Assembly: GCF_018977255.1 (NCBI RefSeq)
Contig: NW_024704762.1
Coordinates: 10,168,001 to 10,232,000, forward strand
Direction of reading: 5' to 3'
Length of the DNA: 64,000 nucleotides
Source: Callorhinchus milii
Taxonomy: Eukaryota
Shown here piece by piece: positions 1-64,000 of this stretch. The position numbers and the translations under genes are program-made. Below the pieces are notes generated by a model that saw only the letters and a list, made by a program, of their open reading frames with translations, was not told the origin of the DNA and searched no databases. The number at the start of each line of letters is the position of its first letter. The stretch's first letter is position 1.

Positions 1-14
1 ACGCACTCACATAC

Positions 15-718
15 GCAACAACAACAACAAAATGACATTTATAGAGCGCCTTTCACGTCGGAAGGATGTCCCAAAGCGCTGAACAGTCAGGTGTCGGGGT
101 CCCAGCCGGGGGGAGGGGGTGGTAGGGGTGAGGGAAGGCAGAGAGGTGGAGGGAGACCAAAGGCACGGTTGAAGAGAAGGGTCTTAAGACCCTCCTTGAA
201 GGAGGTGAGGGAGGAAGCGAGGCAAAGGGACCACGGGAAGGAGTTCCAGAGTGTGGGGCAGAGAGGCTAAAAGCCCGGCCACCGATGGTAGGGCAGGTCG
301 GGCGGGAGACATGGAGCAGACCGGAGCCCGGTGAACGGAGGGAGCGGGCAGGTTGGTAGGGAATCACGAGGTCAGAAAGGTAGAGGGGGCGAGGACATGG
401 ATGGCCTTAAAGGTGAGGACGAGGATCTTGAACTCGATCCTCTGGGGGAATGGAGAGCCAGTGGAGTTGGGCGAGGGTGGGGGTGATGGGGTCGGGCGAG
501 GGTGGGAGTGATGGGGTCGGGCGAGGGTGGGAGTGATGGGGTCACGGAGCCTGGTGCGTTAGAGTACATGAGCTGCAGAGTTTTGGATGATCTGCAGTGT
601 GTGAAGGGAAGAGTTGGGAAGGCCGATGAGGAGAGGGTTCCCGTAATCGAGCCTTGAGGTGACGAATGTGTGGGTGAGGGTTTGGGGGCCTGAGGGGTGA
701 GCAGTGGCGGAGTTTCAT
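15..718 (-). mobile_element. L2-clade LINE 3' fragment with (AAC)n tail
   Basis: Minus-strand translation resembles the L2 ORF2 C-terminus (IPYQPARSLRSPGSGLLHV...IGGRAFSLSAP), frameshifted, followed by a 3'UTR and simple-repeat tail. Related copies lie at ~24924-25298, ~27240-27557, ~46798-47285 and ~59281-59537. Confidence 0.75.
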
Positions 719-2836
719 GCACTCTCACACACAACCCCATCACTGACACGCTCTCTATCACTGCGCTGTGTGTTCACGCCAGGACTTCCTGCTATTGACA
801 AAGCTTTAAATCACCCTCGAAACTCAAAAGGCTAAACGTTTCAGTAACAGATAAAGGGGAGAGATCCATGCCTGAAACCTTCTCCGCAGCAACCCCTCCC
901 CTCGCTGCCCACCCTAAACCCCCCACTCCCCTCTGCACACAGCCCACACACACCCCCCACCCCGCTCTCCTGTACGTTGCTCCAGTTTTCGGGAACGCTG
1001 CCCGGCACAACAACAACAACTTGTATTTTCGCAGCGACCCCCAGATAGGAACAGGAGAAGCTATTCAGCTACTTTATAAGATCACGGCTGGTCTGTACCT
1101 CAAGTGCAGTCCTCTCCTTGCCCCATATCCCTCAATACCCTGACCTAACAAATAGCAATCTAAGGTCTATCTAATAATCTACCCTCACGCAGGACAGCAT
1201 CTCAGAGTGTTTGACAGGAGCGGAGCACCCGGGGGGCTGTGGGGGGAGCAGGGGAGGTGACTGTGCACACAAGTCAAAGAGGAAGGTCTTCAGGCACGAA
1301 GACCCGAAGATGGGGAAGGTGGGAAGGGAAGAGGGCGAGGCGGAGGGATAGAGGAAGGCCTTGGACAGGGAGCTGAGGACAGAGCAGAGGCAGGAAGCAG
1401 GAGCCAGCACTGAGATAAGGGCTGAATGTCACAGGCCTGCTGCTGACTCACGCCCGCCCGACCGTACACAGAGAGGAAACATGTAGTTGTCATGGGCACG
1501 GCAATGATGATGATGGTTGTTGGTGTCCTGCTGATCAGCTGATGGGACATTTGTCCTGTTCCACGGGAAGGAGATGTTCCCCAAATGGCCTTCCCTATGT
1601 CTCCCGCCCCATCGGCCTCACTCACGCCAGTCTTCCTGTGTTCTCCTTAGCCCTCCCTTTGCCACAACGCCTTCCCCCCCTCCAGACATCTCAAAGCCCT
1701 CAACAATCTTTTATTTCTCTGTGAAGTGTAGTGACTGTGTTTATGTGGGCAACCGCGGCAGCCAGTTTCCTTACTCCTGTTTACCCAGCAGTCGGTAGGA
1801 AACCAGTTGTTGATCAGTTGGTGGATCACTTTCCGGGGGTAGTAATCCCTTTCAAAAAACAAATTAGTGATAATCCACAGCTGTTTGTGGGGACGCTGCT
1901 GTGCGCCAATTGGCTGCCTCGTTTCGTCCGCAAAATACACAGTCACTAGACTTTACAGTGTATCCTATGAAGCGCTTTGAGACGTCTTAACGACGTGATA
2001 AGGCACTGGGTCAAATGCAAGGATTATGAGGACTGGAAGGGTTCAAACCCCAGGGATAAGCCTGGGGAAGGGGGGAGGGGAGGAAGGGGAGTGGGTGCAG
2101 AAGGAGATTGCGTTAGAAAGATTTATCTCTGGGTGTGTAAGCGAGCGAGAGGAGCCAATGGGGCACATTTCCTGTCTGTGTGCGGTGAGCCACGAGCTAC
2201 AGAACAGGAAGCTGAAGGTCAGTGTTGTGCAAGTTGCTGTTTTTCCCTCGCGGGCTCACTCTCAAGCTCACTCTCGAGCTGTAAGGAAACCATCAGCTAG
2301 AAGGAAGGGAGGGTGAGAGAGAGAGAGAGAGAGAGAGAAAGGGTTTTGTGGGTTGGAAGCTTAAGTCCTCTCTCGCTCTCTCTCTTTTCACACCTTAATT
2401 TACTAAACCACTTCCAGGCAGGAAACACAAACATCTCTCAATGTTCCTGTTCAGTCAAAAAGAGGCCATTCGGCCCATCGTGCTCAAACCGACTGAGCGT
2501 CTCTCTCAGAGCGAGCTGTGCGATCTGTCCCCCTACCCCTCCCACTGGCACTATCGCTCTGTCCCTCATATCCCTGTCCCTCTCGCTCGGAAAGCCCAGG
2601 ACAGACCCCCCCCCCCCACCTCCCTCCCTCCCACCCATCCAACAGGATCTTTAACACTCACCTCAGTTCACCATCTCATCTAATGGACGGCACCTTTGAC
2701 AATGTCCCTCCAATACGGAGCTATAACGGCTCCATGTAACATAACTTCCTGATTCACAAAGCAACAGTCCGACCAACTGAGCGACAGACTGACAGTGTAT
2801 GACACCACACTGTAGGCAAGAGCACCACTGTGTGCC

Positions 2837-3258
2837 AGACTGGCTCAGTGGGTAGCGCTCTCTCTCTCTCGCGCTCTCCTCTGAGACAGAAGGTTGTAGG
2901 TTCAAGCCCCCACATCGGGACTTGGAATCACACAGTCTAAGCTGACACTCCAATACAGCGCTGGGGGGGGGAGTGGGAGGGGGGGGGGGGTTTGAACTGT
3001 CAGAGACACCGTCCTTCAGATGAGACATTAATCTGAGCTCCCCGTCTGCTTGTACAGGTGGATATTAAAGATCCGGAGGTAATATTAGAAAAGAGGAGGG
3101 AGGTTCTCTCTCTCTCCCAACAAGTGTCCTGGCCAACAATCTCCCAAACAAAATGAGTCACTCACTCCACAACTGTCGCTACTGGTGCACAATTGGCTGT
3201 CGCGTTTCGCCCGCAAAATACGGACACTGCACTTCACGGTATATCCTATGAAGCGATT
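2837..3258 (+). mobile_element. tRNA-headed SINE with Deu-like central domain
   Basis: A-box TGGCTCAGTGG (2841) and B-box GGTTCAAGCCC (2899), then GATGAGACATTAA...CAGGTGGATATTAAAGATCC...GTGTCCTGGCCAAC core and the 3' tail shared across the window. Family assignment is from recall. Confidence 0.65.
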
Positions 3259-3743
3259 TACATTTCATTCAAGGAACTGAAACTGAGACAGTGACGTCTG
3301 GAGCCTATTTTTCAGAAATAATTGGATGCAATGCTGCCAGCTGCGGGGAGCATGATTACCACCTCATCACCAACCTGCTCCGACACGCAAGTTCGGGGCT
3401 GATGTCAAGGGGAAAGATTCCCCGAAACAACTGCAACAAGAAGACTCTCCCATTCAGCCCCCATCCACATGCCCCCCCAACCCCACATACCTCCCCCACC
3501 CAGCCTAGACCAAACCCTTCCCAAACTACGACAACTGTGCTCCTTCACCATCCCGTAAATGAGGAGAGGACCAATTCCCACCCCCACCAACTGGGTGTAC
3601 AGACTGAGAAATGACCCCCCAGGGAGAGAATATGCTGTTCATTCCACACACACACACACACACGAAACACATAGGGAAATTCCCATGTGTGGGTGGCAGA
3701 AATATATGGAACTCTTAGTATGGTTTGGAAACTCTAATGAACA

Positions 3744-4115
3744 GTGACGGGTTTCCGTGTGTGTCAGACACCCGGCTGGTCACGGTGACGGGTTTCCGTG
3801 TGTGTCAAACACCCGGCTGGTCACGGTGACGGGTTTCCGTGTGTGTCAGACACCCGGCTGGTCACGGTGACGGGGTTTCCGTGTGTGTCAGACACCCGGC
3901 CGGTCACGGTGACGGGTTTCTGTTTGTGTCAGACACCCGGCCGGTCACGGTGACGGGTTTCTGTTTGTGTCAGACACCCGCCGGGTCACGGTGACGGGTT
4001 TCCGTGTGTGTCAAACACTCGGCTGGTCAAGGTGACGGGTTTCTGTGTGTGTCAGACACCCGGCTGGTCACGGTGACGGGTTTCTGTTTGTGTCTGTGTC
4101 AGATACCCGGCTGAC
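3744..4115. repeat. 41-bp minisatellite, ~9 copies (GTGACGGGTTTCCGTGTGTGTCAGACACCCGGCTGGTCACG)
   Basis: Unit starts at 3744, 3785, 3826 and onward; read directly from the sequence. Confidence 0.95.
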
Positions 4116-4140
4116 CGTTCAAGGCTCTCTCCACACTTAC

Positions 4141-4474
4141 CTTCTCCCAATACTATGTCCTTCAGCTTCTCCACAGCCTCGGAGAATCTGCTCACGTGGT
4201 GCAGCAACTGGGGGATGTCCTCCACGTCAGGCACCTCGTAGCTGTCAGGGTTGGAGGTGGGAGAGGACTTATAGCCTTTACTGTAGCCCCAGGTCCCCGT
4301 GATGGGCATCGAGAAGCCGGCAGCGCTGGAGTGACGGCTCAGGGTGGTGGGTCTCTTCAAGGTACTGACCCCACTCGGGCTGCTGCTCAGTCGCGAGGCA
4401 TTCCCTGTGGCCACGTCCGCCGTAGCCGAGCTCGGAACCAGCGGCGACTCCGACTGGTCCTTCCGAGGGAGTTC
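4141..4474 (-). CDS. ARHGAP45: ARHGAP45 (HMHA1) coding exon 2, 334 nt, phase 0 to 1
   Basis: tgtcag|GAA CTC CCT CGG ... GAA G|gtaagt. ELPRKD...TLKRPTTLSRHSSAAGF...VEDIPQLLHHVSRFSEAVEKLKDIVL matches recalled human ELPRKD...TLKRPTSLSRHASAAGF...VEDISHLLADVARFAEGLEKLKECVL. Later exons lie left of the window. Confidence 0.93.
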
Positions 4475-7400
4475 CTGACACACACAAACAGGCACACACA
4501 CACACAGAAACACACACACACAGAAACACACACACACACAGAAACACACACACACACACAGACACAAACAAACCAGAGGTAAGACTGGAGACATGACCGA
4601 CCGACAACACAGAAAACGGCTCGAGTCCCAGCCACAGAGCGGGGAAACTGTGTCAGAGGATTGTGGGTTCAAGCCCCCCAGCCCCACTCCCACCCACATC
4701 ATGGACTTTGAGCTCACAGTCTAGGCTGACGCTCCAGTGTTGTGCTGGGACGGAGAGCGCCGTTTCACCCACAAAATATACAGTCACTACACTTTACAGT
4801 GTATCCTGTGAAGTGCTTTGAGACGTCCCAAAGACGTGATAAGGGGCTGGGTCAACTGCAAGGATTATTATTATTATTATTATTATTATTATTGTCAGAG
4901 ATGCCGTCCTTTGGATGAGACATTAAACCTCATTCCCTGCCTGTGCCCTGCTCAAAAGAGGAGGGAGTTTCTCTCTCAGTCGCCTAGTGACTTGGCCAGG
5001 AATCCCCCCGATAAAATAGGTCATTCACGTCACGGTTGTTGGTGGGACATTGCTGTGCGCAAATTGGCTACCGAGTTTCACCCACAGAGTGCACAGTCAC
5101 TACACTCGCCGAAGGTTCTCTTTGAAGGGCTTTGAGATGTTTTTTGGTGTGATGGCCATTGTATCAAATGAGGAATATCAAGGCTCTCAACACGAATACG
5201 ATCCTTGCTTTTCACTCGGGAGGATGTCACGGCAGTTACAGTAAAGTGTAGTGACTGTGCTTCGAGGGCAAAGTGTTCATTAACACGGGGAAGGGGCCAA
5301 GGAATGCCGTGACTTCCCTGATGTCGGAGTTTCTGCAGAGAGGGTTACACCCAGCTCCTGTCCTCATGGGGATGTGTGTGACGCACTCTCACCCTGTGCT
5401 ACAGTCAACCACACTCACAGCTGCGAAGGACCACACCTGACAGCTTGTCATACTGTTTCTCTCTGTCTCCCTGCTCCCCCCAGCCCCCCACCCGCCACCC
5501 CACAACTCCTCTCTTCCTCTCGCTCTCTCTCTCTCCACCCAATCTCTCTCTTCCTCTGTTTCCATCTCCCTCTCTCTGTCTCCAGCTCTCTCTGCGTCTT
5601 TCTCTCCCTGCCTCCATCTCTCCGTCTCTCTCTGTCTCTCTCTTTCTCGGTGTTTCTGTCTCTCTCTCTGCTCCCACCCCACCCCCAGCCCTCTCTCTCG
5701 CTGCCATGTCTCGTTTGGATAAAATGAACAAAAGTAACCAAAATACCCCAAAACAAGAGAAAGTGTAATTTTGGTCGGTCAGTCTCCTGAGCCTGGTGAC
5801 CAGATCAGCTCAGGGAATCGCTGCCGCGGTGGCTGACAGTGAGTGTGAGGCCAGGCAGGGATTAAACCCCTCACCTCCCCGGCCTGACTGAGGAGCTCAG
5901 AGATTCTGGGTGTGTTCCTCAGAGCCTGACCAACTCTCTGCCTCCTCCATCCTCACGCCCCTCACTATCCAATTTATGGCTGTCAGTGTTCACACGGTTC
6001 TCGTTAGTGGTTTTGTTGTTGATTAACAGTAAGAGTGTAATTTACCGGGAACATTCTACTTCGAACTATAGACATTTACTGTATGTGTGTGTGAGTGTGT
6101 GAGAGTGTGAGTGTGAGTGAGTGTGTGAGAGTGAGTGTGTGAGAGTGAGTGTGTGAGAGTGTATCATTTCTCCCTTTTTCTTTTTTAGGAGGGGGGGGGG
6201 GAAGTAAATCCCCTGAAATCTGTTCCCTTCTTTAAACACCCTAATTCTCGCCGACTACACCCTCTTAATAATGAAACAAGGTGATTGCGGTTAAAAAAAA
6301 CAAATTTTTCCTTTAAGAGACGTCAAAAGCCGCACGTATTTCTGTGAAAACTTTGGCTTTGTCTACCATCTACACTATAACATCTCAGCTTCCTGTTCTC
6401 ACATTCGTACTGCCCGTTTGCCAGGGTATCTCAGGGCGATGTAGTGGTGAGGTGTCCATCCTGTGATCAACATCTCACCACAACATCATGCTGAGGTGTA
6501 CTCGAGTCGCTCTCCTACATCCTCCCTCCCCGTCTTCTCTCCCCCACCACCTTCTCCCCCCTCCTCTTCTCCCCCCTCAGCCACCACCCCCCTTTTCTCC
6601 CCTTCATCCCCCCTTCTTCTCCTCCCCGCCTTCTCTCCCCTTCCCCCCACACCGATCGAGGAAAGCCATTCCAAAAAAACACAATTTGTTCTTAACGCTG
6701 TGGTGTTTCATACAAACATAGGAACAGGAGGAGGCCATTCAGCCCCTCGAGCCTGTTCCGTTATTCTACAAGACAATGGCTGATCTGTACCTCAAGTCCA
6801 ATTACCCGCCTTTACCTCATGTCCCTTAATCCCCTGATCTAACACACATCTAATGCACCTGAGTCTGGACAACGTGAATGGATCCAGTCAGAATCCACAG
6901 CCTTTTGTGGGAGGGAGAAAGTTCCAGATTCCCAACTTTGGGTGAAAAATGACCCCTTATTTCACTCCTAAATGTCCTGGCTCTAATTTTAAAGATTTCT
7001 TAACTTACCAATTGTTAAAAGCTGTGTTTTTCCTACACGGCTTCTCACAACGAATTTAAAAGTAAATTTGTAAATTTGGAAGGAAGAGGTTTCTATTTTT
7101 TATTTATTTAGAGTTTTTTTTACACAATTCTTTAGGGACCTGAACACTCAGACAAAATGGCTTCGCAGGCTGAGAACAGGTGGAATTTTAGGCCTCTGGT
7201 AACGCAATTTATTAATGAACACAATCTATTGACCGAGCTGTTGTAAACAATCCCACATCGTTTATCCTTACGTAACCAAAAGCCTTTGATTATTTTTATT
7301 GCTGCGTTAGATCTTACGATTGTTTAAGTGTAGTGGTTTGTAAACGTGTCACATGGGGATAGACTTTCACTGAACTTACTGCTAGCACATGTTCAGCACG

Positions 7401-8127
7401 TTTATTACAGCTTTTATAATAATAACAACAGTAATAATAATAAGAATAGTGCATTGACACAGTGCCTTCATCATTCAAATATCTCAAAGCGCCTCAAAGG
7501 CTAATTGCCCGTCAACTATAAAGAATGTACATTTTGTGGGTGAAAAACAGCAGCCAATTTGCGCACAGCAACGTCCCACAAACAGCCGTAAAGTGAGCGA
7601 GCGAGCGATTTTATCTGGGTGGGGGGGTGGCGGGCGGGTGGGGGGGTGGCGGGCGGGCGGGTTGGGGGGATTGTTGGCCAGGACACCGGGAGAGAGAGAC
7701 AGAGATGAAACTCCCTTTGCTTTTCCAATAGTATCATCTTGACAACCACCTGAACAGGACATAGACGGCAGCTCGGTTTTAAAACGTCCCACCGTGAAGG
7801 ACAGGACAACACCTCTGATAACGCAGTGCCCCCACACCCCCCCACCTCACCCCTCACCTACACGCGCTCGCGCACACACACACACACACACACACACCAC
7901 CACCCCCACACACCACCCCCACACATTCCCGTCACTGAACTCGGAGCGTCAACCTGACCCAGACTGAACGATCAAAGTCTTCCTGAGGAGGCGGGGGCGG
8001 TGGGGGTGGGTGGGCGGGGGGGTCGGGGGAGAGCAGCTTGAACCCGCAACCTTCTGAGATACGTTAAACAGAACATACATGATCCGGTACATACACAGTA
8101 ACAAACATTGGTTTCCTGTCTACCTAC

Positions 8128-8253
8128 CGTCAGCCATACCTTGGGCCGGCTCGGGAACACGTCCAAAACACACTTAGATTTGGACTTCTTGCCTCTCAGC
8201 CCCACAGAGTAAGGGCTGTAATTGTTCTTCCCACCTCGTCGTTTGTTCAGCAT
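8128..8253 (-). CDS. ARHGAP45: ARHGAP45 alternative (proximal) first coding exon, 42 codons
   Basis: ATG at 8253; MLNKRRGGKNNYSPYSVGLRGKKSKSKCVLDVFPSRPKVWLT|gtaggt. The phase-0 donor fits exon 2. It resembles the N-terminus I recall for teleost arhgap45 isoforms (MLKRGGK..Y.PY...VWL). Confidence 0.65.
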
Positions 8254-8914
8254 CCTTCCCCCCAATATTTGTGGGCAGGGGGGGAGGTTTGGGGTAGGGG
8301 GGGGTGGTGGGAGTTGTTGGTGGTGGTAGGATGGGGATGTAAAGAGTTTGAAGAGGGGAGATGGGTCGACCTCTCCGAAAAAAACCTCTCGTTATTACTC
8401 TATTAATCTTTTTTGGGGGGAGACTGAGGGGTATAAGGGGTTTGAGGGTGGCTATAGGGGTCAACCCCACCCCCCCCCCAAAAAAAAAAAAAACTTCTCT
8501 TGTTATTACTCTATTAAAATAAATGAATTTGTTTGGGGGAAAGAAATACTAAAAGAATCTAATTTCACGACACAAAAAAAAGGCAAAGTTGTTTTAAAGA
8601 AATAAATATACTGTACATAAAATAATTCCTTCTCTCCCCCCACACCCACCACCCACCACCCACCCACCCACCCACCAGCCCCTCACTCCCCCCTCTCCTC
8701 TCCTCTCCCTCTTTGGATGCTCTGTCAAATCATGAATTGGATGGGATTTGGCTGAACCGTCTCTGGGGTTGAGCTGAAGCTGTCGGGACACACACAGTGA
8801 GTGTGTGATGGCCAGAGAGCTGCACCACAGTGGTCACAGCCCCCACCACCCAGAGGGCGATCTCAATAACAGTAACTACATTCCAATCCAAACAGCGGAC
8901 GCTTTGCAACTCAC

Positions 8915-9004
8915 TGATGTGCTGTGTGGTATAGGACTTCCTGTTCTGTTTTTCTTAGATATTGAATGCGTTTTCGTCAATTCCTTTTTCTTGCGAGAGA
9001 ACAT
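8915..9004 (-). CDS. ARHGAP45: ARHGAP45 first coding exon (mammalian-type N-terminus), 30 codons
   Basis: ATG at 9004; MFSRKKKELTKTHSISKKNRTGSPIPHSTS|gtgagt, phase 0. Recalled human N-terminus is MFSRKKRELMKTPSISKKNRAGSPSPQPSG. Confidence 0.92.
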
Positions 9005-11466
9005 TTTTCCTTCCAACAGTGGAGTGGAGTGGAGTTGGAGTTGGAGTGGCGTCTCCCCTCTCCCTCTCTGTCCCTCTCTGTCCCTCTCTGGGCAATGCTC
9101 TCAGCTGCTGCTCAGTGCCTCAGGTCTGGAGCCCATCAAACACACAGCAACACGAGAAACCACAGCTCTTTTCTGGTTCAACGTGGAGCTGTTCCGGAGT
9201 CTGATCCGGTGTAGTGTTTAACCACATTCAGTTACTCACTCAACTGACAATTCATGTGACGACAACGCATCAGCTCATTGGTTTCCAAACTGAGACCTGT
9301 TCATCTCTCTCTCTCTCTCCAACTTATTTCCACTGTGTGACCACCTGCTCAGTCGGACAGTAAATGTCAGTGCGGGGATTTTTTTTTCTGTGTGTGTGTT
9401 GCTTTCATTATTCTTTTTTTTACACTCAGGCAATGATGTGACAATAATACCACTAATAACCATTGCAGTTGATTCAGCGGCTTTATGTCTTCGTCGAAAC
9501 GTCTCAAAGCGCCTCACAGAGTATACTGTAAAGCGAATTGGCTTTATGTTTCGCGGGCGAAACGCGGCAGACAATTTGCGCACAGCGACGTCCGACACAC
9601 AAACAGCCGGGGATTGAGTGACCAAATTATTGTTTTATTTCCCCACCAAGGGATTATTTCAACGCTAATGGCACTAAAATCGAACACAACGTTCCCCAAC
9701 AAATTTACATCTATCCAGCACCATTCAGCACCATTCACGTCTCTGGGCGAACGGCCAATTAATCGAATTTGGGAGAAACTCACTTCTCTTAGGGAACAGT
9801 CACAGGGTGTGTAGCAGCCACGGGAAGTCGGGAACTCAGTTTAACGTCGCGGCTGAAGAACGGCACAGCTATCACACAGCCTCCTCCCTCCCTGCACTGT
9901 TCTGGAGAGTCACCTTGGACTGTGGGCGCACAGCCCGGAGAATGGCTTTTTTTTGGTTAATGGAGAGATCCATCACCGTGTTAAGAGTCTCCAAACCCAA
10001 CTGGGAATTCCAGGCATCTCACCTACACATGGAGATTCCAGAGATAGATTGTTAGAATGGAATGCGCTCTCTCTCTCTCTCTTTCCCTGGAGAGACACAT
10101 CTTGTTTACCTAATCCCAGAGAGATTGAGGTGCAGGTAGGCCAGAGTCAAGGCTTGGGAGGGGTGGGGGGCAACCCGAGCTTTCAACTTGATCCAAAACC
10201 TGACAGCCGGCAGAAGGTGAATGAAGAATGAAACCAGCGTCAAAACACTAGACGGAGTCACAGTCCGTGGGGGACCGTGAACAGAGAGTGCCCCTGGGCA
10301 GCGTACCGAGTTTATGGAAAGAAATCCCTGGGATTTATGCTTCAAATGGAAAGGAAGTGCTCAATGAGATGAATTGTGATAACTTGCTGCAAAAAAAATA
10401 TGTATGTCTTCTTTCCTGCCGGTAGATGGCATTGCAACCTGTGGTCCACAGCTGGGCGTTTGAATGATTGACAGCTGTAAAAATAATTATATAATCTATA
10501 ATAAGAATAATAATCCTTACGTTTGACACAGCACCTCATCACGTCTTCGGGACGTCTCAAAGCTCTTCCCAGGTTATACTGTAAAGCGAAGTGACTGTTC
10601 ATCTTGTGGATGAAGGTCTCTCTCTCTCTCTGACTGCTGTTACCTGAGAGGGATTCCCAGCCAGGACACGCGGGGAGAAACTCGATGAGAACAAACTCCA
10701 TTTGTCACAATAAACAGCAAGAGATTGCAAATCCTGTGATCGTTTATTAAGCCCTTTATTTTTGTGAGTAGCACAGACCCTGTGAGTAACATAGTGACTG
10801 GTAGTGGAGTCCGGGTGGTGGGGGGGAGAGGTGCCAGGGCTCAGGGTGGGGCAGGAACTCAATCTATATTGCGAGATTCTCAAAACGATTTGCAAATAGT
10901 GGAACCCGGAATCTCAAACAACAAATTAATATTAATGATCCTGGCGATTGTTACAGAGCCTTATCACGTCTTTGGGACGTCTCAAAGCGCTTCACAGGAT
11001 ACACTGTAAACTGAATTGACTGTGCTTTTTGTGGTTAGAATTGGAATCAGAGACCCCTCCATATAGGGTAACGTCTTGCAGCTTAGATCTCTCTCCGTTA
11101 TACACTGACTCTGGCGGCGGCGGGTGGTGGTGGGGGGGGGGGGGGCGGGGGAGGAAGAGGGGTGGGGAGAGAGGGTGGAAGAGCGGGCCGGGAGAAGTGG
11201 GGGGAATATCGGGGGGGGGGGGGGGTGGAAGAGGAGAAACTTCTCTGATGCAATGCAGAGTGCAAAACATGGCCAGTGTGTGTTTGGCAACACAGAGACA
11301 CACACACACACACACACAAACAGACAGACAGACAGACACATACACAGAGACACACAAGCAGACAGACAGACACACAGAGACAGACACACTCAAAATCAGA
11401 CAGACAGAAAGCTGTGCAGTGGGATGAGAACACCACCTTTGGACTCGCTGAGACAGTAGAACAGGA

Positions 11467-11742
11467 GGACACGGCTTTGGGTTTGCAAAGGGAGAATTTC
11501 AGGACAGACACCAGGAAGTGTCTCTTTACCCTGACAGTATTAACGACGGGATCAGGATCACGATGGGATCAGGAGGGCAGTCGAGGGCAGGGCACTAATG
11601 ATGGGAGGATAGACGGCGGGTGGGAGGGGGGGAATGAGATCAGATGGGCCGAAGGGGATTGGAGTCGAGATACAGATCAGCCATGATCTAACAGAGTGGC
11701 AGAACAGGCTCGAGGGAACGAATGGCCTCCTCCTCTTCCCAC
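11467..11742 (+). mobile_element. CR1-type LINE 3' fragment
   Basis: GGACACGG...TTCAGGACAGAC..AGGAAG and the terminal GATCAGCCATGATCT...GGCTCGAGGG..GAATGGCCT motif. The same terminus recurs at ~6710-6850 (-), ~16925-17090 (-) and ~28580-28850 (+). Confidence 0.6.
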
Positions 11743-12302
11743 AGATGTCTTCGTTACCCTGAAACCAGAGCGTTAGGATGTCCTCCCGACGTTAAAGGCA
11801 ATGATATAACCGCAATCTGTTGTTGTTGTTGAAACTGATGTCGGGATATTTGCGAAACCCTTTTGGGAACGTGGCAATGCTGAGCCCGGTGACTGCCGGG
11901 CCTGAGACAGCCACTAGGTGGTGCCCTTTGGCAACAACAGCACAAAGCACATCCGACACCCAGCCAGACAACAATAATAATAATAACCCTTGCATTTGAT
12001 ATAGAGTCTTATCGCATCTTCGAGACGTCTCAAAGCGCTTCACAGGATTCTACTCTAAAGTGTGGGGACTGTATATTTTGCGGGCAAAAAGCGACAGCCA
12101 ATTGCGCCCGGCGACGTCCCCACAAACAGCCGTGGTTTGAGCGAACAAATTCTCATTATGTTTTTAATCTTTCTCTCGAGGGATTATGACCAGGCGCGCG
12201 TGTGGAGTAAGGAAACTTGCCCAAGGTTTCGCCCGAGTTGGGAAACATCCACGGGCCCCACATAAGCAATATTGTTGTGTTGCCGCTGGTTGGCTGCCTG
12301 CC

Positions 12303-12471
12303 TCATAGATTCTCGTAAATGTCCTGCCCTTTGTGGGGGCTGGGGGGTCTCCTCCTGAGGGACGAATTGTTGATGTACAGTGGACCCTCGTCAGCCTCCA
12401 CCTCCGTCCTCGTCCTCTGCTCTGCGTACCTCCCCTCCTCAAGTGAATGTCGCTGCATCTGGGACATCTGG
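12303..12471 (-). CDS. Selectin-like A last exon (cytoplasmic tail)
   Basis: ccacag|C CAG ATG...; [55 protein letters not shown]. Same length (169 nt) and stop position as copy B. Confidence 0.82.
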
Positions 12472-15400
12472 CTGTGGACATAAACGTTAGAAACTTACAT
12501 TTAATCTAGTGTTTTGGGAGGCGGGGAGGGGATGGCGTGGCAGCAGGGGGTAAAAAGGCAGTTAACAACGTGCTAATTAACTAAACGAAACCCCTCAACC
12601 AACTCTAGGCTGTTGTTTAGGGGGTGTCAGCTGGTTAATTTCTTGCCCAAAAAGGGAAGGTGGAAGCAGATTTGATAGCAGCTTTGTAAAGGGAGTTGGA
12701 CAGGTACTTAAAAAGGAACAATGTGCAGGGCTGGGGGTGGGTGGTGAGGTAAGAGCGGGGGGAGTGGGACTAGTTGGGGTAAGAGCGGGGGGAGTGGGAC
12801 TAGTTGGGGTAAGAGCGGGTGGCGTTGGACTAGTTGGGGTAAAAGCGGGGAGCGCGGCACTAGATGGGGTAAGAGCGGGGGGCGTGGGACTAGATGGAGG
12901 GGAGTGGGGATTAGTTGGGGTAAGAGTGGGGGGAGTGGGACTAGATGGAGGGGAGTGAGGATTAGTTGGGGTAAGAGCGGGGGGAGTGGAGATTAGTTGT
13001 GGTAAGAGTGAGCGGCGTGGGACTAGATGGCAGCTCTTTCAAAGAGCCGCCACAGACAGGATGGGCCGAATGGCTGCGACTGAGTGAATCAGCAGAGCCT
13101 TCAAGAGTAGAGTTTCCACAGGAGGGAACACAGAGTCAGCAATGATTGGGTTCAGGGCCAGTGTTAACATGAGGGTAGGCTTAACCCCAACGCGAGGATG
13201 ACTAGGGGGGCAGTGGGGAGGAGGGCAGAGCCAGCCCCCAGCTGGTACTTTGGGGAGTTGACAGCAACACAATCTCGGGGGGAATGTGGAGACCGATCGC
13301 TGAGGACAATAGCTGCGCTGATTGTTGTTACTCACATATTATGGAGATGTTGGGTTCGCTCTGAAGGAGGTGAAAGAGAAAGAGGTTATTACATTACAAC
13401 ATCATTTACATTTACACAGCGGCTTTCACAGCGAGAGGACGTCTCAAAGCCCTTCACAACACTGGCTGGGCACCCGAGCTGGGGGGGGAGAATTGGGGGG
13501 AGGGAATTGAGACACTGCCTTAAACGAAGGGAGGGAGTGAGTGAGTTGGAGGAAGCGAATCGGAGGGAGGGAGGGAGTAGAGATTGAAACTGAACATGCA
13601 TGGAATACAAGCTCGACTAGTCCACTATTTGTGTAATATTTTAGAGCGAATTTCTGTGAAGGGAAGTGAACACGGCAGCCAATTCACACACATCAGCATC
13701 TCACAAACAGCCACTGACAACCAGCTTTATGGTGAACGACCAGGTTTATGGTGAACGACCAGGTTTATGGTGAACGACCAGGTTTATGGTGAACGATCAG
13801 GTTTATGGTGAACGACCAGGTTTATGGTGAACGACCAGGTGTTACCTTCGCCTTTTTTCCTCTTCCGAAAGCAGGTGATCACGGTCAGTAAGAGCAGGAA
13901 CATGGCTATGACTCCGACAATGACAGAGAGAACGATCAACAAGAGTTGGACGCCTGGAGTCACAAAACAATCACAGCGTTACTGAGATCAACTTATTAAG
14001 AATAATAGTAATCCTTAAACAGGTTAACACATCCCCACAAACTGCACCCCAATATAACCAGTGTAGTAGGGAAGGTACGTACATTGGACATCGTGTGAGG
14101 TCCAGTTCCCCGAGTCCTGACAAACCGTCTCAAGGTCACCGTGAAGAACATATCCCCCATCACACGAGAAATAGCAACTGGCGTTGTAGTGAGTGTCACC
14201 GTAGAGACCAGAACAGTTCAGCTCACCGTACTGTGGGGAATCCAGAGCCTGGCAGGGAACAGCTGGGAGGGGTGGACACAGACACACACACACACGGACA
14301 CACACACACACAGACACACACACACACAGACACACAGACACACACAGACACAATAAAACATGCCACACAACATACACCAAACACACCCACACCAATAAAC
14401 CACACACACAGACACACACACACACACACACACACAGACACACACACAGACACACACACACACACAGAGTAAAATTAGGTCACAAATTTTTTAGAAACTT
14501 TTTTTCTTCTAATATTACATATTAATATTACATTTCACACCAAACCTGGACCCTTATCAGTGTAATTAATGCATCACTATCACTATATGAGCCGCACTCC
14601 TCTGAGCTCTCACTGGTGACCGCCCCCCACTCCCCCAACCCCCAGATCGGCTGTTGTCCTGATGGCGTTGGTCGTGTAAAGAGATTTGCCGATAGAGCCA
14701 TAGACGTTTACACACCAGAAGGCGGCCATTCCGCTTGTCCTGCCTGTGCTCTTTGGGAGAGCAATCCTTTCAGTCCCACTTACCCGAGTTCTCTCTTCCC
14801 TTCAAATCCCCGATCTCCGCAAATTACCCCTTTTTGGATTTCGACCTGAGTTCCCTCTCGGAAGTGTAAGATTATATTTGTGATGTTTAATGTTTTTTTT
14901 AATGTTTTTTTAATGCTTTTAGAATGTAACCTACCCATAATCCGTTAATAAGATTGATGTGATTTAATGACTCGCTGACCAAGGGCTTAAAAGTAGCTGT
15001 GCTGGACGGGCTGAGGTCATCTTCTGATTACATTCCATATTTTCCTGGGAAGATGTTCACTCCTCTGAGATAATGAGAAATCGGGTCCTTGAGCATAGAT
15101 ATAAGTACAATGGACCACAAAAAGAATAGGCTGCAGCCTCAGACACCTGCCTATCTCAAGGCTGTGGGAGGCTGCCCAGAAGTTGCCCATATCTCTCTCT
15201 CGCAAGGCAGCCTGTGTAGGGTGGGGGCTATCTCTGTGACCAGGGGAGGGCCTTGCGTGGGGTGGGGACTGTCTGTCTCTGTGACAAGGGGAAGTGGAGG
15301 TAGAAACAAATAAAGGAACGATGTAACTTTGGAATAGTTGGAGTTGTGTAGCGGATCAGTGCATTTTCCAGTGGAATCCATATCGAATCTCCTGTAGCTA

Positions 15401-18400
15401 TGGTCTCAGTTATATGCAAGTCAAAGATCACAAGAACTAGGACTGATCAACCCAAGGGACCAGAAAGGAGAACTGTAGATGGACAGGGGGAGGGGATTTA
15501 CCTCCAGTGTGAAAGTGACCATTAAAAGGGAAAGAGGAGTAGTGAGGTCCGTAAGGAAGGAGGACTTTCTCCAGTCGGAGTCTGGTGTTTTCGCAGGTAA
15601 TGTACATTTCGATTGTTATGCTGTATTAAAACTCTATGCTGATGTGATAATATATCAATGTTAATGCAGAGACTGTTGCTGTTTGTGTGCGAATAAATGA
15701 CCTTTATTTACTCTGAATCTGTGTGTGTCCTCATATTGAGTGAACTGAGGCTCCAGCAAACCTAATAAAAGCTAATCTTGGTCCTGCCTCGATCATCACA
15801 TCCCAACAGCTCTCTCGCTCTGTGAAGAAAATTCCTCCTAATCTTTCCCCAATTTGATCCCTTGTTAACTATTGTAAAACTGATTTCCTCTCTTGGCACC
15901 AACTCCCTGACCAGTGGAAATAATTTCTCCCCAGTGACTCTCTCAAAACCTCTCGTCATTAAAACGACCTCGATCGAGGCTTCCCTCAATCAGTCATCAC
16001 TGTTCATAGCTCAAACCAGTCATCACTGGTGTCATCCCAGCACATCTCCTCTATACCCTCTCCATGTCTTTCCTCAGTAGGTACGAAAACCCGACACATT
16101 ATTCTTACAGTAATAAATACATGGCCATCTATCTATCTCTGGGATTTCAGTGAATAGGTGGGATGCATGGATTCTCAGTTAGGTTTGGTGATGGGTTTCC
16201 ACGTGTGTCAGACATCCGGCTGACCAAAAAAAAGATAGCAATGGATGGAAGGTTGGCATTATAAAAGGCTGGACTTCTCCGGGCCACACAACATACTACA
16301 CAGCAAAATGAAGTATTTCACAGTCTGATCAGCCATGTTTCATTTCCTGATATTGGGTGAAGGAGGAGGTGGAGGGGTGGGTGGGAGGGGAAAGGAGAAG
16401 GAAACCACTGCCAAATAATATGACTAAACTCTCAGATGACTGTAACTGGAAACGTGCGACAGTGACATACTGCCAGCTTGCGGTTATACCATGGACGGTC
16501 ATGCTCAGGGAGGCAGTGGCAAGTTCTCGTTATGTGTGATATTCACACTAGTTTCGTCTGAACTGGTTTCATCAACATTTGCTCCTCTTCCTCCCTCGAC
16601 TTCTTCAAACCCCAAGATTTCCACGCCCCTCCTCCACCCACGATTGTCTCCCCCCCACCCCCACCACATCACCTTGGTGATGACACACCCTCAGAAACCT
16701 CAAACATGATCTGCTCGTCCCCAGGAGGTGACGTTACTGCTGCTATTTATTGGTTTCCGCTATTTTCCGCTGAACTAACTTTGGTTGTAGCCCCACCAAC
16801 AGCTCCTTCTACACCACACCCTCCCCCTAACTATTCTAAATGTATTCTCACTACAATTCAGTTTTGTTAGTCCATTTTGTCGAGATGTCTAAAATCAAGA
16901 TGCTCAGTGCATGGGAAATGGTATTGTTCATAGGAACAGGAGGAGGCCATTCAGCCCCTCAAGCCTGTTCTGTCATTCTATAAGATCATGGCTGATCTGT
17001 ATCTCGACTCCAATTACCCGCCTTTGACCTGTATCCCTTGATCCCCTGACCTAACAAATAGCTATTCACCTCAGTCTTGAAACTCATGCTTGCATTCCAA
17101 CAAAGTCAACTGCTCTCAGGACCCATCTTTTTGCTCCCCTTGTCCTGCCCTGTCCTGCCCTGTTAACATGCCCTGTGAGAAGAGGCAGACACCACACCCT
17201 GTTTGGGGAGGGGCACTTAGGATGTGTGATGCAGGATCCGTATTGGCTTTCAACAGGGAACAGGGATACCTAAAGAGGTGTCATTTGCAGAGGTTTTGGG
17301 AGAAAAGGCAATGGGACTGAGTGGATTCTTTGCTGCCAAAGTAGATAATATTCAAGTGAATATCCTTGAGTTTGATGTAGAAGCACCATTCATGTTGGGG
17401 GATGCCTCAAAGCCCTTCCTGTAATGTTCAGTGAGAATAAAGTGTGGCTTTATTGTAAGCTAATGCCAGTGCAAGTGTGAAAGGAGAAGCAATCACTATG
17501 GTGACGGCTCAGGGTGGGTGTTATATTAGTCCCCAAAACTGTGGTTTACTTCTGCAGAAGCTGAGTCCAGGCAATCACAACAACAACAACAAGATTACAT
17601 TTGTATGGCACCTTTCATGTCGGGAGGGCACTAAAGAGGGCAAAAGCTACAAACGGTGCAAATATTGTCGTCAATAATAAAAAGTGAAGAATTGCAATAA
17701 TAATAAAGCCTAAACGGTTTAGCGGTGTCCGGCTCACTTACCTCGGCAGGTTGTACCAGGAGAGCTCCAGTCGCCGGTATCTTGGCACCTTGTCCGTGTC
17801 GTCCCGTTCGGAATAAAGCCCACATCACAAGTGAACGTGCACTCAGACTGAAAGTGCTGCTCACCGTACAGTCCCTCACATTTGACGCTGCCGTGGCTCG
17901 GTTTGGTAATCGCAGGACAAGATTGGACTGGAGCACATAAACACACACAGGGCAAAATGTTCAGCTCAGCTGAGGGGTAGGGGATGGGGGCTGGGAAGGG
18001 GGAGGCTATTCGGCTCACAGTGTGTCTGTGCCATCGCTATCTCTGTGGTGGTCTCAGATCGCTGAGCCAGGCGGGTCCACAGGATTCAAGCACGAAGATG
18101 GTCATCGTAGCCGTTCATCACTAAAGTGCCAGACACCACCCGACCGACCCCCAGAATATTCTGCATGCAAGCCATAAATATTCCCGGCTTCATTCACTTA
18201 CGAGAGATTCACTACAGCAAGACTCTATCGATTTGGTTAACTGACAATTAAACGCTTGTTATGCACTTGATAGCTATTCGGTTAATTAACAGATAAGCGT
18301 GTGTCCGTGCTCCACAACATATGATTGTGTTACGTCCCTCGGCTGTCTATACTGTACTTACCGTGTTCACAGTTTTTACCGGAGAAAACATGCTCACAAT

Positions 18401-20008
18401 CACACGTGAAATCATTTGCCATCTCAGTGCAGTTGCCTCTGGAGTTGCAAGTTGTCGGTTTGCATTGAACTGCGGGGAAAGGGGAACGAACGCAGGGGTC
18501 AGTGTTGAGCTGGGGGTGGGGTGTGTGGGGTGTGTAGGGTGTGTGTGGGGTGTGTGTTTGTGTGGGTATGTGTATGTGGGTTTGTGTGTGTGAGGTGTAT
18601 GTGGGATGTGTGTCTGCTCACACGTCACACAATAAATAATAATAATAATCCTTCCATTTAATATAGCGCCTTACCACATCTTTATGATGTCTCAAGGGAT
18701 TTCACAGAATATACTGTACAGTGAATTGACTGTATATTTTGTGATCACAATTAAATCACCTAAACCAACACTGGTTAAAATTCGTCCATGTGCTTCAAAG
18801 GTGTATTTCATATTGCTTGAGAAAGCAGCAATGTCCCATTGCATGAAACAAACAGTCGTGGCTTAAGTGACCAAATTATTATTTTTTTTGCTTCCCCGTT
18901 ACCCTCAGGAGCCTGATCCATAAGTTTACTACTTGATCACTGAAGCAGTGTTTATGCAGATTCTTTCTGAATTTACCACTTTCAATCGCAACCGACTGAT
19001 TGGAACCGTGTCCTCTGGTTCTACTGTTCTGGACAAGATTAAAAACACCTTAACATGGTCTACATTGTGATATATCTGTCCCTCTTGGAGGCAACCAAGA
19101 GAGAGTAATCCTCACTTACTTCACACAAACTTAGACAAACAGGATAGGTGGGGACTTACATTCCTGGCACACGTAATACTTGCTGCTCGAGCAAGATACA
19201 CTATTCCATTTGTGGTCATTATGTAACTCCGCACAATATTCATAAGCCAAAATGCGGTTGCTGGGCTCTCCAGACCCCCATTTGGTGTAGGACACTGGTT
19301 GATTGGAGCCTGTGAGGCACCAATTGCTCCCACACTTGGTCACTCCAAACCAAACTCTGTTGACACCAGTCACCTCCACCAGATACCGATGGAGCTCTTC
19401 GCTGTAGACTTCAGCCAGTCCATCGGAATGTGCTTTGCAGTCCTCGGATGATTGTGGAAATGTCTTTGGTACTTGGAACAACTTGAAGACGACACTTTCA
19501 GAAACGCACAGACACCCTAAACACACGGAAACAGCCGATTAGAAACAACATACCGTTCGCTCAGGTTATGTGACCAAATTTAGTGGGGAGAAGCCCTGTC
19601 CCTTCCAAGTTCTGCTGATGGGCCAGGCTGGGCTGGTGTGATCAGCAATGCCCTGGAGCACTGCAGACACGTCGCGCTCAGGAACAAGACTACTGAGGGA
19701 GAGAGAGAGAGAGACTCTCACAGAGGATTGACTGGATTCCAACATCCCTTTGCCAAGCACATCACCTTAGCTTCAAGGAGAAGCACTTACCTCGTTTCTC
19801 TCACAAGGAGAATAGTCATCATTTCCTGCAAATGGACGGCACTGAATTCGGTGGATTTAATATGATTGCGGAAATGGAAATGTAATAGTTTCGAGGTTAG
19901 GTTTTACAAAACCACAATTAATTGAAACAACGTTAAAAAAATGACAGCAGTTAAATAATAAATGTTCGTACCAGACAGGAGAAGAAACCGTGAGACGTTG
20001 GCAATCAT
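12303..20008 (-). CDS. Selectin-like gene copy A (SP-CTLD-EGF-CCP-CCP-TM-tail), 389 aa, 8 coding exons
   Basis: join(20008-19972, 19516-19160, 18469-18362, 17927-17742, 14262-14083, 13953-13846, 13360-13336, 12471-12303) = 1170 nt. All introns are GT-AG, phases are consistent and the frame is open. Domain order matches L-selectin; orthology is not established. Confidence 0.88.
13336..13360 (-). CDS. Selectin-like A 25-nt cytoplasmic micro-exon (ERTQHLHN)
   Basis: ctccttcag|AG...AT|gtgagt. It converts phase 1 to the phase 2 needed by the last exon, and differs from copy B only by a synonymous change. Confidence 0.8.
13724..13840. repeat. 19-bp VNTR (CAGGTTTATGGTGAACGAC), ~6 copies
   Basis: Visible directly; only ~2.5 copies at the paralogous site 22790-22838. 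Confidence 0.9.
13846..13953 (-). CDS. Selectin-like A transmembrane exon
   Basis: gactccag|GC GTC CAA...; (C)[35 protein letters not shown]|gtaaca. Hydrophobic helix followed by a polybasic stop-transfer stretch. Confidence 0.88.
14083..14262 (-). CDS. Selectin-like A CCP/sushi domain 2 exon (180 nt)
   Basis: [59 protein letters not shown](C); selectin-type six-Cys CCP. Confidence 0.92.
14865..15767 (+). mobile_element. Putative solo LTR nested in a LINE fragment
   Basis: Starts TGTAAG, has AATAAA near 15692 and ends CCTAATA (expected ...CA). Flanks GAAG/AAAG form an imperfect 4-bp TSD. It lies within a ~2.8-kb segment absent from the paralogous intron of copy B. Confidence 0.45.
17742..17927 (-). 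CDS. Selectin-like A CCP/sushi domain 1 exon (186 nt)
   Basis: gctccag|TC CAA...CGA G|gtaagt; [61 protein letters not shown]. Confidence 0.93.
18362..18469 (-). CDS. Selectin-like A EGF domain exon (108 nt)
   Basis: ccccgcag|TT CAA TGC...CAC G|gtaagt; [35 protein letters not shown], with six Cys in EGF spacing. Confidence 0.92.
19160..19516 (-). CDS. Selectin-like A C-type lectin domain exon (357 nt)
   Basis: gtgtttag|GG TGT...GAA T|gtaagt. Contains [19 protein letters not shown] and WNSVSC...YYVC CTLD motifs. Confidence 0.93.
19972..20008 (-). CDS. Selectin-like A start/signal-peptide exon (37 nt coding)
   Basis: ATG ATT GCC AAC...TCT G|gtacga. Spliced to the CTLD exon it gives [20 protein letters not shown], a signal peptide reminiscent of E-selectin MIASQFLSALTL. 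Confidence 0.75.
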
Positions 20009-21224
20009 TCTCCCGGGAGAAAGCCCAGTGACCACACCAACCTTGAGGGAGATTCCAAACTAAGTGCAGCTCTGAATGGACTGAGAGACAGATGACCAGA
20101 CCTCACAGTCTGCTGAACGGAAGCAGAATCTGTCATTAAAGCCAACCCTCAACTTTGGTACAAAATTAGATCCAATCTTTTGTTTCTGAGACTCCTCCCA
20201 GCACCGGCAATACTTAATCCACAAAATAGTTTGTGAGTGATTCTAAGAATCCTCTGGTATCGCTTCCCTGTAGATCTTAGCCTTGGTACAGACCAACCAT
20301 GATGTTTAACATCCCCTCAGCTCTTTCACAATCCCTGAGTACCTACCACATAGTCTGTATAGTCATTACCAGCGCACACGCAGACACATACACACACACC
20401 AACCACGCACACACATGCACACACACATACCAACCACGCACACACATGCACACACACATACCAACCACGCACACACACGTATCAACCATACATACTCATA
20501 TACATACACAGATACCAACCATACACACATATATACACACACACAGTGGACGTAAATGTACAGTACAAGTTATTGTAAAATTAGATTCAGGAAATCACCA
20601 CAAACTGTACAGCACTGAGTGTGGAGAATGTGATGTGTGAAAGATATTTCAAGATAGAGTGCACAGAGACACATTCTCCACACTCAGTGCTGTACAGAAA
20701 ACACATACTGGAGAAATATTCACAACAACAATAATAATCATCGTTGCATTTGATATAGCGCCTTTTGGCATCTTCGAAAGCGCTCTGAGGCACTACTCTG
20801 TGCGGAGGGCGCTATTCAAGTGCAATTTGTTGTTGTTGTCTCACAGCACTTTACAAGATATACTGTAAAGTGTGGTGACTGTATATTTTGTGGTCAAAAC
20901 ATGGCAGCCAATTGCGCACCGCAGCTTCCGCGCACACAGTTGTGGATTGAGAGACCAAATTGTTATTTTTTTTAATCGATTTCTTGTTGAAGAGATTATT
21001 ATTCCCAGAAACACACAAAACTCTTCGGGAAGGTTCACATCACTTCCTCTTTTTAATTTTTTTTAAAAAAAGGAACAGTGTAAATTGACAAGGAACTGGC
21101 GAGACCGAAATCAACACTTTTAGTATTGTTTTAAAAAAATTTGATACGAGACACAGCAATCTAGCTTCCAAACATCTTTTATTTGTGAATCGGTAAATCC
21201 TGACACTCTTTTCCCCCCCGTTAC

Positions 21225-21360
21225 CACTAACTGATTAAACCCACACCAGTACTGGATTAGACCATCACAGCGTACGCTTATATAGGTGACACCTCGCTTA
21301 GAGCATGTACACACTCCAACATGGCTCAAGGGATCTCTCTCAGGGGAGGGCTGATTGGTG
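21225..21360 (-). promoter_or_regulatory. Candidate core promoter of selectin-like A (CCAAT, TATA, short non-coding exon donor)
   Basis: Minus-strand CCAAT at 21358-21354, TATATAAG at 21284-21277 and a GTAACG donor at 21224. The block is conserved in copy B while its flanks diverge. Confidence 0.55.
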
Positions 21361-21466
21361 AATTTACACACGACGAGGGTATAAATCAGAGCTGTACACC
21401 CCATGTGTGTAGGACCTGATTGACACTAAATTGAAGCTCTTCCAACAATGCTCTGTGTCAGTGAGT

Positions 21467-21638
21467 NNNNNNNNNNNNNNNNNNNNNNNNNNNNNNNNNN
21501 NNNNNNNNNNNNNNNNNNNNNNNNNNNNNNNNNNNNNNNNNNNNNNNNNNNNNNNNNNNNNNNNNNNNNNNNNNNNNNNNNNNNNNNNNNNNNNNNNNNN
21601 NNNNNNNNNNNNNNNNNNNNNNNNNNNNNNNNNNNNNN
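21467..21638. other. Assembly gap between the two selectin-like copies
   Basis: Run of N. Confidence 0.99.
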
Positions 21639-21691
21639 AGCGAGTGTCTCAGTCACCAATGCCCTTGTGTTGCCACTGGTGATTGACTGCC

Positions 21692-21860
21692 TCACAGATT
21701 CTCGTAAATGTCCTGCTCTTCCTTGGGGTCGGGGGGACCTCCTCTTCGGGGCGACACGTTGGTGTACAGCAGATCCTCGTCAGCCTCCGCCTCTCGCCCC
21801 GTCATCCGCTTCGCGTACCTCGCGTCCTCCAGCGTTTGTTGCTGCTTCTGTGTCATCAGG
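21692..21860 (-). CDS. Selectin-like B last exon (cytoplasmic tail with LLYTNV and DIYENL)
   Basis: gtgcgcag|C CTG ATG...; LMTQKQQQTLEDARYAKRMTGREAEADEDLLYTNVSPRRGGPPDPKEEQDIYENL*. Confidence 0.82.
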
Positions 21861-23284
21861 CTGCGCACATAGACGTTGGAAACTTAATAATAATCCCGGC
21901 ATTCGACACAGCGCTTCATCACGTCTTCGAGGTGTCTCAAAGCACTTCACAGGATGCACTGTAAAGTGTAGTGACTGTATGTTTTGAGGGCGAAACCCAG
22001 CAGCCAATCACGCACAGCAGCGTCCCCACAAACAGTCGGGGATTAAAGGGATTACTGCTCCCGGAAAAGAGATCCGCCAATCGACTAACAACTGGGTTCC
22101 TACTCACTGCTGGTAAACAGAGGCGTGTGGCGTAAGGAAACTTGCCGACGGTTACACCCTGCACGGGAATCGAACCCAGGTCCTCTCGCTTGCGAGGCGA
22201 GAGCTCTAACCACCGAGCTACAGGACTCCACAGGGTAGGCTTAACCCCAACGCGAGGATGACTAGGGGGGCAGTGGGGAGGAGGGCAGAGCCAGCCCCCA
22301 GCTGGTACTTTGGGGAGTTGACAGCAACACAATCTCGGGGGGAATGCGGAGACCGATCGCTGAGGACAATAGCTGCGCTGATTGTTGTTACTCACATATT
22401 GTGGAGATGTTGGGTTCGCTCTGAAGGAGGTGAAAGAGAAAGAGGTTATTACATTACAACATCATTTACATTTACATTTACACAGCGGCTTTCACAGCGA
22501 GAGGACGTCTCAAAGCCCTTCACAACACTGGCTGGGCACCCGAGCTGGGGGGGGAGAATTGGGGGGAGGGAATTGAGACGCTGCCTTAAACGAAGGGAGG
22601 GAGTGAGTGAGTTGGAGGAAGCGAATCGGAGGGAGGGAGGGAGTAGAGATTGAAACTGAACATGCATGGAATACAAGCTCGACTAGTCCACTATTTGTGT
22701 AATATTTTAGAGCGAATTTCTGCGAAGGGAAGTGAACACGGCAGCCAATTCACACACATCAACATCTCACAAACAGCCACTGACAACCAGCTTTATGGTG
22801 AACGACCAGGTTTATGGTGAACGACCAGGTTTATGGTGTTACCTTCGCCTTTTTTTCTCTTCCGAAAGCAGGTGATCACGGTCAGTAAGAGCAGGAACAT
22901 GGCTACGACTCCGACAATGACAGAGAGAAGGATAAACAAGAGTTGGGGCACTATGTCTGGGACGCCTGGAGTCACAAAACAATCACAGTGTTACTGAGAT
23001 CAACTTATTAAGAATAATAGTAATCCTTAAACACATCCCCACAAACTGCACCCCAATATAACCAGTGTAGTAGGGAAGGTACGTACATTGGACATCGTGT
23101 GAGGTCCAGTTCCCCGAGTCCTGACAAACCGTCTCAAGGTCACCGTGAAGAACATATCCCCCATCACACGAGAAATAGCAACTGGCGTTGTAGTGAGTGT
23201 CACCGTAGAGACCAGAACAGTTCAGTCTACCGTACTGTGGGGAATCCAGAGCCTGGCAGGGAACAGCTGGGAGGGGTGGACACA

Positions 23285-23325
<41 letters not shown>

Positions 23326-26300
23326 ACACACAGACACAGTAAAACATGCCACACAACATACACCAAACACACAGACACACACACACAAAACAGAGTAACG
23401 TTGGGTCACAAATGTTTTTGAAACTTTTTCTCCTCTAAAATAATTAATAAACTTGTAATTAATATTACATTTCACACCAAACCTGGACCCTTATCAGTGT
23501 AATTAATGCAGCACTATCACTATATGAGCCGCACTCCTCTGAGCTCTCACTGGTGACCGCCCCCCAATCCCCCAACCCCCAGATCTGCTGTTGCTAATAA
23601 GCTAATGCCAGCGTAAGTGTGAAAGGAGAAGCAATCACTCTGGTGATGGCTCATCCGGCCCACCTCAGGGTGTTATGTTAGACCCCGAAACTGTGGTTTC
23701 TTTCTGCAGAAGCTGAGTCCAGGCAATGACACTAAACAGGGCAAAAGCTACAAACGGTAAAAATATCGTCGTCAATAATAAAAAGTGCAGAATTGCAATA
23801 ATAATAATAAATAAAAGCGCACACACACAAGCGAGCTAAGGCAATCAACTCTGGGGCAAAAGAGGTGCCAAAGCCTAAATGGTTTAGCGGTGTCCGGCTC
23901 ACTTACCTCGGCAGGTTGTTCCAGGAGAGCTCCAGTCGCCGGTATCTTGGCACCTTGTCCGTGTCGTCCCGTTCGGAATAAAGCCCACATCACAAGTGAA
24001 CGTGCACTCAGACTGAAAGTGCTGCTCACCGTACAGTCCCTCACATTTGACGCTGCCGTGGCTCGGTTTGGTAATCGCAGGACAAGATTGGACTGGAGCA
24101 CATAAACACACACAGGGCAAAATGTTCAGCTCAGCTGAGGGGTGGGGGGTGGGAAGGGGGGAGGCTGTGCCATCTGTGTCTGTGCCATCGCTATCTCTGT
24201 GGTGGTCTCAGATCGCTGAGCCAGGCGGGTCCACAGGATTCAAGCACGAAGATGGTCATCGTCGCCGTTCATCACTAAAGTGCCAGACACCACCCGACCG
24301 ACCCCCAGAATATTCTGCATGCAAGCCATAAATATTCCCGGCTTCATTCACTTACGAGAGATTCACTACAGCAAGACTCTATTGATTTGGTTAATTGACA
24401 ATTAAAAGCTTGTTATGCACTTGATAGCTATTTGGTTAATTAACAAATAAGCGTGTGTCCGTGCTCCACAACATATGATTGTGTTACGTCCCTCGGCTGT
24501 CTATACTGTACTTACCGTGTTCACAGTTTTTACCGGAGAAAACATGCTCACAATCACACGTGAAATCATTTGCCATCTCATTGCAGTTGCCTCTGGAGTT
24601 GCAAGTTGTCGGTTTGCATTGAACTGCGGGGAAAAGGGAACGCAGTGGTCAGTGTTGAGCTGGGGGTGGGGTGTTTGTTTGTGTCCGCTTATAAATCACT
24701 GGATTACAGAAATAGAAATTTACTGTGCAGGAAAAACCCATTAGTCCCATCGTATCAGAGTCTACACCAACTCTCAGACTGAGGTAGTCATTCAATCCCC
24801 TCTAATCCTACAATTGTCTCTGTCTCTATCCTAATGAAACTGTATGTAATAGTCCTTACATTTTGATACAATGCCTTATGACATCTTCAAGACTTCTCAA
24901 AGCGCTGCACAAAATATACTATAAACAACAACAACAAAATGACATTTATAGAGCGCCTTTCACATCGGGAGGACGTCCCAAAGCGCTGAACAGTCAGGTG
25001 TCGGGGCCCGAGCCGGGGGGAGGGATGGGGTTGGGGTGAGGGAAGGCAGAGAGGTGGGAGTGAGATAAAAGGCACAGTCGAGAAGGGTCTTGAGACCCTC
25101 CTTGAAGGAGGTAAGGGAGGAAGCGAGGCGAAGGGACCGTGGGATGGAGTTCCAGAGTGTGGGGGCAGAGAGGCTGGAAGCCCGGCCACCGATGGTAGGG
25201 CGGGAGACATTGAGCAGCCGGAGCCCGCTGAACGGATGGAGCGGGCAGGTTGGTAGGAAGTCAGCAGGTCAGAGAGGTAGGAGGGGTCAAGGCTATAAAT
25301 GGTGTAGTGACTGTATATTTTGTGGGTGAAATGCGGCAACAGCAACAAGATTACATTTGTATAGCGCCTTTCACGGCAGGAGGACGTCCCAAGGCACTGG
25401 AAATTATACACAGCAAAGTCCCACAAACAGTCGTGGTTTGAGTGACCACATATATTTTTTAAAAAAGGGATTATTTATTAAACGAAAACTTCCTGGCGTC
25501 AGTCTTGAAATTATCCTTTGCAACCCTCAGCTGTGTCCTTTGGGTTTCTATCTCAGTATGTCAGAAAGTATTGCTTTGACTTTACATTTTCACTTCCCAT
25601 TTATAATTTTATACACAGCTCTGAGCTGTGAGCAACTCGCAACATGTAATTATGACGGCTTCGGAAAATGTAGTCTCTGCCTAAAAAACCCATAGCTCCC
25701 AAATAAAGGCAACAATAGGGAACCGGAGGTGCAGTTTGTCTCATCTATTCGCCAGTCTTATCTGTCCCACTTGGAGGCAACCTCGAGAGCATAATCCACG
25801 CTTACTTCACACAAGTGAAGAGAAATCTGATAAGTGGGGACTTACATTCCTGGCACACGTAATACTTGCTGCTCGAGCAAGATACACTATTCCATTTGTG
25901 GTCACTATGTAACTCCGCACAATATTCATAAGCCAAAATGCGGTTGCTGGGCTCTCCAGACCCCCATTTGGTGTAGGACACTGGTTGATTGGAGCCTGTG
26001 AGGCACCAATTGCTCCCACACTTGGTCACTCCAAACCAAACTCTGTTGACACCAGTCACCTCCACCAGATACCGATGGAGCTCTTCGCTGTAGACTTCAG
26101 CCAGTCCATCGGAATGTGCTTTGCAGTCCTCGGATGATTGTGGAAATGTCTTTGGTACTTGGAACAACTTGAAGACGACACTTTCAGAAACGCACAGACA
26201 CCCTAAACACATGGAAACAGCAGATTAGAAACAACATACAGGGAACAAACCGTTCGCTCAGGTTATGTGACCAAATTTAGTGGGGAGAAGCCCTGTCCCT

Positions 26301-26705
26301 TCCAAGTTCTGCTGATGGGCCAGGCTGGGCTGGTGTGATCAGCAATGCCCTGGAGCACTGCAGACACGTCGCACTCAGGAACAAGACTACTGAGGGAGAC
26401 AGAGAGAGAGACTCTCACAGAGGATTGACTGGATTCCAACATCCCTTTGCCAAGCACATCACCTTAGCTTCAAGGAGAAGCACTTACCTCGTTTCTCTCA
26501 CAAGGAGAATAGTCATCATTTCTTGCAAATGGACGGCACTGAATTCAGTGGATTTAATATGATTGCGAAAATGGAAATGTAATAGTTTCGAGGTTAGGTT
26601 TTACAAAACCACAATTAATTGAAACAACGTTAAAAAAATGACAGCAGTTAAATAATAAATGTTCGTACCAGACAGGAGAAGAAACCGTGAGACGTTGGCA
26701 ATCAT
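21692..26705 (-). CDS. Selectin-like gene copy B (SP-CTLD-EGF-CCP-CCP-TM-ITIM tail), 394 aa, 8 coding exons
   Basis: join(26705-26669, 26202-25846, 24623-24516, 24092-23907, 23266-23087, 22965-22843, 22420-22396, 21860-21692) = 1185 nt. All introns are GT-AG and the frame is open. Confidence 0.88.
21885..22229 (-). mobile_element. Full-length tRNA-derived SINE
   Basis: Head GGAGTCCTGTAGCTCGGTGGTTAGAGC...GGTTCGATTCCC (A and B boxes), body, shared 3' tail and (TTA)n end. Sibling copies at ~29573-29848 and ~62138-62456. Confidence 0.85.
22396..22420 (-). CDS. Selectin-like B 25-nt micro-exon
   Basis: Same splice sites and phases as copy A. Confidence 0.8.
22843..22965 (-). CDS. Selectin-like B transmembrane exon (123 nt)
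   Basis: (C)[40 protein letters not shown]; 15 nt longer than copy A, in frame. Confidence 0.88.
23087..23266 (-). CDS. Selectin-like B CCP2 exon
   Basis: As copy A except YGRLNC versus YGELNC. Confidence 0.92.
23907..24092 (-). CDS. Selectin-like B CCP1 exon
   Basis: Protein identical to copy A (one synonymous change seen). Confidence 0.93.
24516..24623 (-). CDS. Selectin-like B EGF exon
   Basis: As copy A except GNCNEM versus GNCTEM. Confidence 0.92.
25846..26202 (-). CDS. Selectin-like B C-type lectin exon
   Basis: As copy A except ELHSDHK versus ELHNDHK. Confidence 0.93.
26669..26705 (-). CDS. Selectin-like B start/signal-peptide exon
   Basis: Identical to copy A: [13 protein letters not shown]|gtacga. 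Confidence 0.75.
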
Positions 26706-27661
26706 TCTCCCGGGAGAAAGCCCAGTGACCACACCAACCTTGAGGGAGATTCCAAACTAAGTGCAGAGGCAGCTCCGAGAGACAGATGACCAGACCTCAC
26801 AGTCTGCTGAACGGAAGCAGAATCTGTCATTGAAGCCAACCCTCAACTTTGGTACAAAAGTGGATCCAATCTTTTGTTTCTGAGACTCCTCCCAGCACCG
26901 GCAATAGTTAATCCACAAAATAGTTTGTGAGTGAATCTGAGAATCCTCTGGTATCGCTTCCCTGTAGATCTTAGCCTTGGTACAGACCAACCATGATGTT
27001 TAACATCCCCTCAGCTCTTACACAATCCCGGGGTACCTACCACATAGTCTGTATAGTCATTACCAGCGCACACGCAGACACATACACACACACCAACCAC
27101 GCACACACATGCACACACACATACCAACCACGCACATACCAACCGTTCACACATACACACACACCAACCACACACACACCACTCATACATATAACAGCCC
27201 ATTTCTTCTGTAATTTTTTATATTTTGGTGTTATGTTTAACAATAACAAATTACATTTACACGGCGCTTTTCACATCAGGACTTCTCAAGGCACTGGACT
27301 GTCAGGGATTTGGACCTGAGCTGGGAGTTGGGACGAGGGGGGGGGTAGGAGGGTGACAGTCGACACGGTCAAAGAGGAGGGTCTTGAGGCAGGCCTTGAA
27401 GGAGGCAAGGGAAAGAGCGAGGCGGAGGGAATGTGGGATGGAGTCCAAGGACAGAGAGCCTGAAGGCCTGATCGCCGCTACTGGGGCAGGCTGGGCGGAG
27501 GACCGGGCGAGGGATGTGGGGTGGCCCGAAGCCTGCTGAGCCGGAGGGAGCTGGCAGAAGAACACAAGAAATATCATGAAAACATTGACACGAGACGCAC
27601 AAATCTAGGTTTTTAAAATGCTTTATTTGCGACAACGTAAATCTCTTTTCCCCCCCGTTAC

Positions 27662-27800
27662 CGTGGTTTGCTCATTAGCTCCCACACCAGTACTGGATTA
27701 GACCATCACAGCGTACGCTTATATAGGTGACACCTCGGTTAGAGCATTACACACTCCAACATGGCTCAAGGGATCTCTCTCAGGGGAGGGCTGATTGGTG
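27662..27800 (-). promoter_or_regulatory. Candidate core promoter of selectin-like B
   Basis: TATATAAG at 27725-27718, CCAAT upstream and a GTAACG donor at 27661; near-identical to 21225-21410. Confidence 0.55.
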
Positions 27801-29572
27801 AATTTACACACGACGAGGGTATAAATCAGAGCTGTACACCCCGTGTGTGTGTGTGTGTATTAATAAGGGGAGTTTTACTAGTTTATTATTGAATCTCCCA
27901 CTGGTGCATCGCTTTGCTCTACCTCACTCAAGGCTGCTGTAGACAGAACCCTGAAGCAGAAGCCAATTCTCGTACACTTAAATCCCATTAAGTGTAACCA
28001 GCTATGAAACTGAATATCCCATTGCCCCCCCACCCCCCGGTGAGAATTCCAAGTGCCACCCTGGAACACTTGGCACCCAATACATTGTGTGGGCTCTGTT
28101 TTGTTCAAACAGCAAAAGAAACTCATAACGTTTCAAAGTTGTCCTATCTACAAGTTAATTTATCTGGCTGCTCCCTGCTAGCAGATTTTCGATTAGATCA
28201 TTCATTGTACAGCCTTTTCCCCCCTCCGTTCACTCACACCCACCCCCTCGCCCCACACAAACTCTGCACACTCCCCGTACTTTGCGCCCTTTTGTGCTGT
28301 GCGCAGGAAGTGATGTGAAAGGTATCTCGACAAGCCCCGACGAGACATATTGCGCGCACTCCCCTTTTGAAGCGAGTGTGAGATATTGGACCCAGTGCTC
28401 GGGGATTAGAATAGGGTGTTCCCTGTATTACAGGGGTGGATAGGAACACCAAGTGGCAACCAACAAATGGTGCTGACAAACAGTCATTTCTGTAGACTGA
28501 CTCACTACCAAGGGTCAGTTCTCAAACCTCCCGCTTTGTAAAGTGCACGTGTGTGTGTGTGTGTGTGTGTGTGTTGGGAGGGGGGTGGGGGGAAACAATA
28601 CTCGCTGAATGCCAAGATCGTGAAACTTCTGCTGAGAGGACGTGAAGGTTTGCTGTCAAACAAAAGGCTGTGGATTATGGCTGGATCCACTAACATTTCC
28701 AAAGCTGAGGGGGAAAGATATCTGTTAGATCAGGGATTCAAAGGATATGTAGCCAGGGCGGGTAATTGGAGCTGAGGTACAGATCAGCCATAATCTAATA
28801 GAATGGCGGAATAGGCTTGAGGGGCTGAAGGGCCTGCTCCTGTTCCTGTGAACAATACACTTCCCCATGCACCGGCGAGATTGTAGACATCTCAACAAAA
28901 ATGGGTTGACAAAGCTGAACTGTAGTGAGAATACATTTAGAATAAGTTTACTGATCATTTTATACATTCATCATACAATATCTAGGATACGAAGTACTCT
29001 TGAATTTACAGTTTCACATGATATAGTTGCTCGTGAATGCTAACAGGCAGTTTCAAAAATAAAATTGCCAATACATTCAAGCAGTCTAAAGAAGCAAAAA
29101 AAAACTTTAGTCTCCATTAAGTAAAGCCACAGCTTTGTGTACTGACTGATTAAAAGGGCTGCAAACAGCACTTCCACAGGCTGACAAAACAATCATCGCA
29201 ATACGCCGTCAACCTTCACAGCATTACTGTGGTGCCAATTGCAGTTCACTTACTTGTGTGCGCTTTTTTTTTACTCCTGTTTCTGCTCATCACAGAGTCC
29301 ATCCACACTTTAGGGCAGACACACGGAGCCAGATTCATTGTTTGTCTTTGTTGGTCAGCCGGGTGTCTGACGCACACCGGAAACCCGTCACCGCGCTTAG
29401 AGTATCCAAACCACATATTGACACGCTCTACATGTGGGAATTTGCCTGCGTGAAGTCAGCTTGGTTGTAGTAGTGGCTCCGTCACTGGCCTTTTAAACCG
29501 ACATATTAGACCTCCCCCCACTCCCAAAAGACAATCCTTTCAGAGGGAGAAGACATCAGAGACTTTGGAAGA

Positions 29573-29848
29573 GAATTGACTGTATATTTTGTGGGCAAAA
29601 TATGACAGCCAATTGCACACCTCAGTGTCCCACACAGTCGTGGGTTGAGTGACTAAATTATTATTTTTTGGAGGGATTATTACCTTATTAAGCAATCCAC
29701 CAATCGACTAACAACCGGGAACCTACTTGCTGCTAGGTAAACAGAGGCGTGAGGATTAAGGAAACTTAGCCAACGTTTCGCCCTGCCCGGGAATCAATCC
29801 CAGGTCCTCTCGCTTGCAAGGCGAGTGCTCTAACCACTACAGAACTCC
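29573..29848 (-). mobile_element. tRNA-derived SINE (same family as 21885-22229)
   Basis: tRNA-like head and body align by eye with the 22 kb copy. Confidence 0.75.
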
Positions 29849-31752
29849 ACTCTACGAGTCTGGGAGAAATTATGCTACAAAAGGAGAGAAATTCTGTGGC
29901 TCTGGCTTTGGGGATAAATCCCGGTGCTTTGCAAACACTGACTTCAAAATAGAGAAAAATACGTAATTTACACACTTCATGTTGGCCTGACACTGCGAAT
30001 GCAAAATAAAACACAATACTGTCAATGTTATTTACAAATTCTCTGTCTGTTTCATGTTAGCCACAACTAGTAGTCCCGCACCAACATTGTTGGCCAAATA
30101 GCACCTTTGTGGCTACTAGCTTTGTATTTGCAAATTTGTGACTTAATAATAATAATAATAATAAACACAAGTTATTTGACCGTTAATTACAATAGGTTTT
30201 TTTCCCCCTACAATTAGCATTCCCAAGATTCCCAAGGTTTCCGCAGAGCTACAAAAGGTATGTGAGGGGCAGGCTCCTTTTAAAGAACTGTCCTCACAAC
30301 AAAGAGCAAAATGAACAGACACTATTATCATTCCACAATGATTCTCTTCAGTGTTATTATAATAGTAATAATCCTTGCATTTGAAATCTAGCCTTATCAC
30401 GTCTTTGAGACACCGCAAAGCGCTTCAGAGAATATACTGTAAAGTGAATTGACTATATTTTGTGGGCGAAACGCAGCAGCCAATTGCGCACAGCAGTGTC
30501 CCACAAACAATCATGGATTGAGTCACCAAATTATTATTATTATTTTTGTGAAGGGATTATTACCACCGGAAAAGCGAACTGTCAATCGACTTGACAACCG
30601 CGCTCCTACTGTGCACATCCCATACAGGTCTGGGTGTGAGATTCAGAGCGCTCCAATCCTTAACAGACAGCATCAAGCCAGGAGGAATATTAAAACTTTT
30701 CAGAAAGAAAGTGGGTATGTTTCTTTTTAAAAAAAACAAATCTTTTTAAAACAAAATCTGATTACAACATAAGATTATCGAATGACACTCTCCCATGAAT
30801 CAAATCCAATTCAAGTGCCATTAATGTTTTTAAAAAAAAGCATGAAACTTTATACTGATAGCTTCCTAAGGTGTACGTGTAGTTGTACGTGTGTGTGTGT
30901 ATACACGTGTTTAAAACATATGCATGTTTTAAGTAGTAACACAATCAGGATATTACAAAAAAAAAGCAATTATAACCAGATAATTTTACCAGGTAATTGA
31001 ACGGCCAGAGTTAAAAATAAATAACTGCAAACTTGAACTCACTTACTTTCGACTGAGCTTATGAAGGATTATTTAGTTTACAGACGGAAGGAAAGCGAAC
31101 GCTGTTTTGGTTGAGAATCGGAGTACAGCTGCTCCCTGTCAGTATGGAGAGGTTACTCACCATCGAGTTACTGCCTTCAGATCACAGACACAATGAGCTT
31201 TACGGGACAATACCAAAAGATTCTGGTTTGATTCTGCTCCTTGTATCACAGGTTTCCGATCTAGTCCGAGGGTGTTTGTTTGCTGAATCACATGCTACAT
31301 GCTCAACTGGAAGCCTTTCTCGTCTGCAGTTTGAATGTTCCAAGGCCCCGCTCGGGACTTTCTCCACTGCAATGCTTTGCTTTTCCTACGCAAACGTCAA
31401 GGCGTGAGAGCTCAACTCAGCTCAACGCTGGCTGCAGCCCCTGGTTACATAAGTGCTTTTCAAACGTCACAACGCAAAAAAAAATGTTTCTTTTAAAGAA
31501 TTGGCACCACAATATCAATACTCCCATATCCTGCCACAATACAGAGCTTGGGGGGGGAAGAGTGGGGAGAAGAAAAGCGATGCGTTTTACACTGCCAGCC
31601 ATTAACATTTAAAATAAAGCACAATATTTAAAAACTCTGCCCAGCAATAGGCACATCACCCTTCCTTTCAAATATACAGAGTAGTGGACAACCAGTTTGT
31701 ATTGTGTAGACCAGCCCAGCGAGCGGCTCCTGCCAGTTCCCACCGAGCTCAA

Positions 31753-44985
<13,233 letters not shown>

Positions 44986-45032
44986 CTTGGAGACGCGACT
45001 GTTGACAAGGCGGCGGCGGCGGCGGCGGCCGA

Positions 45033-46570
45033 GACACACACCCTCACACACACCCTCACACACACAATCACACACACAATCACCCTCACCCTCATACACA
45101 CCCTCACACACACCCTCACACACACAATCACACACACACTCACCCTCACACACACACTCACCCTCACACNNNNNNNNNNNNNNNNNNNNNNNNNNNNNNN
45201 NNNNNNNNNNNNNNNNNNNNNNNNNNNNNNNNNNNNNNNNNNNNNNNNNNNNNNNNNNNNNNNNNNNNNNNNNNNNNNNNNNNNNNNNNNNNNNNNNNNN
45301 NNNNNNNNNNNNNNNNNNNNNNNNNNNNNNNNNNNNNNNNNNNNNNNNNNNNNNNNNNNNNNNNNNNNNNNNNNNNNNNNNNNNNNNNNNNNNNNNNNNN
45401 NNNNNNNNNNNNNNNNNNNNNNNNNNNNNNNNNNNNNNNNNNNNNNNNNNNNNNNNNNNNNNNNNNNNNNNNNNNNNNNNNNNNNNNNNNNNNNNNNNNN
45501 NNNNNNNNCCCTCACCCTCACACTCACCCCCACACACCCTCACACACACCCTCACACTCACCCTCACACCCTCACACACACCCTCACACACACCCCCACA
45601 CTCNNNNNNNNNNNNNNNNNNNNNNNNNNNNNNNNNNNNNNNNNNNNNNNNNNNNNNNNNNNNNNNNNNNNNNNNNNNNNNNNNNNNNNNNNNNNNNNNN
45701 NNNNNNNNNNNNNNNNNNNNNNNNNNNNNNNNNNNNNNNNNNNNNNNNNNNNNNNNNNNNNNNNNNNNNNNNNNNNNNNNNCACACTCACCCCCACACAC
45801 CCCAATACATACCCTCACACACCCTCACACTCACCCTCACCTCGACACACACCCTCACACACACACCCACATTCACCCCCACACTCCCTCACTCACCCCG
45901 ACACACTTACCCCGACACATACCCTCACACACACCCACACCCTGACACTCACCCTCACACACTCCCTCACACTCGTCCTCGACACTCCCTCACACTCACC
46001 CTCAACACACACCCTCACACACTCACCCCGACACACACACTCACCCCGACACACACACTCACCTTCACACACACTCACCCTCACACACCCCGACACACTC
46101 CCTGACACACTCCTTCACACTCACCCTCAAACACTCCCTCACACTCACCCACTCCCTCACACTCACCCACTCCCTCACACTCACACACCCCGACACCCTC
46201 ACCCTCACACACTCCCTCACCCTCACACACACCCCGACACACACCCTCACCCCGCCTGTCACACTCACTGCCTGTCACTCACACACACACTCACTGCCTG
46301 TCACTCACACACACACACTGCCTGTCACACTCACACACACTCACTGCCTGTCACTCACACACACACACTGCCTGTCACACTCACACACACTCACTGCCTG
46401 TCACTCACACACACACACTGCCTGTCACACTCACACACACACACTGCCTGTCACTCACACACACACACTGCCTGTCACACTCACACACACTCACTGCCTG
46501 TCACTCACACACACACACTGCCTGTCACACTCACACACACACTGCCTGTCACTCACACACACACGCTGCT
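45033..46570. repeat. CA-rich simple/minisatellite arrays with assembly gaps upstream of BTBD2
   Basis: (CACACCCT)-type and (CACTGCCTGTCACTCACACA)-type units, with N runs. Confidence 0.9.
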
Positions 46571-46797
46571 TGTCGCACTCGCAATCCCCTCACCGCACAC
46601 ACTCCCATCGTTAACTAACAAACTCTCACTACACACTCACCGACTCACAAACTACACACACACTCCCTCGCACCACAGCGCACTCTCACACTCCCTGACA
46701 CTGACACACTCAATCTCTCCCGATAGTCACACAGCGACTCCACAAACAGATCCACCGACTGTCCGACCCCATAGTCTTTCCCTCAAACACACTTAAA

Positions 46798-47285
46798 GTG
46801 TCCTCTCCCGCACCAGACTCCGTGACCCTATCCCCCCCATCCTTGACCACTGGCTTCCCACCACACAGAGGATACGGTACACGATCCTGGTCCTCACCTT
46901 CAAAGCCCTCCATGGTCCTGCTCCCCCCCCGACCTCCTAACTCCGTACCATCCTGCTCGCTCCCTCCGCTCAGCGGCTTCCGGTCTGCTTCATGTCCCCC
47001 GCCTCGCTCGCCCTACTATATGCGGGCGGGCCTTCCGCCACTTTGCCCCCACCCTCTGGAACTCCATCCCGCATTCCCTCCATCTCGCCCCCTCCCTTGC
47101 CACCTTCAAGACCCACCTCAAGACGCTCCTCTTCGACCGTGCTTTCCATCTTCCTGCTTCCCTCCCACCCCCCCCCACTTAGACCCTGACCCTGAGCTCG
47201 GGTCCGTAACTCTTTCTGTCCAGTGCCTTGGGACATCTTCCTGACATGGAAGGAGCTATACACATGTAATTTTGTTGTTGTTGAA
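46798..47285 (+). mobile_element. L2-clade LINE 3' fragment
   Basis: Reverse-complement homolog of 15-718, ending in (GTT)n. Confidence 0.7.
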
Positions 47286-48055
47286 GAGCTCAAAAATTTG
47301 TTATATAAATACAAGGGCGTTATATAAACACAAGTTGCTGCTGTTGTTGGACTCAATCTCACTCACACAATGTCCCTTTAGGTATAAACTCCCTCCCTCG
47401 CTCCCACTCGCACACTCACTCCCCCTCGCGGACTGAGCCCGAGAACAAGTGGCTGTTCAGCGAGGACCATGACGGTTCAGGTGCAGTAACGTCAGCCCGG
47501 CTCAGTTCCACACACTCACCTCCGAGGCAGAGCAAGCGAGTTCAAGCTTCATTCACGTCAGGGCTTAAGAGCCTCGTGATCTTGGCTGACTTTCCAACTC
47601 AGTGGTTACAGGCATAGTCTGGGAACCCCATCAGAGACACAGAGACTCACTCACCTCCCTCCCTCACTCACTCACTCACAGAGAGTAATCCACAACCTTC
47701 TGACTCGAGAGAGGAGAGTACAGGCCAGCAGAGACCTGTGTACAGCAGCCACCAGGTGGGGCACGGTCTTGTCATTGTAACTTTTATTCATAAAAACAGT
47801 TAAATGGGACCAGAACAGAAGCTGATGGCTCATTGGGGATTCATTCACATCATCACTCAGTATCTCTGCGCACCCACCGCCCCCTGTGAGCATGGTTTCT
47901 CTCTCTCTCGCTCTCTCAGGTACGGTGTTAGATATGACATGGAGCCACATGTTAAACAAAATCTATTCATTTCCCCTGAGAGAGTTGCAAACCAATAAGT
48001 GTGTGTGGCAGCTTTAATGCACTCTTTGCAGCCAGTACAGCACACAACAAGGCAT

Positions 48056-48355
48056 CACAAACAGCCATGAAGTGAATGACCAGTTCTGTCTGGTGGGGCG
48101 GGGGCAAAGGTAAGTATTGTCAGCCAGATCAACGAGAGAAAGAGAAACTCCCTTGTCCTGTCCATTATTGCAATGGGATCCTTAACGTCCACCTGAACGG
48201 GGCTCAGGTGGGACCTTGGTTTAGCTTCTGATCCAAAGGATAGCGACTCCGACAATGTGCCACCCACACAGCATTGGGGCATCAGCCTTAGACCAAGAGC
48301 TCAAAGTCCCTGACGGGCTTGAACCCACAACCTTCTGATCTAAAGCTGAGAGTCA
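48056..48355 (-). mobile_element. Deu-type SINE copy
   Basis: Reverse-complement similarity to 2837-3258 (B-box and core). Confidence 0.55.
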
Positions 48356-49155
48356 GGCTAACAGACAAAACCGATGCATTTTTAATGTGAGACGGGGGCA
48401 GGAAGACAAAAAGCTGATGTGGGTGTGATTGAGATAAGGCTGTGCAGCAGCACGTGGTGCACTTGGAGATGTTGGCTTCTCAAACCATTGGCTCATTGTT
48501 GTCAGGCCTGTGACTCTCTCAGCTGTAGATTCTGGGGCCTCTCTTCATTGGTGATACAGCGGTTACTAAGGGAACATTTGTCTGTGTCCCGTCAGCCGGA
48601 AGGGAAATAGCTGCTGGGCTTCAAACAGTCACTTACTTGTACACTTAACACACAGTTGTGGAGAACTTCCACCTGGGTCGAGATTAACCGTAACCCAGCC
48701 AAGAATTGGCAAATTCATAAAGGCAGCTTTGATGAAGCTGGGTTTTCAGTAAATAATAATAAACAAATAAATATATAGATCTTTGCATTTGATTACCTTT
48801 CGGGTTTCCTCTTCCGAGCACGTTCCTCTGACATGGTCAGCCAGCGAGGTGACCAGACTGTTGGGAAACCCTTTTGTGTGTGCTGTGTAAGATTATGTCA
48901 CAGACTGACCAGTGGTGACAACTCTGACCCAACCAGCAGCTCCTGCTTTGCTTTGTGACTGGTCAAGTGGCTACAAGCTGCCATGAAATGAATGAGCAAT
49001 TTTATTTGGGGGTGGATTGTTGGCCAGGATAATCCAACCAAGGAGAGAGAAACTCCCTTTTTTCCAATAGGATCTTTAGTGTCCACCTGAAGGCCTGTTT
49101 TCATGGTGGAACATTCTATGTGGGGCAACAAGGTTTAGGACTGAAAACTGGAGCT

Positions 49156-49677
49156 CTGATAGTGCCGTTAGGATTGGAATTACATCACCAAGCCCTTCAC
49201 GGATTCTCGTTTCAAAATGAGTCTCCTTGACCTTATACTTTGCAGTAATCTGGTCCAGAGAAACAAGAAGTGAAACGTCTCACCCAGAAACATCTCCGCA
49301 GGAGAAATGAAGACCTTTTTAATAGTTGGTTTCAAAATATATTTCAGCTTCTGTGTATTTACATAGGCAGCAGGAAGACATTGGTCCAAAAGAGAAAGGA
49401 AACAGTTGCACACTGATAGTGCCGTTAGGATTGGAATTACATCACCAAGCCCTTCACGGATTCACGGATTCTCGTTTCAAAATTAGTCTCCTTGACCTTA
49501 TACTTTGCAGTAATCTGGTCCAGAGAAACAAGAAGTGAAACGTCTCACCCAGAAACATCTCCGCAGGAGAAATGAAGACCTTTTTAATAGTTGGTTTCAA
49601 AATATATTTCAGCTTCTGTGTATTTATATAGGCAGCAGGAAGACATTGGTCCAAAAGAGAAAGGAAACAGTTGCACA
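49156..49677. repeat. Head-to-tail duplication of a 257/265-bp unique segment
   Basis: 49156-49412 versus 49413-49677; they differ by ~2 substitutions and an 8-bp micro-duplication (TTCACGGA). Confidence 0.95.
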
Positions 49678-49691
49678 CTTCAATTGACAAG

Positions 49692-49697
49692 TTTATT
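49692..49697 (-). terminator. Candidate polyadenylation signal (AATAAA) for KLF16
   Basis: TTTATT on the + strand at the end of an AT-rich, repeat-poor 1.8-kb stretch downstream of the stop. A second AATAAA lies at 49879-49874. Confidence 0.45.
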
Positions 49698-51491
49698 TAC
49701 TGTGTACAAAAATCAGTCAATCGTGCAAAGTTACACACACACACACACACACTCGCGCACAATAATCTTTCTATAACATTTCATAGTCTTTACTGCAATT
49801 TGGTAGCACGTGTACTAATAATATAACTGACCACCAGATTTTTTTATAAAATACAATATCCATAAAATTACTGTTTATTTTTATATTAAAAAAAAGTGAA
49901 AAGAACACAGTAGGTTCCAGCCATCCCAACTGCTAACTGGATACCAAATACACAGACAGACCACAGACTGGGAGATTCAGGAACAGGGTTATGTAGGCAC
50001 ATTTACTATGAATTCCTGAAGAAACTTGGTCTAATTGTGCGATACTCAAATAATTTAACTGGAATTGCCGTAACGCTGTAAAAATCAAATATACAAAGAC
50101 CCCCCTTGAGGTTCGAACCTCCAACTGCCCCCCCCCCTCAGCCCAATGACACAAATGTGGGGGGAAAAAAATTCCCCCAACTCTGGGCTTAATTTGGGAG
50201 CTAACTCTAATAATTTAAAAAATATTTGAAGTTCTTAACAAATGATACCATCAGTAACCCAGCCCCAGACCTTACATCAGCTGTGTTAACATTCCCTCTG
50301 CGACTGGTCTGTGTATGAGATTTGTTCATTATTATGCTGCAATGAAATGAAAGAGCCGCCCGCAGCCATGGATAACGGTAATGGGTTAAAAACTGGAAAT
50401 GGTATCATCCTGACATGATATTTTTTTAAATACATCGAACGTAAAGCAGATCGTCGCTCTCTCTCTCACCTCACCCGCAACGCCTAGAAAATAGGGTAAA
50501 ACTGCGAGCGGAGACTGTGTCTTTGCAATCGCACACCGCAAATCAGCGTCAATCAGCCGGGAGTGGGGGGAGAGAAGAGTGAGGGACAAGCCTCCCCCAT
50601 AGTTATGCCTGTTCCCCCCACCCCCACCACACACAGCCCCCATAGATTAATGACCATCATTGTCCTGCACATCAATTTAATGCAACACACACACACACTG
50701 CCCTTCCTCGCTCATCAAAATAAATAGAAGGAATGACTGTCCTGCTCAATCGCTCAACTCCAAAGCTTTACATCAGCCTAGTGCAAAATGTACGATTACC
50801 CGATTTACACATCTTAAAGCAACACACAGTGAGGTACATAGACAGCCAAGCCCACTCCACAGCGACTGGACAGTTAGAGACAATTACAAAACTCCCCACT
50901 GAATTCGGGCAGCGGGGGTGGGTTCTGAGACGTGTTACACCAACACAATAAGAAATATATTTTAGTAAAATAGGAGTTAGTGTAAGTTTAATCACTACAT
51001 TAAAAACATGCGTTTCCTCCTCTCTTTTCCCCCTATCACCACCACCCCACCCCACCCCAACACTCACACAGGCAGGCACACAGGCGCGCGCACACAAACA
51101 TGCAGACAAAATGCGCGCACTCACAGACACGCACTCTTCCAAAATCCAATGCGCGTCCAAGCTCCGAAAACCCGTCCGAAATGACTCCCAATAAGTTAAG
51201 TTTAAAAAATCCAGAAAAAAAAATCAATAACAAATGGGAATCGGGGTCCGACGAGACAGGTAACCACGGACAAACTGCTCGGTTTGTCGATCTCCCCCGT
51301 CAACATCCACAGTCACCGTGTGCAAAACACCCCAAACTGAGCAACCGTAAGCCCCCCCACAACCCACACCTCCCACCCGCTCAGCCACAAACACCACCAG
51401 CCCAACCCAACCCTCCACAAGGACAGGCAGGGGCTGGAGCACAGCTCAGGGTGTGACAGTCTCTGCTCCAGGATGTGTTTTGTTTGAAGTC

Positions 51492-51829
51492 TTAGTGGAA
51501 CATGCAGCCGCCTGGGCTGGAAGCTGATCGGAGGCTGATGGGGGACGGAATTCTGAGGCTGGGAGAGGAGCGGAGGCCGGAGGGGGGAGAGGCCAGAGAG
51601 AGGGACGTGCCCCCAAGGCCAGCCTTGCCCGCTGTGATCATGCCGGGAGTGAAGTCCGGGTGTCTGCGGGCGTGCTTCATCAGGTGGTCGCTCCGCATGA
51701 ACCTCTTGTCGCACATGGGGCACCGAAACCTTTTCTCCCCAGTGTGTGTCCGGTAGTGACGAGCCAATTCGTCCGAGCGGGCAAACTTCTTCAGGCAGAG
51801 GGCCCAAGTGCACGGGAACGGCCGCTCAC
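51492..51829 (-). CDS. KLF16: KLF16 exon 2 (zinc fingers 2-3 and C-terminus)
   Basis: ccctcag|GT GAG CGG; [56 protein letters not shown]. Confidence 0.93.
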
Positions 51830-54800
51830 CTGAGGGACAGACAATCAATCAATCAGGAAATCAATAAAACAATCAATCAATCAATAAGAACTGCTGGGAC
51901 GAGCACATTCACGGCGAACAAATGGCCATGTATTAGCCCACGTGTCTGTCCCTCTCTCTGAGCCACTCCACTAGTAATAGTAATAATACTTGCATTAGAT
52001 ACAGCACCTTATCACGTGGTCGAGACGCCCCAAAGGGCTTCGCAGAATATACCGTAAAGTGAAGCGACTGTGTGTTTTATGGGAGAAATCGGTCACCAAC
52101 TGTGTGCGCAGCGCCATCCCACAAACAGCCATCAAGCGAGCGACCAATTTTATTTGGGGGATTGTCAGCCAGGAGAGAGGGAGAGAAACTCCCTTCTCTT
52201 TTCCGACAGTGTTGACTGGTGATGCAGTGCATTCCCCTGGCCGGCTCGGTCTGCCTGTATCACACACAGCCCCCACCCCCCCAGACAACGTGCAGCAGTC
52301 AATCTCGTCACCCACTGATCATGATTCGCAGTAATGCGAGAGAGCGCTCGTCTCTGCCTCACACTCGCTCACGTAATAATAGAAAATATAATAATAAAAT
52401 ACATTTTATAAAAATATAACGTCCTCAGTCACAAGCAAACTAGTTCATGCGGGAAGTTATTTTATTTTACCAAAAAAAAACACAATGAGAGAGTTCAGAG
52501 GAATGGTTTCCATGTAGAATAAATCCCATCCCCCCACTCACCCGAGCACCCACACACACACTCCACCCCACCCCACCCTTCCACAGACAAACACACACAT
52601 CCTCACACCCACCCACACTCAATTTCCACCCTTCCCCTCCCCTCACACATGTGCTCTAGGTTTATTGCTGACAAAGTGCCCGAGTGTGACTCTGGTCTGT
52701 TGTGTAGATGGTTATACGGTCGCACGACATGGTCACACTGCTCTCAAACCAGACACGTTACATTTACTGAAAATCTACTTCATACAACACCCAGCAGCAC
52801 CGAACCCCGCCCCACCCCAAACCCCCAGCAGACAGGGTGGGGGGTTTCAGAGCAGCCGTTTGTGGGTCTGTGTGTCTGTTGCTCTCACTCAGTCACTAAC
52901 TTAAAAGAAAAGAAAATTCAGTGCCTCCCACGTTCTCAGCTTTTATCCCTTTCGGGATCACTGAAGATCAGAAACACACCCAGTGCTGAAGGGAACGGCT
53001 GAATTCTGTCCACAAACCACTCGCAATAATAATAATCCTGGCATTTCACATCACGTCTTATCACGTCTCAAAGCAATTCACAGAATGCACTGTAAAAAGG
53101 TATTTACTGTGTATTTTGTGGGTGCATACAAATACACATGCCCCAATACACAAACACACGCCCCAACACACACATAAACATCCCAACACACGCACACGCC
53201 CACACACACATCCCAACACACATACGCACACGCCCCAACACACATAAATACGCCTCCCCCAACATATATATACACACGTACACACCCCAACACACACCCC
53301 AACACACATACATACACACACATCCAGCACACCACGCCCAAACCAGGAAGCTGCAAGGACAAAGCATGAAACTGACAAGAGACTGATCCAGCCCCATGGT
53401 TTTAGAAGAAGAAGGGAGGGAGAGAGAGATGGGGAGAGAGCTGGGGGGGGGGGGGGCAAGAGCTGGGGGGGAGAGAGAGCTGGGGGGCGGACGAGACCTG
53501 GGGGGGGGTGGGGGGCGAGAGCTGGGGGGGGAGAGAGCTGGGGGGGGAGGAGAGATAGCTGGGGGGGTGGGGGCGAGAGCTGGGGGGGAGAGAGAGCTGG
53601 GGGGGGGGGAGAGATAGCTGGGGGGGTGGGGGGCGAGAGCTGGGGGGGGAGAGAGGTTTCTAACTGGAATAGTTAAAACTTAAATTTATAGCTCAGTTCA
53701 TTTGGTAAAAGTTGCTGTGAAAAGGTTGGGTTTGACTAGAATAGGATGGGGTGGTGGGGGGGGGTATGTGTGTAGTGGGGGGGTATGTGTGTGGTGGGCG
53801 GGATATGTGTGTGGTGGGGGTGGGGTATGTGTGTGGTGGGGGTGGGGTATGTGTGTGGTGGGGGGGTTATGTGTGTGGTGGCGGGGGGGGTATGTGTGTG
53901 GTGGGGGGGGTATGTGTGTGGTGGGGGTGGGTATGTGTGTGGTGGGGGGGGTTATGTGTGTGGTGGCGGGGGGGGTATGTGTGTGGTGGGGGGGGGTATG
54001 TGTGTGGTGGGGGTGGGTATGTGTGTGGTGGGGGGGTTATGTGTGTGGTGGCGGGGGGTGGGGTATGTGTGTGGTGGCGGGGGGGGGTATGTGTGTGGTG
54101 GGGGGGGGTATGTGTGTGGTGGGGGGGTATGTGTGTGGTGGCGGGGTGGGGTATGTGTGTGGTGGTGGCGGGGGGGGTATGTGTGTGGTGGCGGGGGGGG
54201 TGTATGTGTGAGGTGGCGGGGGGGGGTATGTGTGTGGTGGCGGGGGGGGGGGTATGTGTGTGGTGGCGGGGGGGGGTATGTGTGTGGTTGAGGGGGGGGT
54301 TCTCAGACAGTGAGGGCTCCACAGGGGGCGTTGACTCTGACACTCAATCAGACCCAGAAATCTAACCAAAGGTTTGGAACAGCCCACGAGGTTCTGGTTA
54401 CATTGGGAGCCAAAGAGACTCACATCCCCACCTCCCTCTTACCCCCCCTCTCCCCTATATATATTCTGGGAGGACAGTGCCTGGGTATGTTGGGAGGGGG
54501 GGTCAGTGCCTGGATATGTAGGGGGGGGGGGGTCAGTGCCTGCGTATGTAGGGGGGTCTGTGCCTGGGTAAGTTGGGAGGGGGGTCAGTGCCTGGGCATG
54601 TAGGGAGGGGGGGGGGGTCAGTGCCTGCGTATGTAGGGGGGGGGGTCTGTGCCTGGGTATGTAGGGGGAGGAAGGGTCAGTGCCTGGGTATGTTGGGGGG
54701 GGGGTCAGTGCCTGGGTATGTTGGGGGGGGGGTCAGTGCCTGGGTATGTTGGGGGGGGGGGTCAGTGCCTGGGTATGTTGGGGGGGGGTCAGTGCCTGGG

Positions 54801-57188
54801 TATGTTGGGGGAGGGGTCTGTGCCTGGGTATGTAGGGGGAGGAAGGGTCAGTGCCTGGGTATGTTGGGGGGGGGGTCAGTGCCTGGGTATGTTGGGGGGT
54901 GGTGGGGGGCAACTTGAAGGAAGGACAAGATCCAATCCATACAGTAAATGGTCCCCACCCCCCTTCAGTGGCTACTACTGTTGTCTGGCAAACCGAGACA
55001 TATTACCCCCCCCCCCCCCCGCCCCCACCTGGAGACAATTAACCCCTGAAACCAGTGTGTCGATATAAAACAGCCTTTAAACCCGGTCCCCCTCCCCCAG
55101 AGAAACAAGTTCCTGTTTAAAGTGTATAACATGGGATGGGAACCCCACCCATCATCATCTGGTACAGAAGATCCACACAAAAAGATCTCAGTTCCCCCCC
55201 ACCCCACACACACCTCCTCACTGCCCCCCCACCCCCCTCCTCACTGCCCCCACCCCCCTCCTCACTGCCCCCACCCCCCTCCTCACTGCCCCCCCCCCCT
55301 CCTCACTGCCCCCCCCTCCCCCCTCCTCACTGCCCCCCCCCCCCTCCTCACTGCCCCCCCCACCCCCCTCCTCACTGCCCCCCCACCCCCCTCCTCACTG
55401 CCCCCCCCACCCCCCTCCTCACTGCCCCCCCACCCCCCTCTTCACTGCTCCCCACACCCCCCTCCTCACTGCCCCCACACACCTCCTCACTGCCCCCCCC
55501 CCCCCCTCCTCACTGCCCCCCCCATCCCCCTCCTCACTGCCCCCCCACACACCTCCTCACTGCTCCCCCCCCTTCCTCACTGCTCCCCCCCTCCTCCTCA
55601 CTGCTCCCCCCCTCCTCACTGCCCCCCCACACACACAATTTGTTCCTTAACATCTACGATGTGGGGGCGGGTGTCCCGGCCACAGGCAATGGGGAGGGGA
55701 TTTCGTGAACAGAAAGGTTCCCGGTCAGTGTTTCGGGGGGGGGGAGCGGGGGGGGATAGGGAGGGGGGGGATAGGGAGGGGGGGCGGATAGGGGGGGGAT
55801 GGGTAGGGGGGCGGGGGGGATGGGGGGGGGGATGGGGGCGGGCGGGGGGGGATAGGTGGGGCGGGGGATGGGGGGGGCGGGGGGGATAGGAGAGGGAAAT
55901 CAAGAGAGAAAAGGCAGGAAACGTGGCCATTGGGGCGCCTTATCTCAGCAGAGGTTGGGTTGGGCAGTGCCCGGGTATGTTGGGGGGGGGCGTGGTGGGG
56001 GGGGGGGGGCAGTGCCCGGGCGTGGTGGGGGGGGGGGCAGTGCCCGGGTATGTTGGGGGGGGCAGTGCCCGGGTATGTTGGGAGGGGGCAGTTGGGGGTG
56101 GGGGGGGGGCAGTCCCGGGTATGTTGGGGGGGTGGGCGGGGCAGTCCCGGGTATGTTGGGGGGGGCAGTTGGGGGTGGGGGGTGGGGCAGTGCCCGGGTA
56201 TGTTGGGGGGGTGGGCGGGGCAGTCCCGGGTATGTTGGGGGGGGGGCAGTCCCGGGTATGTTGGGGGGGGGGGGGGGGGGGCAGTCCCGGGTATGTTGGG
56301 GGGGGGGGGCGGGGCAGTCCCGGGTATGTTGGGGTGGGGGGTGGGGCAGTGCCCGGGTATGTTGGGGGTGGGGCAGTCCCGGGTATGTTGGGGGGGGTGG
56401 GGGGGTGTTGGGGGTCTCTTACCTGTGTGAGTCCTCACATGAGCCTTGAGATGGGAGGATTTGCCGTAAACCTTGTCACAGCCGCTGTAGTAACAGCGAT
56501 GGCGTTTGGGCGGCCACCTGTCATCCCGTCGGTGTCTCCTCCTGTCGGGGCTGCCGCCGGAGTTGGGTTTGGAGTTGGGTTTGGAGTTGGTGTTGGGGCT
56601 GGTGTTGGGGTCGGGGTCTGGCCCCGGGCTGGTGCTGGGGCTGGTGCTGGTGCTGGTGTTGGGGCTGGTGTTGGGGCTGGTGTTGGGGCTGGTGTTGGGG
56701 TCTGGCCCCGGGCTGGTGCTGGTGTTGGTGTTGGGGTTGGGGCTGGTGTTGGGGTTGGGGTCTGGCCCCGGGCTGGTGCTGGGGCTGGTGTTGGGGTCTG
56801 GTCCCGGGCTGGGGCTGGTGTTGGGGTTGGGGTCGGGGTCTGGCCCCGGGCTGGTGCTGGTGTTGGGGCTGGTGTTGGGGTCGGGGTCTGGCCCCGGGCT
56901 GGGCGCCCCCTCACACACTGTGCTGTAACCACTCTCCCCCGAGGACGAGTTGCTGCTCTCGCAGTGCGAGGAGACGGGGGTCCAGGGCTGGAGGTCGCTG
57001 TTGGCGGGGGCCAGAAGGCGGCCCGCGGGCCGCAGCGCCTCGCTCACCTCTTTGTCTTCGCTGTAACTTGTCCGCGAACTTTCCTCTCCCCCCGCGGCGG
57101 AGGGGCCGTGAACCACCGCCCCACTGGAGATGGACATCAGGCACTCGGCAGCGAAATAATCCCGACAGCCAAAGGCGGACATCGTCAT
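51492..57188 (-). CDS. KLF16: Krueppel-like factor of the KLF9/13/14/16 (SID) group, most likely KLF16; 367 aa, 2 coding exons
   Basis: join(57188-56423, 51829-51492) = 1104 nt. N-terminal [18 protein letters not shown] (recalled human KLF16 [18 protein letters not shown]) and three C2H2 fingers with the intron at HT G|ERPF. Adjacency to BTBD2 supports KLF16 over KLF13. The start may instead be the ATG at 57182. Confidence 0.82.
53430..56410. repeat. Cluster of G/C-rich minisatellites in the KLF16 intron
   Basis: GAGAGCTG(n) at 53430-53655; GnTATGTGTGTGGT at 53750-54290; GnTCAGTGCCTGGGTATGTT at 54470-54900; CnTCCTCACTG at 55210-55630; GnCAGT(G)CCCGGGTATGTT at 55960-56400. Confidence 0.92.
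56423..57188 (-). CDS. KLF16: KLF16 exon 1 coding part (SID, PNTS repeat, NLS, zinc finger 1)
   Basis: ...[41 protein letters not shown]|gtaaga. Confidence 0.92.
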
Positions 57189-57489
57189 GAGGTTCTTTCT
57201 ATTGGGGAGGGGGAGGGGGAGGGGGAGTCCTGGCCTCGCTCTCTCTCTCTCTCTCTCTCCCCGAGTCTCTGTGTGTGTGTGTCTGTAAGTGGGTGTGTGA
57301 GAGGGTGTGTCTCTCCCTGTGTGTGTGTGTCTCTCTCTCCCTGTGTGTGTGTGAGTCTCTCTTGAGTGTGTGCATGAGTTGGTGTGTCTCTCCCTGTGTG
57401 TGTGTGTGGGGGGGGGGGGGGGGGGAGGGGCGGTGAGAGAGAGTGGGTGGGCTCTCGCTCTCTCTGTGAGTGGGTGTGTCTCGAGTGTC

Positions 57490-57955
57490 TTCTCCTGTGT
57501 GAGCTGTGTGTGAGCTCCTGTGTGTGTGTGTGAGCTCCTGTGAGTGTGTGTGAGCTCCTGTGTGTGTGAGTGTGAGCTGTGTGTGAGCTCAGCCCGGGCT
57601 GCTTTGTGTGTGTGAGCTCCTGTGTGTGTGTGTGTGAGCTCCTGTGTGAGTGTGTGTGAGCTCCTGTGTGTGAGCTGTGAGTGTGAGCTCCTGTGTGTGT
57701 GTGAGTGTGAGCTGTGTGTGAGCTCCTGTGTGTGTGTGTGAGTGTGAGCTCCTGTGTGTGAGCTCCTGTGTGTGTGTGAGTGTGAGCTGTGTGTGAGCTC
57801 CTGTGTGTGTGAGTGTGAGCTGTGAGTGTGAGCTCAGTCCGGGCTGCTTTGTGTGTGTGAGCTCCTGTGTGTGTGAGTGTGAGCTGTGTGTGAGCTCCTG
57901 TGTGAGTGTGAGCTGTGAGTGTGAGCTCAGTCCGGGCTGCTTTGTGTGTGAGAGT
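57490..57955. repeat. (GTGAGCTCCTGTGT)-type minisatellite upstream of the KLF16 ATG
   Basis: Visible directly. Confidence 0.9.
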
Positions 57956-58111
57956 GGCTGAGAGAGGAGGAAGGGAGTGAGTCAGACTGACGCCTACACG
58001 CGAAGAGAGGCAGAGAGAGAGCGAGTCTGTGACGAGCATCACAGGCGGGCGGGCGGGTCCCGGGCTCCCGACCACTCCGTGACGTGTCCTTAACACTGGG
58101 AACCCCTGTCT

Positions 58112-59175
58112 CTGGGGGGAGAGATGGAGGGGGGGGTGGGGAGAGATGGAGGGGGGGGGGGAGAGATGGAGGGGGGGGGAGATGGAGGGGGGAGGAGAGA
58201 GAGAGATGGAGGGGGGGGAAGAGAGAGAGATGGGGGGGGGGGAGAGATGGGGCGGGGGAGAGAGATGGAAGGGGGGGGGAGAGAGATGGAGGGGGGAGGA
58301 GAGAGAGAGATGGAGGGGGGGGAGAGATGGGGGGGGGGAGAGAGATGGAAGGGGGGGGGAGAGAGATGGAGGGGGGAGGAGAGAGAGAGATGGAGGGGGG
58401 GAAGAGAGAGAGATGGAGGGGGGGGGGAGAGATGGGGCGGGGGAGAGATGGAAGGGGGGGGGAGAGAGATGGAGGGGGGGGGAGAGAGAGAGATGGAGGG
58501 GGGGGAGAAAGAGAGATGGAGGGGGAGGAAGAGAGAGAGATGGAGGGGGGGGAAGAGAGAGAGATGGAGGGGGAGGAGAGAGATGGAGGGGGTGGAGACA
58601 GAGAGAGAGAGATGGAGGGGGGGGAGAGAGAGAGAGAGATGGAGGGGGAGAGAGGGAGAGAGAGATGGAGGGGAGCGAGGAGGAGAGAGAGAGAGATGGA
58701 GGGGGGGAGAGAGAGATGGAGGGGGAGGGAGGAGAGAAGATGGGGGGGGGGAGAGAGAGATGGAGGGGGAGGGAGGAGAGAGACAGTGATGGAGGGGGGA
58801 GGAGAGAGATGGAGGGGGAGGGAGGAGAGAGACAGTGATGGAGGGGGGAGGAGAGAGAGTTGGAAGGGGGAGGGAGAGAGAGATAGAGGGCGGGAGGAGA
58901 GAGAGGGGGAGGAGAGAGAGATGGAGAGGGTTGGGGGGAGGAGAGAGAGATGGAGGGGGGGGGGAGGAGGAGAGGAGGGGGGGGGGGAGGAGAGAGATGG
59001 AGGGGGTGGGGGAGGAGAGAGATGGAGGGGGGGGGGGAGGAGAGAGATGGAGGGGGGGTGGGGAGGAGAGAGATGGAGGGGGGTGGGGGAGGAGAGAGAT
59101 GGAGGGGGGTGGGGGAGGAGAGAGATGGAGGGGGGGTGGGGGAGGAGAGAGATGGAGGAAGGGAGGAGGATAGAG
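58112..59175. repeat. Purine-rich (GAGAGATGGAGGGGG)n array
   Basis: Visible directly, ~1 kb. Confidence 0.92.
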
Positions 59176-62137
59176 GAAATCTAACTACACTGGGAGGGAG
59201 AAATCCTTCCACCCACACACACACACACACACACTAATCCTCCACTGCAGTCAGTCTTACTCTCTTAGTTCATCTACAATTTCAACAACACTGACATTTA
59301 CGCGGCCGGGAGGACATCCCAAGGTGCTGGACAGTCGGGTTTAGACCTGAGCAGGGGTTTGAGATCAGGAGGGTGGAGGGCAGGGAGGGGTGTCTGAAGG
59401 TGCAGGCGAAGAGGAAGGTCTTGAGGCGGCCTTGAAGGAGGTGAGGGAGGGAGGGAGGGGAGGTGGAGGGAATGTGGGATGGAGTTCCAAGGGGTGGGGG
59501 CAGAGAGGCTGGAGGTCCGACCCATGATGGTGGGACATGAAGCCCACAAAATGCAGTCAAAACTATTTTACAGTCTATCCTGTGAAATTTCCAGGTGTAG
59601 GTGATGGTTCAGCTCTCAGTTGGTTTGGATAATCTTAAACACAGCAACAGGTTTCCACTTGTGACAGACACCAGACACTCCGCTCCCCTCCACACCCCCT
59701 CCCGGCCAAGACATCAGAGAACAGGACACGAGTCAGGAAGCACTAACATCGGAGATGTAGCTTTAAATCTCCGGGTATTTAATCAGTTTATGAAACAAGC
59801 CCCAGAGACATACATCACATCCCCCTCTTCTCCCCCCACTCTCCTCCCCCCCCCCCCCCCCTCTTCCCTCCCCCAAAAAGTCAAACCCTTTCACGGAACT
59901 AATCCGTTTATGTAACCAACAAAGAATGACATTTTCGGTATATAAAGAAAGTTCAGCGGCTATTCCCTAAAACTCCGGAATACTCTTCCCCTCTCCTCGC
60001 CTGTGGGGGGGCGGTGGGGCCCCACACTGCGTGTCCACGCCATTCCTGGGACATCGCGCTGCTGCTCACTGTCTCTCTGTAGCAACGGCCGCTGTTAATA
60101 GCTCGTCGCCCGGCTTAAAACGGACCCTTTTAAGACGATTCCCACTTGTGTCCGTCTGCAGGAGACACGTCCATAACAAGGCGTCACTTGGGGACTGTGT
60201 GTGTGTGTGAGAGACTGTGCGCAATTGGCTGTCGCGTTTCGCCCACAAAATACTGTATACAGTCAATCCACTTTACACTTTGTGACGTCTCGAAGACATG
60301 ATAAGGCGCGATACCAAATACAAGGATTATTATTATTAATATTAATATTGAGTTGAGGTTTTATTTTCTGTTGAAATGTCTCTCTCTCTCCCTCCCTCTC
60401 TCTCTCCCTCCCTCTCTCTAGTTTATGACAAGTGATCAGGGTCTCCGACAAAGGTGTCCCCCCTCCCCCCATGGAATCAGATGGGAATCAGGAACTCTCA
60501 ACTCCTCACGTTCACGCAAATTGTCATCCACCCAATTCGGATCTTAGCTGTTTAGCTTTTTTCGCCGAGCCAGGGGGAAAACCAATTGCATTTTCAGACG
60601 AAAAGGAGCCACATCATCTGTTTAAGTGGTTTCTTTTCATTAGTTTCTAACTGAGATGGACCAGGGTGGGGGGCAGGGGTGGGGAAGTGGGGGGAGGAAG
60701 TGGGAGTGACGGATCTGACAAGGGCAGATCTGATCTGTCAAGTCACACCCACACTCTTGGGCTCTGCTCGCAATTTCAACATTCAGTGTAGTCAGGAGCC
60801 TGGCTCAGTCGCTCGCTCGCTCGCTCGCACTCTCTGGTTCGATCCCCCACCCCCCACATTGGGGGACTTTGAGTTCACAGTCCAGGCTGATGCACCAGTG
60901 CAGTCCTGGGGTTAGGGGAGGTGGGGGAGCATTGCATTGTCACAGCACCGTTCTTCAGATGAGACATTAAACCGAGCTCCCGTGTGTATATCTTTGTGTG
61001 TGTGTGTGTGTGTGTATATACACATCTGTTTATCTGTACCTGTGTGTGTTTACCTGTATGTGTATACCTATGTGTGTGTATACCTGTGTGTGTATGTACA
61101 CCTGTGTGTGTGTATATACCTGTGTGTGTGTATATATACCTATGTGTGGACACTTTCCCTGAAGCCTGACTGTCGTGTGTTCACCTGCTCCAAGTCAGAC
61201 ATGAACACACCCAACACTGACTTGACTGAGTGAGTGAGTGAGTGCTGTGTCTCCTCAGTGCTGATAAACATGCTAACCCTGGACCGGCCCAGCTGGTTTG
61301 ACAGTGAAGACCCACTTGTGTGTGTGTGTGTGTGCGTGTTTGCGTGCGTGCGTGTGCTCTGTCTTAAACTTGATACTTAGACATTTAGCTACAGGCAAAA
61401 TACCAGCCCCAACAGGAGACCTGACCGCAACCAACACAAACCCCACCTCAGCCACTGAAATCCAACCCCACAGTATAATACAGCTATACATGCAGGTACT
61501 TGCACTCGCACGCACAGTCACTACACTTCACTGTAAAATCCTGTGAAGTGCTTTGAGACGCCCCCCCCCCCCCCCATGTGTAAAGATGCGTATGTCAGAT
61601 GTAAGGATTGTTATTGCAAACACAAACACGTTGGTATTGATTAACGCCAGGATTATTATTATTGTTGTTTTTAGTTTAACTCAAATCGCTATGAGAGGAG
61701 AAGTGAAAGGTTGGCGTTTTGGGGTGAACTCTTGGGTGGAGCAGTTTGAGACGCGGTGGGGTGGGGAGCCCATAATTATAACCAGTGATAAGTATCACAT
61801 CACATACATCAGCATTGCCCCCCTCACCCCCCTCCCACCACCTCACCGTCAGAAAACGAGGAGGAAAAAAGGGGGGGCAGTTGTGGGATTCTTGTACAAA
61901 CAGCTTTATTTAAACAAATATATATTTTAAAATGCAAATAAGCAAAAAACATTCTATTCTGAAGTTAAATTTCTGTCGAATGCCCCAGTTGGGGCTGGTG
62001 GGTGGGAAGGTAGACTGGGTGGTGATCAGCAACAGGAAGCCTGTCTGACTTTTACCGCTCACCAGCATCACCCCAATCCTATCGCCCATACCTCGCCCGG
62101 TTTCACTGCCTCCCTATCCCCCAGAGGGTAGAGTTCA

Positions 62138-62456
62138 ATAATAATAATAATCCTTGCATTTGATATAGCGCTTTTCACGTCGGGAGGACGTCCCAAAGCG
62201 CTTCACAGAACACACTGTAAAGTGAATTGACTGTATATTTGTGGGCGAACGGGCAGCCAATTGCGCACAGCAATGTCCCACAAACAGTCATAGATTGAAA
62301 ATGACCAATTTATTATTGTTTTTGGTTTTGGAGGGATTATTATTAGGCTCTGTGTGGAGTAAGGAAACTTGCCCGAGGTTTCGCCCTCTGCCTGGAATTG
62401 AACTCAGGTCTCTCACTTGCAAAGCGAGTGCTCCAACCACTGAGCTACAGGACTCC
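62138..62456 (-). mobile_element. Full-length tRNA-derived SINE
   Basis: Head GGAGTCCTGTAGCTCAGTGGTTGGAGC...GAGTTCAATTCC, shared tail and (TTA)n end. Confidence 0.8.
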
Positions 62457-64000
62457 ACAGGACTCTACAGGATTCTCGTCCTCACCTTTAAAGCCCTCCG
62501 AGGCCTCGCTCCTCCCTACCTCTTTGACCTACAACAACAACTTGGATTTATATAGCGCCCTCCACGCCGGATGGCGTCTCAGAGCGCTTTACAGTTTAGG
62601 ATCTCGGGACCGAGCCGGGGGGAGGAGGAGGAGCCGGGGGGAGGGGGGGAAGGTGACCAAAGGCACGGTCGAAAGGTCTTCAGCAGAGAAATCCTACCAA
62701 AACCTCGCCAACCCGTCCACTCCCTCCGCTCGGTGGGCACTGGTCTGCTCCACGTCCCCCGCCCTGTGTGCTGGAGCAACGCTCTGAGCAAGGCTGAGGG
62801 GGTGGCTGTAATCTTAATTTAACCTTTTCCCACCAACCACTACCCACCTGCCCACACCCTGGCTCAGTGTCAGATCAAATGCCGTGGGCCTGACGGATGC
62901 TGTGTAAATACACACACACACAACACACACACACACATACGCACAGCATCAATTGGTCTATGTTACCAAACTTCCAACACAGTTTAAAATTAGCTCAGTG
63001 TTGTTTTCCCTTCACAGTGATTCAGTTCATTTACTGAGGAAGCTTGAGTCCCAGTAAAAGGATCTGAATGATGCCTCTTGTTCTGTGTCATGGAGGGTTT
63101 CACCTGGATTGCACCAAAAATAGATGGCACGCCTCTTCCCACAGACGCCTAGAATAGCTTCCCTCACGCTCTTGTTCACTCGCTTGCTCTCTCACTCACT
63201 CACTAACTCACTCGCTCCTGCCCTTTATCACTCACTCCACATTAAACTCCATCATCAAGCCATTGGGGATTGGCCAGTGCTCCCTTCCCAGATGTTCCAG
63301 TGTCTCCCACGCTGGGTGATGTAACAGCTGGAACATCTGGGAAGGAGAGGGGGGGTTGCTCACAGAGGTGAAGGGGAGAATAATGCAATTGCTTTAAAGC
63401 ATTCCTTGTGCTAATTAATTAAGAGAAGGAATGTCTTCAGCATTGACCCGATGTCGTCCATCTCTTCAGTCCGGTGACCAGCTGAGCAGGAGACTGGGCT
63501 GTGTGTGGGTGTGAGTGAGTGAGAGTGAGTTCCAAGGGAGTCAGTCTCTCCGCTAACTTATTCATTCTTCTTTGCGCTCAACTCGGTGGTTGAGGGGCAA
63601 AGACACAGAAGCACCGGCTGGCAATGTGCCGCGAAGTGAATGTTGTCTGGGAATTGTTGGCCAGGACACCGGGAGAGCGAGAGAGGAGAGAGAGAGAGAG
63701 ATAGAGAGAGAAAAAAGGAAACCCCCTTCTCTTTTCCAAAAGTGCCGCGGGATTGTTACCGGTTTAGCCGAGGCTCAGTCGCTCCGGTCTCCGCCAGCCA
63801 CAGACACGTGACACAGAGCCACAGCGACGGAGTGATTGACACCTGAACGTCCCTTTACCGTCCCAGCCCCCATCATTACCATCAGGCATAGGATGACAAA
63901 GGGAAGATCATAAGCCACATGAGGAACCATCACACTATGAAGTCCTCGCTCTCCTCCTTCAGCTCTCAGCGTAACTCATTCGCTCCCTTCATCTCCTGGA

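Follow-up and report, generated by a model that had tools for sequence, protein, structure and literature searches.

In the canonical selectin plan, each domain is encoded by a single phase-1 exon. Selectins are usually viewed as a family of three genes that lie in a cluster and are shared by fish and humans, and L-, P- and E-selectin have been described as a tandem cluster (PMC514892, PMC6527602). The sialyl-Lewis-x (sLex) and adhesion residues of selectins are Y48, E92, Y94, R97, K111 and K113 (PMC6331844). A selectin-like C-type lectin domain (CTLD) outside the cluster, NLSLH, was reported in Fugu and at human 1q25.1 (PMC514892); it is a soluble single CTLD on 1q without sugar motifs, an architecture different from that of the genes described here. 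The window, the whole 64,000-nucleotide stretch of Callorhinchus milii DNA that was analyzed, carried two tandem selectin-plan genes on the minus strand, copy A (389 aa) and copy B (394 aa). They are very probably recent tandem copies of an ancient paralogue of the SELE/SELL/SELP line which, as the trees show, split off before cartilaginous and bony fishes parted and is extant in at least chimaera, skates, bamboo shark and coelacanth.

Exon plan and selectin kinship

The spliced frames of copy A (20008-12303) and copy B (26705-21692) were both open, with GT-AG borders in 14/14 introns and phase 1 at every ectodomain junction. The features of the pair were as follows.

27579..27850, minus strand: inferred promoter and first exon of copy B, with the donor at ~27661
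26669..26705, minus strand: exon of 37 nt with the copy B coding start
25846..26202, minus strand: copy B CTLD exon, 357 nt; a single base differs from copy A
24516..24623, minus strand: copy B EGF exon, 108 nt
23907..24092, minus strand: copy B CCP1 exon, 186 nt
23087..23266, minus strand: copy B CCP2 exon, 180 nt
22843..22965, minus strand: copy B transmembrane (TM) exon, 123 nt; five extra stalk residues
22396..22420, minus strand: copy B small cytoplasmic exon, 25 nt
21692..21860, minus strand: copy B last coding exon, 169 nt; ITIM-consensus LLYTNV, terminal YENL
21467..21638: assembly gap of 172 N between the copy B 3' end and the copy A promoter
21135..21410, minus strand: inferred promoter of copy A, with CCAAT and TATA-like elements, and its non-coding first exon, with the donor at ~21224
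19972..20008, minus strand: exon of 37 nt with the copy A coding start; encodes most of the signal peptide and matches the N-terminus of P0002
19160..19516, minus strand: copy A CTLD exon, 357 nt; EPS/WNS replacing EPN/WND, extra Cys74-Cys79 pair
18362..18469, minus strand: copy A EGF exon, 108 nt
17742..17927, minus strand: copy A CCP1 exon, 186 nt; selectin type with six cysteines
14083..14262, minus strand: copy A CCP2 exon, 180 nt; the TM exon completes its last Cys
13846..13953, minus strand: copy A TM exon, 108 nt
13336..13360, minus strand: small cytoplasmic exon of copy A, 25 nt, entered in phase 1 and left in phase 2
12303..12471, minus strand: last coding exon of copy A, 169 nt; carries two YxN motifs and closes with YENL-stop

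The exon sizes claimed in an earlier note (37, 357 for the CTLD, 108 for EGF, 186/180 for CCP, then a TM exon and a small phase 1-to-2 exon) proved exact in both copies; that note is silent on the 71-aa tail with its tyrosine motifs and on the 172-N gap between the copies. The last coding exon, after the 25-nt exon, had the same size in both; the TM exon was 108 nt in copy A vs 123 nt in copy B. Pfam searches with single exons gave Lectin_C (1e-11), EGF (3e-4) and Sushi (1e-9 and 8e-10). RefSeq names the C. milii pair 'L-/E-selectin-like', and its 389-aa record XP_007908685.1 differed from the window splice model at two residues only. Extra exons from a strong donor at ~19790/26487 and an acceptor at ~19692 were rejected; the phases are unfit and RefSeq skips both. 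Part of copy B was present in 11/13 sequencing-run rows, with no RNA run listed, which has no bearing on expression or copy number.

Both copies showed one domain per phase-1 exon and the order CTLD-EGF-SCR(n)-TM-tail. Their SCRs carried six cysteines, and the best matches of these outside the family were selectin SCRs, the library having been chosen beforehand for similarity to the query. The protein was colinear with E-selectin over CTLD-EGF-CCP-CCP (E 8e-43; next PDB match 4e-23). The AlphaFold model (pLDDT 79.8) had E-selectin 4c16 as best Foldseek match, with TM 0.82 by target and 29% identity, a likeness that is not independent because the alignment included 15 canonical selectins. Sequence and model together establish the predicted chimaera protein as a type I membrane protein in which an EGF-CCP stalk presents one CTLD. 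The family formed by these genes and their relatives has in common with selectins (CTLD group IV) the domain order, the phase-1 one-domain exons, the six-Cys SCRs and the E-selectin-colinear fold; it differs in lacking Y48, Y94, R97 and K111, and in a shorter 94-100 loop, an extra Cys pair and a longer tail.

Relatives, tree and lectin domain

Orthologues with 46-49% identity were found in Amblyraja (XP_032902449.1), Chiloscyllium (XP_072449715.1) and Latimeria (H3B390), and Leucoraja XP_055514837.1 was a further member of the cluster. The HMMER search took in the best 150 of 4317 matches, many of them long sushi proteins, and the family range is a lower bound. Word-index protein searches, which are weak, gave no canonical C. 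milii selectin among their candidates (2/43, 3/879 and 5/1932).

In an unrooted tree, with only five family rows and a bootstrap not quite settled, the family split from 25 canonical selectin domains with support of 100/100, over a joining branch of 2.8 changes per column. The canonical rows came from skate, sturgeon, teleosts, lungfish and tetrapods; the skate row is from Rhinoraja, another genus than the family skates Amblyraja and Leucoraja, and the two kinds come from different species. The family group was recovered by the CTLD alone (100), in a tree where long branches meet, and by EGF+CCP1 alone (99). Since EGF+CCP1 alone gave the same group, we rejected a CTLD swap limited to a single lineage. 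The AU test rejected placing the chondrichthyan family rows with the skate canonical row (p=0.0007) and the coelacanth with lungfish SELE (p=0.001). Trees with one orthologue per lineage were rejected (p ~0.001), indicating that the family/canonical split predates the shark/bony-fish divergence. The separate ancient selectin lineage suggested in the earlier note was upheld, since skate, bamboo shark and coelacanth orthologues cluster apart from canonical selectins and the AU tests agree; a chimaera-private translocation as the source of the divergence was not supported.

The same note had set nesting in the SELL/SELE/SELP clade, in a genome with no other selectin locus, against its proposal; on the nesting half of this condition the answer is divided. 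No nesting had support and a SELL grouping was not recovered in the tree; a position as sister to one putative L-type row (the label is ours) was not rejected (p=0.58), and attachment to the E-type and skate canonical rows gave p=0.47 and p=0.66. The chimaera copies have two SCRs and a similar overall length in common with L-selectin. The two-CCP likeness is uninformative on SELL kinship because skate family members have one CCP; SCR count varies in the family, and no grouping with L-selectin was supported.

Residue roles taken from PMC6331844 were compared between the five family rows and the 25 canonical domains. Y48 was found in 0/5 family vs 23/25 canonical rows, Y94 in 0/5 vs 25/25, R97 in 0/5 vs 23/25 and K111 in 0/5 vs 19/25, while E92 and K113 were kept in 3/5 family rows; the full sLex residue set was found in no family row. 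The loop 94-100 was five residues shorter in 5/5 family rows, and the extra Cys pair was present in 5/5 family vs 0/25 canonical rows. All five calcium ligands (E80, N82, E88, N105 and D106) were present in Leucoraja, Chiloscyllium and Latimeria; in Amblyraja position 106 is a Y, and the chimaera copies have S at 82 and 106. E80, E88 and N105 were conserved in 5/5. CTLD identity was 45% between chimaera and coelacanth, 24% between chimaera and the skate canonical row, and 57% between the latter and lungfish; the family CTLD was on average 31% identical to those of SELE, SELL and SELP, and the canonical rows 58% among themselves. Mannose-type CTLDs (MBP-C, collectin-11, SP-D and mannose receptor CRD4) have the EPN...E...WND site and the short pre-WND loop in common with the family relatives, and their scores on the family CTLD were comparable to those of selectins. 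They differ in that the family has an EGF-CCP rod instead of a collagen stalk or tandem CRDs.

Locus and routes of origin

The chimaera pair stands outside the tandem L-P-E cluster, with the following neighbours.

31753..44988, minus strand: BTBD2-like neighbour (BTB ... PHR)
51492..57188, minus strand: three-finger KLF gene, putatively KLF16 by sequence likeness
4141..4474, minus strand: open exon, putatively ARHGAP45 by sequence likeness only; no Pfam match

The PHR exon of the BTB neighbour was 45/49 identical to human BTBD2, in a comparison that covered BTBD2 and not BTBD1. Of the KLF16-BTBD2-ARHGAP45 locus named earlier, the BTBD2-like gene and a three-finger KLF gene stand; the names KLF16, for the KLF gene, and ARHGAP45, for the open exon, are putative and given from sequence likeness. 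No selectin gene row was found in the elephant shark genome supplement, nor any selectin row in the TNFSF synteny supplement.

A small-scale duplication with transposition out of an early gnathostome selectin cluster, for example as a sister of L-selectin, may have taken place before the shark/bony-fish split, followed by fast evolution and loss of sLex binding. We consider this quite possible, at a little under even chances. The AU test does not reject an L-type sister (p=0.58; the constrained tree is 1.4 lnL higher) or an E-type one, YxN is also a frequent ending of canonical tails, and the paralogon data tilt against retention in place after whole-genome duplication; on the other side stand zero branch support for any nested position and a joining branch (2.8) far above the distances within the canonical group.

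The same age bound applies to a different route, which we regard as fairly unlikely, in which 1R would have made the family an ohnologue of the ancestor of canonical selectins, still at its original site next to ARHGAP45 on the 8B chromosome. The ARHGAP45-type chromosome (7B+8B) and the 1q24 chromosome (8C+9C) parted at 1R, when A,B split from C,D (Lamb 2021). ARHGAP45 (8B; chicken 28, gar LG19) has an ohnologue, ARHGAP29, on chicken 8 / gar LG10 (8C), and this fused chromosome also bears the 1q24 genes DNM3 and PRRC2C. The depth of the family branch fits such an age, and the skate orthologues were found on records of 34.7 and 31.1 Mb, a canonical selectin of a different skate species on one of 61.0 Mb. 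However, what the window and 1q24 chromosomes share is paralogon 8 (1R), and the 1q24 neighbours belong to paralogon 9: 0/35 paralogon-8 quad-C human genes are on 1q, all of them falling between 43 and 101 Mb on chromosome 1. The partners of the 1q24-25 genes are on 9q34, in the MHC and on chicken 30 rather than chicken 28, and SELE and SELP are absent from the paralogon table (Lamb 2021). These data do not establish the earlier idea of a whole-genome-duplication ohnolog. Its 2R form was rejected, given the split at 1R; a whole-genome-duplication origin, if any, could only be 1R and is unproven, with the paralogon data leaning against it.

Cytoplasmic tail, function and meaning for the selectin family

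SH2 proteins dock in a Grb2-type manner at YxN and in a SHP-type manner at ITIM/ITSM motifs, and YENL also fits the tyrosine-based endocytosis consensus. Tail lengths were 71, 71, 57 and 35 aa in four family rows vs 15-35 aa in 27 canonical rows; the 35-aa tail of the Amblyraja model is within the canonical range, and the 71-aa chimaera tails are not short tails of the selectin kind. Y[ED]N[LV] occurred in 3/4 family tails vs 0/27 canonical tails, and plain YxN also in 8/27 canonical tails. A YxN motif often closes canonical selectin tails. The family tails have conserved SH2-type motifs (by consensus definitions), and acid-flanked YxN is common to them and to tyrosine-motif immune receptors or transmembrane adaptors; copy B carries an ITIM consensus, and little skate ITSM and YxxM consensus matches. 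Such receptors differ in that no sequence homology to the family was found and the family ectodomain is of selectin type. All three tail tyrosines and the last seven residues were kept between copies A and B in an exon 77% identical, with a last-exon dN/dS of ~0.7, indicating only modest constraint on the tail. The L-selectin tail is 17 aa (PMC6527602) vs 71 aa in the chimaera copies; L-selectin sheds at its stalk, whereas copy A is almost without stalk between CCP2 and the membrane.

We infer, at about even chances, that the protein signals as a lectin receptor of blood or vessel cells and does not serve as a sialyl-Lewis-x rolling receptor. The ancestral family protein would have bound mannose/fucose/GlcNAc-type sugars at its calcium site (EPN...E...WND), which little skate, bamboo shark and coelacanth have retained. 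Clustering would lead to phosphorylation of the acid-flanked tail tyrosines, and the phosphorylated tail would recruit SH2 proteins, Grb2-type at YxN and SHP-type at ITIM/ITSM-like motifs. In the chimaera copies, the calcium site is probably weakened or lost; as the main difference between them is in the tails, both would recognize the same ligand but pass on two different outputs. An ordinary adhesion lectin, which would tether or roll on other glycans with tail tyrosines as sorting signals and not SH2 docking sites, agrees with the complete selectin rod, the calcium ligands intact in three relatives and the endocytosis consensus at YENL. We find it somewhat unlikely, given a tail twice the canonical length with 2-3 tyrosines and ITIM/ITSM/YxxM consensus matches, and the shortened 94-100 loop. 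The whole explanation, an ancient selectin paralogue with a rod-borne CTLD that serves as a signalling lectin receptor rather than an sLex roller, appears rather probable.

It is very unlikely that copies A and B are divergent alleles of one gene assembled side by side. The 172-N gap stands between them, their ectodomain exons are 98-100% identical, and XP_007908685.1 is mixed, agreeing with B at residues 116 and 150 and with A from 247 onward; yet the last exon is just 77% and the promoter block (21135-21410 vs 27579-27850) 86% identical, intron lengths differ (3479 vs 640, 690 vs 1222, A vs B), and separate RefSeq records exist for each tail type. Least probable of all is an independent assembly by exon shuffling of a generic CTLD with selectin-like EGF/CCP, the likeness being partly convergent: mannose-receptor CRD4, collectin-11, SP-D and langerin outscore selectins on the chimaera CTLD alone, E-selectin is at rows 8-9 of 9 among the Atlas structure neighbours of the skate CTLD and every exon is of shuffle-compatible phase 1, but the family CTLD profile has E-selectin as best single-domain PDB match (66 bits vs 61 for MBP-C, a margin of 5 bits), ESM features rank selectin clusters first (0.95-0.96), and the family agrees with selectins in domain order, in exon sizes and in its 62-residue CCPs with six cysteines.

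Returning to the ancient paralogue, a wider scenario that we hold distinctly unlikely is a fourth selectin lineage, born at 1R, which chimaeras, elasmobranchs and coelacanth would have kept on a microchromosome of the chicken-28 type and which teleosts and tetrapods would have lost. It would have retained the ancestral broad mannose/fucose site and turned into a signalling receptor, its sister having gained the sLex loop and rolling. If true, the selectin rod would be older than the lamprey split, and the lineage would be a living reference for the evolution of sLex recognition. The surprise is limited, because other cases of ancient paralogues that persist in sharks and coelacanth are well known. 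A separate lineage of at least jawed-vertebrate age, masked by 'L-', 'E-' and 'P-selectin-like' labels, would alter the history of the selectin family, and such annotations would be unsafe as orthologues in shark immunology. Because the family keeps the rod, and the calcium site in three relatives, without the sLex residues, it is a natural comparator for the origin of rolling adhesion, and may bear on whether the ancestral selectin role was adhesion or signalling.

Gene structure and the two copies

Splice models on the window resolved the selectin-architecture interval into two tandem minus-strand genes, here called copy A and copy B. The coding exons of each copy were 37, 357, 108, 186, 180, 108 or 123, 25 and 169 nt long, introns were GT-AG throughout, and all ectodomain junctions were phase 1. 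The open frames ran to 389 residues in A and 394 in B. The exon sizes and phases given in the earlier note were exact in every number, the spliced frames being open in both copies. Single exons matched Pfam Lectin_C, EGF and two Sushi domains. Homology search returned the C. milii RefSeq entries XP_007908685.1, labelled 'L-selectin-like', and XP_007883823.1, labelled 'E-selectin-like', so these genes were already annotated, automatically, with canonical selectin names. The following features were located.

20008-12303, minus strand: coding region of copy A
26705-21692, minus strand: coding region of copy B
19790-19842 (A) and 26487-26539 (B), minus strand: segment of the first coding intron common to both copies, with a very strong donor and a phase 1 mismatch; possibly a cryptic or alternative exon
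13720-13840 (A, 6.4 copies) and 22786-22838 (B, 2.8 copies): 19-bp minisatellite directly after the TM exon donor
10743-10760, minus strand: two AATAAA signals about 1.55 kb beyond the copy A stop, a candidate polyadenylation site

Copies A and B were 98-100% identical in the ectodomain exons and 77% identical in the last exon (dN 0.29, dS 0.40). A large length difference was observed in two introns, and a 172-N gap lies between the copies. At residues 116 and 150 XP_007908685.1 matches B, and beyond them it matches A, indicating that either the model bridges both copies or recombinants exist. We read A and B as a real duplication whose ectodomain was recently copied or converted; a residual chance is left that they are alleles placed side by side in the assembly. 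A further C. milii entry, UniRef A0A4W3GY98, carries a CTLD variant with one residue absent from both A and B, which may point to a third copy or a further allele.

Relationship to the canonical selectins

In an exhaustive protein search, Amblyraja, Chiloscyllium and Latimeria yielded relatives that are 46-49% identical; Leucoraja was added by cluster look-up. A canonical selectin was also found in a skate (Rhinoraja XP_078263974.1). A tree of CTLD+EGF+CCP1 was built from 30 rows, 5 of this family and 25 canonical. The canonical rows were search matches with full CTLD-EGF from skate, sturgeon, teleosts, lungfish, amphibians, lizard and duck, plus one mammal-like row (four rows fall outside this list); this set excludes duplicate isoforms, fragments and a pair of amphioxus-like CTLDs, and two additional EGF repeats were skipped in the Chiloscyllium row. 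The five family rows occupied one side of a branch with 100/100 support, and the split recurred when the CTLD (100) and EGF+CCP1 (99) were analysed separately. Trees constrained to unite the family's chondrichthyan members with the canonical selectin of the skate (p=0.0007), or the coelacanth with lungfish E-selectin (p=0.001), were rejected. The separate ancient selectin lineage proposed in the earlier note is well supported. Each group includes cartilaginous as well as bony representatives, so under any root the two separated before the origin of crown gnathostomes. Long-branch attraction is a risk for the family grouping, but the five rows share a cysteine pair of their own and further invariant positions. 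Attachment as sister to a putative L-type row (p=0.58), the E-type rows (p=0.47) or the skate canonical row (p=0.66) was allowed in each case.

The full length of the window protein's ectodomain could be aligned with human E-selectin (E 8e-43), which was also the best match of the predicted structure, the input alignment having included 15 canonical selectins. The CCPs are of the 62-residue six-cysteine type, with selectin SCRs as top matches outside the family. The CTLD is tied to selectins more loosely than the rest of the ectodomain. With the chimaera CTLD alone, mannose receptor CRD4, collectin-11, SP-D and langerin ranked first; a four-sequence family profile placed E-selectin top among single domains by a margin of 5 bits. 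Domain number varies in the family: the bamboo shark protein carries three EGF domains and two CCPs, skate proteins carry one of each, and one isoform lacks CCP1. Although the family has a selectin-type rod, it departs from selectins proper in three membership features, namely ligand residues, short tail and cluster, and was therefore filed as a selectin-related lineage.

A literature search that covered mainly open-access journals found no paper on this lineage. The accessible part of a Fugu survey reports three selectins and, beyond them, only NLSLH, which is unrelated (PMC514892). No selectin gene row occurs in the searched portion of the elephant shark genome supplement (PMC3964593), and the available portions of PMC8302630, PMC11762692 and PMC11765562 contain nothing specific to the lineage.

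Chromosomal setting and origin

The PHR exon of the neighbouring BTB gene is identical to human BTBD2 at 45/49 residues. Further neighbours are a KLF gene and one exon likened to ARHGAP45, putatively KLF16 and ARHGAP45. The available part of the Lamb 2021 table (PMC8040251) assigns both names to one ancestral chromosome, which fits. Other features of these neighbours were as follows.

56560-56910, minus strand: long in-frame Pro/Asn/Thr/Ser repeat (SPGPDP, PNTS units) in the first exon of the KLF gene, between an N-terminal motif and the zinc fingers
49156-49414 and 49413-49679: 260-bp direct tandem duplication lying downstream of the KLF gene, its units 96% identical
8128-8254, minus strand: short open frame with a Met start and a GT donor at its end, which may serve the ARHGAP45-like gene as an alternative first coding exon

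In the consulted sections of Lamb 2021 (PMC8040251), chicken 28 and gar LG19 represent fused 7B+8B, chicken 8 and gar LG10 represent 8C+9C, and it was 1R that separated A,B from C,D. If the family came from whole-genome duplication, the event would thus be 1R rather than 2R, and selectin would have to belong to paralogon 8. For 35 of 38 paralogon-8 rows the table gives a human quad-C position, in every case on chromosome 1 at 43-101 Mb and in none on 1q; genes of 1q24-25 belong to paralogon 9. Selectins are absent from the part of the table seen, and their placing was taken from the human 1q24.2 location. These data lean towards early duplication plus transposition. A 1R product of the selectin ancestor is the less likely origin on these data, whose weight is tempered by the intermixing of both halves, 8C and 9C, on gar LG10. 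The well-known 1q/19p MHC paralogy (PMC7674686) is, by our reading of Lamb's table, paralogon 9, and leaves the window segment uncovered.

Ligand site and cytoplasmic tail

Selectin residue roles were taken from the accessible part of PMC6331844. Y48, Y94, R97 and K111 were each present in 0/5 family rows, versus 23/25, 25/25, 23/25 and 19/25 canonical rows, and the loop preceding WND has five fewer residues in the family. All 5/5 family rows retain E80, E88 and N105; the chimaera, whose branch is the longest in the CTLD tree (2.4), has Ser at both the N82 and D106 positions. Family tails measured 71, 71, 57 and 35 residues, compared with 15-35 in 27 canonical rows. The motif Y[ED]N[LV] occurred in 3/4 family tails versus 0/27 canonical ones, 8 of which carry plain YxN. 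By hand count, 29/55 residues of the last exon are identical between A and B, among them each of the three tyrosines and the final seven positions. Judged from sequence, the family would be a lectin receptor whose sugar site is of mannose/fucose type and whose tail docks SH2 proteins, rather than a receptor for rolling on sLex, and a signalling role is likely. The chimaera copies A and B would then form a pair sharing one ectodomain with two different tails.
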